Source of the DNA: a plasmid
DNA: 64,000 nucleotides
Reading direction: 5' to 3' (one strand)
Sequence record: NZ_CP028351.1
Part shown: piece after piece, positions 1 to 64,000 of the stretch
Layout of the letters: each line of letters opens with the position of its first letter
How positions within the stretch are numbered: position 1 is the first letter of the stretch
Made by a program: the position numbers and the translations under genes
Notes under the pieces: model-generated
The model's input: the letters and a program-made list of their open reading frames with translations, nothing else
Told to the model about the DNA's origin: nothing
The model's database searches: none

Positions 1-166
1 TGGAGGTAAAACGTGCGCCTGTTGCCACCAGCGCGTCGATATCTTTATTAGCCCAGTTCCAGATCTCCACCCCAAATCCCAGCGCATGGATCTTTTCCAC
101 ACGCGCGATAATGGGCAGATCGAGAAACACCATCTCGGCACAGACTGACAGCTGATAACCGGCCAT
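1..166 (-). CDS. Sugar-phosphate isomerase/epimerase (Hyi-like TIM barrel), N-terminal part only; continues beyond the window start
   Basis: Reverse-strand translation from the ATG at 166..164 gives MAGYQLSVCAEMVFLDLPIIARVEKIHALGFGVEIWNWANKD.., which resembles hydroxypyruvate-isomerase/xylose-isomerase-like TIM N-termini. The ATG overlaps the TAA stop of the upstream oxidoreductase (TAATG), so the two are translationally coupled. Confidence 0.5.
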   Translation of the reverse strand, partial: MAGYQLSVCAEMVFLDLPIIARVEKIHALGFGVEIWNWANKDIDALVATGARFTS

Positions 167-1194
167 TAGCGTGCTCCCAGCAGAATGGGTTTACGTTGTC
201 TGACTGATTCAATGCAGGCCAGCGCAATTTCCAGCGCGTTGCGCGCATCGGTGCCGGTCGCACGCGGTTTATCACCGTGCAGAATTGCGCGCGCAAACTC
301 TGTCATTTCAGCAACATATGCCTCACGCAGCAGATCTGTATCCAGCCGGGAGGTGGCGATTGCAATACCGTCGGCGTGATAGCGTACGCAGTTATCCTGA
401 TTGATATTGCCTGTCTGCAGCATGCCTTTGCTGCCAAACACTTCGCCGCGAACGTCATAGCCGTAAACGGCCTGGAAGCTGGCTTCCGCCGTGGCTATCG
501 CTCCGTTATCAAAGCGAATTGTCACCACCGAGGTATCAAGTAACCCTTTATCTTTAAAATCAGGCCGTACCAGCGCATCAGCCAGCGCATAGACTTCGAC
601 AGGTCGCGCCCCCGGATTAAAGTGCAGCAGAGTGTCAAAATCATGGATCAGGGTTTCAAGAAAGATGGTCCATTGCGGGATCGGGGCCGGATCGCGCAGG
701 CCTGGATCGCGGGTCACAGAGCGGCTTAACTGGGTGGTGCCATTGTTGCCCGCCCTGATCGCTTCAATGGCTGCGGCGAAGCCCGTACTGAACCGACGAT
801 TGAACCCGACCTGCAACACGACCCCCGCGTCCACAGCGGCAGCGATAGCCCGATCGGCTTCCTGCAGCGTCACCGCCATCGGTTTTTCGCAGAAAATATG
901 TTTGCCCGCCTGCGTGGCGGCGATCACCAGTTCAGCATGCGTGCGGGCGGGTGTAGCAATAGCAACCGCATCTATTTCACTGTCATTAAGCAACGCCTGG
1001 ATATCGGTATAGGCTTTCTGCACTCCCAGCCGATCCGCCAGTTGCTGCGCTGCGCCAGGCTGCAGATCGGCAACGGCTGTCAGCCGGGCGCCGGGCACCC
1101 GTAGCGCCAGGTTTTCTGCATGAAAACTGCCCATGCGGCCAGCGCCAATCAATCCCACTCGTACCGTTTTAAGACTCATAACTGCTCCTGTCAT
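166..1194 (-). CDS. Gfo/Idh/MocA family NAD(P)-dependent oxidoreductase
   Basis: N-terminal Rossmann motif VGLIGAGRMGSFHAENL and an EKP motif, typical of inositol-2-dehydrogenase-like proteins; 342 aa. Confidence 0.85.
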   Translation of the reverse strand: MTGAVMSLKTVRVGLIGAGRMGSFHAENLALRVPGARLTAVADLQPGAAQQLADRLGVQKAYTDIQALLNDSEIDAVAIATPARTHAELVIAATQAGKHIFCEKPMAVTLQEADRAIAAAVDAGVVLQVGFNRRFSTGFAAAIEAIRAGNNGTTQLSRSVTRDPGLRDPAPIPQWTIFLETLIHDFDTLLHFNPGARPVEVYALADALVRPDFKDKGLLDTSVVTIRFDNGAIATAEASFQAVYGYDVRGEVFGSKGMLQTGNINQDNCVRYHADGIAIATSRLDTDLLREAYVAEMTEFARAILHGDKPRATGTDARNALEIALACIESVRQRKPILLGAR

Positions 1195-1505
1195 TTATTG
1201 TCAGCCCGTCAGAGCTGGGTAGGGTTCGGAGTTCGCCTGCACTTCAGCAGCAAAACGACCGGATTCTGAACGCATCATTGGCTCAGTGTGTTCCGGCAAA
1301 ACGCGCCATCCATTTTGCCGGCCCGTCAGTGCCGGATGTTCCGTTCAGGACTCAGTGACGCCGGACAACATCGGGATATCAAAGCCGGAGGTCGTGCCGT
1401 TCTGTCATGCCGTAAGTCAGATAAACAGCAGTAACTTCAGATTTTGTTTACGCATAACCGCTTAACTTTCAGGTTATTTTTAACCGGTGAGCGTTATCAA
1501 CAGCG

Positions 1506-1523
1506 TTGCAAAGCGGATGCCAG
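1506..1523 (-). promoter_or_regulatory. Candidate sigma-54 (-24/-12) promoter reading toward the oxidoreductase/isomerase pair
   Basis: The minus strand reads CTGGCATCCGCTTTGCAA, i.e. TGGCAT-N5-TTGCA with the consensus GG..GC spacing. It lies about 310 nt upstream of the oxidoreductase start and about 120 nt from the divergent sigma-54 activator gene. Confidence 0.5.
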
Positions 1524-1644
1524 TTTTTAAGCAGGTGTTTCTGTGAACGCGCTCGCAGAAGCCTCTTCATAACTGAAACTAAAATGTACATGTCAACTTA
1601 ACATGTCATTAAAATGGACATTTCATCAACGTCGGGAGAGTGGA

Positions 1645-3606
1645 ATGCAATCGCTGCATGATTTATTGCCAAATAAAGAAGAGAGCGACGCCATATTCAA
1701 CCTGCCGGACAGCAGTGACGCGGCACAGTGGGAAACACAGCTGGTGCGCGGCTGGCAGGCGTTTATCCAGGGTGAAAAGCCACACTGGATCCGCCGCAGT
1801 ATTCTGCAATCCTGGGCACGCTCACGCGAGCATCACATCGATCCGACGCACTTCTGCTACACCCCGGTCGCCCCGTCAGAGCTGGCCGCTATCCTGAGTC
1901 ATCACAGCGAGCTGATCGCCGTGGCTCATAGCGTGATGGAGAATCTGCTGGCCTATAATCCCGATGGACACATTAATCTGACCGATGCTCAGGGCGTTGT
2001 GCTGAGCTTCTGCGGCAGTGACCTGACGCCGGTTGGCAGCGTTCTGCGTGAGGAAATTCTGGGCACGAACTGCACCGCGCGCTGCCTGCGCGAGCAGCGG
2101 CTGGTATACGTGCTGAGTGGGGAAAACTGGAAAATCGCACTGCGTAAACGTAACCGGCAGTGTGCCGCAGCGCCCATCCGGGATGCCAGCGGTCAGATGA
2201 CTGGCGTGCTGACGCTGACCGCCACTCCTGATAACTTCAATGCCCATACGCTGGGAACGGTACAGGCCGCCGCAGAAGCGATCGGCCAGCAGCTGACGCT
2301 GCGCCGCCTGCTGGCCGAGCAGCAGTCGATACTGGAAAACCTGAATGAAGGCGTGGTGGTCTGCGACCGCGAGGGACGCATCAAAACGCTGAATCGCTAT
2401 GCGCGTCAGATCTTTGCCGGTCTTGATGCCGGTAACGCTTCGATTGACCAGCTGCTGCAACCTCAGTCTGGTTCGCTGCTTACCCTGCCCTGCTGCAATG
2501 ACCGTGAGATGGTTTTCCGCCCTGATGGCAGGCACAGCGTCTCCTGTCTGGTCTCGCTGATGCCGGCCCCGGACGGCGGGCGTATCCTCTCGCTTCGGGA
2601 AAACCAGCGCATTCGCGCCATTACGCGACGGGTTCTCGGCGTCAGCGCCAGTTATACCTTTGATATGATACGCGGTCAGGCCCCCACGCTTCAGCAGGCG
2701 CTTCAGGATGCCCGCGCCAGCAGTCGCAGTGACAGTACCGTTCTGCTGACCGGTGAAAGCGGAACCGGCAAAGAACTGTTTGCTCAGGCGATCCACAACG
2801 CCAGTAGCCGGGCAAATGAGTCCTTTGTCGCCGTCAACTGCGGCGCGCTGCCGCGTGATCTGGTACAGAGCGAGCTGTTCGGCTACGTCGATGGTGCCTT
2901 TACCGGTTCACGGCGCGGTGGGTCGGCAGGCAAGTTTGAACTGGCCGACGGGGGCACACTGTTTCTGGACGAGATTGGCGAGATGCCGCTGGAGGCACAG
3001 ACCAGCCTGCTACGCGTGCTGCAGGAGAGTGAAGTACTGCGCATCGGGGCAGCGTATCCGGTAAAAGTGGATGTCCGTATTATCGCGGCGACCCACTGCG
3101 ATCTGCAAAGCGCAGTCGAACAAGGTGCCTTCCGGCGTGACCTGTTCTATCGCCTGAATGTCATTTCGCTGACCATCCCCGCCTTGCGTGAACGGCAAAG
3201 CGATATTCCCGATCTGGTGAATACCTTTATCCGCACGCTGTGTCAGCGGCTGAATAAACTGCCTCCGCAGGTCAGTCCTGAAGCAATGAACGCTCTTGAG
3301 GACTGGCACTGGCCTCGCAACGTGCGTGAGCTGGAAAATCTGGTGGAGCGAATCGTCAATCTTTGCCAGAGCCATATTATCGACCTCGCCGATTTGCCGC
3401 CCGCGATGGTGACCCGCAGTGATGCTGAAAACTCTACGTCTGCCAGCAGTCTGCTGCAGGATAATGAGCGAGCCTGCATCCTGCAGACACTGCGCGATCA
3501 GGGCGGAAATATGCGTCAGTCCGCTAAACTACTGGGTATTTCACGTACGGCGCTTTACAACAAGCTCAATCAATGGAACATCGCCATCGACACGCTGCGT
3601 CAGTAA
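1645..3606 (+). CDS. Sigma-54-dependent transcriptional activator (GAF/PAS sensory N-terminus, AAA+ sigma-54 interaction domain, C-terminal Fis-type HTH); AcoR/DhaR-like
   Basis: Walker A GESGTGKE, the GAFTGS-like motif and ESELFGY are present. The HTH is at the C-terminus ([13 protein letters not shown]). A GGAG RBS lies 4 nt before the ATG at 1645; the ORF track start at 1603 is less likely. Confidence 0.9.
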
Positions 3607-3699
3607 ATTAATCTTAAAACGCAGTAACTGGCCTGGCGGCCTGCAAGAATAATTCTTACGCGGCAATTCATAGCTTTTCGCCGCAGCAGGACTTAAAAT

Positions 3700-3723
3700 G
3701 TGACCACCCATAACAGTGGTCAC
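3700..3723. promoter_or_regulatory. Palindromic candidate operator upstream of tetR (GTGACCAC-N8-GTGGTCAC)
   Basis: Perfect 8-bp inverted repeat about 40 bp upstream of the TetR start. It shares half-sites with the palindrome at 4383..4406. Confidence 0.4.
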
Positions 3724-3762
3724 TGAATTTATCACCCACCTTCAATTTGTCAGGCTATCACA

Positions 3763-4377
3763 ATGACCCAATCCGTAACGGACAGTGGAACGCGCGGTCC
3801 TGCCGATCACAATGTGCGTGACCAGATTGTCGAGGCTGCCATGCAGCACTTTGCGCATTACGGCTACGAAAAAACCACCGTCTCCGATCTTGCCCGGGCT
3901 ATTGGTTTTTCCAAAGCCTATATCTACAAGTTTTTTGAATCGAAACAGGCGATTGGCGAAGTCATTTGTTCAAACCGACTGGCGATGATCATGGAGCGTG
4001 CTGAAACCGCGATCGCCGATGCTCCAGGTGCATCAGAACAACTGCGGCGGCTGTTTCAGACGCTTTCCGCCACCAGTACTGAGCTATTTTTTCACGAACG
4101 TAAACTCTATGACATTGCCGCTGTCGCATCGCGCGACCGCTGGCCCTCTGCCATGGCTTACGAAAAGCGGATTCTGAATCTGATTCAGCAGATCCTTCGC
4201 AGGGGTCGTGAAATGGGTGAGTTTGAGCGTAAAACTCCGGCTGACGACGCGGCAGAAGCTATCTATCGGGTAATCAGACCCTATGTCAGCCCTGTGCTAC
4301 TGCAGTACAGCCTCGATGAGGCTGAGGCCGCTTCCACGCAACTGGCCGCACTGGTATTACGCAGTCTTGCCCCCTGA
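3763..4377 (+). CDS. TetR/AcrR family transcriptional regulator
   Basis: N-terminal TetR HTH signature (YGYEKTTVSDLARAIGFSKAYIYKFFESK); 204 aa. Confidence 0.85.
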   Translation: MTQSVTDSGTRGPADHNVRDQIVEAAMQHFAHYGYEKTTVSDLARAIGFSKAYIYKFFESKQAIGEVICSNRLAMIMERAETAIADAPGASEQLRRLFQTLSATSTELFFHERKLYDIAAVASRDRWPSAMAYEKRILNLIQQILRRGREMGEFERKTPADDAAEAIYRVIRPYVSPVLLQYSLDEAEAASTQLAALVLRSLAP

Positions 4378-4382
4378 AAGAA

Positions 4383-4406
4383 GTGACTATTGACTTAATT
4401 AGTCAC
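4383..4406. promoter_or_regulatory. Second palindromic candidate operator (GTGACTA-N10-TAGTCAC) between tetR and the KAS II gene
   Basis: 7-bp inverted repeat immediately after the tetR stop, about 200 bp upstream of the KAS II start. Its half-sites match the operator at 3700..3723. Confidence 0.4.
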
Positions 4407-4605
4407 AAAGGCAAAGATAACGGCCTGTCTGATTATCGCTCAGGATCCTGATGCTGCTAAGCTTATCTCTGTCTGTTCACTTTCATACCAGCATTCGCAT
4501 ATCGCACCCTTCTGCTAAGGGTCTCGCTAATCGCGCTTCAGGCGCGCATCAACTTTCTGCGGCAGTATTTTATTCGCTGTCCGGACTGACTACGGGAGCA
4601 ACCGC

Positions 4606-5886
4606 ATGAGTCATTCAACCTCATCTCAACGCATCGTCATCACCGGCGCGGGTATCGTCTCGCCGCTGGGTTGTGGCGTTGAAACCGTCTGGCAGCGATT
4701 AACGGCGGGTGAATCGGGTATTCGCGTTCTGCCCGATGCGCTCACCGCAGGAACCGGTATTTCAGTGGGGGGCAGCGTGCCTGGCATCGAAGACGATCCG
4801 CTGGCCGGATATGACCCGGAGTCGTTCATTGCGCCAAAAGAGCGAAAAAAGATGTCGCGGTTTATTGAGTTTGCGCTGCTGGCAGCGGAAGAAGCGCTGA
4901 AGCAGGCAGGCTGGCATCCTGAAGATGCGTCTGCGCGTGAACGCACGGCTACGATCATTGCTTCTGGCGTTGGCGGCTTTGGTGCGATTGCCGACGCAGT
5001 GCGTACGACCGACGCGCGTGGTCCGCGCAGGCTCTCACCTTTTACTGCTCCCTCGTTTCTGGCGAACATGGCAGCCGGTCATATCTCAATTAAACACGGT
5101 TTCACCGGCCCGCTCGGCGCGCCTGTTACTGCCTGTGCAGCAGGCGTACAGGCTATTGGTGACGCCGCAAGATTAATCAGAAGTGGTGAAGCGGACATTG
5201 CGATTTGTGGCGGCACCGAAGCGGCGCTGGATCGCGTGACGCTGGGCTGTTTCGCAGCCGCGCGCGCACTATGCGCAGGATATGAAGATGAGCCGCACCA
5301 CGCCTCACGTCCGTTTGATCGGGACAGAAGCGGCTTTGTCATGGCCGAAGGCGCTGGCCTGCTGGTCATTGAGTCGCTGGCCCATGCAGAGGCACGCGGA
5401 GCGACGCCGCTGGCGGAGATTGTCGGCTACGGCACCAGCGCCGATGCTTACCACCTTACGGCGGGTCCGGAGGATGGCAGTGGCGCTGCGCGGGCAATGA
5501 GGTTAGCTCTGCGACAGGCGGGTATCAGCCCGGATGACGTTCAGCATATCAATGCTCATGCAACCTCGACTCAGGTCGGCGATCACGGTGAGCTGTCCGC
5601 TATTCGCGCCGTTTTTGGCGATGATTCGCCGGTCGCGATCTCATCAACCAAATCCGCCACCGGCCATCTGCTGGGTGCGGCGGGTGGCGTTGAGGCGATA
5701 TTCACACTGCTGGCCCTGTGCCATCAGCTTATTCCGCCAACACTGAACCTTTATCATCCCGATGAAGCAGCAGGCAGTCTTGACCTGGTGGCGCTTAAAG
5801 CCCGACCTGCCGCGCTGAACTATGCCATGTCGAACGGATTTGGTTTTGGCGGCGTCAATGCCAGTATTCTGCTACGTAAGTGGTAA
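4606..5886 (+). CDS. Beta-ketoacyl-ACP synthase II (FabF-like condensing enzyme), accessory copy
   Basis: Active-site Cys in TACAAG, the His motifs HATST and KSATGHLLGAAG, and C-terminal GFGFGGVNASIL are all present; 426 aa. A GGGAG RBS precedes the start. Confidence 0.9.
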   Translation: MSHSTSSQRIVITGAGIVSPLGCGVETVWQRLTAGESGIRVLPDALTAGTGISVGGSVPGIEDDPLAGYDPESFIAPKERKKMSRFIEFALLAAEEALKQAGWHPEDASARERTATIIASGVGGFGAIADAVRTTDARGPRRLSPFTAPSFLANMAAGHISIKHGFTGPLGAPVTACAAGVQAIGDAARLIRSGEADIAICGGTEAALDRVTLGCFAAARALCAGYEDEPHHASRPFDRDRSGFVMAEGAGLLVIESLAHAEARGATPLAEIVGYGTSADAYHLTAGPEDGSGAARAMRLALRQAGISPDDVQHINAHATSTQVGDHGELSAIRAVFGDDSPVAISSTKSATGHLLGAAGGVEAIFTLLALCHQLIPPTLNLYHPDEAAGSLDLVALKARPAALNYAMSNGFGFGGVNASILLRKW

Positions 5887-6124
5887 TGACGGCATATTGA
5901 CGACTCAATCGACGCTGCCGGATATACTGGCAGCGTCGCTGATCACATCACCATCCAGCCTATACAGCGCATTCTGTTATTTCCTGTCTGCCACCAGTCT
6001 TCAGCCCTTCAGCATCAGCTTTATAAATCTGTACCTTTCCTGACAAAATTGCCGTCGCCTGGCCGTCTGCCCTTTTCTTTCAGCACTACAATTAATTGAA
6101 TGAAAACAACTTCAGAGAACGTTG

Positions 6125-7012
6125 ATGAAAATTGCAGCTTTCGATATTGGTGGTACCTCTTTAAAAATGGGTGTGATTGACGATCAGGGAAATATTCTGA
6201 CCAGCGATAGTGCTGATATTTCCCATAACGCACGCGATAAAATACTTGATGAAATCCTGGCCTGGCTGGAGAAAAATCCCGGTTGTGCTGGTATTGCCGT
6301 CAGCACACCCGGTTATATTGATGCTGACGCTGGTTATATTGCCATGGGCGGCACCATACGTGACTTTGACCAGTTTCATCTGAGCCAGTGGCTGACAGAA
6401 AAAACGTCCCTGCCTGCTACCGTCGAAAACGATGCACACTGTGCACTGCTGGCTGAAAAGTGGCTGGGAAAAGCGAAAAAGCTCAACGATTTCCTGATGC
6501 TGACGATAGGCACCGGGTTAGGCGGAGCGGCCTTTTGCAATGGCGCACTGATTCGGGGTGGACGCAACCGGGCTGGCGAGTTTGGTTGCCTGCTGACGTC
6601 GCGTCCCACCAGCGGCAATATAGAACGCCACACCATGAGCCAGAGCTGTACCATGACAGCACTGCGGGAGAATTACAGCCAGCTTATTGATAAGCCTGCC
6701 GACGATGTCAGTGGTAAAGATGTCTTTGACGCATACGATCGTAATGAAGACGCCGCGCAGCAGGTGGTAAATAAATTTTATGCGGATCTTGCGGCCTGCT
6801 TATATAACCTGTTCAGCGTGTTCGACCCGCAGAGGGTATTTATTGGCGGGGGAATTACTGAGCGCGAACCCTTCCTCAAGGAATTGGGAGAGCAGCTGGC
6901 AAAATATGATCCTGATATCCGCATAGATGCCGCAACCTACGGTAACGACTCCGGCATGCTGGGCGCAACCTGGAATTACCTGCAGCGCCAGCCTGCGGGC
7001 AATAAGACCTGA
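6125..7012 (+). CDS. ROK family sugar kinase
   Basis: N-terminal AFDIGGTSLK ATP-binding motif and a ROK-like central region (GTGLGGA). The ATG at 6125 is preferred over the TTG at 6122. Confidence 0.75.
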   Translation: MKIAAFDIGGTSLKMGVIDDQGNILTSDSADISHNARDKILDEILAWLEKNPGCAGIAVSTPGYIDADAGYIAMGGTIRDFDQFHLSQWLTEKTSLPATVENDAHCALLAEKWLGKAKKLNDFLMLTIGTGLGGAAFCNGALIRGGRNRAGEFGCLLTSRPTSGNIERHTMSQSCTMTALRENYSQLIDKPADDVSGKDVFDAYDRNEDAAQQVVNKFYADLAACLYNLFSVFDPQRVFIGGGITEREPFLKELGEQLAKYDPDIRIDAATYGNDSGMLGATWNYLQRQPAGNKT

Positions 7013-7066
7013 GAGCTTTACTTTCCCTGAAGTGAAAAATTGCCATCAGGTCTTATCCGCAGAGGC

Positions 7067-8029
7067 TTAATGCTGGATGTTAGCCAGATCGTCTGAGGAA
7101 AGACCTGTCATTTCCATGATGGTTTTACGTTCAAGGCCGCGCTGTAACATAACGCGAGCGATTTCCAGAGTGGCTTCGCGCTTACCTTCACTGCGGCCTT
7201 TCTCCATTCCACGCTGTTCGCCCAGCTCAATACCTTCAGCGCGGCCTTTTTCTATACCTTTTGCGATACCTTTTTGCTCAAGCTGCTGTGCAATAGTCAT
7301 CAGTGCATCTCCGTGTTGCGGCACCCGCTGTGCCAGTTCGCGAACGAAAGCTTCGTGATCAGCTGATTCACCTGCCTGCATTAAATAGTGTATCAGCGCC
7401 AATACCTGGGGTGAAGAAAGATAATCGGCCATCAGTAAGGTACTCAGACGGTCAATGATCGAAGCCATATCACGTTGATGAATATGCTTCTGCATCAGTG
7501 TCAGTGCGGCCATGCTACGGTGCTTCATGATTTCGTCATCAGGAATAACCGTGACGTCCACCAGCGGAAAAGCACTTCCATAGAGTTGTTCTGCCACAGC
7601 CGGATCATCAAATTCGTCGAACCAGCGGGTCGAATAAGGATAGGGCGAGCGCTTACCGGTGTAGAACAATACAGGTATCACCAGAGGCAGCTTTTTATGA
7701 CCCGCTGCAAGATGCTGTTGCATAGCGGCAATCGCATAACGCATCAGACGAAACGCCATATGCCTGTCCGGTGTAGATTGATGTTCAATCAGAACGTGTA
7801 TGTAGCCGTCCCCGGCTGAGGTTTTAAGACTGTACAGAACATCACTAAAATATTGCCGCAAATCGTCTTCGACAAAGGAGCCGGATTCAAGCTTAAGTGT
7901 GCCGAGATCGCAGATTTTACGCAGTTCTTCAGGAAGATGCAGCTGCATAAAATCTCTGGCAACATCCGGATTTGCCAGAAACTGTCGGAATGTCGCGTCA
8001 TGGGGAACAGGGCTTTTTTTCTTTCTCAT
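7067..8029 (-). CDS. Rpn family recombination-promoting nuclease / putative transposase (YhgA-like, PD-(D/E)XK)
   Basis: N-terminus PHDATFRQFL..ARDF is characteristic of Rpn/transposase_31 proteins. The C-terminus is a Lys/Glu-rich repeated tail. Start assigned to MRKKK. Confidence 0.75.
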   Translation of the reverse strand: MRKKKSPVPHDATFRQFLANPDVARDFMQLHLPEELRKICDLGTLKLESGSFVEDDLRQYFSDVLYSLKTSAGDGYIHVLIEHQSTPDRHMAFRLMRYAIAAMQQHLAAGHKKLPLVIPVLFYTGKRSPYPYSTRWFDEFDDPAVAEQLYGSAFPLVDVTVIPDDEIMKHRSMAALTLMQKHIHQRDMASIIDRLSTLLMADYLSSPQVLALIHYLMQAGESADHEAFVRELAQRVPQHGDALMTIAQQLEQKGIAKGIEKGRAEGIELGEQRGMEKGRSEGKREATLEIARVMLQRGLERKTIMEMTGLSSDDLANIQH

Positions 8030-8544
8030 CGGTTTACTTTCTATAAGGTTCACATACTGACAGCTCAAGGAAAAGTGGTTTATCCAGGCCGGACGGCAAT
8101 ATTATCGTTGTGTTATCTGTGAATTAAAATGGCCTACGCCCATGATGAATTAACTGAAATTCTTAAAAGTAAAACCAATGCATTAAAAATAAGCCACCCC
8201 TTAATATAAAAAATAAATATCGTTACAAATCAGCAGGATGAGCACTGATGAACTGAAAAAAACCATGATTCCCCACATCCACCAACAAGATTAAAACCGG
8301 AATAAATAAGAGATAATGAATTATAAAAAAACGATCATTGCCTGAATCACCTGTTTTTTTCAGCATGATTTACCAATGATAAAACGGCTCAGTTTAAATT
8401 TATAAACCACGCCTGTTAATTAGCAGCATTACATTCACTAGCAAGGTATTTCTATTTCCTGCCAGCCGCTATATCAGCATTGATTTATTCGGTAACAGAA
8501 TGACTTAATAACTGTAAGCGCTGCAGTGAATATTATTCATGTCC

Positions 8545-8667
8545 TTATCCCCGTATCGGCGCATCAAACAGACTCAGCGCCACGATGAGAAGGGCATAAA
8601 CCAGCAGATAGAACAGAATCAGCGCAGCCAGCAACCGTCGATGGCTACGCATCTCACTTTTCTTCAT
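8545..8667 (-). CDS. Small hydrophobic ORF (40 aa, one predicted TM helix) immediately downstream of mipA
   Basis: ATG lies 8 nt after the mipA TGA stop. Translation is MKKSEMRSHRRLLAALILFYLLVYALLIVALSLFDAPIRG. It is below the ORF-track length cutoff and its reality is uncertain. Confidence 0.25.
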   Translation of the reverse strand: MKKSEMRSHRRLLAALILFYLLVYALLIVALSLFDAPIRG

Positions 8668-8675
8668 GGTGCCAT

Positions 8676-9467
8676 TCAGAAGGTGTAGCTCAATGCCAGC
8701 GTGGCCGAGGCACCATTGTGCCGGGCGACGATGGGGCTATCTGAAGCATGTTTATCCAGCCAGGTGTAATCGCCGATCACGCTGGCAGCCCAGGCGGGCG
8801 TGAACTGGTGACTCCATGTCAGGCTGGTGTCTGTGCCATAAAATCCACCCGCGGCGTTATAGCGTTTAAACCCGCTACGAGCACTCTGCTCGCTGCTCAC
8901 GCCATACCAGGTGTTCATATAACGCGCATCGCCAGACAGACCTGCCACCTGCAGTACCACCGTATCGTCCTGGGTCTGCCAGGGGATCAGGGTTACAGAC
9001 GTCCGGTACTGCACGCCCTGACTGTCACTTAATGGCAGCGTCGCTTTCCCCTCAACCACAAACCACGGGGTAACCGACCAGCCCACCGCCAGCGCGGTGT
9101 TAACCGTTGCGTCGATATTCCCCATGCCTCTGAGCCGGTCATCACCGTCGCGCCACGATGAGTTACGGTCAGAGCGGCCCAGCCCATAGCCCAGCGTATG
9201 TTCCAGATACAGCCCGTTATCCGCCTGCAGGTCATAACCAATGCCTTTTTGCGAGTCGAAAAAGAATGCTCCGTCGCGCGCCTGAATAACCGGCATCAGC
9301 TGCCAGTGCTGCTTATCTGCGCCGCTGTAGCGTGGGGCATTAATGCCCGCAATGCCCAGCGTCAGGCTGGGCGGTGGCGTGGCACTCTCATCAGCCATAG
9401 CAGTAGCGGCACTCAACCCCAGCGAAAAACAGACCATGTGAAGCGTTATTTTTCCGGTTATCATCAC
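8676..9467 (-). CDS. mipA: MipA/OmpV family outer-membrane scaffolding protein
   Basis: Signal peptide, beta-rich sequence and C-terminal aromatic residue (..LALSYTF); clear MipA/OmpV family resemblance. Confidence 0.8.
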   Translation of the reverse strand: MMITGKITLHMVCFSLGLSAATAMADESATPPPSLTLGIAGINAPRYSGADKQHWQLMPVIQARDGAFFFDSQKGIGYDLQADNGLYLEHTLGYGLGRSDRNSSWRDGDDRLRGMGNIDATVNTALAVGWSVTPWFVVEGKATLPLSDSQGVQYRTSVTLIPWQTQDDTVVLQVAGLSGDARYMNTWYGVSSEQSARSGFKRYNAAGGFYGTDTSLTWSHQFTPAWAASVIGDYTWLDKHASDSPIVARHNGASATLALSYTF

Positions 9468-9593
9468 GTTTCCTCATTATCACATCAGGTGCGGAGCTGA
9501 GGGATTCAGTGCCGCGTCACTGTCCGGAGTATGCGAGGCGAGTGTCAATGAACGACCAGGGATTTATGAAGAAACAGTCAAGGTGATCCGAAA

Positions 9594-10289
9594 ATGCAGT
9601 CAAAACGTGTACTGATTATTGAAGATGACGCAGATGCGGCGGGTGTACTTGAGGCCTACCTGAAACGTGAAAACTATGAGGTCATGATTGCCGGTGACGG
9701 ACCCGGCGGGCTGGAAACCGCAGGACGCTGGCAACCCGATCTGATCCTGCTGGATATCATGTTGCCTGGCATGAATGGCACCGAAGTGCTGGCCGCGCTG
9801 CGTCGGCGTGACGATACCCCGGTAATCATGGTGACGGCGATGGGTGACGCGCCGGACCGCATCGGCGCGCTACGTTATGGTGCTGATGACTACGTGGTCA
9901 AACCCTACCATCCGGGCGAAGTCGTGGCGCGCGTTCAGGCCGTGCTGCGCCGCAGCCAGAGTCACGCGCCCGCCGCAGAATCGCTGCGCTGGGCGGGTCT
10001 GGTGGTTGATCCCCTGGCACTTACCGCCGTGGTTGATAGTGACAGTGATGCACCGCGCCGCCTGGATCTGACGCCTACCGAATTTTCTCTGCTGGTCACG
10101 CTGATGCGTGCCCCGACGCGGCCTTTTACCCGCCTGTTTCTGCTGGAGCACTGTCTGCCGGAAAGCGATGCTCTGGAGCGTGTAGTCGATACCCACGTCT
10201 ATAACCTGCGCCGTAAACTGGAGGCTGCAGGCATCTCTGACGTCTTACCGGCAGTACGCAGCGTCGGTTACCGGTTCAGACAGCCATGA
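9594..10289 (+). CDS. OmpR-family response regulator (receiver + winged-helix)
   Basis: Receiver motifs DLILLDIMLPG and the phospho-acceptor Asp context are present, with a C-terminal winged helix (VGYRF). Its stop overlaps the kinase start (ATGA). Confidence 0.9.
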   Translation: MQSKRVLIIEDDADAAGVLEAYLKRENYEVMIAGDGPGGLETAGRWQPDLILLDIMLPGMNGTEVLAALRRRDDTPVIMVTAMGDAPDRIGALRYGADDYVVKPYHPGEVVARVQAVLRRSQSHAPAAESLRWAGLVVDPLALTAVVDSDSDAPRRLDLTPTEFSLLVTLMRAPTRPFTRLFLLEHCLPESDALERVVDTHVYNLRRKLEAAGISDVLPAVRSVGYRFRQP

Positions 10290-11455
10290 AGAACAATACG
10301 CATACCTCACTGTGGCGCTGGATCTGCATCCGGGTGCTGTTTCTGGCTATCGGCAGCGTGATCCTCATCGCCGCCTGTATGTGGTTGCGCTTTGCGGTGC
10401 AGGCGTTCTGGGTCTACCACCGGATGCCGCCCACGCTGCTCGATGAGTTCACGCAGCTGCGCCATCATCCCGCCAGCGATCCGGCACGCTTTCATCAGAT
10501 TGTCGATCAGTGGTGGGGGATCAAATTTTCCGATCCTTCGCTGGCATCCTCTGACTGGCTGACCGTGCTGGTCCTGGTAGTGGTCACCATCCCGTTTATG
10601 GTGATGATGGCGCTGCGTTTCGCCCGTCCGCTGTCGGCGCAGTTCAGCCAACTGGCGACGGCGGCGCGTGCGGTGTCGAAAGGGGAATTTGGCCGGACGG
10701 CGGCGGTAGTGAAAGAAGCCCCACAGGAGCTGGTGCGCTTTACCGACGATTTTAACCAGATGACACAACAGCTGGCGCGCTACGATCGTGAGTTGCGCAC
10801 CTCGCATGTGGCGATGGCACACGAACTCCGCTCACCATTGACAGCAGCGATGGGCCGCCTGCAGGGCATTCTGGACGGCGTCTTCCCTGCCGAGCCGCAG
10901 CAGCTGGCGATGATCATGAAGCAACTGACGCAGCTCAGCCGCCTGACCGATGAACTGCATCTGCTGTCACTGGCAGACGCCGGGCAGCTTACCCTCAACC
11001 GCGAGCGATTTAATCTCTCTGAGTTACTGCGCGAGCGTTCAGGCTGGCTGCTGCCACAGGCAGAAGAGTCGGGGGTCGTCATCAGCGTAATGGCACCCGG
11101 CGATCTGCTGCTCTGCGCCGATACCTTTCGCCTGGGTCAGGTCATAACCATCATCTGTGAAAATGCGCTGCGCTACGCCGCCGATGGTGGCGCATTGTTG
11201 ATCACCGCCAACCAGAACGATAAGGCGACCACGCTGACTTTCCGTGATTACGGTCAGGGCGTAGAGCAAGACTTCCTGCCGCAACTGTTTGACCGCTTTA
11301 CCCGGGCTGACTCCTCACGCGCCCGCCACTCCGGCGGCAGCGGGCTGGGGCTGTCGATCGCCAAAGTGATTATCGAGGCGCACGGCGGATCGCTGCACGC
11401 CACCCTGCCTGCCGAGGGTGGTCTGCTGATTGGGATAACGTTACCGGCGGGATAA
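10286..11455 (+). CDS. Sensor histidine kinase (2 TM, HAMP, HisKA, HATPase_c)
   Basis: H-box AHELRSPL, N-box and G-boxes (GGSGLGLSIAK) present; translationally coupled to the response regulator. Confidence 0.85.
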   Translation: MKNNTHTSLWRWICIRVLFLAIGSVILIAACMWLRFAVQAFWVYHRMPPTLLDEFTQLRHHPASDPARFHQIVDQWWGIKFSDPSLASSDWLTVLVLVVVTIPFMVMMALRFARPLSAQFSQLATAARAVSKGEFGRTAAVVKEAPQELVRFTDDFNQMTQQLARYDRELRTSHVAMAHELRSPLTAAMGRLQGILDGVFPAEPQQLAMIMKQLTQLSRLTDELHLLSLADAGQLTLNRERFNLSELLRERSGWLLPQAEESGVVISVMAPGDLLLCADTFRLGQVITIICENALRYAADGGALLITANQNDKATTLTFRDYGQGVEQDFLPQLFDRFTRADSSRARHSGGSGLGLSIAKVIIEAHGGSLHATLPAEGGLLIGITLPAG

Positions 11456-11547
11456 ATTTACTGACTTGACCATTTCTTGATGGTTCATGGAACGTTTCTG
11501 GACACAGGCCGGGTTCAATGAGCACAACTCATTAAAGGAACCCGGTT

Positions 11548-12681
11548 ATGACAGACTTCTTATCGGATGCTGCCCGCCAGGTGTGGCGTCATCTCTTCAG
11601 TGTACATATTTTCGCGCCGATCGTGTTCGTGCTGCTCGGCGTATTCATCATGACCGGCTGCCGCGACAACAATGCTGCCCCGCCAGCCGCCCCACTCCGC
11701 CCGGTCAAAACGGTGATTGCCCCGCCGCTCAGCAGCAACGCGTCACGCGTGCTGACCGGTGAAATTCGCGCCCATGAAGAGGTTGCACTGGCCTTCAGGC
11801 TGGATGGTCGGGTGGTGAGCCGCGCGGTTGAGCTGGGCGATCGCGTCACCGCCGGGCAACCCCTGGCCGCGCTGGAAAACGATCAGTCACGTAATCAGCT
11901 GAGCAGCGCGCAAGCCGATCTCGACAGCGCCCGCGCCGCCGAACGCGTCGCTGCGCTTAACCTCCATCGGATGCGGCTGCTGATGCCCGGCGGAGCCATC
12001 GCCCGCAGCCAGCTGGACAGTGCCGAGGGAGACTGGCAGAGCGCGCAGTCCCGCCGTCTCAGCAGCGAAGCAGCACTGAAAAATGCCCAGGATAATCTCA
12101 GCTGGACCCGGCTCACTGCGCCCGCCGCAGGCCGGATTACCGCCCTCCCGGTTCAGCCCGGCCAGGTGGTCAGCGCCGGACAGACTGTGATGACGCTGGC
12201 AGCCGGTGATGCACGCGATGCGGTGTTTGATCTGACAACGCCTGCTTTGCTGCGAGCTGACGACCAGACTCCGCTGAAGGTGACGCTGCTCGCCGACCCG
12301 GACATCCAGGCCAGTGGCACGATACGTGACATCAGCCCACAGGCCGATTCACAGACCCGTACCTGGCGGCTGCGCATCTCAATGCATCAGCCACCCGAGG
12401 CGATGGCACTGGGTGCCACCGTCACCGTCACGCTTCCCGATCCGCAACCGCCGGTTATCGCCCTGCCCGCCAGCGCCCTGACCCGGTTTGCAGACAAGCC
12501 CGCGCTGCTGGTGGTTGATGCGGCATCACGCTTACAGCTTCGTCCGGTGGTGCTGGCCCGCTTCAGCGCACAGCAAATCTTTGTCTCTGCCGGGATCCGG
12601 CCAGGCGAGCGCGTGGTTACCGCCGGTGTCGGCACCCTGCAGCCCGGTGAAAAAGTGACACTGGCGCAGGAGGGCTCATGA
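11548..12681 (+). CDS. Efflux RND periplasmic adaptor (membrane fusion protein)
   Basis: Lipoprotein-like N-terminus (..MTGC), a coiled-coil hairpin region and beta-barrel motifs. Overlaps the downstream RND pump gene by 4 nt. Confidence 0.85.
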   Translation: MTDFLSDAARQVWRHLFSVHIFAPIVFVLLGVFIMTGCRDNNAAPPAAPLRPVKTVIAPPLSSNASRVLTGEIRAHEEVALAFRLDGRVVSRAVELGDRVTAGQPLAALENDQSRNQLSSAQADLDSARAAERVAALNLHRMRLLMPGGAIARSQLDSAEGDWQSAQSRRLSSEAALKNAQDNLSWTRLTAPAAGRITALPVQPGQVVSAGQTVMTLAAGDARDAVFDLTTPALLRADDQTPLKVTLLADPDIQASGTIRDISPQADSQTRTWRLRISMHQPPEAMALGATVTVTLPDPQPPVIALPASALTRFADKPALLVVDAASRLQLRPVVLARFSAQQIFVSAGIRPGERVVTAGVGTLQPGEKVTLAQEGS

Positions 12682-15600
12682 AAAAAATGACTGGCTTTAA
12701 CCTTTCCGGCTGGGCGCTGGCGCATCAGCAGCTGGTCATCTTTTTCATGCTGCTGGTAATGGCGGCGGGTGTGCTGAGTTATGAACGCCTGTCACGTAAT
12801 GAAGACCCGGCGTTCACCATCAAGACCGCCGTGATCTCTGCCCGGTGGCCCGGAGCTGACGTAAACACCACCGTACAACTGCTGACGGACGTGCTGGAAC
12901 AGAAGGTGCAGGAAATCCCGTCGCTGGATGCGGTTGAGAGCGAGACCCGCGCCGGAGAGACGGTCATTTATGTCAACCTGCGCGATGACACGCCACCTTC
13001 TGAGGTGGCCGGTATCTGGTATCAGCTGCGGAAAAAAATGCATGATGTGACGTCTTCCCTGCCGCAGGGCGTGCAGGGTCCGGCGGTTAACGACGAGTTT
13101 GATGATACCTTCGGCACAATTTACGGCTTCACGGCGGATGGCTTTACCGCCAGAGAGCTGCGCGATCGGGTTGATAACCTGCGCCGCAGCCTGGCCAGTC
13201 TGCCCGACATTGGTAAAACCAGTCTGCTGGGCGTGCAGGAGCAGCAGGTGGTTATTGCCTTTTCCCCACGCAAGCTGAACGGCATGGGGCTCGATTTACA
13301 GCAGGTCAGCGACGCCATCAAAGCGCAGAACGATGTGGTGCCCGCTGGCAGCCTGCGCACCGACCGCGAAAATATCGCGCTGCGGGTGAGCGGTACGCTG
13401 ACCTCGGTCGAAAGCCTGCAGGCGATTACCCTGCATATCGGGGAGCGTTTCATCCCACTGACCGATCTGGCGACCATCAGCCTGCAATCTGCTGAACCGC
13501 CGGTACCCACCTTTCGGATTAACGGCGTGCCGGCTATCGGGCTGGCAATCTCCATGGCCGCCAGCGGCAACATGCTCAATTTCGGTAAACAGCTTAACCA
13601 GCGCATGCAGACACTGGCCGGTCAGCTACCGCACGGTATCACCATGACTCGCGTGGCCGATCAGTCTTCCGTGGTGAAACAAGCGGTCAGCGGCTTTGTG
13701 CGGATACTGGGCGAAGCGGTTGTCATCGTGTTAGCCGTCTCCTTTGTTACGCTGGGATTGCGTGCCGGTCTGGTGGTGGCGGCGGCTATTCCGCTGGTAC
13801 TGGCGATGACCTTTACCGGCATGTTGCTGGCGGGCATCGGACTGCAGCGCATCTCACTGGGCGCGCTGATTATTGCGCTCGGGCTGCTGGTGGATGACGC
13901 CATGATCACCGTCGAGGCGATGGTGGCACGGCTCGAAGCGGGCGACAGTAAGTGGCAGGCCGCGACGTATGCATTCAGAACCACCGCCTTTCCGATGCTG
14001 ACCGGCACGCTGGTGATGATCGCCGGGTTCATCCCGGTCGGATTCGCCGCCTCCAGTGCCGGGGAGTATTGCTACTCGCTGTTTGTGGTGATTACGCTGG
14101 CGCTGCTCTGCTCATGGGTGGTTGCGGTCATCTTCTCGCCGCTCACCGGCTGCTGGCTGCTGTCAGCGAAGCGCATCAAAGCCCACCAGTCGCCGGGCTT
14201 ACTGACGCGCGGCTATCATGGGCTGCTGGAGGTCATTCTGCGCCACCGGCTGATGACGATTGGCGCAGCGCTGACGGTGCTGCTGGTCAGCCTGTACGCC
14301 ACCACCTTTATGCAGGGTGAATTTTTCCCGGCGTCAGACCGCCCTGAACTGCTGGTCAGCCTGACGCTGCCCGCCAGTACTTCCCAGGCGGAAACCACGC
14401 GCCGTACCGCACAGCTGGAACAGATGCTGCGCAACGATCGGGATGTGGCGAACTTCACCAGTTACGTCGGCTCTGGCGCAATACGCTTCTATCTGCCGAT
14501 GGATGTATTGCTGGATAATGAAAACATCGCACAGCTGGTGGTGGTGGCGAAGAATCTGGCGGTACGCGATCGGCTGCGCAGCAGGCTGGAGAAGAAACTG
14601 GCCGCGGATTTCAGTGATATCACGACGCGGGTCTCGCCGCTGGAGCTGGGTCCGCCGGTGGGCTGGCCGCTGAAATATCGTATCACCGGCCCGGACAATG
14701 GCCGGGTGCGGCAGGCTGCCGGTGAGCTGGCAGCGCTGATCGCCCGCTCTCCACTGACCCGCGAGGTGAATCTCACCGCCGGGGAGCCGGAACGGGTCAT
14801 GACGCTGGCCGTAAACCAGACCGCCGCCCGTGCCGCCGGACTGTCGTCCGACACCATCGCCTCTGCGCTGAACACCCTGATGTCCGGCAGCGTGGTGACC
14901 ACTCTGCGCGATCGCAACCGGCTGATTGACGTGGTGCTACGCAGTAATGACGCCGAGCGGCAGAACACGGAGACGCTGGAAGGATTGATGATCACCAATG
15001 CCAGCGGACAGAAAATTCCGCTGCGCCAGGTAGCGACCCTGAACTGGGGTGTGGATGATCCGGTGATCTGGCGCCGTCAGCGGCTCTCTTACATCACCGT
15101 ACAGACCGATATCGCACCCGGTCAACGGGCTGAAAAGGTCTCGCAACAGCTCGCACCTGATGTCGCCGCCCTGCGCGCCTCACTGCCTGCCGGATACGGT
15201 ATTGAAGAAGGTGGCGTAGTGGCGGAATCGGACAAAGGCAATGGTTCGGTGTTTGCTCTGCTGCCGGTGACGATCTGCGCCATGCTGGTCCTGCTGATGA
15301 TTCAGCTGCAACGCTTCTTCGGTATGCTGCTGGCGCTGAGCATGGCCCCGTTTGGCCTGCCCGGCATCGTCTCCGCGATGCTGCCGGCAGGCACACCGCT
15401 GGGGTTTGTGGCGCTGCTGGGGATTATTGCGCTGGCGGGGATCATCATCCGCAACGCGGTGATTATGATCAGTGAAGTGGATGCGTACAGCCGCGCCGGA
15501 CTGCCTGCTGGTGACGCTATACGGCAGGCCGCCCATCACCGGGCGCGTCCCATCCTGCTGACCGCCTGTGCCGCGATACTTGGCATGATCCCTATCGCCC

Positions 15601-15722
15601 ATCAGGTGTTCTGGGGGCCGATGGCACTGGCGATTATTGGTGGTCTGGTCAGCGGCACGCTGGTGACGCTCACGGTGCTGCCCGCCGCGTTAAGTCTGCT
15701 GATGCAGCGACGTTCAGGTTAA
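12678..15722 (+). CDS. Efflux RND permease (AcrB/AcrD/MdtB-like, 1014 aa)
   Basis: Twelve-TM architecture with two large periplasmic loops; conserved GLLVDDAMI motif. Confidence 0.9.
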   Translation: MKKMTGFNLSGWALAHQQLVIFFMLLVMAAGVLSYERLSRNEDPAFTIKTAVISARWPGADVNTTVQLLTDVLEQKVQEIPSLDAVESETRAGETVIYVNLRDDTPPSEVAGIWYQLRKKMHDVTSSLPQGVQGPAVNDEFDDTFGTIYGFTADGFTARELRDRVDNLRRSLASLPDIGKTSLLGVQEQQVVIAFSPRKLNGMGLDLQQVSDAIKAQNDVVPAGSLRTDRENIALRVSGTLTSVESLQAITLHIGERFIPLTDLATISLQSAEPPVPTFRINGVPAIGLAISMAASGNMLNFGKQLNQRMQTLAGQLPHGITMTRVADQSSVVKQAVSGFVRILGEAVVIVLAVSFVTLGLRAGLVVAAAIPLVLAMTFTGMLLAGIGLQRISLGALIIALGLLVDDAMITVEAMVARLEAGDSKWQAATYAFRTTAFPMLTGTLVMIAGFIPVGFAASSAGEYCYSLFVVITLALLCSWVVAVIFSPLTGCWLLSAKRIKAHQSPGLLTRGYHGLLEVILRHRLMTIGAALTVLLVSLYATTFMQGEFFPASDRPELLVSLTLPASTSQAETTRRTAQLEQMLRNDRDVANFTSYVGSGAIRFYLPMDVLLDNENIAQLVVVAKNLAVRDRLRSRLEKKLAADFSDITTRVSPLELGPPVGWPLKYRITGPDNGRVRQAAGELAALIARSPLTREVNLTAGEPERVMTLAVNQTAARAAGLSSDTIASALNTLMSGSVVTTLRDRNRLIDVVLRSNDAERQNTETLEGLMITNASGQKIPLRQVATLNWGVDDPVIWRRQRLSYITVQTDIAPGQRAEKVSQQLAPDVAALRASLPAGYGIEEGGVVAESDKGNGSVFALLPVTICAMLVLLMIQLQRFFGMLLALSMAPFGLPGIVSAMLPAGTPLGFVALLGIIALAGIIIRNAVIMISEVDAYSRAGLPAGDAIRQAAHHRARPILLTACAAILGMIPIAHQVFWGPMALAIIGGLVSGTLVTLTVLPAALSLLMQRRSG

Positions 15723-15784
15723 AGCAGTTCGTATTAAAACGCCCGGCGATCCCATGCTGAGAACAGCGGGATCGCCGGATGCGT

Positions 15785-16030
15785 TCAGTTCATCACCTCG
15801 ACCAGAATCAACGGGCACTTTCTGACTTTGCAGGCCTGACTGTAGGCCAGCGAGCAGACCGAACAGAGGTCGCGCACGTCAGACTGGTACTCATACTCCA
15901 TGAAATAGCGGAACTGGCCGCCCGCCGAATCTGTTCTCCAGAATCGCTGCGGCTCCAGAATTTCATCCAGTTGCCTGAATGTCAGGGCTGACGGGTTGTG
16001 ATACCCGACTCTTACGCGGTATGTAGTCAT
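15785..16030 (-). CDS. Hypothetical small Cys-rich protein (81 aa)
   Basis: C-terminal C-x2-C-x8-C-x5-C cluster and plausible codon usage, but no obvious RBS. Confidence 0.3.
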   Translation of the reverse strand: MTTYRVRVGYHNPSALTFRQLDEILEPQRFWRTDSAGGQFRYFMEYEYQSDVRDLCSVCSLAYSQACKVRKCPLILVEVMN

Positions 16031-16102
16031 GCACCGATTATTGGCATCCCGGCCCCGCCGCCGCCAGTTGGTTATTGTTTTCAGTACAATAGCTGGCGCT
16101 TA

Positions 16103-17008
16103 TCAACCCGCTTCGCCTGGTGTCACAGGCGGTTCGGCCAGCAGCGCCAGCAGATGCAGCACCGCTTTTGATGGATGATGCCGACGCCAGGCAAACGCCA
16201 CGTCGGTAAACAGCGTGTTGTTCTCGATATCGCAGAAGCTGACTTCGGGATTATCGACGCAGCGCAGCGACTCCGGCACCAGCGCAATCCCGCAGCCTGC
16301 AGCCACCATGCCCAGCGATGTGGTGATCTGTGGCGCCTGCTGGAAGGTGTGGCGTGAAAAGCCCGCCCGCAGACAGGCCGTAACAATCAGCTCATAGAGA
16401 CTTGGCGAAACGTCGCGCGGGAAGATTATCAGGGTTTCATCCGCCAGCGCGGACAACGAGACTGTCGGCGTGCCGCTGAGGGGATGGCAGCGCGGCAGCG
16501 CAATCAGCATCTTTTCGGTGGAGATCACGCGCAGATTAAACGCCTTGCTGCTTTCGCACGGCAGCCGGATAAAGGCAGCATCCAGCAATCCCTCTTGCAG
16601 ATCCTGCATCAGCAACGACATATTCTCTTCACGCGTCAGCAGCTCCATCGCCGGATAGCGTTCCGTAAACTGACGGATCAGGGTGAAGATGCGCGGATTA
16701 AACGCCACCGAGCTGGCAAACCCAAGCGACAGCTGGCCACTGATCCCGCGGGCAATCCCGCGCGCGTTCTCCAGTGCCTGATCGGCCAGTTGGACAATTT
16801 GCCGGGCATCGGCCAGAAACGCTTCCCCCGCTTCAGTAAGTTCCACGCCGCGCGTCAGTCGCTTCAGCAGCGGTGTGCCAATTTCCTGCTCCAGCCGCAG
16901 TATCTGCTGGCTCAGCGGCGGCTGAGAAATCCCCAGCATTTCAGCGGCCCGGGTGAAGTGAAGCGTCTCGGCTACGGCAACAAAATAACGCAGGTGGCGC
17001 AGTTCCAT
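16103..17008 (-). CDS. budR: LysR-family activator of the acetoin/2,3-butanediol operon
   Basis: N-terminus MELRHLRYFVAVAETLHFTRAAEMLGISQPPLSQQI closely resembles Klebsiella BudR/AlsR; divergent from budA. Confidence 0.85.
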   Translation of the reverse strand: MELRHLRYFVAVAETLHFTRAAEMLGISQPPLSQQILRLEQEIGTPLLKRLTRGVELTEAGEAFLADARQIVQLADQALENARGIARGISGQLSLGFASSVAFNPRIFTLIRQFTERYPAMELLTREENMSLLMQDLQEGLLDAAFIRLPCESSKAFNLRVISTEKMLIALPRCHPLSGTPTVSLSALADETLIIFPRDVSPSLYELIVTACLRAGFSRHTFQQAPQITTSLGMVAAGCGIALVPESLRCVDNPEVSFCDIENNTLFTDVAFAWRRHHPSKAVLHLLALLAEPPVTPGEAG

Positions 17009-17112
17009 ATCAAAAACGTCTCAAAGTTAACAGGTTTCGCTATTGGACCCACCGACTGAATCGGTTCACCATTAGGTTAACACGGCTTAACGGTTAATCG
17101 ATGAGGCATGAA

Positions 17113-17895
17113 ATGAGCAATTGTGTAACTGATTGTTCCTGTGAGGATCAACTAAAACATACTGTCTTAACGCTTTCCCAGGATGCACCAGAAAGCGTTA
17201 TCTATCAGACCTCTTTAATGAGTGCGCTGCTGAGCGGCGTCTACGACGGTAACGTCCGCATCGCCGACCTGCTGCGCAAAGGGGATTTCGGCCTGGGCAC
17301 GTTTAACCGGCTGGATGGCGAGATGATTGCGTTCGACAGCAAGGTCTATCAACTGCACTCAGATGGCAGCGCGCATCCGGCCGATCCGGCACAGAAAACC
17401 CCGTTTGCGGTGATGACCTTTTTCAGGCCGCAGCACCTGTTTGAGTTTGACCGGCCCATGTCGCGCGAGAATATCCATCGGGTGATCGACAGCGAAATCA
17501 CCTCCGATAACCAGTTCTGCGCGCTGCGCATCAGCGGTCGTTTCAGCCGCGTCGATACCCGCACCGTGCCGTGTCAGTGCCGTCCCTACCGCTCCATGCC
17601 GGAAGTGCTGGGCGATCAGCCGACCTTTGCCTTCAGCCAGCGCGCGGGCGAGCTGATTGGCTTCCGCACGCCACAGTATATGCAGGGCATTAACGTAGCG
17701 GGCTATCACGAACACTTTATTACCGACGACCGCGAAGGCGGCGGCCACATTCTCGATTATGCGCTGGAACAGGGCACCCTGACCTTTGGTGCCATCAGCA
17801 AGCTGGTCGTGGATCTGCCGCAGGACAGTGACTTTCTCAATGCCGACCTGAACCCCGCCAATCTTGACGCCGCGATCCGTGCGGTAGAAAGCTAA
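17113..17895 (+). CDS. budA: Alpha-acetolactate decarboxylase
   Basis: [24 protein letters not shown] and [12 protein letters not shown] motifs are present. GAGG lies 6 nt before the ATG at 17113; the in-frame upstream ATG at 17101 is an alternative. Confidence 0.9.
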
Positions 17896-17903
17896 TCAGA
17901 GGA

Positions 17904-19589
17904 ATGACGATGAAAACTCCAACCGATACCACACTCTGGACCTGCGGCGCTGACCTGGTGGTCGCACAGCTTGAGGCACAGGGCGTGCAGCATGTTTTTG
18001 GCATCCCTGGCGCAAAGATCGACAAGGTTTTTGACTCCCTGCTGGATTCCTCCATTCAGACAATCCCGGTTCGTCATGAAGCCAATGCTGCCTTTATGGC
18101 CGCCGCAGTGGGCCGGCTGACCGGCAATGCCGGTGTGGCACTGGTCACGTCCGGGCCGGGCTGCTCCAACCTGATCACCGGCATGGCCACCGCTACCAGC
18201 GAAGGCGATCCGGTGGTCGCCATCGGCGGCCAGGTGAAACGCTCCGACAGCGCCAAACAGGTTCACCAGAGCATGGATACGGTGTCCATGTTTCGCCCGG
18301 TCACCAAATATGCGGTTGAAGTGACCGATCCTTCTGCGCTCTCTGAATGCCTGTCGAATGCGTTTCGTCACGCCGAGCATGGCCGCGGCGGCGGCGCCTT
18401 TATCAGCCTGCCGCAGGATATTGTCGACCAGCCGGTGACCGGCAAGGCACTGAGCAGCAAGGGCCGTCCGGTGCTGGGTGCCGCGCCAGACGCGATGATT
18501 GACACGGTCAGCCAGGCGATTGCCGGGGCGAAAAATCCGGTCATCCTGTTGGGATTAATGGCGAGCCAGCCGGAAAACAGCGAAGCGATTCACGATCTGC
18601 TGAGCCGCAGTCATATTCCGGTCACCAGCACCTATCAGGCGGCGGGCGCGATCAGGCAGGATCACTTCTCACGCTTCGCCGGTCGCGTCGGACTGTTTAA
18701 CAACCAGGCAGGTGACCGGCTGCTGCAACAGGCTGACCTGATCATCACCATCGGTTACAGTCCGGTAGAATATGAACCGGCGATGTGGAACAGCGGTAAC
18801 GCCACCCTGATTCACATCGACGTGATTCCGGCAGAGACCGACAACCGCTACCTGCCGGACGCCGAGCTGGTGGGCGATATCGCTGCCACGGTGCGTAAAC
18901 TGGCAGCACGCATTACCGCGCCGCTGCAGCTGACATCAGAAGCCGCCAGCATTCTTGAAGATCGTCAGCAGCAGCGCAAACTGCTGGCGATGCAGGGTGC
19001 CAGTCTCAATCAGTTTGCCCTACATCCGCTGCGCATCGTGCGCGCTATGCAGGACATCATTAACAGCGACGTCAGCCTCACCGTTGATATGGGCAGCTTC
19101 CACATCTGGATTGCCCGTTATCTTTACAGCTTCCGTGCCCGCCAGATCATGATCTCCAACGGTCAGCAGACCATGGGTGTGGCGCTGCCGTGGGCGATTG
19201 GTGCCTGGCTGGTCGATCCACAGCGCAAATTGGTATCGGTTTCAGGGGATGGTGGCTTCCTGCAGTCCAGCATGGAGCTGGAAACGGCCGTCCGGTTAAA
19301 AGCCAATATCCTGCACATCGTCTGGGTCGATAACGCCTACAACATGGTGGCAATGCAGGAAGAGAAAAAGTATCACCGCGTCTCAGGTGTCAATTTTGGC
19401 CCGGTCGATTTCAAAGCCTACGCCGAAGCGTTTGGCGCTGCGGGCTTTGCGGTGACCAGCGCGGCAGAGCTGGAGCCGACGCTGCGTAAAGCGATGGATG
19501 TTCAGGGTCCTGCCGTGGTAGCTGTGCCGGTCGATTACGCCGACAACCCGCTGCTGATGGGTCAGCTGCATCTGAGCCAGCTTCTTTAA
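17904..19589 (+). CDS. budB: Catabolic acetolactate synthase (TPP-dependent)
   Basis: Near-colinear match to Klebsiella BudB/AlsS motifs ([14 protein letters not shown].., [11 protein letters not shown] motif, C-terminal [12 protein letters not shown]). Confidence 0.9.
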
Positions 19590-20384
<795 letters not shown>

Positions 20385-20393
20385 TCTGCTCTC

Positions 20394-20426
20394 GCCTGCT
20401 GCGTCTCTGCGCAGCAGGCTTTTCTC
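20394..20426 (+). terminator. Rho-independent terminator after budC
   Basis: GCCTGCTGCG-tctct-CGCAGCAGGC stem followed by TTTTCT. Confidence 0.6.
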
Positions 20427-20530
20427 AAGACCGGATTGAACCGTTAATTTATTTTATCTGAAAAGCGGTTACCCATCAGCCGGTTGCCCTCCTGACCCCG
20501 TTTTTGCTTAGTTTTTGTCGCCGCAGAGAT

Positions 20531-20557
20531 TAAAGCTGCTTATCACCCTGCCGATAA
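20531..20557 (+). promoter_or_regulatory. Sigma-28 (FliA) class III flagellar promoter
   Basis: TAAA-N15-GCCGATAA, an exact consensus match, about 33 nt upstream of the flagellin ATG. Confidence 0.6.
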
Positions 20558-20589
20558 AACAGAGACTCCTCTCCCTGTTCGAAGCGACC

Positions 20590-22041
20590 ATGTTAACGAT
20601 CAACCATAACGAAACCGCCGCCATTACGAACAAATTGCGGTACGGTACTGACTCCGTTCTGGGACGAACGGTTGAACGGCTATCATCAGGGATGCGGATT
20701 AACAGTGCCAAAGACGATGCGGCAGGTCAGGCGATTGCCAACCGTATGACGGCCAATGTCAACGCCGACGCGGTAGTGGCACGCGGCCTTAATGATGCCA
20801 TCAGCTATTCCCAGACCGCCAGTGGCGGCCTGGGGACCATCGTCGATCTGTTGATCCAGGCGCGTACGCTGTCGGTGCAGGCCGCTAACGGCACGCTGTC
20901 AGACGCGGATCGGCAGAGTGTAAACGGTGCATATCAGCAGATTCTGGCCGGCATCAACGAAGTCGCGGATCACACCGAGATTTTCGGGCGTTACCCGCTG
21001 GCAACGGATAATCCCGATCTGCCGCCTGCGAAACTAGGTAACGTTGACCCTATCAACGTTAAGTTCCCGGTGCCGGGCAAGAATTACTCGTTTACCTCGG
21101 GTGTGATCCCGCTGGCCTATATCCCGGCAGGCTCAACATCGATAAGCATTACCATTGACTCACTGGGTCAGGATGACGATCTCCAGTTGTTTACCCGCGA
21201 CGGTAAACATCTGGCGGGAACACCGCTGGACGGCAGTGCACCTGATTACACCTGGACCAGCAAAGGCATTACGGATGCAGCGACCGCAGATTCGCGCCTG
21301 CTGACCAGTAAAAACGGTTTTGCTACTGGCGCAACTTATGACAGCTCTCAGCTGCTGGAAGGCGGCCCGAGCTGGGCGCTGGCGGGCAGTAACAGCAGCA
21401 GCTACAACGGGATGACCATCACCTACAGCGGTGACGGCGACCGCTATGAAGATGTCGCCAGCGGCGATTTCAATAACGGCACCAATACCGGCACCCGGCT
21501 GGAGCGCATCTCGCTGGACACCGTCAGCGAAGATTTGATTGTGGTGGTGGTGGGCAACGGCTCCTTCACTGGTAGTCTGACCTGGGGAATCCTGCCGGAG
21601 CCCAAGGGCGTGCCTGCAACGCCGCCACATGAGAGTCGTCCTCTCGAAGTGATCACCAGCGCCGACTATGGTCAGCCGATACAGTCGGATAGCATCCCCG
21701 CTACGCCGTCAGATACTAAAACGCTGGGACTGAACAACACCACTCTGCTGACCAGTGGCGACATCTCCACCACCATGAAGGCGCTGGATAAAGCGCTGGA
21801 GAAGATCAGCGGCTATCAGTCGCTCTATGGCGCTAAGATAAATCGTTACGAGTCAAACCGTAATGTGCTGTCACAACAGGGTGTGGATACCTCTGCGGCT
21901 CGCAGCCGCATTCAGGATGCAGACTATGCTGAAGAAGCGAGTCAGCTGGCGCGCAGCCAGATTATCCAGCAGGGACAGACAGCCGTCAGCAAGATGGCGA
22001 GCAAAACACCTGAAATGATCATCCAGCTATTAGGCAGCTAA
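20590..22041 (+). CDS. fliC: Flagellin (FliC-family) with a divergent central domain; solitary copy
   Basis: N-terminus ERLSSGMRINSAKDDAAGQAIANRMTANV and C-terminus SRIQDADYAEEASQLARSQIIQQ..IIQLLGS are canonical flagellin D0/D1 segments. Start assigned to MLTINHN at 20590, inside the longer ORF-track frame. Confidence 0.85.
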   Translation: MLTINHNETAAITNKLRYGTDSVLGRTVERLSSGMRINSAKDDAAGQAIANRMTANVNADAVVARGLNDAISYSQTASGGLGTIVDLLIQARTLSVQAANGTLSDADRQSVNGAYQQILAGINEVADHTEIFGRYPLATDNPDLPPAKLGNVDPINVKFPVPGKNYSFTSGVIPLAYIPAGSTSISITIDSLGQDDDLQLFTRDGKHLAGTPLDGSAPDYTWTSKGITDAATADSRLLTSKNGFATGATYDSSQLLEGGPSWALAGSNSSSYNGMTITYSGDGDRYEDVASGDFNNGTNTGTRLERISLDTVSEDLIVVVVGNGSFTGSLTWGILPEPKGVPATPPHESRPLEVITSADYGQPIQSDSIPATPSDTKTLGLNNTTLLTSGDISTTMKALDKALEKISGYQSLYGAKINRYESNRNVLSQQGVDTSAARSRIQDADYAEEASQLARSQIIQQGQTAVSKMASKTPEMIIQLLGS

Positions 22042-22050
22042 TACCTTATC

Positions 22051-22082
22051 CGGCTGAGCATCCTGACTCAGCCGTTTATCCT
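22051..22082 (+). terminator. Rho-independent terminator after the flagellin gene
   Basis: CGGCTGAG-loop-CTCAGCCG stem followed by a T-rich run. Confidence 0.5.
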
Positions 22083-22364
22083 GTTTCTTCACCATCTGAA
22101 CCGCCTGATTCCGCACCCTGCTGGCCCGACATTCGCGATTACACCTCGTCACCCTTTGATCCCAGTCACACAAACTCGTTTAAGATTCGTTTAAAGATGA
22201 TCGCGATCACCCTTCCTTGTTAAAGAAATGCTAAATCCTGACAACTATTTACTATCATCCTGCAGTGCAGGGTTAAATAAAACAACAGGTTAATTGTTAC
22301 CACGCTAACTAATTACCTGAATTTTCCTGGCTTCATGTAACTTTTTTATTACTTTTACGCCAAT

Positions 22365-23693
22365 GTGAGGGCTGCTATTTTGCTGACGATACTGGGTTTT
22401 TCCATGGTTGTTTGCTTCATGTATCTGATCATGACCAAACGCATGTCAGCCTTAATTGCGCTGATCCTGATACCAACTATATTTGCGCTGATTGGCGGAT
22501 TTTATGCCGGACTGGGTGCCATGATGCTGGATGGCGTCAAAAAGCTGGCGCCGACCGGTGTGATGCTGACCTTCTCCATTCTCTATTTTGGTCTGATGAT
22601 CGATGCCGGGCTGTTTGACCCGCTGGTACGCTTTATTCTCCGGCTGGTGCGTGGCGATCCCCTGAAAGTGCTGGTCGGCACCGCGGTGCTGACGCTGCTG
22701 GTTTCGCTGGATGGTGACAGCTCCACCACTTACATGATCGCTATCGCCGCGTTTCTACCGCTCTATCACCGGCTGGGCATGAACGTGCTGATGATGACCT
22801 GTCTGGTCAACCTCGCCAGCGGCATCATGAACCTTTCTCCCTGGGGTGGCCCGACGGCACGAGCCGCCGCAGCACTGCGCATTGATGCGCTCGACATCTT
22901 TATTCCGATGCTGCCAGCGATGCTGCTCGCCTGCGTCAGCCTGGTCGCGATGGCGGTGCTGTTTGGCCTGCGTGAGCGTAAACGGTTAGGCGTGATGACC
23001 ATGAAAGATCACCATCTCGACAACATCGAGCTGGGTCTGGGCGATGCCGAAGAGTGCGCTGCCAACCGCCGTCCGAAGATGTTCTGGCCTAACTTTATCC
23101 TGACCACGGTGCTGCTGGTGCTGCTGGTAATTGGTTTAATGCCGATTCAGATCCTGTTCATGCTGGCGTTTGCCATTGCAGTGATGCTCAACTATCCCAC
23201 GCTGGAGGAGCAGAAAGCCCGTATCAGCTCGCATGCCGGTAACGTGCTGGCGGTGACCGCGCTGATTTTTGCCGCCGGTATCTTCACGGGTATTCTCTCC
23301 GGCACCGGCATGGTGGATGCCATGGCGAAGAGTCTGCTGGCCGTGATCCCAACCAGCTTCGGACCTTACCTGGCGGTGTTTACCGCGCTGGTCAGCCTGC
23401 CGTTCACCTTCTTTATGTCGAATGATGCGTTTTACTTCGGCATCCTGCCGGTTATCGCGCAGACGGCGGCCAGCTACGGCATTACCGCCGAAGAGATTGC
23501 CCGTGCTTCCATTGTCGGTCAGCCGTTCCACCTGCTGAGCCCGCTGGTGCCGTCGGTCTACCTGCTGGTGGGCCTGGCGAAAGTCGATATCGGCGACCAC
23601 CAGCGCTTTGCCATCAAGTGGGGGATTCTGGTCAGTCTGGTATTGATGGCGGGCGGTCTGCTGACCGGTGCTTTCCCGCTGTTCCACAGTTAA
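22365..23693 (+). CDS. CitMHS family citrate / divalent-metal:H+ symporter
   Basis: N-terminus LTILGFSMVVCFMYLIMTKRMSALIALILIP resembles Bacillus CitM/CitH; polytopic membrane protein. A TTG at 22380 (giving MLTILGF) with GAGGG upstream is an alternative start. Confidence 0.8.
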   Translation: MRAAILLTILGFSMVVCFMYLIMTKRMSALIALILIPTIFALIGGFYAGLGAMMLDGVKKLAPTGVMLTFSILYFGLMIDAGLFDPLVRFILRLVRGDPLKVLVGTAVLTLLVSLDGDSSTTYMIAIAAFLPLYHRLGMNVLMMTCLVNLASGIMNLSPWGGPTARAAAALRIDALDIFIPMLPAMLLACVSLVAMAVLFGLRERKRLGVMTMKDHHLDNIELGLGDAEECAANRRPKMFWPNFILTTVLLVLLVIGLMPIQILFMLAFAIAVMLNYPTLEEQKARISSHAGNVLAVTALIFAAGIFTGILSGTGMVDAMAKSLLAVIPTSFGPYLAVFTALVSLPFTFFMSNDAFYFGILPVIAQTAASYGITAEEIARASIVGQPFHLLSPLVPSVYLLVGLAKVDIGDHQRFAIKWGILVSLVLMAGGLLTGAFPLFHS

Positions 23694-23858
23694 TTCTCTG
23701 CTTTCTGGCGGATAACCGGCTTTTTTTGCCCGGTTATCCGCTTCACCGCTCCGCCTGTTGTTGCAACCCGCTCTACACTCTATAGCCAGGCTGATGTGCT
23801 GCGCGCCAGACAGGCCGTAGTCTCTCAGAGATTTTGCCGATGACCCTATGGAGGCCCG

Positions 23859-24698
23859 ATGAAAATTCACCACCTTAACTGTGGTTGTATGTGCCCGCTG
23901 GGCGGCGCGTTCTATGATGGATTCAGTAAAGGCCTGAAAGCGCACCTGGTCTGTCACTGCCTGCTGATTGAGACAGATCGCGACGGGCTGGTGCTGGTCG
24001 ATACTGGCTTTGGGCGGCAGGATATCCATACGCCCGGCAGTCGCCTCTCGGGCTTTTTCCGCGCCTTAAACAATATTCAGCGGCGTGACGATCTCACCGC
24101 CTTGTCACAGGTGAAGGCACTGGGCTTTCGGGCTGACGATGTGCGGCATATTATTCTGACCCATCTTGATTTTGATCATGCTGGCGGACTGACCGATTTT
24201 CCGCAGGCGCGCATCCATCTGTTGCAGCAGGAGGTCGATACTGCCCACCAGCGTCATAGCTGGCTGTCGCGCGAGCGCTATCGTCCCGGACAATGGGGCG
24301 GGATCGGCAACTGGGAAACCTATCAGCCGCAGGGGGAAACATGGTTTGGTTTTGAGGCGGTAAATCGCCTGCGGGATTTACCACCGGAGATTTTGCTGGT
24401 GCCGCTGGCGGGCCATACGCCGGGTCACGCGGGCATTGCGATTCAGCAACCCGATGGCTGGCTGCTGCACGGCGGCGACACCTGGTTTTACCGCGGCGAA
24501 ATGCGACAGCCGACGCGCCACTGCACGCCGGGACTGCGCTTTTACCAGTGGATGATGGGCATGGATAATGTGGCCAGACGGCACAACCAGCAGCGACTCC
24601 GTGAACTCTCCTGCCAGCGCGGCGGCGAAATCACCTTTTTCTGCAGTCACGATGCGCGCGAACTGGATGCGTTGCAGATTAATGCGCCGCTGCGCTGA
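23859..24698 (+). CDS. MBL-fold metallo-hydrolase with variant metal motif
   Basis: THLDFDHAGG (HxDxDH instead of HxHxDH) plus downstream His/Asp residues; 279 aa. Confidence 0.7.
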   Translation: MKIHHLNCGCMCPLGGAFYDGFSKGLKAHLVCHCLLIETDRDGLVLVDTGFGRQDIHTPGSRLSGFFRALNNIQRRDDLTALSQVKALGFRADDVRHIILTHLDFDHAGGLTDFPQARIHLLQQEVDTAHQRHSWLSRERYRPGQWGGIGNWETYQPQGETWFGFEAVNRLRDLPPEILLVPLAGHTPGHAGIAIQQPDGWLLHGGDTWFYRGEMRQPTRHCTPGLRFYQWMMGMDNVARRHNQQRLRELSCQRGGEITFFCSHDARELDALQINAPLR

Positions 24699-24746
24699 TG
24701 CGATAAACTCCGTAATGGTGATGGGGCAGTCACCTCAGGGCGAGGA

Positions 24747-25061
24747 CTATGCCGTCCCGTCACTCCCCTGGGACGTCACGAGCCCCGGATGCAGAGGCAC
24801 GCCGGAAACGTCCGTATTTTCACGCGCTTTGTGCAGATCGCATGCAGCCTGCATGGATAACCAGAGCCGCGCTGAAATACCCAGCCCCGCCTCCAGCCGA
24901 AGAGCCATTTCCGGGCTTACGGAGGCTTTTCCGCCTGACACTTTGCTCAGCGATGCCGCCGAAACGCCCAGCTGTTTAGCCAGACTGCGCATACTGATGT
25001 CATTATCTTCCAGATATTCCGCTATCAGGCTGCCTGGGTGTGGCGGTTTAAACATTACCAT
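24747..25061 (-). CDS. higA: HigA-family antitoxin (XRE HTH)
   Basis: MVMFKPPHPGSLIAEYLEDNDISMRSLAKQLGVSAASLSKV.. tracks Proteus/Vibrio HigA. GAGG lies 8 nt before the ATG, which overlaps the higB-remnant stop (TGATG). Confidence 0.8.
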   Translation of the reverse strand: MVMFKPPHPGSLIAEYLEDNDISMRSLAKQLGVSAASLSKVSGGKASVSPEMALRLEAGLGISARLWLSMQAACDLHKARENTDVSGVPLHPGLVTSQGSDGTA

Positions 25062-25198
25062 CAATGATAATCCTCGCGGTTGAGAATGAATGCGTCGACG
25101 TCCGTGAATCCGAATGTGATGTGCCAGTTTGCTCTGACCGGAACTGAATAGACGTTCTTTCTTTCCCCGTGCCTGGGTAAAAGCGAAAGCCCGGCTTT
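25061..25198 (-). pseudogene. higB: 5'-truncated higB toxin remnant (C-terminal ~45 codons only)
   Basis: The reading frame [45 protein letters not shown] matches the HigB C-terminus (..HPLKGDREGYWSITVRANWRITFQFINGDAYILNYEDYH). An in-frame stop lies just upstream and there is no start codon. The N-terminal half has been replaced by the divergent yefM gene. Confidence 0.6.
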
Positions 25199-25239
25199 TC
25201 ATTGTACAATGGTTTGTTTTATTCACTGCGGAGGTCTTT

Positions 25240-25491
25240 ATGAAAGCCATCATTTTCGGCGAAGCCCGACGGAATCTTTCTGCCACGATGATTCAGACGG
25301 CAGAAGATAAAGCGCCAGTAATGATCATTCGCCGGAACGGTGAGTCCTGCGTGCTGATGTCGACTGAAGAATATAACTCACTGGAAGAGACGGACTGGCT
25401 ACTGCGATCGCCCAGGAATGCCCGCAGATTGATGGATGCTATCGAAAGCCTGCGAAGCGGTGACGGGACTGACAGGAATGTGATTGCGTAA
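25240..25491 (+). CDS. yefM: YefM/Phd-family antitoxin, full length
   Basis: 83 aa; ..[45 protein letters not shown] is nearly colinear with E. coli YefM. Confidence 0.85.
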
Positions 25492-25577
25492 AACTGTCCA
25501 GGTCCGCAGAAGCCCGGCGGGTCTTTGCCGTCAGTGGGGATGCTCTGTCAATCGCCTTATGCCGCTATCATTATTGA
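25488..25577 (+). pseudogene. yoeB: yoeB toxin remnant (internal in-frame deletion, ATG replaced by GTA)
   Basis: The frame overlapping the yefM stop reads [29 protein letters not shown], i.e. the YoeB N-terminus (MKLIWSEE) joined to its C-terminus (RLVYAVTDDSLLIAACRYHY), with about 55 codons missing. Confidence 0.5.
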
Positions 25578-25650
25578 CGGGCTCAGGAGTTTACCCCTGA
25601 GCCCTTATCTTGCGCCTGTTTCAGCGGCGTCGTCATCCACCGCAATCCTG

Positions 25651-28188
25651 TTACGTCGGATCGCCCGCCCTCTTTTTAAGCTGTGCGGAAAGCCATGGCG
25701 CAGTCAGACTCTCTGCGGATGTGCTGACCGCTTCCGGCGTACCGGACGAGACAATCCTTCCGCCCTTCAGCCCCGAACCGGGCCCCAGATCAATCACCCA
25801 GTCCGCCTCTGCCACAATGCGCATTGTGTGTTCCGCCATCACGACGGTGTGGCCGCGCGTTACCAGTTCATTCAGCACAATCAGCAGTTTGTCCATGTCG
25901 GATGGGTGCAACCCGGTTGACGGTTCATCAAGCAGATAGAGCGTGGCTGTGCGCTGGACGCGTTGCAGCTCCCAGGCGAGCTTGATGCGCTGACACTCAC
26001 CGCCAGAGAGCTCCGTGGCGGGCTGACCCAGCGTCAGGTATCCCAGCCCCAGAGATCGCAGTGCCGACAGGGAACGCTGGATCCCGTCGTACCCGTCAAA
26101 CACCCTGGTGGCATCGTCTACGGTAAGATCAAGCACATCCGCTATGGTCAGGTCGTTCCACTTCACCTCTAGCGTTTCGGGGTTGTAGCGGCTTCCCGCA
26201 CAGACCGAGCAGGTTGCGGTGGCGCTGGGCATAAAGAGCAGCTCTATCGAAATCTGTCCCTGACCCTCGCACGCAGGACAGCGACCCGCGGGCAGATTGA
26301 AGGAAAACCGGCTGGCGCTGAAACCTCGGGCTTTCGCCTCGGGGGTCTCTGCAAACAGCCGGCGGACGATATCGAAAAAGCCGGTATAGGTGGCCAGATT
26401 GGAGCGTGGCGTCCGCCCGATAGGGCGCTGATCGATTCTGACCAGACGGCCAATGGCGTCATTTCCGCTGAGAACCTGACCTTTAACGTCCGGCACCAGG
26501 TCCTCTTCTTCACCCTCTTCACTGTCAGATGTTTTGTCAAAACGTCCGAGCATTTCCGGAAGAACGCGATTCAGCAGCGTCGATTTGCCTGAGCCGGAAA
26601 CGCCGGTAACCGCCGTCATTCTCGCCAGTGGGATGGCGATATCCACGCCGATAATATTGTTGCAATGGACCTGCTCAAGCCTGAGCCAGCTCTCCGCGGG
26701 CTGGCGCTGGCGCAGCCCGGTATAGCTGCGGGAAAAGAGATAGCCTGATGTCGGTGAGGCACTGACGTCTTTAAGGCCTGCCGGTTCACCGTTATAAACG
26801 ATCTCACCACCATGCGTTCCCGGACCGGGGCCGACCTCGATGAGCCAGTCAGCCTCGGCGATGAGGTCGAGGTTATGTTCGACGACCACCAGCGAGTTAC
26901 CTGCACGCACAAGATTCCTGAGGGATGCGAGCAGCGCTTTGACATCCTCAGGATGCAGACCAGCTGAAGGCTCATCCAGCACGTAAAGCACGCCAAACAG
27001 CCGCGATATCAGCTGGGTAGCCAGACGTACGCGCTGCAACTCGCCGGAGGAGAGCAGCGTGGTGCGGCGTCCCGGTGCCAGATGCCCAAGTCCCAGCGTC
27101 TCAAGCTGTTCAAGCCGCATGCAGATATCTGACGCCATCCGGATGACGGCTTCCCGCAGCGCCGCCTCGGCAGGCAGATCTGATGATGAACCGTCTGCAT
27201 AAGGCCTCAGCCGTTCAGCAAGTTCAGAAACCGACAGCTCACTCAGACTGGCAATGTCATAACCGGCAAAGGTCACGGACAGTGCGTTCCGGTTTAACCT
27301 TTTGCCATGACACACTGAACAGGGCGTGACCGTGACAAAGCGCGCCAGCCGTTTTTTCGTCGTCTCGCTGCCACCGGAATAGCTCTGCAATACGATTTTA
27401 GCTGCGCTGGTGTAGGTGCCGGTATAAGCGGGCTCTTCGCCAGCCGCCAGGGCTTTTTCACGCTGTTCAGCGTTCAGACCCATAAAAATCGGCACTGATG
27501 GCTGCTCGTCAGTCAGCAGTATCCACTGCTGGTCGCGGGCTGAAAGCGTATCCCAGGGGGCATCGACATCGTAGCCGAGCGTCTCAAGGATGCTGCGCAG
27601 ATTTTTGTTATGCCAGCCCCGCGGCCATGAAGCTATGGCGCCCTGCCGGATGCTCAGTGACCTGTCCGGCACCATCGCCTCGGTTCTGACGGTATGAACC
27701 CGTCCCAGCCCCTGGCAATGCGGACAGGCACCTTCAGGATTGTTAGGCGAGAAATAATCGGCGGTCATAAACGGCACACCGTCAGGCCTTGTGCCCGCAC
27801 GGGAAAACAGCAGGCGCAGCGTGACGGAAATTCGGGTCAGGCTGCCTACCGTTGAACGCTCCTGCGCGCCAGCCCGGCTCTGCTGAAGCGCCACCGCAGG
27901 CGGGAGTCCGTCAATATTATCCACATCCGGCGCAGCGGCCTGATCGATCAGGCGACGGGCATGGGGTGAAACCGACTCGATAAACCGGCGCTGGGCTTCT
28001 GCATAAAGCGTATCAAAGGCGAGTGAGGATTTCCCGGAGCCTGAAACCCCCGTGAACACCACCATGGCATTACGGGGAAACCGCAGCGATACATCTTTGA
28101 GGTTATGTGTTCTTGCACCCTGTACCGAGACATAAGGATCAATGTGCTCATCAGCGCGATAAGTATGGGCGTTATCTTGTTCTGTCAT
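25651..28188 (-). CDS. Class II UvrA-like ABC ATPase (UvrA paralog lacking the UvrB-binding domain)
   Basis: Two ABC modules ([10 protein letters not shown] / [10 protein letters not shown] Walker A; LSGGE signatures) and zinc-finger Cys pairs. Only about 25 aa separate [10 protein letters not shown] from the CPHCQG zinc finger, against about 140 aa in canonical UvrA. Total length is 845 aa against about 940 aa. Confidence 0.85.
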
Positions 28189-28379
28189 GATGTCCCTGTT
28201 TGATGATGCAAGGCAGATTAACGATCAGCTGCCGTTAATGACTGAAAATTGCAGAGGCTGACCCGGCTTTCGGGCTATCCGGCCCATTACGGGACAGAAA
28301 CACCAGCAAGGGTAGTCAGGGATTTTAGTCTGCACAACGCGGGGGCAGCTGATTCAGGACAGTAAAAAGAACAGCACAT

Positions 28380-28404
28380 AAAAAAGCCCACACAAGGTGG
28401 GCTT
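28380..28404 (-). terminator. Rho-independent terminator (AGCCCAC-acaag-GTGGGCT) with flanking A/T runs
   Basis: Perfect 7-bp stem; a T-run follows on the minus strand, directly after the 28408..28800 gene. Confidence 0.6.
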
Positions 28405-28407
28405 TAG

Positions 28408-28800
28408 TTACCGGGCGCTTATCCTTTCGGATTGAGCTGCACCTACGAGTGATGCGAGCGGAATATTGAACATTTTATGCAGGTTCCGGATCATGGGCAG
28501 CGTCAGCGCACGCTTATGATTCAGTACCTCATAGACGCGGTTCGGGCGTCCAATTGCCGGCACCAGGTCTTTCGCTGTCAGCCCCATTTGTTCCATGCGG
28601 AATTTAATCGCCTCCACCGGATCAGGAGCCTCAATCGGATAATGTTCCTGTTCATATTTTTCAATAAGCAGGATCATGACTTCCAGAAAGTCACCGACTT
28701 CACTTCCCGGTTCTGGCTGATTGTCGACCAGGGGAGATACGGCGGCCAGAGCGGCTTCATAATCTGCTTCACTGTGAATCGGTTTGATCTTATAAGTCAT
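28408..28800 (-). CDS. HigA-family (YgjM-like) antitoxin-type HTH protein, solitary
   Basis: C-terminal HTH (GRPNRVYEVLNHKRALTLPMIRNLHKMFNIPLASLV) and N-terminal partner-binding region, an arrangement like E. coli HigA/YgjM. No intact toxin gene lies upstream. Confidence 0.6.
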   Translation of the reverse strand: MTYKIKPIHSEADYEAALAAVSPLVDNQPEPGSEVGDFLEVMILLIEKYEQEHYPIEAPDPVEAIKFRMEQMGLTAKDLVPAIGRPNRVYEVLNHKRALTLPMIRNLHKMFNIPLASLVGAAQSERISAR

Positions 28801-29040
28801 CACATTTCCATCGTATTTGCATTTACCCTGTCGTACGTCGTTTTATCTCAAGATGATGGCTATGTCATTGCGCGCTCAGCAGAAACAAAGCACATGAGCA
28901 TAAAAATGGCGTACATGTGTTCAGATCCAGTCATGAACGTTACGCTGGCAGGTCGGCACAGATAAGTGCCATTCCGGGCGAAAAAAACTGAAAGGCGATC
29001 CCGCGCCGCAGATTTCATTCAAAACGTGCTCTGCACGCAA

Positions 29041-29070
29041 AAAAAAAACCCGTCAGCGACGGGTTTTTTC
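29041..29070. terminator. Bidirectional rho-independent terminator (A8-CCCGTC-agc-GACGGG-T6)
   Basis: Strong hairpin flanked by an A-run and a T-run, located after the 29095..30561 minus-strand gene. Confidence 0.65.
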
Positions 29071-29094
29071 AGGCCTGAAAGATGAAAGTCAGCG

Positions 29095-30561
29095 TTACGG
29101 CTTTTTAAACTTGTCTTCGACCTTATCTTTTGCTTCAGCAATTTTATCCCCGGCTTTTTCCACGAAACCCTCTTTATGGGCGGGTTCGCTGCCTGGCGTT
29201 ACCGGACGGCTGTCGTGGTCAGCGCGCGCCTGACGCGTGCTTTCCAGCAGCGGATCGGTCGCGGCAGGATTACCGGTCACCGGATCTGCATTGAGATGGT
29301 CGGCACGAGCATGATCAATATCCACTTCCTGACGACGCACCGAGTCATTGATGGTTTCGACCCGATCGCTTGCCTCTTTACGCAGCACCACTTCTTCGAT
29401 GATCTGCGCAGTCTTATTGACGACCGGCTGCTCATGCGTCTCTTCCACTTCAATCGTTTTCTCGGACCAGTCAACCTGGTCCGGTGAGCCCGTTTCGCTC
29501 ACCGGACGACGGAATATTTCCGCATGTTGCTCATGCAGAGAGACGTTTTCAGACACCCGATCCGTAACAGTGTAGCGGCGCACGCGGGTTGATCCTTCGC
29601 TGACCAGTCGTTTACCTACTTCCAGTCGCTCTTCGGCCAGACGCAGCACATCCTCGTCACTCTCATCACCGGTCAGGGCAGTACGCGCCGCGCCGCGATG
29701 GGCAGAATCGGTTTGCAGCGGATCGATGGCACCGTTTTCCTGAAGCGTACCGCTGGCGGGCGCAGTCAGACCATCATCGGGCGCATAGTCATCAGGCAGC
29801 GCGGCACTGCGTTCAGTCAGCTCTTCATGTGCATCCAGAATACCCAGTGCGCGCGGCAACTCATCCTCATCGGCCCGCAGCGACAGCACCACACCGCCGG
29901 TACGCATCGCATCTTCATAGACTTCGGCCTGATCCTCTTCCAGCGTGTTGCCAAACAGGCGCTGCCAGAATCCCGGATGACGGGCTTCATGACCTTCAGT
30001 ACGCAGCCGTTCACCGGAGATGATATCAATGTCATCATCCAGGAACCCGACCTTAATCAGGTTACGCTTTGCACCTTCTGCCAGTGAGATATTGCTGAAC
30101 ATTGTTACGATTGTTTCACGCGCCATGTTGTGTTCCTCGGTGATGGATTCGGACGGCTCTGAATAGGGTATTCGGGTCAGATGAGCCTGCTGTCGGCGCA
30201 GGGAGACAATCTGTTCTGTCTCCACCTCGCTGACGACTGTGCGAATGTGCCACTCCTCTTTCAGCACCAGATGACGGACGATCTCGACCTCTTCTTCGAC
30301 AATCGGAATAATCAGGACGCCATTTTCTTCACGAATCGCCGGCATCTCAGTTAGCCGCTCCGATTTAGGAATGCGTTGAATATCCGCCGTCTGCTGCCGG
30401 AGCATCAGCGCAATTTGCTGCTGATGTTCAGTGACCTGGCGGGTAACCCTGACATGACCGTCGATGACCCGCTGTTTCGAGACCTCAACGGTTTCCTCCG
30501 CCAGACTTAAGACCTGTTCGCTACCCTCTGACCCTGGTTTTTCAGGAGGTTGATTGTTCAT
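29095..30561 (-). CDS. YsnF/AvaK (DUF2382) repeat general-stress protein
   Basis: Several copies of a charged repeat of the form L.LAEE.VEV.K..V..G.VRV.R.V.E; acidic, 488 aa. Confidence 0.55.
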   Translation of the reverse strand: MNNQPPEKPGSEGSEQVLSLAEETVEVSKQRVIDGHVRVTRQVTEHQQQIALMLRQQTADIQRIPKSERLTEMPAIREENGVLIIPIVEEEVEIVRHLVLKEEWHIRTVVSEVETEQIVSLRRQQAHLTRIPYSEPSESITEEHNMARETIVTMFSNISLAEGAKRNLIKVGFLDDDIDIISGERLRTEGHEARHPGFWQRLFGNTLEEDQAEVYEDAMRTGGVVLSLRADEDELPRALGILDAHEELTERSAALPDDYAPDDGLTAPASGTLQENGAIDPLQTDSAHRGAARTALTGDESDEDVLRLAEERLEVGKRLVSEGSTRVRRYTVTDRVSENVSLHEQHAEIFRRPVSETGSPDQVDWSEKTIEVEETHEQPVVNKTAQIIEEVVLRKEASDRVETINDSVRRQEVDIDHARADHLNADPVTGNPAATDPLLESTRQARADHDSRPVTPGSEPAHKEGFVEKAGDKIAEAKDKVEDKFKKP

Positions 30562-30837
30562 GGTTAACCTGCCTGTGATACAGAGCGATCATTTGTACTT
30601 TCCCTGGCCTTGAGCATAAGTGACTGCTTTTGGGTTAGTTAAAGCCTGGCACAAAGAATGATAATGGAAAGAAAAAAGCAGAAATATGCCGCGATGTGAA
30701 GATAACTTGGCGCTAAAATCGGATAAGCGATGCGGCAGATAAAAAGAGGATCAAAGGGTGAATAGCAGTGAAATCTCTGTTTTCAGATGAGTCAAAGAGA
30801 AGGGATCGGGCAGTGAGCTCGCCTGACGTGCCTAATG

Positions 30838-31407
30838 TCACGGGTTGATCCATCCGCTTTCCTGCCGTTCCCCATGGGCAGAATAGTAAAACAGTGCGCG
30901 CTGATTATCATTGCGCTGAAGCTGATACGCATCCAGCATGCTGACCTGCACAATCACCACGCCAAAACGCGATTCGCCCGTTTCTGCTGTCGACGCGTCC
31001 GGTAGCTCATGAGCGGGAGCCTGCGCTTCTCCCGGCGGCCCGCCGATGTACGTCTGGCGCGTGTGCTGGGGTAACGTGCGCCAGGCGTCATGGGCAACAG
31101 CACTTCCCGCTGCATAACATTCAGCCTGTCCCACCAGCCGGAGCTGCAGGCGACGCTCATGGCAATATCCCAGCACGGTAACCTGGGGGTTCGCTGCCAT
31201 CTCCAGCCACTTCGGACTACGCACATCGGTATGAAAGGTCAGCATCCGGCGAACGTCATGGCACTCGCGCAGGACCACCGTGCGTGCCTGAGGCTGTTGT
31301 GCAGCATCCGCGGTAGCGAGTGTCAGATAACGAAATCCGGCCTGCGGATCGGCGGCAGCCTCTGCCAGTGCTGCCCAGCTGGCTGTTTCAAAGCTTTTCA
31401 GATCCAT
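30838..31407 (-). CDS. Pyridoxamine 5'-phosphate oxidase-family (FMN-binding split-barrel) protein
   Basis: PNPOx-like sequence signature (..FRYLTLATADAAQQPQARTVVLRE..); 189 aa. Confidence 0.6.
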   Translation of the reverse strand: MDLKSFETASWAALAEAAADPQAGFRYLTLATADAAQQPQARTVVLRECHDVRRMLTFHTDVRSPKWLEMAANPQVTVLGYCHERRLQLRLVGQAECYAAGSAVAHDAWRTLPQHTRQTYIGGPPGEAQAPAHELPDASTAETGESRFGVVIVQVSMLDAYQLQRNDNQRALFYYSAHGERQESGWINP

Positions 31408-31661
31408 TGGAAATTACTCTCATCAGGGACAATGTCAGCCATCTGGCTAAAAGCGTAGCAATGATGTGAGCAGATGGCCTGTCCGCTCTGCTCTGGCAGG
31501 AAAATATGACCCGCGACTCGCCGCGCAATACCGCGGAAGAGTAAGACAGCCGCGTGATTGCGGAACGCCTCGCAAAGTCGCGAACGCGCGTCCCGCCAGT
31601 CTGCCGCTCTGTGCTATTTTTGCGCCATCACCTTACCGTTTTGTCCGCAGGGAATGGCACT

Positions 31662-32246
31662 ATGTCTGATGAGAAACCCGCTGAAGTCCGGCCAGAAGTG
31701 CCCGTTAAAGTCACCTCGCCGCGCCTGACCTATCGGCCACTGAGTCAGGAAGACTGGCCTTTTTATCTTGCGGTCAGTCAGGACAGATCGGTGATGAATT
31801 ACATCAGCGATCCGCGCAGCGCTGAAGAGATCCGAACCCGGTCATTCGACGTGCGCCTGCCAGCCTGGTACAAAGGCTGCACACACTGGCTGTGCCTGGT
31901 CATTGAGGAAAAAGCGACGGGTCTTCCGGCTGGCTTCTGCGGGTTTATCGATCGCGGAGAGGGCATTGCGGAATTTGGTTTTATTCTGGCTGCCCACGCA
32001 CAGAGCAAAGGCTACGGCAGCGAGTCGCTGCATGCCACTATCGCCATCTGCTTTGAGCAACAGGGTTACCGCAAAATGACCGCAACGGTGACGGCAGGCA
32101 ATGTCGCCTCGCGCCGCACGCTGATCTCCGCGGGCTTTATTCAGGAAGGCACTCTGCGGCAGAATTTCTTCCTCGATGGCCAGTGGCAGGATGACTGGAT
32201 TTTCGGATTGCTGAAACAGGATTACCGACCCGGACAGCTAGACTGA
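31662..32246 (+). CDS. GNAT family N-acetyltransferase
   Basis: GNAT motif A region (AHAQSKGYGSESLHATI) and C-terminal motif B. Internal ATG at 31662 chosen as start. Confidence 0.7.
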   Translation: MSDEKPAEVRPEVPVKVTSPRLTYRPLSQEDWPFYLAVSQDRSVMNYISDPRSAEEIRTRSFDVRLPAWYKGCTHWLCLVIEEKATGLPAGFCGFIDRGEGIAEFGFILAAHAQSKGYGSESLHATIAICFEQQGYRKMTATVTAGNVASRRTLISAGFIQEGTLRQNFFLDGQWQDDWIFGLLKQDYRPGQLD

Positions 32247-32291
32247 CGGGCGTCGATAGCCCCCTCTCTTCGGCTGTCAGGGTCAGAATGT

Positions 32292-34421
32292 TCAGGGGGA
32301 TGTGACATCGTAACCGCTGGCAACAGCGGGCACAGAATGCTCCTCGCCGTACAGCATCGCTTCAAAGTCCGCCGGTGTCAGTGGCCGGCACAGGCCATTG
32401 CCCTGCATAATGTGACATCCGGCTGACGTGACAAAGGCGATCTGCTCTTTGTCTTCAACCCCTTCAGCAGCCACCCGAATACCCAGACTTTTGCCGAGTG
32501 CGGTGATAGATCGGAACATCATTCGCACCCGCATGCTGGAGTTCAGCTCGTGCGTCAGCGACTTGTCGATTTTGAAACCTGCCACAAAGCTGTGGCGCAG
32601 CAGATTAATGGCCCCCAGCGTGCGTCCGTAATGATCGATGACAAATGAGGCACCGGTCCGGCGCACCGCTTCAACCTGAACCGGCATATCCTGCACCAGC
32701 ACAGCCAGCAGAGGCTCATCCACTTCCAGCTCAACAAAACCCGCATCGCCGCCGGCACTCTCGCGTATAACGTTTTCCAGGCTGTTCCCTGTCAGCTGAC
32801 GCGGAAACAGATTGATGCTGACACGAAGCTCAGGCGATCGCACCTGCCACTGCCGGACCTGTGCCAGAGCACTGCGGATAATCCATTCCCCCAGCGTTAC
32901 GGAAAGCGGGCTTTTAACCAGCATGCTGATGAAGTCGGCAGGCAACAGCAATCCGCGTGTCGGATGCTGCCAGCGTACCAGCGTCTCGCAGCCAGCCAGT
33001 TTTCCGCTTTCCACGTCGAAGCGGGGCTGATAGTAAAGTGTGAACTGCTGCTGCCGCACCGCCGTTTCCAGTTCGCGTTCAAAACGGCGGCGCTGCTGCT
33101 CCGCTTCACGAAACGCAGGCATAAACAGGATACTGCAGCCTTTGCCTGAGGCTTTGGCACGGTAGAGTGCCAGATCAGCAGCGGACATCACCGCAGAGGG
33201 ATCGCGACCGTGCTCCGGGTAGGAAGCGATGCCGGTACTGGCACCAACCACAACCGGCGAGTCGTGGTAGCGGAACGGCGTCTGTACGGCTGCAATCAGT
33301 TTTTCCGCCGTAATCGCTGCCTCAGCGCTGCCGCCCGCCAGCAGGATCACAAATTCATCACCGCCCAGCCGCGCAGCAGTCACGGCACCGGCACACACTG
33401 CACGAATCTGCTCGGCCACGTGACACAGCAGCGCATCGCCAGCTGCATGTCCCAGCGTATCGTTCACCTCTTTAAAACCATCGAGATCGGTCATCAGTAA
33501 CGTATAGGGAACACCCGCTTTGGTCAGCTGCCCCACCTGATGCATGAACGCGCTACGGCTGGCGAGTCGTGTCAGCATATCCAGAGAAGCCAGCTCACAG
33601 AGCCGCGCCTCACTTTCATAGCGGGCTGTAACGTCGCGGATGATCATGCCCACCAGCCGCTCGCCCTCTTCACGCCAGCCCGAAAATGAGACTTCTGCCG
33701 GGAATTCACGGCCGTCACGCGTGACGCCCCATATCTGCAACGAACGAGGATGAGAGATAGCTGCTTCGTCTGAGGTAATCCGGGCCAGCTCGTTACGGTA
33801 GTCAGTCTGGCAGCGCGCCGGGATCAGCTCGCTGACATACTGACCTCTCATCTCCTCTGCGCTGTAGCCGAAGAGAGCAGTGGCGGCCGGATTCCAGAAG
33901 GTGATGCCGCGCCGCAGGTCGGTACAGACAATGGCGTCGGGTGAGGTGGATGAGATTGCCTGAAGACGCTGCTGACTGGTGTAGCGCAGTAACTCCAGAC
34001 GATGCATCTCCATGCGATCCATCACCAGCGCGGCAATATCGGTCAGATGCGTCCGATCCTCTGCAGTCAGCGGCTCGCGCGGATGACTGTCGGTCAGGCA
34101 GACGGTGCCAATGTGATGACCATCCGGCGTCGAGAGCGGGATCCCGGCATAAAAGCGGATAAAGGGGTAGCCATGAACCAGCGGACTGTCGCGGAAGCGG
34201 GGATCTTTCAGCGTATCGGGCACACACAGGATATCGCCCTGCGCCAGCGTATGGTGGCAGAAGGCGACGTTGCGCGACGTACCGGAAATGTTCAGACCGT
34301 AACGGGAAGCGAAAAACTGTCGCTTCTCATCGATTAGCGATACAAAAGCCACCGGTACGCGGAACAGTCGCGCAGCAAGCGTGGTAAGGCGATCCAGCGC
34401 ATCGGTCGGCGGTGAATCCAT
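32292..34421 (-). CDS. GAF-PAS-GGDEF-EAL c-di-GMP signalling protein (EAL metal-binding motif degenerate)
   Basis: N-terminal GAF (..YPFIRFYAGIPL), a PAS domain, an intact GGDEF (RLGGDEFVILL), and an EAL domain with ETLVRW in which DHYGRTLGA replaces DDFGTGYSS. Confidence 0.85.
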   Translation of the reverse strand: MDSPPTDALDRLTTLAARLFRVPVAFVSLIDEKRQFFASRYGLNISGTSRNVAFCHHTLAQGDILCVPDTLKDPRFRDSPLVHGYPFIRFYAGIPLSTPDGHHIGTVCLTDSHPREPLTAEDRTHLTDIAALVMDRMEMHRLELLRYTSQQRLQAISSTSPDAIVCTDLRRGITFWNPAATALFGYSAEEMRGQYVSELIPARCQTDYRNELARITSDEAAISHPRSLQIWGVTRDGREFPAEVSFSGWREEGERLVGMIIRDVTARYESEARLCELASLDMLTRLASRSAFMHQVGQLTKAGVPYTLLMTDLDGFKEVNDTLGHAAGDALLCHVAEQIRAVCAGAVTAARLGGDEFVILLAGGSAEAAITAEKLIAAVQTPFRYHDSPVVVGASTGIASYPEHGRDPSAVMSAADLALYRAKASGKGCSILFMPAFREAEQQRRRFERELETAVRQQQFTLYYQPRFDVESGKLAGCETLVRWQHPTRGLLLPADFISMLVKSPLSVTLGEWIIRSALAQVRQWQVRSPELRVSINLFPRQLTGNSLENVIRESAGGDAGFVELEVDEPLLAVLVQDMPVQVEAVRRTGASFVIDHYGRTLGAINLLRHSFVAGFKIDKSLTHELNSSMRVRMMFRSITALGKSLGIRVAAEGVEDKEQIAFVTSAGCHIMQGNGLCRPLTPADFEAMLYGEEHSVPAVASGYDVTSP

Positions 34422-34847
34422 CAGATGATACTGCTTAAGTGCATCAAGGCGAGCCGCCTCGGCATCATGATAAACTGGGCGTTTCAGCGTAAATCCCCTC
34501 TGATGTTATCTGCTGTGGCCGGCATGACGCAGCATGAAGAGGACACGTTCAATCAGACAGGACGCGCAGAACTGGCTGCCGACCCGCTACCGGAAGAAAG
34601 GCCCGTCAGTGAACTCTGCAACAATAACCAGCTGCAACGAGTCCGATAATACCGGCATCGCAGACAGCGGGATGCCGGTTAATACGTTATGCCGGGCAGT
34701 GCGGTCGTGACGGTTCGGCGGTTAATAGCGGACCATGCCAGGACAATCCTGCCAGAGCAGATAAGATGCGCGAATTAATGCGCTTCGCTTAGCTCTTTAT
34801 ATCGGCCTGAAATACGTTAACTTCAGGGGAAAAAGCGGCAGAACGCC

Positions 34848-35087
34848 TTACTTTTTAAGCTTTGGAACCAGTTCGTAGTGCGGATGCTCTCCCGCCAGCA
34901 GCATCAGCAGTTCATATTCTCCCTGGCTGAGCAGCGCAGGGTTTTTGGATGCTTCTTTGGTCTGCCAGACGCGCTGGCTAAGGTCGAAACGTTCGGCTGC
35001 AATCTCCTGCGAAAGACCCGCCGCAAGGCGCAGCTCACGTACGTTATGCTGGACGGCAACCGGCCGCTGTAAAATCTGATTTCCCAT
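34848..35087 (-). CDS. XRE-family HTH protein (antitoxin/MqsA-C-terminal-like), solitary
   Basis: HTH (NVRELRLAAGLSQEIAAERFDLSQRVWQ) followed by ..NPALLSQGEYELLMLLAGEHPHYEL. Start assigned to MGNQIL. Confidence 0.5.
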   Translation of the reverse strand: MGNQILQRPVAVQHNVRELRLAAGLSQEIAAERFDLSQRVWQTKEASKNPALLSQGEYELLMLLAGEHPHYELVPKLKK

Positions 35088-35435
35088 ATGAAACGCTCCG
35101 CATACGGTGCCCCGGTGAGATGGCCGGACAATCGAATCCGCTGTGGCCAACACATAAATTTGAGTTAAGTTTTAAATGCGCAGCGATCCGTAATCGTCAG
35201 GAAAGCGTAAAGCTCAGGTAAAACCACAGAGATTAACTGTAATTATATTTAATTCGTGAACCGGATAATTATTGCACCGCTGAGAATAACCCTCGCCCTT
35301 CTGAATAGTGATTATGATCAGGTAATGATTAACATTCATCACTGTCTGAAAAAGATGACTTTTTTCATCCAGAAATAAAAGAGAGTGAATATTAACCATT
35401 ATTTTACTTTACAGATCTGTTATCTGCAGATGAAT

Positions 35436-35465
35436 AAAATAGCCGGTCAGGCTATGCCTGACCGG
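35436..35465 (-). terminator. Rho-independent terminator after the MCP gene
   Basis: CCGGTCAGG-ctatg-CCTGACCGG stem with a T-rich tail on the minus strand. Confidence 0.5.
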
Positions 35466-35502
35466 AACCCACACGGCCACGTGTGTCTAATCCATGCAAA
35501 TG

Positions 35503-36885
35503 TCAGTTCACTATCCCGACAACCTGCGGTGGCAGGGTGAAGCGGGTAATAACGCTGCCCAGCGTTTCAGTCTGTCCGCTAAGGCTGCCTGCCGTTGCCG
35601 AAACCTGCTGGACCAGCGTCGCGTTCTGCTGCGTAACGCGGTCAAGTTCAGCCACCGCCACGGTGACCTGGGCAATCCCTTTGCTCTGCTCATCCGAGGC
35701 CAGCGCAATCTGTCCAATCAGCTCATTGACGCCGCCGACACCGCGCAGCACGGCTTCCATAGTCGTTCCGGCACTCTCTGCCGCCCGCCGGCCATCATCC
35801 ACGCGTGCCACGGTATCGGCTATCAGCTCTTCGATCTCTCTGGAGGCCGCAGCACTTCGCTGGGCCAGTGAACGTACCTCACTGGCAACCACCGCGAAAC
35901 CGCGGCCCTGCTCGCCCGCACGCGCGGCTTCTACGGCGGCGTTGAGCGCCAGAATATTGGTCTGAAATGCGATGCCATTGATGGTGGCGGTGAACTGCCG
36001 GATTTTCTCTGATCCCTGCGCGATGCTGGTGATGGCTGCCGACACCCGCTGAACCAGCTCCACGCCCTGATGGGTCGTATTCGTGGTGCTGGCGGCCAGT
36101 TCACGCGCTTCACGGGCATTCTGTGCATTATGACGCACGGTAACCGTGATCTCTTCCATGCTGGCGGCGGTCTGCTCCAGCGCAGCGGCCTGAGTGGAGG
36201 TCCGGTCAGAGAGATCGGCGTTACCTGCTGCGATGTCGCCAGCCTCACGATGAAGAATGGCTGCGTTGTCGTGAATAGCGCTAACCGTCTGCAACAGACT
36301 GTGCTGCATCTCTTTAACCAGCGGCACCAGCTGCCCGACGCAGTTGCGACCCAGATCTTCCGGCTCGCGCGTCAGGTCACCTCCGGCAATAATTTTTAAA
36401 TGCCCGCGGATTTTACCCACCGGACGCACCAGATGGACGACCAGATAGCGGTCGCAAAACAGCAGCAACGCGAAGGCTGCCAGCAGTGCCGCCAGCAGTA
36501 TGCGCTCGAGCTGACGCCGGTCGGCGTTAAGAACGGCCTGATTTTGCGCCAGCTGCTGCGTCACGCTATCCAGCTTCGCACGGGTAACCGTTGCATACTC
36601 TGAGGGTGAGGTCGTAAGTGCTGCGCGAAAGCTATCCCAGTCAGCACTGGCCGGGGTTAAGGCGACCAGGGCGTTTTTGTCTGCGTCTGTTCCACCCTGC
36701 ATAACAAGAGCGCTGTGCGTAAGAAAACTCAGTTGCTGCGTCAGAACAGCTGAGCGATCGGTCTGACGATAAATATCCCGCACAATCTGACTGCTGTAGC
36801 CACCTGCCAGCGCGACCACGCCCAGTGAGACGATCATTATCCACAGCACAACGCGGCGAATAGTGAAATGCCTGAGTGAGTTCAT
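35503..36885 (-). CDS. Methyl-accepting chemotaxis protein (4-helix-bundle sensor, HAMP, MA domain)
   Basis: Highly conserved MCP signalling domain (..[33 protein letters not shown]..) and two TM segments. ATG at 36885 preferred; the ORF track's TTG at 36930 is unlikely. Confidence 0.85.
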
Positions 36886-37232
36886 GAGGTTTTCCCCGAT
36901 GTTGTCATTGGTGTAGTTAAAATCAAACAAAAATAAGTTATGTCATCTACTTTAATGCGTTATTATATAGTGCACTATGTTTGTGCTTACTATCCTGGCA
37001 GGGTATTCCAGAAATTAAAAGTTTTTAGCGACAAAATAATAGAATCGTCATTCATAAAATATTTCGTTAAAGAAAAAGGATTTGCTATTCTGCTCAGGAC
37101 TGGCAGGCAATGTAATAAAAAATAAATCGTCATGGCTCTTTCTTTTTACAGAAATAGACTGTAGTCATGACGCTATAACCTTCAATTTTTCTGTTTAGTT
37201 TCGCTCCGTAACCAGCCGGCGCGGAGGAATCC

Positions 37233-39014
37233 ATGCTTATGAGCCTTAGCGGCGGCGACGATTGCCGTACGCGAACCCTGCACGCGCTGCGCAGTAACGA
37301 CGAGAGTCGTGACGATGTGTTGCGACAGTTCGTCCGGCTGGCCAGCCAGGCCATTGGCATTCCCGGCAGCTTTATCTCCGTTCTGGATGATGAGATGCAG
37401 CACGTCAAAGCGGCGCACAATTTCACACTGACTCAATCCACGCGACAGGACTCGCTCTGCCGGCACGCCGTGGACAGTGACAGTACAGTAGTGGTGCCCG
37501 ATACTCTGCTGGATAGCCGTTTTGCTGCCCATAAGCTGATTACAGGCGCGCCTTTTATCCGTTTCTATGCTGGCGTGCCGCTTAAAAGCAGTACCGGTCT
37601 GATTCTCGGTACACTCTGCGTGACCGACACGGCACCTCATCGCTTCAGTGACGATCAGGTGGCGATGCTGAAAATGCTGGCCGCGCTGGTGATGTCTTTT
37701 CTTGACGCCTGGTACTCGGCTGGCTTTGCCGACCCGGTAACCGGCCTGCCCAATCGTCAGCGTCTGATCCGCGACCTGCAGTTCCTTGCCGCCTCCGGAG
37801 ACACCACGCCACGGCGGCTGGTGCTGATTGACTGTATCAATATGCCGCGTGCTTACGAGCTGGCGCGCTCAATGGGCATGGGGCCGGTTGAAAGTCTGCT
37901 GAAGGATGTGGCAACACTGCTGCCGCTGCGTCTGCGCCCAGCCCCGGGAGAAATGCTTTACACCGTAGCAACCGGACGCTTTGCCCTGCTGACACGGCAG
38001 GAGAGCAGACTCACTGCCAGCTGGGTGGCCAATAAGCTGGCCGGGATCAGCGCCGATCTGGGTGATGGGCTATCGGTTGCGCTGATGACCCACACCGGTG
38101 AGGCAAGTTTCAACACGGGTGAGATGCCTGCCCAGGAGATCCTGCGGCGTGCAGTCAGCGCGTTGCACGAAGCCATTACCCGCAACGTTGCCTCAATGCC
38201 GTTCAGTGAAGCCACTGATACGCGCCATACCCAGGATTTCACCCTGATGCATGACCTGGCCACTGCTATACGCCAGGATAAAGGGTTATGGCTCGCCTGG
38301 CAGCCGAAAATCTGCCTTCACAGCGGTAAGCCGATAGGACTGGAAGCGCTGATCCGCTGGCAGCATCCGCAGCGCGGCGAGCTTTCACCTGCGCAGTTTT
38401 TGCCCGTTGCCGGGCAAACCCAACTGCTTACAGAGCTGACCGCCTGGGTCACAGAGCACGCCATCGCCCGTTTGTCCCGTCTTCGCGACAGCTATATTCA
38501 GCTGCCCATCACCATTAACGTCAGCAGCAGCGATTTTTCCCGTGACGGTTTTGCTGACGAACTGGAAGAACAGATGCTAAGAGCGAAGCTGCCGGTTTCA
38601 CTGCTGGGCATTGAGTGTCTGGAAACAGAACGGATTCTGGAAAGCCCCACCGCGATGCAGGGGCTTGAGATGCTGAAGCTACGGGGATTTGGTATTTCAC
38701 TGGATGACTTCGGGACCGGCTACAGTAACATCAGTTATCTGCGGCGCATGCCGCTGGATGTGATCAAGCTGGACCGCTCACTGATCAGTGAAATTTCGTC
38801 TGACACCGCATCGCGCGTCATTGCCCGCAGTATCATTGCGATGCTCAAGGACCTTGATTACATGGTGCTGGCTGAAGGCGTTGAGAATGCGGAAACCGTT
38901 ACGGCGCTGACCGAGTTCGGCTGCGACCAGGCTCAGGGATTTTTCTACTCCAGGCCGCTGCCAGAAGCGGCGCTGGATGAGTGGCTCGGCTGGCGATTAC
39001 GCAGTAAGTGCTGA
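37233..39014 (+). CDS. GAF / degenerate-GGDEF / EAL c-di-GMP phosphodiesterase
   Basis: GAF N-terminus. The middle domain has no GG[DE]EF motif. The EAL is intact (EALIRWQHP, DDFGTGYSNISYL, KLDRSLI, EGVE, QGF). Confidence 0.85.
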   Translation: MLMSLSGGDDCRTRTLHALRSNDESRDDVLRQFVRLASQAIGIPGSFISVLDDEMQHVKAAHNFTLTQSTRQDSLCRHAVDSDSTVVVPDTLLDSRFAAHKLITGAPFIRFYAGVPLKSSTGLILGTLCVTDTAPHRFSDDQVAMLKMLAALVMSFLDAWYSAGFADPVTGLPNRQRLIRDLQFLAASGDTTPRRLVLIDCINMPRAYELARSMGMGPVESLLKDVATLLPLRLRPAPGEMLYTVATGRFALLTRQESRLTASWVANKLAGISADLGDGLSVALMTHTGEASFNTGEMPAQEILRRAVSALHEAITRNVASMPFSEATDTRHTQDFTLMHDLATAIRQDKGLWLAWQPKICLHSGKPIGLEALIRWQHPQRGELSPAQFLPVAGQTQLLTELTAWVTEHAIARLSRLRDSYIQLPITINVSSSDFSRDGFADELEEQMLRAKLPVSLLGIECLETERILESPTAMQGLEMLKLRGFGISLDDFGTGYSNISYLRRMPLDVIKLDRSLISEISSDTASRVIARSIIAMLKDLDYMVLAEGVENAETVTALTEFGCDQAQGFFYSRPLPEAALDEWLGWRLRSKC

Positions 39015-39038
39015 TTCTGTCTTCCCTGCCCCGTAATC

Positions 39039-40622
39039 TTATCTGGCAGACTCAGGCGTACTGAATCCGTCCGGCCCGGCAATGATAACCGTATTGCGCC
39101 CGGCCGCTTTCGCCTCATAAAGCGCTTCATCCGCCCGGCGCAACAGCGCATCGCGATCGCGACTCTGGTCATCCCGTGAAGCCACGCCTGCTGATATGGT
39201 CATCGTACCGGCGAACGGGAAGGTGGTGGCGCAGACGGTCTCGCGGATGCGTTCCGCGGTGCGGGCAGCATCGGCCAGCGTCGTGTCCGGCAGCAGCAGT
39301 ATAAACTCCTCGCCACCAAACCGGCTGACGATATCGCCGGTTCGGCAGGCCTGACGCAGCAACGCCGCCAGGCTCACCAGGACCGCATCGCCCGCGTCAT
39401 GCCCATACCAGTCATTGATCTTCTTGAAATGGTCAATATCAATCGCGATGATACACTGTTCATGCTCACTGTCTGCCTGCGCCGCCAGCGCCGAAAATCC
39501 GCGACGGTTGCAGAGCCCGGTCAGCGGATCGGTCATTGCTTCATCGTTAAGCGCAGCCAGATGGCCTGCCACGGCATGGCGATGCGCCTGCACCGCTTCT
39601 TTGAGCCGGTCAGCCTCGTAATACCAGGTTTTGACAGTGGCGAGTGACTCCGCCTGTGCTTCGCTGCCGCCATCCCGCACTCTGTCCGCCAGCTTTTCCA
39701 GTGGCGAAGCGATCCGTCCAGCCATAAAAGCAATCACGCCAGCCGTTACGAGAATAATGCCCAGAACGAACCAGATGGCGCTTTCTGCCGTGCGCAGCAG
39801 AATATGCCTGACCGTTTCAGAGGTGCCGGTAATAAACACATTCCAGCCGGTTTTATGCAGCGTGCCATAGCCGGTCAGAAAGTTTTGCCCCCCATTTTCC
39901 AGGGTAAAATGTCCACTTTCCGTAGTGGACAGACGCTTCTGCAGAGCCAGGCTCAGCAGCATCTTCGTTCCGACGAGCGCCGGATCATGACTGAAAATAA
40001 TCAGCCCCTCATTGCTGACCACGCTGACCGTCGAGCCTTTGGTATAAAAATGCTGGCTAAGGATCTCACTCAGCATGCTCTGTTTTTTAAGATAAATGGT
40101 GCCGCCGATATAGCCCAGATAGCCCCCTTCTTCGCTGAACAGCGGCTGAGATAAAAACACCACATAGTTTCCGGCGGCAGAGGTAAAGGGCGCTGAGATA
40201 AAGGGCTTACGGGTGGCAATAGCCTGCAGACTGGCTGCTGAGTGAAGTTTCATGCCTGTCAGATTCAGGCTATCCGGTGAGGTTGCCGCAATAATGGCAT
40301 CGTGGTTAACCACCACCACCGAGTTGAAAAAGCCTGACTGCATGCGCAGACGATCGGCCTCTGCTTTTAGCTGTTTCAGATCGCTAAGGCCCTTGATCTG
40401 CGATGCACTCCAGGCCAGTTCCCGTTGTGCTGTTGTCAGGTAACGATCAGTGGTATCGGCCAGTTTGCGGGCATAGGCAATGTTTCCTTCAAGCAGGCTG
40501 TCTTCAATATTAGCCTTCTGAAACAGTAGCAGCGCACTCAGCAGCAGACCCGAGGTCAGAATGACGCCCCCAATGGAAAGCAGAGTCAGCAGCGAACGAA
40601 GGCGCATTTTTTCATGGAACAT
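39039..40622 (-). CDS. Diguanylate cyclase with periplasmic double-Cache sensor (dCache-TM-GGDEF)
   Basis: Signal/TM segment, a Cache-like periplasmic region and a C-terminal GGDEF with an active RFGGEEFILLL motif. Convergent with the PDE gene. Confidence 0.85.
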   Translation of the reverse strand: MFHEKMRLRSLLTLLSIGGVILTSGLLLSALLLFQKANIEDSLLEGNIAYARKLADTTDRYLTTAQRELAWSASQIKGLSDLKQLKAEADRLRMQSGFFNSVVVVNHDAIIAATSPDSLNLTGMKLHSAASLQAIATRKPFISAPFTSAAGNYVVFLSQPLFSEEGGYLGYIGGTIYLKKQSMLSEILSQHFYTKGSTVSVVSNEGLIIFSHDPALVGTKMLLSLALQKRLSTTESGHFTLENGGQNFLTGYGTLHKTGWNVFITGTSETVRHILLRTAESAIWFVLGIILVTAGVIAFMAGRIASPLEKLADRVRDGGSEAQAESLATVKTWYYEADRLKEAVQAHRHAVAGHLAALNDEAMTDPLTGLCNRRGFSALAAQADSEHEQCIIAIDIDHFKKINDWYGHDAGDAVLVSLAALLRQACRTGDIVSRFGGEEFILLLPDTTLADAARTAERIRETVCATTFPFAGTMTISAGVASRDDQSRDRDALLRRADEALYEAKAAGRNTVIIAGPDGFSTPESAR

Positions 40623-41699
40623 TGCAGTCGGGATCCGGATGAAGTATCACCTCAGTGTAACAGTTGATGCTTAACGTCAAGGGAAGAACAGAAGAGGATT
40701 TACAGTGGATCACGCTGCATTGCCGGGCGCAGGACAAATCCGTACGGGCTTGCATAAGGCCTTGTTGAGCATTTATCAGGCACTGATAAATAGCAGCCGA
40801 AAATAATTAAGCAGTAATAATGAAACGGATTAAGCCGCGACCGGCTCAGGTGAGACGCCTTATTATCGCCAAGCGCCAGCATGAGGTGCTGCAGGCACGA
40901 AAAATAACGGGGCAGAATCTGCCCCGTTTATCATCATGAATGAAATTCCCGTAAAACAGCTAAATGAAATCTGCGTTGTGAATACGCAGTCAGGCACAGG
41001 ATTACTCATTACGGTCGGATTAACGCCAGAACGAATTAATATAAGAACGGCTGCTGAGTTTTTTAATAAACTGATGCGGGCAGGTAAAGCGACACCCTTC
41101 CCACTCCAGATTAATCCACTGAAATTAATCATTTTTAATTTTATCCAGCAGGCTCACCGCCTGCATGGGCGTCTGGAAAGCATAAGCCTTCATAACTCCC
41201 TCTTTGGTACATAAATCAATATGGACCATGTGCCCCCCGGAGTTAAAAAGATCGTATATTTTATAATTATTGAACAGCCTGTTTAGCATAATCCATTTAC
41301 CGTCCGCCAATTATCTGATTCCGTAATATTTACGTAAAAAAAATACTTTATTTTTCATTTAATTTTCGGGCAACTTAGCTCTATTGCATCAATTAATTTG
41401 ACCATGTTTGCGTAACGTGCCAAAAGCCGGGGAAATGCTCTTTTTTTTAAATCAGCAAGCCGGCGGAGATAATAAGCGCGCAGGAGGATGACGTTTATCT
41501 GACTGCATTTGAGGCATGAGACCGCGCGCGCGGCAGGACCGGCACCTTCATGAAACGCCAAAAAATTCGTGCTGACCGATGCGATGGTGATGGTCATAAA
41601 GCGAACGCATCGTTTACACTCTCAGCAGCCTTATCGGCACGGTTATATCGTGTACGCAGAGAGGCAGGAGATTACTGACGGCGGGCAATAAGGAATCTT

Positions 41700-42611
41700 A
41701 TGCTGAATTATATGGTATCGCTCTACCGTACTGTGCCTGTCTCATCTGAATGTCTCAGCGACTGGCTTACCCGCTGGCTGGCGCAGCAGCAGGCCCGGTG
41801 CCATGATCATCACTTCTCCGCCGCCTTTCCCTGGCGTGAAACCAGCCTGCCCCAGCACACGTTTTTGCAGCGCGAACTGACGATTAACGGCCAGCGTTTT
41901 CTCACCGGCCCGCGCTATCTGGGGGGCGACCCCGCTCAGCCTTTTATTGAAATCGTGGCCCGTGATGGCGCACTGGATTACGCAGCCGCAGCCGCCATCA
42001 TGCGTGAGTGGCAAACGATCAGGCCGCTGAAGATGCGTATTCTGCTGCCGGCCACGGATCCTGATATTGGTATAACCGATCAGCTGATTTACCTCAGCGT
42101 TCCAGGCTTACACTCCGCGTCTCACGACGATGAGATTTCGCTGATTACGGCCTGTCGGAAAGATTATGCCCTCTGTAGCTCCGCCATTAACCGCGCTTAT
42201 CATGCCAGCTGGCACACGCTGCCGCATCTGCGGGATCAGTTGCTGGCCACCAGCAGGCAGGAATTACGAGACGATATTGCCGGGGGGCATGTGTTTCTGA
42301 TCCTCTGGCAGGGCATGGTGGCGGGGCTGATGATTTGTGTGCCGCGACGACTGGCCTTTATTGAAGGATTTCAGATCATGGATGAGGTGATTTTGCCGGC
42401 GTATCAGGGCCGTGGACTCGCTGCACGCGCTCAGCAGCGTTTGCTGCAGCAGCTTCACCATTACTGCGGTCATGATGCGATGCTGACCGGCACCATTCTG
42501 CCCGGCAATACGCCGTCTCTGCGAAGCGCGCAAAATGCCGGACGGCGCTGCGTGCTGAAATATCACTTTTTTACCCCCGCTGATTTACGGGCGGAGCGCC
42601 GGGCCATTTAA
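41700..42611 (+). CDS. Two-domain protein with C-terminal GNAT acetyltransferase fold; N-terminal ~180 aa of unknown function
   Basis: C-terminal ..ILPAYQGRGLAARAQQRLLQQ.. resembles the GNAT motif A region; the N-terminal part has no recognised signature. Confidence 0.5.
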   Translation: MLNYMVSLYRTVPVSSECLSDWLTRWLAQQQARCHDHHFSAAFPWRETSLPQHTFLQRELTINGQRFLTGPRYLGGDPAQPFIEIVARDGALDYAAAAAIMREWQTIRPLKMRILLPATDPDIGITDQLIYLSVPGLHSASHDDEISLITACRKDYALCSSAINRAYHASWHTLPHLRDQLLATSRQELRDDIAGGHVFLILWQGMVAGLMICVPRRLAFIEGFQIMDEVILPAYQGRGLAARAQQRLLQQLHHYCGHDAMLTGTILPGNTPSLRSAQNAGRRCVLKYHFFTPADLRAERRAI

Positions 42612-42612
42612 A

Positions 42613-42858
42613 TCACCACAGCGCCAGCTCAATCAATTCATCCTGAATGCTGTAAACGCACTGCTTCAGGTTCAGAACCTCTTCTGCGCCGATCCACTTT
42701 GCCTCAACCGCATGATTAATTTTTTCCAGTGCGATTCTGGTGCTGCTTTTCAGACCATTGTGCCAGTTGGCATCCGCACGGTTTGACGCCTGTTTTTCCA
42801 GAATCCCGACGAGTTCCGCGACATTTTTACCACTGGCTGACGTTTCAGTTGCAGACAT
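42613..42858 (-). CDS. Hypothetical small protein (81 aa), tail-to-tail with the GNAT-domain gene
   Basis: ORF only; charged helical sequence with no recognised motif. Confidence 0.3.
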   Translation of the reverse strand: MSATETSASGKNVAELVGILEKQASNRADANWHNGLKSSTRIALEKINHAVEAKWIGAEEVLNLKQCVYSIQDELIELALW

Positions 42859-43086
42859 ATCTGCCTATTTTTGCTGCTAAAAATGATGAAACCGGCGGCA
42901 CGTATTATACCGATTATCCGACAGGCATGACGGCTTACTGTGCGCATAACCCGGCATGCATCGCAGAAGCTTTATAGCCTTGCAGAGATGACCTGCAGGG
43001 CGCGGCTTCGCTCGCAAAATTCCGCCAGCTGTTCTTAACTCAAAATCAGTGATTTTGTGCCACTGAGAGAACTATCGGAGGACGTT

Positions 43087-43620
43087 TTGACGACAACATC
43101 TCTGACTACCGCCAGTGACAATACCCTCACGCTACGGCGCTGGATTACTGTGGGCCTGCCCGCTACCGAGCTTTTTAACCTGTGGCTTGAGCCCGATACC
43201 CTGCCCCGCATTATGAGCCACTTTGCCAGCGTGACGCCGGTCAATAAAAGCGATGCACACTGGCAGATTGAGGGCCCACTGGGTAAGCACTACCGCTGGG
43301 ATACCCGCATTGTCGAAGCGCAGCCAGGCGAAGTGATTGCCTGGCGCTCGCTTGAGGATGCAGACATTCCTAACGAAGGTGAACTGCGCCTTCGCCCGGC
43401 GCCGGGGGAATGGGGCACCGAGCTGGCTCTGACTCTGCAGTTCACGCCGCCGGGTGGCGCACTGGGAAAAAAGGTAACGACGTTATTTGATCTGCTGCCA
43501 AAAGAGGTGGCCAGCAAAGCGTTACATCGCTTTAAAAGCCTGGCTGAAACCGGTGAAATTCCTACCCTGAACGGGCAGCCTGCGGGTCGTCATGCCGGAC
43601 GTCAGGATAAGGAGAAATAA
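43087..43620 (+). CDS. SRPBCC (polyketide cyclase/dehydrase-like) family protein
   Basis: START/Bet v1-like sequence (..WQIEGPLGKHYRWDTRIVEAQPGEVIAW..). TTG start preceded by a perfect GGAGGA RBS; its stop abuts the ADH ATG (TAAATG). Confidence 0.6.
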   Translation: MTTTSLTTASDNTLTLRRWITVGLPATELFNLWLEPDTLPRIMSHFASVTPVNKSDAHWQIEGPLGKHYRWDTRIVEAQPGEVIAWRSLEDADIPNEGELRLRPAPGEWGTELALTLQFTPPGGALGKKVTTLFDLLPKEVASKALHRFKSLAETGEIPTLNGQPAGRHAGRQDKEK

Positions 43621-44787
43621 ATGCGCGCACTCTGCTGGAATGGCGTCAACGATTTAAGTGTTGAAACCGTAGCCGACCCCGGTCTGCTCAATCCTCATGA
43701 TGCCATTATTCGCGTCAGGCTCACCACCACCTGCGGCTCCGATCTGCACGTCATTGACGGCCTGATCCCGAGTATGCGTGAAGGCGATATTCTGGGTCAT
43801 GAATTCATGGGTGAGGTAGTTGAAGTTGGCCGTGCGATAAAAAATATCCGGCGTGGCGATCGGGTCGTAGTGCCCTCTTTCATCTCCTGTGGTTCCTGCT
43901 GGTATTGCCAGCATCAGTTGCCCTCCTGCTGTGACAATACGCATCCGCAGTGGGAGAAAGGTGAAACAGTGCTCGGTCATGCCACGGGCGGCATTTACGC
44001 TTACAGCCACGCGTTTGGCGGTTATGCAGGCTCACACGCAGAGTATGTTCGTGTGCCCTTTGCCGACAATGATTGCTTCGTCGTGCCCGAAGGCGTAATC
44101 GATGAGCAGGCGCTGTTCCTCTCCGATGCGACGCCGACCGGTTATATGGGTGCCGACTTCTGTAATATTCATCCCGGTGACACCGTGGTGGTCTGGGGCT
44201 GTGGCGGTGTCGGACTGATGGCACAGCAAAGCGCCTGGCTGATGGGCGCGCATCAGGTCATCGGTATCGATCGCTATCCTGAACGGCTGGCCATGGCACG
44301 CGACTTCGCAGGCAGCATAACGCTGGATTACACCGAGGTGGACGTCAACGAAGCGCTGCTGGAGTTAACCGGCGGGCGCGGCCCGGACAGCTGTATTGAT
44401 GCTGTCGGCATGGAAGCCCGCGGTGAAGGATTAAGTCAGGTCTATGACAAGACCAAACAGATGCTGCATCTGGAAACGGATGTCGGTGCAGCCTTGCGCC
44501 AGGCGTTATATGCCTGCCGTAAAGGCGGCAACATCGCGATTCTGGGGGTATATGGCGTGATGGATAAGTTCCCGCTGGGGCTGATGATTAATAAAAGCCT
44601 GACCATCCGTACCGCCCAGCAGCACGGGCAACGCTACATGCATCGTCTGCTGGAGCATGTTGCCAGAAATGAGCTGAACCCGGCTTTTATGGCGACACAT
44701 CGTTTTCCACTGGAAGAGGCCCCGCGAGGCTATGAGATGTTTAAACACAAAGAAGATGGCTGCGTTCGCGCCGTGTTCGTGCCCTGA
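43621..44787 (+). CDS. Zn-dependent alcohol dehydrogenase (glutathione-independent formaldehyde-dehydrogenase-like)
   Basis: Catalytic and structural Zn ligands (C38..H60.., the CGSCWYC structural-zinc cluster) and GxGxxG (GCGGVG) present. Confidence 0.85.
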   Translation: MRALCWNGVNDLSVETVADPGLLNPHDAIIRVRLTTTCGSDLHVIDGLIPSMREGDILGHEFMGEVVEVGRAIKNIRRGDRVVVPSFISCGSCWYCQHQLPSCCDNTHPQWEKGETVLGHATGGIYAYSHAFGGYAGSHAEYVRVPFADNDCFVVPEGVIDEQALFLSDATPTGYMGADFCNIHPGDTVVVWGCGGVGLMAQQSAWLMGAHQVIGIDRYPERLAMARDFAGSITLDYTEVDVNEALLELTGGRGPDSCIDAVGMEARGEGLSQVYDKTKQMLHLETDVGAALRQALYACRKGGNIAILGVYGVMDKFPLGLMINKSLTIRTAQQHGQRYMHRLLEHVARNELNPAFMATHRFPLEEAPRGYEMFKHKEDGCVRAVFVP

Positions 44788-45107
44788 AAACACATAAACC
44801 GATTCGGGCGGCGCTGCCGCCCGGCGGGACCTTTCCTGAATTCTGGCAAAAATCCCACTTATTCCCGGACGCTGAAACACTGATGATAAGCGCCTGTCAC
44901 CGTAAAGCTGAACCTGAATTAACCCGCCATAATTCCATGTTGATATGAATTTTTATGAACGTAAAGTGAAAAAAACACATCAGAATCAGATCCCTGTAAA
45001 CGCTAAGCAGACACCTCTGCCTGTTCACATTTTGAAAACAAAATAATCACAATAAGTTATTTTTTCATGTGTAAATTAGTGCCAATTTTCATTTATGGAG
45101 CAGGCCA

Positions 45108-45653
45108 ATGACGCAATATGTGGCAGTTTTTCTCTCTTCACTGTTCATGTGCAGCAACGTTTTCGCAGGTTCGGTTTCTTCCGTATCACTCGACGCGCTT
45201 TCCACCGCATTAAATGAACGCATGCAGGTCATGAAGGCTGTGGCGGGTTATAAAGCGCAGCATCATTTACCCGTTGAGGATCTGCCTCGTGAGCAGGTTG
45301 TTCTGGAAAAGATGCTGCATAACGCGCAGCAGGCAGGACTTGAACCTCAATCGGTGGAGCCTTTTGTCCATGCTCTGATGAACGTCAGCAAAGCGATTCA
45401 GTATCGCTATCGGGCTGACTGGCTTTCAGCACCGGAAAGTGACGTACCCGTCACCGATCTGGCCGGGACCCGGCAGCAGATTGAACAGCTGGATACCCAG
45501 CTCCTGGCTGCGATCAGCCAGCGCCTGATGACCGGCAGCTTCTCGCAGGAGGACAAAGCGTTTCTGATGTCACAGCTCACGGCACCCCACCTCAGCGAAA
45601 GTGATAAAAACAACCTTTTCGCTTCTCTCGCCCGCATTCAGCGCTCGCATTAA
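45108..45653 (+). CDS. aroQ: Secreted (periplasmic) chorismate mutase, AroQ class
   Basis: Cleavable signal peptide (MTQYVAVFLSSLFMCSNVFAG) followed by an AroQ helical domain, matching the periplasmic *AroQ known from Erwinia/Pantoea and Salmonella. Confidence 0.75.
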   Translation: MTQYVAVFLSSLFMCSNVFAGSVSSVSLDALSTALNERMQVMKAVAGYKAQHHLPVEDLPREQVVLEKMLHNAQQAGLEPQSVEPFVHALMNVSKAIQYRYRADWLSAPESDVPVTDLAGTRQQIEQLDTQLLAAISQRLMTGSFSQEDKAFLMSQLTAPHLSESDKNNLFASLARIQRSH

Positions 45654-45675
45654 TCCTTAAGCCGTGGAGTGAGCT

Positions 45676-46866
45676 ATGCAGCTTCATGAACTGATGAACC
45701 CCGAATACACTGACAATCCGTTTCCCCTTTATCGGAAACTGCATCGGCAGGGCCCGCTTATTCCTGCCGGGGATAAGATCATCATCAGCGGGAGTCACGC
45801 GGTGGTGGAGACACTGCTGAACGATCGGCGGGTCGGCAAGAATTATATGGAAAGTGTCAGGCTAAGATTTGGAGATGCCGCAGCCGACATGCCGCTGTTT
45901 CAGGGCATCAGCAGAATGTTTCTGGTGCTGAATCCGCCGGATCATAACCGATTAAGAGGACTGGTTATGAAGGCATTCAGCGCCCGGGAAATTAAACCAC
46001 TCCGGGAGATGGCGCTGAGTGTCGCTCATGACCTGGTTGATGCGCTGGCAGGTCATCGCGACTGCGATCTGGCCCAGGCATTCGCCTTTCCGTTACCGGT
46101 ACGCATTATCTGCGGGATGCTGGATCTTGCTGAGTCTGACGCGCCTGAACTGGGTCGGCTCACATCTGTACTGGTCAAAGTGTTCGACCCGCAAATCAGC
46201 CAGTCGGATCTACTGGAAGCCGCCGATGCGTTTGCCGTACTGGAGCGTTACTTCAGCGCAATGATCGTCGCCCGGCGTGACAGCACGGCCAGCGATCTGG
46301 TGTCCCTTTTTCTGCGCAGCAGCAGCGATGGCGACCGGCTAAGTCACGATGAGATCATCGCCAATGTGATACTGCTGTTTATTGCCGGCCATGAGACCAC
46401 CTCAAATATGCTCTGCAATACTCTCCTGGCTCTGCATGACCATCCGCAGGAACTGGCTTGCCTGAAACAGAATCATGCACTGATACCTGATGCCATAGCG
46501 GAGTGTCTGCGTTACGACAGTTCGGTCCAGATGCTGTACCGCACGACGCTGAAAGAAATTGAGGTGGCAGGCCAGCTCATTCCGCCAGGAACACGCTTTT
46601 TTCTGAGTCTGGGCGCAGCCAATCACGACCCGCTTGTCTTTACCTCGCCGGAGCGGGTCAATATCCGGCGACATGAGGGACGCAGCCTGGCATTTGGTGG
46701 CGGGATACATCACTGTATGGGCTACCGGCTGGCACTGGCGGAAATGGAGGTGGCGCTAGAGGTATTGCTGACCCGACTGCCAGCAATGCGACCGGTAACC
46801 GCCGGGGTTCGCCGCAATCACAGAGCCAACCTGCGTGGTGTCAGCGCCCTGCCGGTCAAGTGGTGA
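45676..46866 (+). CDS. Cytochrome P450 monooxygenase (class I bacterial type)
   Basis: Heme-thiolate loop FGGGIHHCMGYRLA, an EXXR motif (ECLRYD) and I-helix AGHETT. It begins 22 nt after the chorismate mutase stop. Confidence 0.85.
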   Translation: MQLHELMNPEYTDNPFPLYRKLHRQGPLIPAGDKIIISGSHAVVETLLNDRRVGKNYMESVRLRFGDAAADMPLFQGISRMFLVLNPPDHNRLRGLVMKAFSAREIKPLREMALSVAHDLVDALAGHRDCDLAQAFAFPLPVRIICGMLDLAESDAPELGRLTSVLVKVFDPQISQSDLLEAADAFAVLERYFSAMIVARRDSTASDLVSLFLRSSSDGDRLSHDEIIANVILLFIAGHETTSNMLCNTLLALHDHPQELACLKQNHALIPDAIAECLRYDSSVQMLYRTTLKEIEVAGQLIPPGTRFFLSLGAANHDPLVFTSPERVNIRRHEGRSLAFGGGIHHCMGYRLALAEMEVALEVLLTRLPAMRPVTAGVRRNHRANLRGVSALPVKW

Positions 46867-46894
46867 AACCGCCGGGGCCAGAAGCGCCCGGCGA

Positions 46895-47899
46895 TTAGCC
46901 GCGCAGGCGCAACGTGGCGGGCAGCACCAGCTGGCTGTCTGCTGGATCATTTCCGGCGATCATCGTGGTCAGCATAGAAAAACAGGCCTGCGCGAGCGCC
47001 GGAACATTCTGCTCTACGGTGTCGACAGGAATCGAGAGTGAATCATAGAGATAGTGGTCATCAAAACTGGCGATGCGGATATCGCCGGTCAGCAGGTGAT
47101 GCTCACTCATGTAGCGCAGTACCCCTTCCAGCAGGCCGCAGGCGGCAGTGAAAATTGCTTTAGGTGGACGCCCCAGCCGCTGACATAGTGCGGCAAACAT
47201 CTCGTAACCGCTGCCGGGATGGTAGTTCCCCTGGATTACCCACTCCGGCTGCAGCGTTACACCGGCCCGCGCCAGCCCCTCTCTGAATCCCGCCAGACGA
47301 TCCTGAGTCGGAGAAAGATCGGACTGTCCGCCCATAAAGTAGATCTCCTCCGGACAGGCGCGCGCCAGCTTTTCAACCAGCTCAGCGGTGGGCGTCACGG
47401 AGTCGGTGATGACCCAGGGCAGCGTCGTGTTGTTCATGTGGCGGTCAAACAGCAGCACCGGCAGCTGTTCGCTGAGGCTGACATAGTCGCTGTCAGTCAG
47501 CATACTGGAGGCAACAATCAGGCCGTCGACCTGACGCGCCACCAGATTGTTGACCACGACCCGTTCCTGACCGGCATTTTCGTCGGTACAGGCGATCAGC
47601 AACTGCAGACCCGCCGCACGGCAGAGATTTTCCAGCGCATGAGAGAAAGCTGCAAAACCGTGGTTGGTGATCTCCGGTACTACCAGCCCCAGCGTATGAC
47701 TGCGGGCGTCGTGCAACATCCGCGCATGGATACTGGGCTGATAATGGTGTTCGCGGGCCAGCCTCAGCACCCGCTCACGCGTCTCCTTCGCGACCCTTAA
47801 CTCTTCGCCACGGCCGTTGAGCACCAGGCTGGCAGTGGCTTTTGAAACCCCGGCCAGCCCGGCGATATCACTGATGGTAACGCGTTTTGTTTTTCTCAC
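46895..47899 (-). CDS. scrR: LacI-family sucrose operon repressor
   Basis: N-terminal [26 protein letters not shown] with a periplasmic-binding-protein-like core. GTG start; last gene of the scr cluster. Confidence 0.85.
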
Positions 47900-47928
47900 G
47901 GCAAGACATCGGTTAGGGAAACAAGGGC

Positions 47929-49338
47929 TTATTCTACCATGCAGCGACGTAACGACCAGTAGCGCGCCTGCAGTTCTGCGCGCCCGCGCAGAGTCAGCAG
48001 CGCCGGCTGGTCCGGAAAATAGCGGCTGCTCATCACCCCTTCCCCGTCGTTGATGAAGATCTCAACGCTGGAGTGGTCACACAGAATCTGTAACCGGCGG
48101 GCTGCTCCGGTCCAGTAACGATACGTCCATTCACCCGAGATCAGGCTGCGACGGGCAAGCCGCAGTTCGTTGTGCTGCCACGTCAGGATCAGGGTATCGG
48201 CGAAATTGAGTTCGATGTTGCCCTGGCTCTCAAGCTCAAGCTCCAGCCGCTGGGCGGCAATCGGCGGCGCATCATCGGCGCGGCCCTGATAGTGCTGCTC
48301 GTGCTTGCGCAACGCCTGCAGTTCCGCGATGGGCTGCTGACAGAGCCGCCCGTTACGTGAGCTCAGCTCGCGCAGACAGGTCATCTGGTGGATCCAGCCC
48401 TGCGCCACGGTTGGCTGGGCCATCTCTTCACCGTCTGGCGTCCCCATCCAGCCCACCAGCAGCCGCCGGCCATCCGCGGTCAGCGTGGTTTGCGGAGCAT
48501 AAAATTCAAAGCCGGCATCCATTTCGTTCAGCGGGCCGTGCTGGTATGCAGGCTGCTGATAATCCAGGTCGCCACTCAGCCAGGCACAGGCGTGACTGTT
48601 CAGAAAGCGCTTCTCTTCGGGCGCAACACCCTGCGGACAGCAGATCAGATAGGTGCTGTCTCCGAGCGTGAACATGTCCGGGCACTCCCACATATAACCC
48701 GCGGCATCCAGCCCGCCCAGTCCGCTGCCCGCAATCTCGCCGGGATTCTGCCACTCCCGCAGATTGTCAGAACGCAGCAGCAGCACCCTGCCCTGCCGCT
48801 GCGTATTCTGCGCCGCCAGCACCATGTACCAGCGATCGTCGTGACGCCACACTTTGGGATCGCGAACGTGGCCGGTATACCCCTCCGGCACGGCGATGAC
48901 CGGACCGAGCTTGTCAAAACCGCCCGCTCTGTTCTGCTGCGCCAGGCACTGCCACGCCGTGCGCGAGCCATCATCAAATTTTACGTTGCCGGTGTAGACC
49001 AGTGTCAGTACGCCGTTATCGTCGACCGCGCTGCCGGAGTAGCAGCCACTGCGGTCATACTCCTCATCCGGCATCAGCGCGATGGGCTGATGCTCCCAGT
49101 GCAGCAGATCGGCTGAGCGCCAGTGCCCCCAGCATTTATGCTGATGCGCACAGCCCAGCGCGTTCCACTGGTAGAAGAGATGATAGTGACCGTCGAAATG
49201 GATGAAGCCGTTGGGATCGTTAAGCAGTCCGGTAACCGGTGCCAGATGCCAGCCGGGATAGTGGCTGTCGCTGAGCGCCTTTGACATCCCCTGCATCACC
49301 GCCTGCAGAATGGCGGCAAGACGTGTTGATGAGGCCAT
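47929..49338 (-). CDS. scrB: Sucrose-6-phosphate hydrolase (GH32)
   Basis: GH32 motifs NDPNG, FYQWN and EC(P)D present. Its start overlaps the scrA stop (TAATG). Confidence 0.9.
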
Positions 49339-50708
49339 TATTCAGAGTCCGTTTTGTATTTGAGCAGATAAGAGATCACAAACGCGGTGGTGAACGCGAT
49401 GGCGACGCCGATGACATAATTGAGCAGAGAACCCGCCTTAACAATCGCCATGCCCGGCAGACCGGTCAGCCCGACCGCCGTCATATAGACATGGACCGAT
49501 ACCACCCAGGCACCGCCCAGCGCGCCGCCCACCAGACCCGCGATAAAGGGTTTCATAAACCGCAGGTTGATACCAAAGATAGCCGCCTCGGTGATCCCCA
49601 GCAGTGCTGAAAACGCCGAGGGCAGCGAAATTGCTTTGATCTTCGCATCGCGGGTTTTAAACCACACCGCCAGACAGGCCCCGCCCTGAGCAACGTTCGC
49701 CATCGCCCAGATAGGCAGCAGAAAGTTAACCCCGATAGACGGGTTACCCAGCAGTCCCGCCTCAATCGCATGGAAGCTGTGATGCACGCCGGTAATAACA
49801 ATCACCGAGTAGAGCCCGCCAAATACCAGTCCCGCCAGCCAGCCAGCGTGAGCAATCAGGGTGCTGAGCACAAAAGAGATCCCATCGCCCAGCATACGGC
49901 CCGCCGGACCGATAATCAGCAGCGCAATGAAGCCTGAGATAATCACCGTCAGGAACGGGGTCAGAATAAGATCGAGCGCATCCGGGATCACCCGACGCAG
50001 CTGCTTTTCCAGCATGCTCATAAACCATACCGCCAGCAGCACCGGGAATACCGTACCCTGATAGCCAATCATCGCCACTTCAATGCCGAAGAAGTTCATG
50101 GTGTGGAAACCGGCGGCGACGCCCCAGGCGTTGGTCAGCGCCGGGTGCGTCAGAATGCCGCCCAGCGTCGCGCCCAGAAATGGGTTGCCGCCAAACTCGC
50201 GTGCTGCCGTAAAACCAATCAGGATCGGCAGGATAATAAAGGCCGCTGAGCTGCACATATCCAGCATGATGTAGAGCGCATTTTCCGGATTGACCCAGCC
50301 GTAGGTTTTAACCATCCCCAGCAGGCCCATCAACAGACCCGACGCCACAATAGCCGGAATGATCGGCACAAAAATGTTCGACAGCAGACGAGCGATACGC
50401 TGGAAAGGATTGAGCTTGCGGGCGGCAATATCAGCAGCCTCAGACTTGCTCGATTCGCTAATGCCAGCTTCGGCGATAAAGGCAGCGTAGACCTTATTTA
50501 CCACACCGGTACCGAAGATAACCTGAAGCTGTCCGGCGTTGCGGAAGCAGCCTTTAACGCCCTCAATCCGGCCAATCGCGGTGGTGTCCGCTTTTTCATC
50601 ATCTGCCAGCACCAGCCGTAGCCGCGTCGCACAGTGAGCCGCACTGGCAATGTTCTCTTTGCCACCCAGCAGGGGCAGCAGGGCCCGCGATATTTTTACA
50701 TAGTCCAT
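49338..50708 (-). CDS. scrA: PTS sucrose-specific EIIBC component
   Basis: EIIB cysteine motif (AAHCATRLRL) followed by a polytopic EIIC domain. Confidence 0.9.
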   Translation of the reverse strand: MDYVKISRALLPLLGGKENIASAAHCATRLRLVLADDEKADTTAIGRIEGVKGCFRNAGQLQVIFGTGVVNKVYAAFIAEAGISESSKSEAADIAARKLNPFQRIARLLSNIFVPIIPAIVASGLLMGLLGMVKTYGWVNPENALYIMLDMCSSAAFIILPILIGFTAAREFGGNPFLGATLGGILTHPALTNAWGVAAGFHTMNFFGIEVAMIGYQGTVFPVLLAVWFMSMLEKQLRRVIPDALDLILTPFLTVIISGFIALLIIGPAGRMLGDGISFVLSTLIAHAGWLAGLVFGGLYSVIVITGVHHSFHAIEAGLLGNPSIGVNFLLPIWAMANVAQGGACLAVWFKTRDAKIKAISLPSAFSALLGITEAAIFGINLRFMKPFIAGLVGGALGGAWVVSVHVYMTAVGLTGLPGMAIVKAGSLLNYVIGVAIAFTTAFVISYLLKYKTDSE

Positions 50709-50775
50709 ACATACCTCACTCTTGTTATGTTTTTATCCGCGTGACGTTCAGGCCCCGGCAGCCGGGGCCGCCCGA

Positions 50776-52356
<1,581 letters not shown>

Positions 52357-52429
52357 CTAAACCGGTTTAGGTGCAAATCATAGCCATGGGTAATTTCCCT
52401 CTGCAATGAAAATAGCTAAACCGGTTTAG
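52357..52429. promoter_or_regulatory. Two copies of the perfect 14-bp palindrome CTAAACCGGTTTAG (52357..52370 and 52416..52429) upstream of scrY; candidate ScrR operators
   Basis: Exact inverted repeats in the scrK-scrY intergenic region; LacI-type operator geometry. Confidence 0.5.
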
Positions 52430-52471
52430 TGATTGTGAGATAGCTCCCAAAACAGGGGCATTACAGGATGA

Positions 52472-53398
52472 TTAGCCGGCCAGATCGTCCAGCTGGTGGC
52501 GCCAGGGAAGTGCTGTCATGGCTCCTTTCGCCGTGGTTGCAAGTGCGCCACAGCGCTGCGCAGTCACCAGATAGCTGGCAAGTTGTGATTCGTTTACAGG
52601 CAGACCCGACTTCGCCAGCTCCCAGAGTAATCCGGCTACAAAGGCATCACCTGCACCGGTAGTATCGACGCTGTCAACGGGCGTGGTGGCATGGTGGGTT
52701 ATCTGGCCCTGATAACAGGCCATCACCCCTTCCCTGCCCCGCGTCACCAGTAACAGGCGAATGCTGAATTTGGCGGCCAGTTGAGGCATGCTGACAGCTG
52801 CTTCCTGACCCGGACTAAGAAAATCGAGCTCTTCGTCAGAGAGTTTCACCACGTCCGTATGACTGAGGGCTTCGTTCACCACCGCATGGAGGAGTACCGT
52901 GTCGGGCCAGAGATCTTCCCGCAGATTTAAATCGAAGCTGACATGGCCGCCTGCCGCGCGGATTTGTTTCATGGCGGTCAGCGTCGCCGTACGAGAGGGT
53001 TCCGCCGCTAAGGCAATGGAACAGCAGTGCAGCCATTCCCTGCGATGAAACTCGGGCAGATCTGACGGTTCAAGAAACAGGTCGGCACTGGGCCGAACCA
53101 TAAAGGTAAAGGAGCGCTCGCCCTGCTCATCCAGCCCGACCACCACGGTTGATGTGCGATGCTGTGAATCGGCAATCATGCAGGCCGTATCAACATTTTC
53201 TTCACTGAGCGTCTGCCGCATAAACTCACCAAACGGATCGGCACCCACCCGTCCGATAAAACCGCTGTTTCCCTGCAGGCGGGCAATGCCAACGGCGACA
53301 TTAGCGGGTGCTCCGCCCGGACACTGCATCAGGCTACCCGGCATTTCGGGTAGCAAATCGACCACGGCATCCCCGAGGCACCATACGCGAACAGACAT
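52472..53398 (-). CDS. scrK: Fructokinase (PfkB family)
   Basis: PfkB N-terminal GG motif (CLGDAVVDL..GGAPANVA) and C-terminal DTTGAGDAF. Confidence 0.85.
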   Translation of the reverse strand: MSVRVWCLGDAVVDLLPEMPGSLMQCPGGAPANVAVGIARLQGNSGFIGRVGADPFGEFMRQTLSEENVDTACMIADSQHRTSTVVVGLDEQGERSFTFMVRPSADLFLEPSDLPEFHRREWLHCCSIALAAEPSRTATLTAMKQIRAAGGHVSFDLNLREDLWPDTVLLHAVVNEALSHTDVVKLSDEELDFLSPGQEAAVSMPQLAAKFSIRLLLVTRGREGVMACYQGQITHHATTPVDSVDTTGAGDAFVAGLLWELAKSGLPVNESQLASYLVTAQRCGALATTAKGAMTALPWRHQLDDLAG

Positions 53399-53425
53399 AA
53401 AAAACTCCTCTGATTAAACCTGAAA

Positions 53426-53441
53426 GCTAAACCGTTTTAGC
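53426..53441. promoter_or_regulatory. Near-palindrome GCTAAACCGTTTTAGC upstream of scrK (third candidate ScrR operator)
   Basis: One-base variant of the scrY palindromes, located 28 bp upstream of scrK. Confidence 0.45.
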
Positions 53442-53530
53442 TATAACGCTAAATGGCGTCAGGTTCAAGCGTTAACATGTTTAAGTGATATGTGATTAGC
53501 AGAGGAGTTTTATGATTAGAGAGCAGGAAT

Positions 53531-53556
53531 AAAAAAACCGGCGCAGCGGCCGGTTC
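53531..53556 (-). terminator. Rho-independent terminator after parB
   Basis: CCGGC-gcagc-GCCGG stem with an adjacent A-run (T-run on the minus strand). Confidence 0.5.
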
Positions 53557-53581
53557 CATTGTCAGTAATGTGTGATGAAGA

Positions 53582-54553
53582 TTATTTAAGCGTAGAGAGT
53601 ATCTGTCTGATCGACGCATCAATCTGTTCAGCAATCTCTTTCGGCAGACGACTGAATTCATACTGCACGGTGCGCTTCTCATCATTGGTTTTACGACGCG
53701 CATAGGTATTGGCCGTAGTAAACGTTGCCAGCTTTTCCGTCACCGTTTTACTGACCGGTGCAGGTTTTTTTAACTGACGACGCGCGCTTTTGAAGCCATT
53801 CAGGATTGCGCTCTTCTTCTCGTCTGCATTAGCGTTTTGCAGTGCATCATCTGCCTCCAGCTTTTGCTGAATTTCGCTGACCAGTCCGGCGACATCAATC
53901 GCTTCCGCTTTCGCCTCCTCCCAGACATCAAGCAGCAACTGATAATCCTGAAGGGTCAGCTCAGAAACGACCGGGAAGAGTTCGATAAACTCAGCGGGTA
54001 CGGATGCGGCCTGAAATGCACGGGAGACCTTAGCATTTGAGATACCTTCCGCTTTAGCAATGTCTGATTTGCTCATGCCACTTTCATTCATCAGCATAAA
54101 GCGCAGCCCTAATTCACGCAGGTTATGCTCTTTCGCCGTCTGAATATCAGCAGCGAGCTGACGCGCATCGCTAAGGCTCAGTTCATCCGCGGTGACCAGC
54201 ACTTCCAGACTGGCCCCGGAAAGAATACAGGCAGCGCGACGGCGCGAGCCATCCATGATCTCAATTCGGTCACCGTTCACGCGACCTATGGCCGGGAAAA
54301 ATTGCTGCAGTGTAATCGTACGCGTGATTTCCTGCAGCGATTCAGGCGTCAGCGTGCTCTGATCACGTCCATTGATTTTCGGGTCAACGCTGGTTCGGGT
54401 TTCAATATCGTCATGCAGGATCAGCTGGCGTACAAAGGTCGCCTTCGCACCTGACTTCAGCGTAAAAGTGCGCGACTGGCTGCTGCTGTCGATCATGTTC
54501 GCAATAGCAGAATCGCCGAACTTGCGGCCAATGCGCTGTATCGGTTTGCTCAC
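53582..54553 (-). CDS. parB: ParB/SopB-family partition protein (centromere-binding)
   Basis: IEIMDGSRRRAA ParB box and an HTH region; overlaps parA by ATGA. Confidence 0.85.
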   Translation of the reverse strand: MSKPIQRIGRKFGDSAIANMIDSSSQSRTFTLKSGAKATFVRQLILHDDIETRTSVDPKINGRDQSTLTPESLQEITRTITLQQFFPAIGRVNGDRIEIMDGSRRRAACILSGASLEVLVTADELSLSDARQLAADIQTAKEHNLRELGLRFMLMNESGMSKSDIAKAEGISNAKVSRAFQAASVPAEFIELFPVVSELTLQDYQLLLDVWEEAKAEAIDVAGLVSEIQQKLEADDALQNANADEKKSAILNGFKSARRQLKKPAPVSKTVTEKLATFTTANTYARRKTNDEKRTVQYEFSRLPKEIAEQIDASIRQILSTLK

Positions 54554-55752
54554 AGGGTACTCCTGATATATTCGATGCGATCAAACACAGCCCTTGAGAA
54601 CTGCTCGGCTTCATATTTGGCTTTTCGCAGGGCGTCTGCACTGCCCGGATAGGAAGCTGGGTTGGCACTGATCACCGTGTCAAAGGATTCGCCACAACGC
54701 TCAAATCCATCAAGACGCGGTAAGCCGCAGTCCAGCATCGATTTGGTAAATACCTCACGGGCATAACTTTGTGACGTCAGGTGATCATGCTTGGAGGTCA
54801 TTTTAGACATAAAGCCAATATTAGCTTTGAGCCGCGGTTCGATACCTTCAGCCTCAATACGCTCCAGCATTTCTGGCAGGCGCGTCAGGTACTTCATGGT
54901 GGAGTGGAAATCGACCTGTGCCGGCGGCGTCGGTGTCAGCAGCACATCGCTGGCCGCGATCGCATTCAGCATAAAGGAATCAAGATGAGGGCCGGTATCA
55001 AGGAAGATAAAATCGTAGTCACCTGCCAGACGGTCGATCACATTACGGCGAAGGACTTCTGAGGGGGCAACGCCGGGCAGATGTTCAGCAACCAGTTCTT
55101 CCCAGTCGCTGGCAACGAAGCCATCGTCGATTGAGGCCGGGATAACGTCAACGCCGGGCATGACGGTAGGTTTAATAAACTGCTCGCGAAGCTGGTCTGC
55201 ATCCAGATCGTTGAGCATAGCCTGCGCTGCTGTTTCCAGTACAGAACCGACACTGTTGGTATGGCTCAGGAACATCGTGCTTGACGCCTGGGGATCCAGG
55301 TCAATAACCAGTATGCGCAGGTCATTGTGCAGCATTGAAGGATGGGCGCGCATACCGTGAGCCAGCGTCACGGTGCTGACGGTTTTAGAGACACCGCCTT
55401 TAAGGCTGACAACAAACACGACAAATGGGCCATCATGCCGATCGCGATATTTTGGTACTTTACGATGCTGATAAATGTCGACGACGTTCTGAAGGGTCAG
55501 GGCATATTGCGATGTACTGCCAGTTTGCTTTTTACCAAACTGGTATCCTGCTGCTTCCATATCACTAATTGCAGCGACGACAGCGTGCTTACTCAGCAGT
55601 GGCATATTAGCAACAGCATTGCGGGAGAAAGTCTGGTAAAAACCTGTCTGGTTAAATTCCTGACGCTGCTGCTCAATGTGGTCACTGAGTCCATGTAACA
55701 TGGAGTTGGCACGTGTTGCCATCTCCAGCACTCCACCATAATCGCGCTTCAT
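54550..55752 (-). CDS. parA: ParA/SopA-family type Ia partition ATPase
   Basis: Deviant Walker A KGGVSKT, Walker B and an N-terminal HTH extension. GAGGGG RBS. Confidence 0.9.
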   Translation of the reverse strand: MKRDYGGVLEMATRANSMLHGLSDHIEQQRQEFNQTGFYQTFSRNAVANMPLLSKHAVVAAISDMEAAGYQFGKKQTGSTSQYALTLQNVVDIYQHRKVPKYRDRHDGPFVVFVVSLKGGVSKTVSTVTLAHGMRAHPSMLHNDLRILVIDLDPQASSTMFLSHTNSVGSVLETAAQAMLNDLDADQLREQFIKPTVMPGVDVIPASIDDGFVASDWEELVAEHLPGVAPSEVLRRNVIDRLAGDYDFIFLDTGPHLDSFMLNAIAASDVLLTPTPPAQVDFHSTMKYLTRLPEMLERIEAEGIEPRLKANIGFMSKMTSKHDHLTSQSYAREVFTKSMLDCGLPRLDGFERCGESFDTVISANPASYPGSADALRKAKYEAEQFSRAVFDRIEYIRSTL

Positions 55753-56384
55753 AAGCCCCTCTGCGTTAATGTTTTTTGCATACTACACAAAAAGCGCATA
55801 CCTGCCAATTTTTTAGGGAAATGCCAAAAACCTGGATTTTTTGTCTCAGGTGGTGGAATGGTTTTCGGAAATTTATGGTCAGCTGTAAAAGAGGATCTCT
55901 TGAGCTCTGTGGCCGCAGTCCATTCAGTTTGAGTATATTGAACAGGCATCAGAGAGGAGTGTGATAATGGATGGCGGATGTTAGTGCCCGATATTCGTTT
56001 TAATTCTGTAATGGCAGAAATGTCCAGTCGGCAATCGTGGCCCTTGTTTCAGTTGCTGATCATGGTATTTTCATCATGAAAATTTTCTATATATCCATTT
56101 ATATCAATATCTTACGAGAATATTTGCTTGGTGAAAATCTGCAGCGAAAATGGGTTTTTATAAAGTATTCTTTTAACTATAAATAGTGGCTTAACGTTAG
56201 TGGAAAGTCTAAGTGGTCACCCTGGCAGTACTCTCTTTTTGATAATAAAACCTTGCTCCCTCAAAAGAACAGATATCAGCCTTATACATTACCAAACTAA
56301 CCTTTTCTGACTTTTAAGATCATCGCAATCGAAATCGAAGAATTTCTTTTCTGGCCCGGAGCCGATCTGTCAGCAATGTAAGCT

Positions 56385-56594
56385 TTGCTAAGAGCCAGGC
56401 GTAGACATGACTTCTTCGAGAAAGTCTATAAAGGCAAAGCTATAGGATGCGATGCTTTACTCACTTTCTTAATAAATCTGCAAAAGAGAGGAAATGTATC
56501 GAGCCAGGCTGAAACCCTATACATCAACTATCGGGCTGTGAACTTCTACACGAAAAATGGTTATATGCGTATTGGAGTTACAGCTCCTGTATAG
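56385..56594 (+). pseudogene. Possible C-terminal fragment of a GNAT-fold acyltransferase
   Basis: Ends ..LYINYRAVNFYTKNGYMRIG, a GNAT motif-B-like tail. The ORF has no complete N-terminal domain and sits in AT-rich DNA. Confidence 0.25.
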
Positions 56595-57508
56595 GCAGGA
56601 CAGAATCTGTCTGTTCCTCTAAGAAATGGTGCTGGTCGTAAGCTTGTCAGAAATTCATATCCTCTTATAACTTTCAATTACGATTTGTTTATAGTCTGTG
56701 TGGATGCTTCTCACAGAGTCCTGCAGCATTTGTCACTGCATCTGACAGAGATTCTATTCTTATCGCTGACTGACTTTGATCCCCATAAAGATGTTTTATT
56801 TATAGTGTTAGCTTTAGCGGTTTCATGAATACTGTGATGAAACATTGAGATCTGTGAATAGGGCAGGGGATTGAGAGTAACAGGCCAGATAGTAATAACC
56901 AGTAACATGCCGCATAAGCAGCAAAAGGAAATCCGCATAATTTAAACATCGTCTGTTAGGTAAGTGTACGGGTATGACAACCAACTTTCTTTTTCCCTCG
57001 TGATAAACGATCGTATGCAGTTACCTGATGATGAGACTATGCATAACAAATTTCTTTATGAGCTGGATTTATCAGGTTGGGGAAAAGTATCAATTGCTAC
57101 GCTACCTTATCGCTGTCTGAATTCATTCAGGAGCCAGTTGGACTTAATGAGTCCATCTTCAACCTCTTGAAACGTTATTTCTGAGATCATAAGCAGGGTG
57201 TTTTCACTATGAAAATATGTAAAAATTACTTTTTTATCAGATACATAAATCATTAAATTCATGGTGAAAATCTGTTCTTTACTCATGAACGTTTATTTGA
57301 AGAGCCTGGAGATATTCACTCTGGGCTTAAAACCTTAATCTCTTTATGGTTATTGGCACATACCCGATTAAATGCTTTGCCTTGTCAGCAACAGATTGCT
57401 CCACACCTAATAACTCGCTCAGAACCTGCTTATAGAATTCTTAATCTCGTATCTGCAGTTGAAAACCCGTTTGATCTCAGATTTGGTTATTGCTGAATCG
57501 TGTCTGTT

Positions 57509-57730
57509 TTATCCCCGTTATTCACAGGCCAGATCCAATTGGTCGATCCTCAATAGATCAAATTGAGATCCTTAACAGATCCCAACAGGCTTTGAAGCCA
57601 CGCAGCACAAGGTCTGAAAGGGTGTTGGTATCCACTGTAGCGAGAAGAACAACCACTGCAGAGAGCACAATAACCACTATAGCGAGTAAAGCAACCGCGC
57701 TGGCGAGTACTCAACAACCACTGTAGCGAG
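57509..57730. repeat. Origin-like module A: DnaA-box-like 9-mers (TTATCCCCG at 57509..57517, TTATTCACA at 57518..57526), 5 GATC sites within 50 bp (57532..57581), then five direct 21-bp iterons (57630..57730)
   Basis: Iteron copies ATCCACTGTAGCGAG, AACCACTGCAGAGAG, AACCACTATAGCGAG, AACCGCGCTGGCGAG and AACCACTGTAGCGAG at a 21-bp period. Confidence 0.7.
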
Positions 57731-57856
57731 TAGATAACACTTTTTCATGTGCATAACCCTCGATTGAGCACACCCGCTGCAGTTTTAGAGTCTTTGGCAA
57801 GGAAACAGGATAAAAACGGAGATTCTGATTAACCGGGGGCAGGCTTTTTTAACGGG

Positions 57857-58067
57857 TTATCCACCGAGCAGATCCAATAACAGATCCACATAAGATCCTT
57901 TTTAAGTTCCTTAAAGATCCCCGTGCCGCCTCAGCCCCTGGTATCACTGCGATAAAGAAGGTTAGCTAACCACTGTAGCGAGTAAAACAACCACTGTATC
58001 GAGATAAATAACCACTATGGCAAGTAGATTAACCGCTATAGTGAGTGCTAGTATCCACTGTATTGAG
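57857..58067. repeat. Origin-like module B directly upstream of repA: DnaA box TTATCCACC (57857..57865), four GATC sites (57871..57919), five direct 21-bp iterons (57968..58067)
   Basis: Iteron copies AACCACTGTAGCGAG, AACCACTGTATCGAG, AACCACTATGGCAAG, AACCGCTATAGTGAG and ATCCACTGTATTGAG at a 21-bp period, ending 40 bp before the repA ATG. Confidence 0.75.
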
Positions 58068-58107
58068 TAACAGCGGCTCTCGCCTGTTCACATTACGGAT
58101 CTTCCTA

Positions 58108-59181
58108 ATGCCAAGAAAAGAACCAGATATCCTGAACATAGCTGATGCGTTTAGCGAAACAGACAAGCGTACAGGCGAAGTTGTTACTCTAACGCCCAAC
58201 AGTAATAACACCGTGCAGCCAGTCGCGTTGATGCGTCTCGGCTTGTTTGTTCCAACGCTGAAATCCACAGCGCGCAGTCAGAAAAACCAGATGAATGCGA
58301 TGGATGTGACTCAGGATCTGAAACAGTTATCTCTGGTCAGATCGGAAGGGTATGACAACATCAAGATTCTGGGTGCCCGGCTGGATATGGATAATGATTT
58401 TAAGACCTGGGTTGGGATCATTCGCGCATTCGCCACGCATGAGTGTCTGGGAGACACGGTAACGCTCTCGTTCGTAGAATTTGCAAAACTCTGCGGCATA
58501 CCTTCTGCGCGCCTCTCATCGAAGCTCAGGAGCCGTCTGGACGCTTCGCTGACGCGGATTGCGTCTAATACCCTGACTTTTACCAGCAAGGGCGGAGAGA
58601 ACTACACAACGCATCTGGTGCAGTCCGCCAAATACAGCGTCAAAAAGGACACGGTGACCTTACAGGCCGATCCCAAAATCTTTGAGCTATATCAGTTCGA
58701 CAGAAAGGTTCTGCTGCAGCTTAAGGCTATTAACGAGCTGGCACGCAAAGAATCCGCTCAGGCGCTTTATACGTTCATTGAAAGCCTTCCGCCTAAACCT
58801 GCACCAATATCCATGGCACGCCTGCGTGCAAGGCTTAACCTTACGTCGCGCGTGATCACCCAGAATGCGACAGTCAGGAAAGCGATGGAGCAGTTAAAAG
58901 AGATTGGTTATCTCGATTATACCGAGACCCGCCGCGGCTCTTCCGTGTACTTCTGGGTCCATTATCGTCACCCCAAACTGCGCCCGGCCGAACTGCCGCT
59001 CAGCAAGGCAGACCTGATCGATGATGAGATGGACGAGTTTGACGATATGGACAACGATCTCACTATTATTGATGTCAATCTGCCTGAACCGGTGGGTGAA
59101 GATGAAAGCAGTGAACTTGTCATGGTATCGCGTGAGGAAAAAGAGTTACTGAATAAAATCAGGAAACAGAAAAAGCGTTAG
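58108..59181 (+). CDS. repA: Iteron-binding replication initiator, RepFIB/P1 RepA-like
   Basis: ..[95 protein letters not shown].. is nearly colinear with RepFIB RepA; acidic C-terminal tail. Confidence 0.9.
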
Positions 59182-59229
59182 AGGCCTGTTCACCACACAG
59201 TTCATGGCTGACCCATCCTGCAGCCTGCT

Positions 59230-60449
59230 AACCACTATAGCGAGAGATGGGCTGTTTAAGGGTATCTGACAGCCCTAACCACTATAGCGAGTTAGATTAC
59301 TCGCTATAGTGGTTAGCCCCTTTCCAAAAGAGCATCAATATCCAGATGCGCCTGCCTGAAAACATCCTGCAATTTGCTGTGGTCTTCCATTCCGCCTCCC
59401 GGACCCAGAGGGTGCATTGGACTTCACAAGAGATCTACTTCCCGTAGTGGTTAGCCAGTACGTGGCTTCACTGTAAACGCTGCAATAAGGCGTTATCGTG
59501 TTTATCACTCTCTATAGTGGTTAGTCAGGTCTGGTTAACAGAATGCGGATTCTCCTCCCAATGCCATCTGACGTGTTCCGCAGGCGATATTCAGCTCTTC
59601 GGTTTTACTCGCTACAGTGGTTATCGCCATTCTGAAATGGCTATCTCATGCTGGTTTGCCTCATTCTGCCCAAAAGATTTACACGCTACAGTGGTTTTCT
59701 GGAGATTTATTGGCTGATGCGTTCAGATAATGATCAGGTGACAGACCCGGTTCTTACAACATTCTCGCTACAGTGGTTATTTTTTTGGATTGAGGGGCGA
59801 TATTACTCGCTATAGTGGTTAGCAGTATCATTTTACTCTGCCTGTTAATGACATTTAGCTAGTTAAAGTGAGTGCTTACTATCAATATTTATCTCTCATA
59901 GCATGATGAGAACAAAAAATTAGCATAGCAGGTAAGGTCAGCCAGGCACTCGCTACAGTGGTTGTGTTACAGGATGAGCAGAATGATTTCGTCAACAGAA
60001 CAAAGCTATTTTAGCGAATAACAGCGCAAAACAGGGCAGGGCTATCACTCCGTTCCTGCTACATGCACCTCCTCACACGACCTTTTCACTCGCTATAGTG
60101 GTTATGCCGCATGGAAGTCGTGCGTGGTGCACTGTTGAGCATAGATAATCTTAGGCTCCTCTTTCTGGATCACTTACTCGATACAGTGGTTATCATCTGA
60201 GAACAGAGGTGAGCAGGTACTCGCTACAGTGGTTATCTGAGCGTTTATCGACTGCCTGAGTGATTTATCGGCATAATCCGGATGAATATTGCGCAACATA
60301 CTGGCTACAGTGGTTGTCATAAACGCTTCGGGCGCACCTTTGCTCGCTATAGTGGATATTTGTCACATTCTATACCCAGATAGTGCAGTTCAGTCTCAGA
60401 TTTACTTCCTATAGTGGTTAACCTGTAAGCGTTACTCGCTATAGTGGTT
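59230..60449. repeat. Downstream iteron array (incA-like copy-control locus): about 17 copies of the 15-bp core AACCACTATAGCGAG
   Basis: Two copies are direct (59230, 59277). About 15 are inverted (CTCGCTA[T/C]AGTGGTT at 59300, 59507, 59608, 59682, 59764, 59806, 59949, 60089, 60177, 60220, 60301, 60343, 60405, 60435, plus a degenerate copy at 59437), irregularly spaced 40-140 bp apart. There is one perfect palindromic pair at 59277..59314. No ORF is credible in this interval. Confidence 0.8.
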
Positions 60450-60664
60450 ATCAGAAAATGTATGCCGGAAATGCGTCAGAAACTCATTCAAAAATGCAGT
60501 ATCGCGTCCAGGATTTACAAAAGAAGCTTAGAATGCGCAGATAAATAAAGGGGAGTAGGGAGGGCCTGTTAATCATGCCTTTTCCTGAGAGTCGGCACGG
60601 CCATAAATGAAAAAAGCGGCCGCTCGCTGGCGTACCGCTTTAAAATTATTAAGACCGCGTACGG

Positions 60665-61852
60665 TTACATCGCTTCGCGATATTCCGGCCAGGCGACCGA
60701 TTGGGCCTCATAGCGGCCCGCAGATGCGAACAGCGTACCCTGGAAATTGATCACACCTGCAGCTTCCAGCCACATCCACTCTTCAGCCTGTACGATCCCA
60801 GCCGCGATAACGGTGATCTCCAGCGCTGAGCAGCACTTGATGATTGCCTGCACCACCGCCTGCTTTGGCCCACTGCGATGAACGTCGCGGGTGATACCGG
60901 CATCGATACGGATACGGTCGGGCTGAATATGAGTCAGCAATGACAATCCCGCGGAGCCGTCTCCAAAATTGTCGATAGACAGGCTGATCCCGAACGCTTT
61001 TAACGCGCGTACGGCTTCAGAGAACGCATCCAGCTGTGAAATCACGCCGGTTTCACTCACACCAATAACCACCTGCTCCGGCACCAGACCCGCCTGCTGA
61101 ATGGCTGCCACAATGTGCTCAACAGCGTCGGGTATGACAACCAGCGTCATTGGCAGCAGACTCACGTAGAGCGTCATACCATCGGGACAAACCAGGCCAG
61201 CGTGGGCAAAGGTTTTCTTCACGGTTTCCAGATCGTCAACATAAAGCCGGTCGCCGGAAATTTCACCGGTCAGCGCCGGACGCAGGGTGACAGCTTCAAT
61301 GGCGGTCACCTGACGCGCCAGTGGATCGACCACCGGCCGGAAGCTCACCCCTTCTGTCTCCGGACGGGAATCCGGCACATTAGTGTGCTCTGAAATAAAC
61401 TCCCAGTAACCTGGCGGCAGAACCTCGTAGTAGTTTTCTTTCTCGCGTGACTCAACAAAAGTACGCAGGAATTGCAGTGCCCGATCATCATAGGTCAGGC
61501 GATATTTAGACGTACCTTTGTCCAGCACCGCCTGCAGCAGTGATGAGCGATCGTGTTCGCGCAGATCAAACAGCGACATGCCCGCATTACCAAAACGTCG
61601 GGAAGGCGCATAGTCGCGCATTAACTCCACCACATTATGATGCCGGCGATCGGCACAGATTCGCTGATAAACGGCCCGAATGCCCGCTTCCGGGCCTTCA
61701 AGTAACTGGAAGAAATGGGTGCCGTTGAATAACAGGATACCGGTTACACCGTGGGTAGTATTGATTTTGCTGGCGTTGTCGACCATTTCCGGTAGGGTTC
61801 TGACCGGAAAGTCATCTGAAATATGGCTGCGATAGATTATGGTGGTAAGCAT
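60665..61852 (-). CDS. bluF: BLUF-EAL blue-light sensor protein (BluF/YcgF-like, degenerate EAL)
   Basis: MLTTIIYRSHI..VTGILLFNGTHFFQLLEGPE.. (BLUF domain) and the C-terminal EAL-like domain are nearly colinear with E. coli YcgF/BluF. Start assigned to MLTT at 61852. Confidence 0.85.
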   Translation of the reverse strand: MLTTIIYRSHISDDFPVRTLPEMVDNASKINTTHGVTGILLFNGTHFFQLLEGPEAGIRAVYQRICADRRHHNVVELMRDYAPSRRFGNAGMSLFDLREHDRSSLLQAVLDKGTSKYRLTYDDRALQFLRTFVESREKENYYEVLPPGYWEFISEHTNVPDSRPETEGVSFRPVVDPLARQVTAIEAVTLRPALTGEISGDRLYVDDLETVKKTFAHAGLVCPDGMTLYVSLLPMTLVVIPDAVEHIVAAIQQAGLVPEQVVIGVSETGVISQLDAFSEAVRALKAFGISLSIDNFGDGSAGLSLLTHIQPDRIRIDAGITRDVHRSGPKQAVVQAIIKCCSALEITVIAAGIVQAEEWMWLEAAGVINFQGTLFASAGRYEAQSVAWPEYREAM

Positions 61853-62061
61853 GTGCAGCTCCGTTTTACGTGATTGTTGCGGACACGCTAACATTGATCA
61901 AAAAATGTTTCACCTTTACTTGGTTACTGTCGCACAGACTGCACCAGAGCAGGTGGCACTAAGCGAAGCGGCAAATTGGCAGATCTGAATTCAGTTACCT
62001 TAATGGTAATAATGCTGCTGGATCTCCGCAGAGAAGCTCATTTCAGTGCATCATAAATAAG

Positions 62062-62085
62062 ACCGCCATCAGGGCGGCCTTGTGG
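62062..62085 (-). terminator. Candidate terminator after the 62159..63943 PDE gene
   Basis: ACCGCC-atcag-GGCGG(CC) hairpin with a T-rich tail on the minus strand. Confidence 0.4.
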
Positions 62086-62158
62086 CTTTAGCGGAAAGTT
62101 AATCCGCAGCTCAGCAGTGACATAAGCGCAATGTTCAACACAGGTATAGCCTGCAGGT

Positions 62159-63943
62159 TTAATGACACTCACCACGCAATTTCCAGTGAAGCCAGTGATC
62201 CAGCGCCTCTTCGTTTAATGGCCTGGAATAGAAATAGCCCTGAGCCTGATCGCAGCCATATTCTGTCAGGGATGTCACGGCGTCAGGACACTCAACGCCT
62301 TCTGCCACCACCGTATAGTCCAGCTCTTTGAGCATGGCGATAATGCTGCGGGCAATAATGCGTGAAGCCGTATCTGAAGAGAGTTCACTGATCAGAGAGC
62401 GATCCAGCTTGATAACATCCAGCGGCATACGGCGCAGATAGCTGATATTGCTGTAGCCTGCGCCAAAATCATCGAGTGAAATCGTGAATCCCCGTTCTCT
62501 GAGCATCTCCAGTCCGCGAAGGGCGGTGGGGCTTTCCAGGATACGTTCTGTCTCCAGGCATTCGATGCCCAGCAGCGAAGTCGGAAGCTTAGACTTCAGC
62601 ATTTTGCTTTCCAGCGCGGATGCAAATCCCTCGCATGCAAAATCGCGTACGCTGACGTTGATGGTCAGTGGCAACTGAATACAGTTATTACGCAGTCGTC
62701 TGAGACGTTCAACGGCCTGATCGATAATCCAGGCGGTGAGCACCGAGAGCAGATCGGTCTGCTCAGCCAGCGGAATAAAGGCGGCAGGTGAAAGTTCCCC
62801 TCTGCTGGGATGTCGCCAGCGGATGAGCGCTTCCAGGCCCACCGGTTTGCCACTCTGCAGGCAAATCTTAGGCTGATAGACCATATAAAGCCCGATGTTA
62901 TCGCGCAAAGCGGTTTTCAGATCGGTCATCAGCAGGAAATCTTCTGAGCGCTGTGTTTCCGCCTCAATATCAAAACGCTGAGAGGGCAGTCCGCGCCCGA
63001 CAGCTTCATTCAGCGCGCTGACCGCGCGGCGTAACACTTCCGACGCTGACATGCTGCCGGCAACAAAGGCCGCCTCACCGGTATGAGGCGTCAGTGCAAC
63101 TGACAGCCCCTCATCCATGTCTGCACTGATACCTTCCAGGCGACCGGCGACCCAGGCTGCACTCAGTCTGCTATCAGCACGGGTCAGAATGGCAAACCGC
63201 CCTGTGGCCACGGTGTAGATCATCTCACCCACCGCCGGGCGCAGGCGCAGCGGCAGCAGGGTAGCCATATCCTTCAGCAGGCTTTCAACCGGATTCATTC
63301 CCATGGTGCGGGCCAGTTCATAAGCACGTGACATGTCGATGCAATCAATCAGCACCAGACGGCGTGGCGTGGTGTCACCCGCCACGGCCAGATATTGTAA
63401 ATCACGTATCAGGCGCTGACGGTTAGGCAATCCGGTCACCGGATCGCAAAAACCAGCGGAATGCCAGGCTTCAAGGAAGGACATGACCAGCGTGGAGAGC
63501 AGCGTTAATGTCGTCACCTGCTCAACGGCAAACGCATGCGGCTCGGTGTCGGTAACACAGAGCGTGCCCAGAATAATGCCGTCGCGGGTTTTAAGAGGCA
63601 CACCGGCATAAAAGCGAATAAAAGGTGAGCCGGTGATCAGCGGATGCGTCACGAAACGCGCATCGTGATAGGTATCCGGGACGATCACTGCGCTGTCGCT
63701 GTCTACCACATGACGGCAGAGTGAATCCCCACGCGTTGAACGTTGCAGATCAAAGTTATGTGACGCCCGTACGGTCTGGAACTCGTCATCCAGCACAGAG
63801 ATAAAGCTTCCCGGGATGCCCAGGGCCTGACTGGCTAACCGGACAAATTTTCGCAGAACGTCATCGCGACTTTCGTCAGGGTCACGCAGTGCCTGCAAAG
63901 CACGACTTCGGCGTTCATTGTCGCCGTTTAGATTCTTGAGCAT
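62159..63943 (-). CDS. GAF / degenerate-GGDEF / EAL c-di-GMP phosphodiesterase, paralog of 37233..39014
   Basis: Colinear with the 37233 protein along its whole length, roughly 70 % identical by eye, with the same GAF N-terminus, a GGDEF-less middle domain and an intact EAL (EALIRWRHP, DDFGAGYSNISYL). Confidence 0.85.
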   Translation of the reverse strand: MLKNLNGDNERRSRALQALRDPDESRDDVLRKFVRLASQALGIPGSFISVLDDEFQTVRASHNFDLQRSTRGDSLCRHVVDSDSAVIVPDTYHDARFVTHPLITGSPFIRFYAGVPLKTRDGIILGTLCVTDTEPHAFAVEQVTTLTLLSTLVMSFLEAWHSAGFCDPVTGLPNRQRLIRDLQYLAVAGDTTPRRLVLIDCIDMSRAYELARTMGMNPVESLLKDMATLLPLRLRPAVGEMIYTVATGRFAILTRADSRLSAAWVAGRLEGISADMDEGLSVALTPHTGEAAFVAGSMSASEVLRRAVSALNEAVGRGLPSQRFDIEAETQRSEDFLLMTDLKTALRDNIGLYMVYQPKICLQSGKPVGLEALIRWRHPSRGELSPAAFIPLAEQTDLLSVLTAWIIDQAVERLRRLRNNCIQLPLTINVSVRDFACEGFASALESKMLKSKLPTSLLGIECLETERILESPTALRGLEMLRERGFTISLDDFGAGYSNISYLRRMPLDVIKLDRSLISELSSDTASRIIARSIIAMLKELDYTVVAEGVECPDAVTSLTEYGCDQAQGYFYSRPLNEEALDHWLHWKLRGECH

Positions 63944-64000
63944 GTGTGTGTAACCTCCGCACCGGCTGATTACGGAGCGAAAAAAGAAAACTGTCCGGAG

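Follow-up and report, generated by a model that had tools for sequence, protein, structure and literature searches.

The stretch of DNA analysed here (hereafter the window) comprises 64,000 nucleotides of a plasmid (sequence record NZ_CP028351.1) and carries, at 24747-25577, what is left of two unrelated toxin-antitoxin (TA) loci arranged head-to-head. An intact higA, a 3' remnant of higB, an intact yefM and a 29-codon remnant of yoeB make up this region, which is bounded by two conserved genes (Table 1). The replicon belongs to the pPag1-type plasmids of Pantoea vagans, and the segment is 97.4% identical to C9-1 pPag1. Plasmids of the pPag1 type (rep_cluster_807) show vertical inheritance in P. 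agglomerans, P. vagans and P. eucalypti, and pPag1 has been reported to be en route to a chromid (bioRxiv 10.1101/2024.10.17.618910); addiction modules are therefore expected to be worth less on such a replicon.

Table 1 Features of the TA site and its flanks, with positions counted along the window.
Feature	Position	Strand	Basis or remark
MBL-fold metallo-hydrolase gene	23859..24698	+	left flank; conserved boundary of the variable TA site
higA antitoxin, orphan, 104 codons, intact	24747..25061	-	HTH_3 / TIGR02607
Short gene-conversion tract in higA	24802..24842	-	~41 nt exact match to the pPV989-94 allele
higB toxin remnant, last 43-45 codons + TGA	25061..25198	-	profile and tblastn matches
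256-bp deletion junction, CCCG/GCTT	25193..25194	.	alignment to intact loci
YefM operator L palindrome TCATTGTACAATG	25199..25211	.	read from sequence; matches the E. coli L repeat
yefM Shine-Dalgarno GGAGG	25230..25234	+	5 nt 5' of the ATG; read from sequence
yefM antitoxin, orphan, 83 codons, intact	25240..25491	+	NF008499, PF02604
yoeB toxin remnant, 29 codons, GTA at the start position	25488..25577	+	deletion junction 25514/25515
Terminator-like hairpin 3' of the yoeB remnant	25579..25604	+	kept in loci with intact yefM-yoeB
UvrA paralog gene, 845 aa	25651..28188	-	right flank; same strand as higA; conserved site boundary

In whole-protein profile searches, HigA scored 86.1 bits against TIGR02607 antidote_HigA (curated cutoff 47.7) and 31 bits against Pfam HTH_3 (cutoff 23). 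With its open reading frame, the gene is thus an intact member of the HigA family, as a first-pass annotation made from the letters alone had stated. Its product shares 85% amino acid identity with the HigA of an intact higBA occupying the same site in P. agglomerans pSUH1_B. The higA ATG shares one base with the TGA (25061-25063) that closes the higB remnant frame; the stop/start overlap has survived, but the higB upstream of it is a remnant. This remnant lacks a start codon and runs for 45 residues from just behind an in-frame stop; here the earlier frame reading and the matches to HigB agree. It aligned to positions 57-91 of the 91 in Pfam PF05015 HigB-like_toxin (E=0.025; 15.5 bits against 27, below threshold) and to residues 51-93 of intact Pantoea HigB with 67% identity (tblastn E=6e-16). 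Compared with the intact C-terminus, in which intact HigBs are nearly invariant, it is 64% identical, with 16 changes in 45 residues. The window remnant therefore offers neither a full-length HigB domain nor a start codon.

Alignment to the higBA-intact state showed that a single 256-bp deletion removed higB codons 1-50 together with the GTG start and the RBS. The 5' half of higB had been described as replaced by yefM; instead, the deletion lies within a pre-existing divergent higBA/yefM arrangement. The same event took two 22-nt direct repeats upstream of higB, each with GTTTC-N7-GAAAC, as well as the higBA promoter and the -35 hexamer of the yefM promoter. The 22-nt repeats, which can be seen 5' of higB in a higBA-intact locus (L003), are probably HigA operators, and a motif search found no copy of GTTTC-N7-GAAAC in the 64-kb window. 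Microhomology at the 256-bp junction amounts to a single G and is uninformative.

YefM, whose intact frame diverges from higA as annotated, scored 136.1 bits against NF008499 (curated cutoff 121) and 59.9 bits against PF02604 PhdYeFM_antitox (cutoff 29.8; E=2e-16), which places it in its family; it differs from YoeB-paired YefM copies at 20 of 83 residues. In front of yefM, the palindrome core TGTACA at 25203-25208 is retained, and the whole element TCATTGTACAATG matches the L repeat of the E. coli YefM operator, TCATTGTACAATGA, at 13 of 14 bases (PMC1802561). The position of the S repeat reads TGTTTT and is degenerate. In an intact locus (L005), a promoter-like site, TTGTCA-16-AATGAT, lies around the operator, and its -35 falls within the segment deleted here. 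A scan by consensus only found no sigma-70-like promoter in 24650-25700, and the genes may still be expressed. The first-pass annotation had emphasised that both antitoxins keep their RBS and overlap geometry; the RBS and the start/stop geometry are indeed kept, but the higBA promoter, the putative HigA operators and the yefM -35 box are deleted.

The yoeB remnant frame, read from 25488, fuses the YoeB N-terminus to the C-terminus. It matched positions 58-80 of the 80 in Pfam PF06769 (E=0.0027; 18.1 bits against 27) and residues 61-84 of intact YoeB with 75% identity (tblastn E about 1e-7). Both toxin remnants thus match the C-terminal parts of the families to which they had been assigned, in each case below the profile threshold. 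The cause is a 165-bp in-frame deletion that removes residues 10-64, so that a full-length YoeB with a start codon and the catalytic core is no longer encoded. The earlier description of about 29 codons, joined from the two ends of the toxin and now beginning with GTA, was accurate, but the ancestral start was GTG rather than ATG and lay within a GTGA overlap with the yefM stop, where a single G>A at 25490 converts GTG to GTA and TGA to TAA together. Two relatives (L006 and L100) have the 165-bp deletion yet still keep GTG/TGA, which means that in the window clade the deletion preceded the G>A and rules out the G>A as a common first hit. The higBA-intact lineage acquired its own G>A at the yoeB start codon independently. 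One yoeB loss common to the higBA-intact and window states was likewise rejected, as their yoeB deletions differ and are non-nested. With both toxins destroyed, the promoter and operators of higBA deleted and the -35 box of yefM gone, no functional type II TA module is left at this locus, and no other HigB or YoeB homologue that could need these antitoxins was found within the 64-kb window.

States of the same site in related Pantoea plasmids

We compared the site between the MBL-fold hydrolase and UvrA genes across complete Pantoea plasmids (rep_cluster_807), plus genome and metagenome contigs. Intact forms of both modules were present there: 14 plasmids carry an intact yefM-yoeB without higBA (e.g. 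L004, L005 and L091), and 11 carry an intact higBA together with yefM and a decayed yoeB (e.g. L003). The state seen in the window recurs in two plasmids (C9-1 and FDAARGOS_160), in the Ca. P. gossypiicola genome (L006) and in five metagenome contigs (L100-L104), the last of which were retrieved using the deletion-junction sequence. In a further 13 plasmids, higA stands by itself next to 24 nt of the higB end; four of them (L087, L092-94) share a 1-bp higA frameshift. yefM stands alone in two plasmids (L089), and the site is nearly empty in two others, namely Lij88 (L090), which retains 92 nt of the higB end plus higA start, and P. deleyi. In Ca. P. varia (L009), a higA fragment adjoins an intact yefM-yoeB, from which it follows that a plasmid with higA and a live yefM-yoeB must have existed. 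A live toxin with a dead cognate antitoxin was seen at no locus of the series.

Identical toxin deletions are present in nine independent sequences (including L001, L002, L006 and L100-L104), and the recurrence of both deletions in C9-1, FDAARGOS_160, Ca. P. gossypiicola and the five metagenome contigs rules out both a chance resemblance and an assembly artefact. The antitoxin frames, which had been read as intact, are open in the window; in relatives, three independent frameshifts have disrupted higA, one in L002 (1 bp), one in L100 (11 bp) and one in the L087/L092-94 clade (1 bp). All three frameshifts sit in toxin-less lineages, and none was found in toxin-linked copies. In addition, higA is reduced to fragments in L009 and L090, and yefM is wholly deleted in one lineage, that of the 13 higA-only plasmids. 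Complete genomes of E. coli returned only distant matches (60-80% identity), to plasmid higBA and chromosomal yefM, and these were uninformative.

Selection and recombination in the orphan antitoxin genes

Selection was assessed as omega (dN/dS) with custom GY94/F3x4 maximum-likelihood branch models, and the values are to be read as those of short genes, analysed with our own program and with recombination evident. For yefM, omega was 0.044 with an intact yoeB and 0.61 without it (likelihood ratio test against one ratio, p=8.6e-11), the latter value differing from 1 at p=0.043 with L100 included. Because the yoeB deletions are non-nested, stem branches were also run as background, and on the toxin-less crown branches only, omega was 0.53 (against 1, p=0.03); in a smaller set without L100 it was 0.66 and not different from 1 (p=0.16). 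For higA, omega rose from 0.084 in copies paired with higB to 0.39 across the toxin-less crown (p=2e-7; against 1, p=3e-5), and it was 0.43 in toxin-less copies when the conversion tract described below was masked (p=8e-4 against 1). Across the two genes, dN/dS thus went up 5- to 14-fold once the toxin was gone. The raw counts agree: yoeB-linked yefM pairs differ by 10-22 synonymous and 0-4 non-synonymous changes, and pairs between toxin-less lineages show a synonymous to non-synonymous ratio of about 11:31. Constraint on the antitoxins collapsed at toxin death, and their loss is in progress.

Residual purifying selection on the orphans is nevertheless detectable, with omega below 1 for higA and marginally so for yefM. 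No frameshift or nonsense mutation was found in yefM in about nine toxin-less lineages; the toxin remnants show three indel events in 223 bp, a rate that predicts about three in yefM (P about 0.04, a rough estimate). By parsimony within the clade, substitution density per site was 0.225-0.226 for higA and yefM, 0.241 for the higB remnant and 0.38-0.44 for the yoeB remnant and the flanks. The slowest-evolving segment in the clade was the 41 bp 5' of yefM, which includes the operator and the Shine-Dalgarno sequence and has four substitutions. The residual constraint would suit a remaining function of some kind, but it could equally reflect recombination importing selected alleles, or selection against harmful truncated products; recombination brings in alleles shaped under selection and thereby biases omega downward.

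Recombination has left a mark in the window itself. Compared with C9-1, the window has 21 differences in 24699-25061 and only one in 25062-25650. Set against its closest relatives (L101 and L102), the window higA differs at nine positions, all within 21 bp (24813-24833), and at 9 of 9 of these positions the window-specific base matches the higA allele on the conjugative P. vagans plasmid pPV989-94 (IncFII). The tract is a gene conversion from that allele, which means that both replicons have occupied one cell. On several Pantoea plasmids that are conjugative or mobilisable, a related higBA adjoins psiA. The HigB encoded there is 89-93% identical to pPag1-borne HigB; the window HigA shares 72-76% identity with the HigAs of these plasmids. 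Mobile plasmids in the host range thus carry a TA system homologous to higBA. No yefM-yoeB was found on conjugative plasmids among the Pantoea plasmids searched, where it occurred on pPag1-type replicons only.

Explanations for the surviving antitoxins

We favour, with a probability of roughly 0.7, the reading that this locus is a TA erosion hot spot on a vertically inherited pPag1-type plasmid, caught at a half-way stage, with antitoxins that are near-neutral and already going in relatives. In the ancestral state, higBA and yefM-yoeB would have stood back-to-back between the MBL-fold hydrolase gene and the uvrA paralog. The 256-bp deletion would then have eliminated the 5' half of higB along with the promoter and operators, and the 165-bp in-frame deletion would have gutted yoeB, the subsequent G>A killing its GTG start. 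The antitoxin ORFs would have persisted past their toxins, drifting under strongly relaxed constraint and vanishing piecemeal in sister lineages. Since the loss of an antitoxin is safe only after the death of its toxin, a dead toxin beside an intact antitoxin is the default intermediate of such a process. Among eroded TA copies in Photorhabdus, 185 had only the toxin pseudogenised, 186 had both genes and 8 only the antitoxin (PMC13617665), and on these figures chance would put two adjacent eroded modules both in the toxin-only class in about one case in four. In Klebsiella, too, orphan antitoxins are abundant, mostly in degraded-TA contexts (PMC7192599). For the present strain, we infer that neither antitoxin is needed and that neither has a dedicated promoter. 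Selection for the antitoxin-only state is not needed to explain the pattern.

The first-pass annotation had judged the inactivation of two unrelated toxins beside two intact antitoxins to look selected rather than the result of random decay. As the main explanation, this gives way to the forced order of loss, the decay in relatives, the relaxed omega, the lost promoters and the pPag1 setting, but part of it stands, in that purifying selection persists at a residual level (higA omega 0.39-0.43, p<=8e-4) and HigA has a concrete target. One form of selection would be anti-addiction, in which the orphan HigA, and perhaps YefM, would be kept to neutralise the homologous toxin of incoming plasmids. 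We regard this as unlikely. Its evidence comes from the related higBA on conjugative or mobilisable Pantoea plasmids such as the IncFII pPV989-94, with HigBs 89-93% identical, from the 21-41 nt conversion tract of exactly that allele in the window higA, from a higA omega significantly below 1, and from a yefM that is frameshift-free in all lineages with a conserved operator/SD region; in Erwinia chrysanthemi, CcdA is moreover known to act in this way, and a like role has been suggested for orphan antitoxins (PMC7354431). The mobile higBA in this way provides the idea with a concrete target for HigA, which does not by itself imply a function. Against it, constraint is relaxed 5- to 14-fold, and toxin-less lineages show three independent inactivations of higA and two further partial deletions of it. 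Neither the promoter nor the operators of higBA survive, the scan detected no promoter-like site, and the sequence of the window HigA is just 72-76% identical to those of the conjugative-plasmid HigAs. YefM has no obvious incoming target, yefM-yoeB being found on pPag1-type replicons only, and imported alleles pull the omega values down.

A more specific proposal, that the orphan HigA confers immunity against the HigB of repeatedly visiting pPV989-94-like conjugative plasmids under weakened but real selection, seems to us quite unlikely. If it were true, a toxin deletion on a plasmid becoming a chromid would turn an addiction module into an anti-addiction gene, and the conversion tract would be a trace left in the window higA by encounters with pPV989-94-like plasmids.

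It is very improbable that HigA and/or YefM have been retained as domesticated transcription factors that bind DNA to control their own or other genes. Both putative HigA operator repeats are deleted, and their motif is absent from the 64-kb window; yefM has lost its -35 box, and its S repeat is degenerate; yefM evolves at an omega of about 0.6, with substitutions throughout its N-terminal DNA-binding half; and the autoregulation of a gene without other output is no function per se. In its favour are the retention of the HTH_3 and Phd/YefM N-terminal DNA-binding domains and of the YefM L palindrome within 41 conserved bp, and the finding that in E. coli YefM by itself acts as the main repressor (PMC1802561). 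Hardly credible, finally, is the view that the modules are still active, through functional mini-toxins made from the short frames or because the lesions are assembly errors: the yoeB remnant of L006 and L100 retains a GTG start and could be translated, but yoeB residues 10-64 (most of the fold) are gone and the window start codon is GTA, the higB remnant is startless behind an upstream stop with 16 changes in 45 residues, and identical lesions are present in nine independent assemblies.

Comparison with known TA systems

Ordered erosion as described above is in itself an ordinary finding, as toxin pseudogenes with an orphan antitoxin next to them are common and loss of the toxin first has been documented before. 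Decay of the chromosomal ccdO157 in E. coli, for example, was reportedly described by Mine et al. in 2009 (cited in PMC7354431). The value of the present locus is modest and lies in an unusually complete natural time series at one site, in one plasmid family and for two unrelated TA families. The series covers intact, half-dead, antitoxin-only, frameshifted and nearly empty states, so that the release of constraint becomes directly measurable.

The closest parallel is the TA erosion in Photorhabdus (Belot et al. 2026, PMC13617665), where toxins are likewise inactivated first, antitoxin ORFs persist and both are lost later, and where TA modules are clustered in a small high-turnover site between conserved neighbours with repeated gains and losses. 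The Photorhabdus site is chromosomal, whereas the present one lies on a plasmid becoming a chromid and holds two unrelated families head-to-head, and the series assembled here is dense enough to measure the omega shift for each antitoxin. For the orphan antitoxins of the Klebsiella pneumoniae complex (Horesh et al. 2020, PMC7192599), the interpretations put forward were likewise remnant, anti-addiction and regulator; selection on the orphans was untested in that study, whereas here the relaxation is measured and later decay is seen at the same site. The yefM half of the locus resembles E. coli yefM-yoeB (Kedzierska et al. 2007, PMC1802561) in belonging to the same equivalog, NF008499, in its L palindrome and in the overlap of antitoxin stop and toxin start, but the window version has a degenerate S repeat and has lost its toxin and its -35 box to deletions.

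With regard to anti-addiction, the chromosomal ccd of E. chrysanthemi is, according to the account in PMC7354431, a complete and expressed TA pair that cross-neutralises F-plasmid CcdB (Saavedra De Bast et al. 2008), and the same source notes that anti-addiction by orphan antitoxins 'remains to be demonstrated'. As in E. chrysanthemi, a resident homologue at the pPag1 site could neutralise an incoming toxin, since a related higBA circulates on conjugative Pantoea plasmids; unlike in E. chrysanthemi, the antitoxin ORFs stand alone here, with damaged promoters and relaxed constraint, and are known from sequence only. P. vagans C9-1 together with the higBA of pPV989-94 is a ready system for the often-proposed and rarely tested anti-addiction role of orphan antitoxins.

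Exchange within higA and probable mosaic ancestry

When the window was compared with C9-1 pPag1, the 363 bp to the left of the higA start showed 21 differences, whereas the 589 bp on the other side showed only 1. This uneven distribution suggests a mosaic plasmid ancestry, with a recombination breakpoint near 25061. All nine differences that distinguish the window higA from that of its nearest relatives, the metagenome contigs L101 and L102, fall within 21 bp, and the higA of pPV989-94 (L095), a conjugative IncFII plasmid of P. vagans, agrees with the window at every one of them (9/9). Because these clustered differences all match L095, they mark a short tract of gene conversion. The window, C9-1 pPag1 and L101 also have in common an L095-like stretch of higA that is older.

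Features discussed and their coordinates
Feature	Sequence	Coordinates	Strand
MBL-fold hydrolase gene	window	23859-24698	
Region compared with C9-1 pPag1	window	24699-25650	
Gene-conversion tract	window	24802-24842	minus
Older L095-like stretch	higA	nt 166-215	
Segment 5' of yefM	window	25199-25239	
yefM stop/yoeB start base	window	25490	
UvrA paralog	window	25651-28188	
22-nt direct repeats	P. agglomerans pSUH1_B (L003)	2258-2308	
S-type pyocin domain gene and yefM	P. agglomerans CFBP13505 plasmid (L089)	1-1837	
TA locus	P. vagans FDAARGOS_160 plasmid (L002)	760-1599	

Operators and the yefM-yoeB junction

In the toxin-less clade, the slowest-evolving segment of the locus is the 41 bp 5' of yefM that carry the operator L palindrome and the SD. 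This segment shows 4 parsimony substitutions, compared with 0.24-0.44 per site in the toxin remnants and flanks, and its indels are two of 1 bp, in L002 and the metagenome contig L100. In L003, where higBA is intact, two 22-nt direct repeats 29 bp apart stand immediately 5' of higB; both contain the palindrome GTTTC-N7-GAAAC and are probable HigA operators. Repeats of this type have been deleted from the window locus, and the motif has 0 copies across the 64-kb window.

At the yefM-yoeB junction, a G>A substitution leaves yefM with TAA in place of its TGA stop codon and yoeB with GTA in place of its GTG start. Since it is carried by the window, C9-1 pPag1, L002, the contigs L101-L103 and the higBA-intact lineage of L003, yet is absent from Ca. 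P. gossypiicola (L006) and L100, this base has changed at least twice independently.

Flanking genes and turnover of the site

In two plasmids, including L089, the left flank (MBL-fold hydrolase gene and higBA) is gone and an S-type pyocin domain gene instead abuts an orphan yefM, which further supports the view of the TA site as a hot spot for gene turnover. In L002 the DNA aligns, yet the hydrolase gene is missing from the record's gene table; the record may class it as a pseudogene, as it does higA. The closest non-Enterobacterales homologues of the hydrolase (loci L021-L028) are cyanobacterial (62-64% identity) and rank before those of other proteobacteria, an odd distribution.

Every pPag1-type plasmid keeps the UvrA paralog beside the variable TA site. 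Because this gene and higA share a strand, read-through could transcribe higA. At 845 aa, this neighbour is shorter than canonical UvrA.

Follow-up and report, generated by a model that had tools for sequence, protein, structure and literature searches.

Chorismate mutases (CMs) of the AroQ-gamma class are represented by CM-F/AroQ of Erwinia herbicola, *AroQ of Salmonella and Pseudomonas, the Yersinia pestis enzyme YpCM (2gbb) and *MtCM (2fp2). The type was first described in E. herbicola in 1993, and to our knowledge the question of what these exported enzymes do biologically goes back to that year. The E. herbicola orthologue is reportedly a periplasmic chorismate mutase, activity and location having been shown by Xia et al. 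1993, and is said in the same work to be cleaved after 20 residues. The searchable literature yields nothing under STM1269, which we take to be the locus tag of Salmonella aroQ. A study of exported AroQ-gamma CMs describes their role as unresolved, uses gene neighbourhoods to guess at it and deals with a hypothetical periplasmic Phe pathway (PMC10520331). The fusions of an exported CM with cyclohexadienyl dehydratase reported there resemble the present case in that an exported-type AroQ-gamma enzyme has a genetic neighbourhood from which its role is being guessed; unlike them, the CM described here has no PheC/CDT domain or gene beside it, and its partner gene encodes a predicted cytoplasmic P450. 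A P450 as neighbour of a CM is absent from that study ('P450' occurs 0 times), and the searchable literature yields nothing on a CM-P450 pairing or on the P450 or CM of pPag1.

CYP133 reportedly has more members than any other P450 family in Gammaproteobacteria (PMC7998510), with CYP133B1 of Xylella fastidiosa and CYP133D1 of Musicola/Dickeya Ech703 as named members. Its genes are typically solitary, and the searchable literature contains nothing on the function of the family and no member with a known substrate. The best solved-structure matches to the P450 described here are class I P450s of CYP107 type (CYP107P2, 8yhn; BioI, 3ejb; PikC; Vdh), which align over the full length at 3e-64 to 1e-53. 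Enzymes of this type belong to biosynthetic clusters or have terpenoids, macrolides or acyl-ACP as substrates.

The DNA analysed here (the window, 64,000 nucleotides of sequence record NZ_CP028351.1) is a Pantoea vagans plasmid of the pPag1 type, to which a collinear reference plasmid is 98% identical. It carries one gene of each kind in what is probably an ancestral two-gene aroQ(gamma)-cyp133D operon, encoding a predicted exported CM and a cytoplasmic P450 that would be joined by shared regulation and inheritance, with no obligate pathway, and that have been reciprocally lost in relatives. The features of the locus are as follows.

43003..44916, plus strand: SRPBCC-Zn-ADH module, outside the operon, an insertion ahead of the aroQ promoter that varies on its own (presence/absence comparison)
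43057..43620, plus strand: SRPBCC gene
43621..44787, plus strand: Zn-ADH gene
44917..45107, plus strand: AT-rich 5' regulatory region of aroQ, conserved even in plasmids without SRPBCC-ADH
45024..46893: proposed extent of the aroQ-cyp133D operon, CM gene followed by P450 gene
45024..45084, plus strand: candidate conserved promoter/operator block, TTCACATTTTGAAAACAAAATAATCACA-ataa-GTTATTTTTTCATGTGTAAATTAGTGCCA (cross-genus conservation)
45108..45653, plus strand: aroQ, encoding the 181-aa precursor of a chorismate mutase of AroQ-gamma (periplasmic/secreted) type (profile matches, structure alignment)
45108..45167, plus strand: predicted 20-codon signal peptide for Sec export, with the cut after VFA (read from the sequence by eye)
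45654..45675, plus strand: intercistronic spacer of 22 nt with the P450's own Shine-Dalgarno (sequence and paired-locus comparison)
45676..46866, plus strand: cyp133D-type cytochrome P450, 396 aa, soluble, without signal peptide or fused reductase (profile and orthologue comparison)
46693..46725, plus strand: heme-thiolate loop FGGGIHHCMGY, residues 340-350, with Cys347 (sequence and 12 orthologues)
46870..46893, no strand assigned: GC-rich inverted repeat, possible bidirectional terminator without a clear U-tract (fold energy)

The ORFs, motifs, gap, AT-rich region and neighbours described in an earlier note on this DNA were all found where it had placed them; its interpretations fared less evenly and are taken up below.

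The aroQ product is a predicted periplasmic/secreted chorismate mutase of the AroQ-gamma class, sharing with the known members the 181-residue length class, the signal peptide and an AroQ core with a C-terminal extension. It matches Pfam CM_2 (PF01817) at 2.2e-20 and 73 bits (cutoff 27) and passes the NCBIfam equivalog cutoffs of NF005965 (236 bits, cutoff 179) and TIGR01806, 'gamma subclass chorismate mutase AroQ' (135.5 bits, cutoff 74). The best PDB match is 2gbb, the secreted CM of Y. pestis (6.8e-28); the extension is evident from the Pfam domain covering residues 31-99 only while residues 34-177 align with 2gbb residues 9-153. Residues R38, K49, D58, R61, S94, Q98 and R122 align with active-site positions of the secreted M. 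tuberculosis enzyme (*MtCM, 2fp2), where Arg, Lys, Asp, Arg, Ser/Thr, Gln/Glu and Arg presumably have catalytic roles. Among 11 CM orthologues R38, K49, R61, Q98 and R122 are invariant, D58 is nearly so, and S94 varies; the catalytic Arg, Lys and Gln positions are conserved with the known AroQ-gamma enzymes. The Sec signal peptide claimed earlier is upheld as a prediction made by eye: the N-terminus, MTQYVAVFLSSLFMCSNVFA followed after the cleavage point by GSV, has a hydrophobic core, small residues at -3 and -1 and a VFA cleavage motif, with no basic residue in the n-region. The signal and cleavage motif are kept in orthologues, and the solved mature Y. pestis CM can be aligned only from residue 34 on, downstream of the predicted peptide. 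The gene is under purifying selection (dN/dS = 0.10-0.26), and its product is 86-87% identical to the plasmid copy of P. agglomerans (= E. herbicola). The protein itself is not substantively different from known AroQ-gamma CMs. What is new concerns its gene: the location on a plasmid, the first place in a probable operon with a P450, and the conserved operator-like block ahead of it.

The downstream product matches Pfam p450 (PF00067) at 4.5e-33 and 115 bits (cutoff 22.8) and contains a P450 domain only. The canonical heme loop noted earlier was found together with the other heme motifs: F340, G341, G343, I344, H345, H346, C347 and G349 of the loop, the I-helix AGHETT (237-242) and the EXXR motif ECLR (276-279) are invariant among 12 orthologues. 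No signal sequence of any kind is present at the N-terminus. Under CYP nomenclature, identity above 40% defines a family and above 55% a subfamily. The P450 of the window shares 68% identity with the protein of Musicola paradisiaca Ech703 (L084), whose N-terminus matches the entry 'CYP133D1 (Dd703_1892)' in the supplement of PMC7998510, and on this identity it is assigned to CYP133, subfamily D. It is about 51% identical to CYP133 members of Ralstonia and Xanthomonas, one of which is labelled Cyp133B by a source, and its dN/dS is 0.06-0.13. The CM-paired P450s all group in a single sub-clade. Horizontal movement of CYP133D genes is clear from sequences that are 89-92% identical across three enterobacterial families.

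Like other CYP133 members, the window P450 has the family's length and invariant heme loop and no adjacent ferredoxin; unlike them, it follows aroQ in a probable operon. The earlier remark that no ferredoxin or reductase lies nearby was borne out on a larger scale, as no ORF with a ferredoxin motif occurs in the whole 64-kb window and no redox partner is annotated in the collinear segment of the reference plasmid. A survey of recurrent neighbours at 80 genome loci with CYP133 relatives turned up neither a ferredoxin nor any other universal partner; its sole signal was synteny among closely related alphaproteobacteria. None of the NCBIfam equivalogs attains its cutoff, the top score being 158 bits where 343 bits are required. 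The structure matches place the protein among CYP107-like folds, with which it would share a soluble three-component architecture; it differs from the CYP107-type enzymes in belonging to CYP133 and in lacking a biosynthetic-cluster context. As its substrate, a small compound of lipophilic or aromatic nature encountered in plant habitats is the most plausible.

The two genes lie on the same strand, separated by a short gap with no internal terminator, and their adjacency is conserved across divergent genomes. The CM stop codon TAA (45651-45653) and the P450 ATG (45676) enclose the 22-nt spacer, in which the Shine-Dalgarno GGAG (45666-45669) stands 6 nt ahead of the ATG; no promoter signal was detected between the genes. 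Across paired loci the spacer is 19, 22, 25 or 28 nt long, and the Shine-Dalgarno alone is conserved. This GGAG is present in every lineage, including Musicola, in which the P450 is the first gene. RNA folds of the junction were no more stable than those of shuffled sequences (z = +0.38, -0.24, +1.31 and +0.21) and are not conserved. A GCUCGC/GUGAGC hairpin that would occlude the Shine-Dalgarno, spotted by eye, was rejected: its folds do not surpass those of shuffles and show no conservation at loci L089, L092 and L097. Translational coupling, as formerly proposed, is thus unsupported, given the P450's own Shine-Dalgarno in every lineage, the 22-nt gap and the lack of a conserved occluding structure.

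The region ahead of aroQ has a GC content of 33% (44900-45099), against about 55% in the flanks, and its reading as a promoter region gains from a conserved candidate promoter/operator block of about 60 nt, with three ACA-containing repeats at 11-bp spacing. The block is near-invariant in Pantoea, Symbiopectobacterium, a metagenome contig (L092) and Lelliottia, and occurs also in Kosakonia oryzendophytica (z=5.4). In Musicola it stands about 77 nt ahead of a lone P450, and in Erwinia psidii ahead of a CM pseudogene followed by an intact P450. It contains a weak sigma-70-like match (TTCACA-18-CACAAT); a promoter scan of the aroQ upstream region gave a match no better than shuffled controls. The P450 genes of Dickeya, Kosakonia and Ewingella have a different upstream region, so that enterobacterial CYP133D genes may not all derive from the operon.

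Several regulatory candidates for this region were considered and set aside. A riboswitch or leader RNA was rejected, as the block and leader gave no credible Rfam match and a consensus fold of just -2.7 kcal/mol. A TyrR box was rejected, none of the 17 matches in the window falling within 44788..45107 and their count not exceeding that of shuffles. For an OmpR box, the verified upstream sequence of E. coli ompC was used for comparison; similarity to the block was significant in E. psidii only (18-nt exact match, 1/500 shuffles) and not in the window, Musicola or Lelliottia, so that it is a weak lead at most. An element common to the region upstream of the Ewingella CM and to those upstream of the Dickeya, Kosakonia and Ewingella P450s was rejected because z did not exceed 2.3 (z <= 2.3).

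The pair occurs in three unrelated contexts: on Pantoea plasmids, on a Symbiopectobacterium chromosome with IS elements on both sides, and on the metagenome contig L092, where a GntR gene flanks it on one side and an aminotransferase gene on the other. It is present in 21 of the 33 informative Pantoea-type metagenome loci. The pair thus recurs in related replicons with a gap of 19-28 nt, and judged from this distribution it is not a chance juxtaposition. The description of the arrangement as rare in Enterobacterales stands for the order as a whole; within the P. agglomerans/vagans group the gene is common, 53 plasmids in PLSDB matching the locus, with CM and P450 both annotated in all 30 of the matches listed. 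Between the same genome pairs the dS of the CM is similar to that of the P450, and the pair persists at dS > 1 with dN/dS of about 0.1 for both genes.

Each gene has also been lost alone. Three P450 remnants (L105, L114 and L134), all with different deletion boundaries, adjoin full-length CM genes, which points to at least three independent P450 deletions in Pantoea plasmids; the CM is still under purifying selection where the P450 has been lost. The converse is seen in E. psidii, whose CM remnant is frameshifted and contains stop codons with the P450 downstream intact, and in Musicola, where the CM has been excised and the P450 kept behind the same block. A P450 without an adjacent CM is found in these two and in Dickeya, Kosakonia, Ralstonia and Xanthomonas, and a CM standing alone in Salmonella, Lelliottia and Kosakonia oryzendophytica; from the CM-only Lelliottia, Kosakonia and Salmonella the P450 may have been absent from the start. 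These patterns indicate an operon ancestral within plant- and insect-associated Enterobacterales that then underwent reciprocal decay. Since relatives have repeatedly lost either CM or P450, the genes appear co-regulated and not mutually dependent, and the link between them would therefore be one of shared regulation and shared inheritance, not of an obligate two-step pathway. Both genes would be transcribed from the conserved block at 45024..45084 under a regulator. The CM would be exported by Sec, cleaved after Ala20 and convert chorismate to prephenate in the periplasm, while the P450, translated independently from its own Shine-Dalgarno, would stay in the cytoplasm and, as a class-I-type enzyme, have to borrow a housekeeping ferredoxin or flavodoxin and a reductase. 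The long persistence of the pair under purifying selection at dS > 1 could also reflect a real interaction in function where both are kept. A putative role in plant interaction would fit the host range.

The earlier note had correctly identified the genes upstream as GNAT-like, SRPBCC and Zn-ADH, and had suggested that with the CM and P450 they could make up a small aromatic-metabolite tailoring locus. All these genes do lie on the same strand within 5 kb, and the one-base overlap of SRPBCC and ADH suggests a sub-operon of their own. However, all four combinations of SRPBCC-ADH and P450 occur on one replicon family with the CM constant: both are present in the window, P450 alone in P. agglomerans CHTF15, SRPBCC-ADH alone in P. 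anthophila and neither in P. deleyi. Homology to the CHTF15 plasmid (L097), which lacks SRPBCC-ADH, resumes at 44917. The 320-nt gap between ADH and CM holds the conserved aroQ promoter block, an 81-aa ORF lies in opposite orientation between the GNAT and SRPBCC genes, and GNAT, SRPBCC and ADH are all absent beside the pair in Symbiopectobacterium and L092. With SRPBCC-ADH behaving as an indel of its own, the tailoring locus lacks support; the presence/absence pattern largely refutes it, and we consider it very improbable. Another alternative is that a mobile P450 landed by accident behind aroQ and hitch-hikes on its promoter, without any biologically meaningful shared regulation. The solitary state of both genes in most lineages, the horizontal mobility of CYP133D and the frequent deletion of the P450 would all agree with such an accident, which we nevertheless consider improbable, given that the pair endures at the divergence noted above with both genes constrained, that it occupies three unrelated genomic contexts, and that the P450 kept the aroQ promoter block after loss of the CM, acquiring no other.

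A single route across the membrane has more to recommend it than either of these and is still unlikely. The periplasmic CM would act on plant or leaked chorismate to give prephenate, then phenylpyruvate or something similar; after import, this product would be converted by the P450 to a hydroxylated aromatic of relevance in plant interaction. The operon is under purifying selection in several lineages, the pair moves as a unit between genomic contexts, its hosts are almost all plant-associated, and the role of the exported CM is still debated (PMC10520331). The predicted compartments differ, however, and no transporter is linked; the CM continues under purifying selection after P450 loss, Musicola, E. 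psidii, Dickeya, Kosakonia, Ralstonia and Xanthomonas retain the P450 in the absence of the CM, and no known P450 family for prephenate-derived substrates matches above cutoff. A direct pathway from prephenate to the P450, as first suggested, is unsupported in view of the predicted export of the CM, the lack of a signal peptide on the P450 and the loss of each gene without the other. More speculatively, and with little probability, the locus may form a two-compartment device directed at plant chemistry derived from chorismate, in which the exported CM drains or converts apoplastic chorismate, the co-induced cytoplasmic CYP133D oxidises either the product taken up or a plant phenolic related to it, and the operator with 11-bp repeats defines a new host-responsive regulon. 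If true, periplasmic AroQ-gamma enzymes of plant-associated enterics would gain their first physiological role, and CYP133 its first substrate.

Under the preferred reading, a co-regulated operon with reciprocal loss, the locus offers a conserved operon partner as a handle on both exported AroQ-gamma CMs and CYP133, and the operator-like block offers one for finding the regulator and the inducing condition. Plasmids deleted for the P450 and genomes deleted for the CM are natural isogenic-like variants usable for comparative phenotyping. The reciprocal loss also warns against equating operon adjacency with pathway coupling.

Downstream, the 28 nt that separate the P450 from the convergent scrR contain the inverted repeat 46870..46893, whose fold (-24.7 kcal/mol, z=-2.7) was equalled in stability by 1 of 200 shuffles; a consensus terminator scan did not call it. 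The CM and P450 are both routinely annotated genes. P450 censuses that scan chromosomes only undercount Pantoea; the P450 of the window was missed by that of PMC7998510 because only the C9-1 chromosome was scanned.

The two genes were delimited from the ORF listing and the raw sequence and lie on the same strand:

45108..45653, plus strand, aroQ, chorismate mutase (CM) ORF, 181 aa
45676..46866, plus strand, cyp133D, cytochrome P450 ORF, 396 aa

The 22-nt spacer between them contains GGAG 6 nt ahead of the P450 ATG. The two-gene observation of the earlier note, comprising both ORFs, this gap and the family matches, was confirmed. Of its interpretation, the CM-P450 pairing stood, but translational coupling and a joint tailoring locus with the GNAT, SRPBCC and ADH genes did not. 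The window is collinear with plasmid pPag1 of Pantoea vagans C9-1 at ~98% identity. GC content is 33% across the 200 nt preceding CM, and upstream of CM lie genes for a Zn-ADH and an SRPBCC protein, a small reverse-strand ORF and a gene for a GNAT-like protein. The scrR-scrB-scrA-scrY-scrK sucrose regulon is convergent and downstream of P450; the 28-nt spacer between P450 and scrR is occupied by a GC-rich hairpin (46870..46893; -24.7 kcal/mol, z=-2.7), which lacks a U-tract and could terminate transcription in both directions. The claimed absence of redox partners near P450 was borne out, no ferredoxin or reductase gene being found in the 64-kb window or in the annotated segment of the reference plasmid. 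Identical proteins are public as AVV39922.1 (chorismate mutase) and AVV39923.1 (cytochrome P450), annotated with no more than these names, and neither CM nor P450 is new as a gene.

CM matches Pfam CM_2, passes the NCBIfam equivalog cutoffs of NF005965 (236 bits, cutoff 179) and TIGR01806 (135.5 bits, cutoff 74), and is assigned by its sequence to the AroQ-gamma (periplasmic/secreted) subclass. Among solved structures it is closest to 2gbb, the secreted enzyme of Yersinia pestis (6.8e-28); second comes *MtCM of M. tuberculosis, with whose active site R38, K49, D58, R61, S94, Q98 and R122 align. Among 11 CM orthologues, R38, K49, R61, Q98 and R122 are invariant, D58 is nearly so and S94 is variable. 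Residues 1-20, MTQYVAVFLSSLFMCSNVFA, precede all sequence alignable to the mature structures and look like a Sec signal peptide. The protein is an orthologue of Erwinia herbicola CM-F/AroQ, reportedly described in 1993 as a periplasmic chorismate mutase.

The second ORF, which matches PF00067, is predicted to encode a soluble P450 that is complete. FGGGIHHCMGY (Cys347), ECLR and AGHETT are all present and invariant across orthologues; the sequence has neither a signal peptide nor a fused reductase. Its scores against NCBIfam functional models all fall far short of the cutoffs, and CYP107-like enzymes are the nearest solved structures. The protein is a CYP133D member, 68% identical to CYP133D1 as named in a census in which CYP133 is the most numerous P450 family in Gammaproteobacteria (PMC7998510). 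That census scored P. vagans C9-1 at 0 P450s from the chromosome CP002206 alone (PMC7998510 supplement), and plasmid-borne P450s such as 45676..46866 are therefore undercounted. The searchable literature yielded no study on the function of a CYP133 member.

The adjacency of the two genes is more than chance, as it recurs in Pantoea plasmids, in Symbiopectobacterium purcellii and in an unrelated metagenome contig (L092). PLSDB contains 53 Pantoea plasmids that match the region; among the matches listed, 30 of 30 have both genes annotated. Metagenome loci were collected by a scan with the CM alignment; P450 lies directly downstream of CM in 21 of the 33 informative Pantoea-type loci. The S. purcellii proteins are 62-64% (CM) and 76% (P450) identical to those of the window, with a 19-nt gap, while in L092 the pair, with a 25-nt gap, sits between a GntR gene and an aminotransferase gene. 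Within the same genome pairs dS is alike for both genes (e.g. 0.58 vs 0.63, 0.85 vs 0.94, 1.33 vs 1.24), and both are under purifying selection (dN/dS 0.06-0.13 for P450, 0.10-0.26 for CM). Every paired P450 falls inside a single sub-clade of the enterobacterial CYP133D tree. Several IS/transposase genes lie on each side of the S. purcellii pair (L089 319-6069 and 8468-10663), which would fit the two genes having been mobilised together as a cassette. In Ewingella (L091 2998-8191) CM and P450 are on the same strand 3.4 kb apart, with a DUF2254 gene and an unrelated Zn-ADH gene between them, a layout that is either intermediate or the result of disruption.

When the upstream regions were aligned, a ~60-nt block stood out at 45024..45084, TTCACATTTTGAAAACAAAATAATCACA...GTTATTTTTTCATGTGTAAATTAGTGCCA, near-invariant in Pantoea, Symbiopectobacterium, L092, and CM-only Lelliottia and Kosakonia oryzendophytica. 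Neither an Rfam match nor a consensus RNA structure was obtained for the block, which therefore most probably acts at the DNA level, as a promoter/operator. In Musicola paradisiaca its 18-nt core is exact ~77 nt ahead of the ATG of a lone P450, the CM ORF having been excised. Erwinia psidii has the block ahead of a decayed CM and an intact P450, in that order; what is left of CM is part of the signal peptide, FLSSRLMCTDAFAGSV, and a stretch that is frameshifted and contains an in-frame stop. The E. psidii copy (L090 6421-6438) shares an exact 18-nt match, TGTATTTACATTTTGAAA, with E. coli ompC, at the beginning of its regulatory region (L181), presumably the OmpR C1 site. The match to the ompC upstream region is poorer for the blocks of other lineages, which leaves control by OmpR as a weak lead only.

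Loss of P450 is also frequent. It is wholly absent from nine further Pantoea-type loci and from P. deleyi and P. anthophila plasmids, and three Pantoea-type loci with full-length CM retain remnants whose deletion boundaries differ:

L105, P450 deletion, lacking window 45833-46799
L114, P450 deletion, lacking window 45792-46787
L134, P450 remnant, codons 22-218 alone retained

Read most simply, these loci descend from a promoter-aroQ-cyp133D operon that has repeatedly lost one gene or the other. The pair, of ordinary and known enzyme types, appears to be a real and old but dispensable operon. The stand-alone CYP133D genes of Dickeya (L082), Kosakonia MUSA4 (L086) and Ewingella, at 7001-8191 in each locus, are 89-92% identical across three enterobacterial families and have ~230 nt of upstream sequence in common, which indicates recent horizontal transfer of a promoter-plus-P450 unit between families.

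Translational coupling is not supported. The P450 has its Shine-Dalgarno sequence inside the spacer, this sequence is conserved even in lineages where P450 comes first, and junction folds are neither more stable than shuffles nor conserved. An obligate two-step pathway is likewise disfavoured, because purifying selection on CM persists in plasmids that lost P450, P450 is kept where CM decayed or was excised, the predicted compartments differ (CM exported, P450 cytoplasmic), and the more distant CYP133 genes of Dickeya, Kosakonia, Ralstonia, Xanthomonas and Paraburkholderia are solitary, with unrelated neighbours. These observations argue for a tie by common regulation and inheritance. A facultative metabolic link in the lineages retaining both genes appears unlikely.

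The joint tailoring locus fails on gene content. GNAT, SRPBCC and ADH genes are all absent beside the pair in Symbiopectobacterium and L092, and the SRPBCC-ADH module varies independently of P450, all four combinations of presence and absence being observed on one replicon family:

~43003..44916, SRPBCC-ADH module, an independent indel
43057..43620, SRPBCC gene
43621..44787, Zn-ADH gene

The module ADH is 95-99% identical in plasmids where the flanking CM is 70-80% and the GNAT-like gene 66-72% identical, a contrast that points to unusually strong constraint or to a recent recombinational spread. The GNAT-like ORF (41700..42611, 303 aa) is intact in the window and is represented by two CDSs (hypothetical protein and GNAT) in pPag1 (L001 10700-11612), the C9-1 reference probably being frameshifted.

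No report of the operon arrangement, the conserved operator-like block or the reciprocal decay was found in the searchable literature, and a study probing the role of exported CMs through gene neighbourhoods does not mention a P450 neighbour (PMC10520331). The main value of the operon is as a lead to the roles of AroQ-gamma enzymes and CYP133 P450s.

Genes of c-di-GMP turnover are clustered just upstream of the locus (window ~31000..40622; L001 1283-9615). A sensor diguanylate cyclase is encoded on the minus strand at 39039..40622, and the cluster further includes genes for an EAL and a GGDEF+EAL protein. Also on the collinear stretch of the plasmid are a budA-alsS-diacetyl reductase acetoin operon and a flagellin gene.
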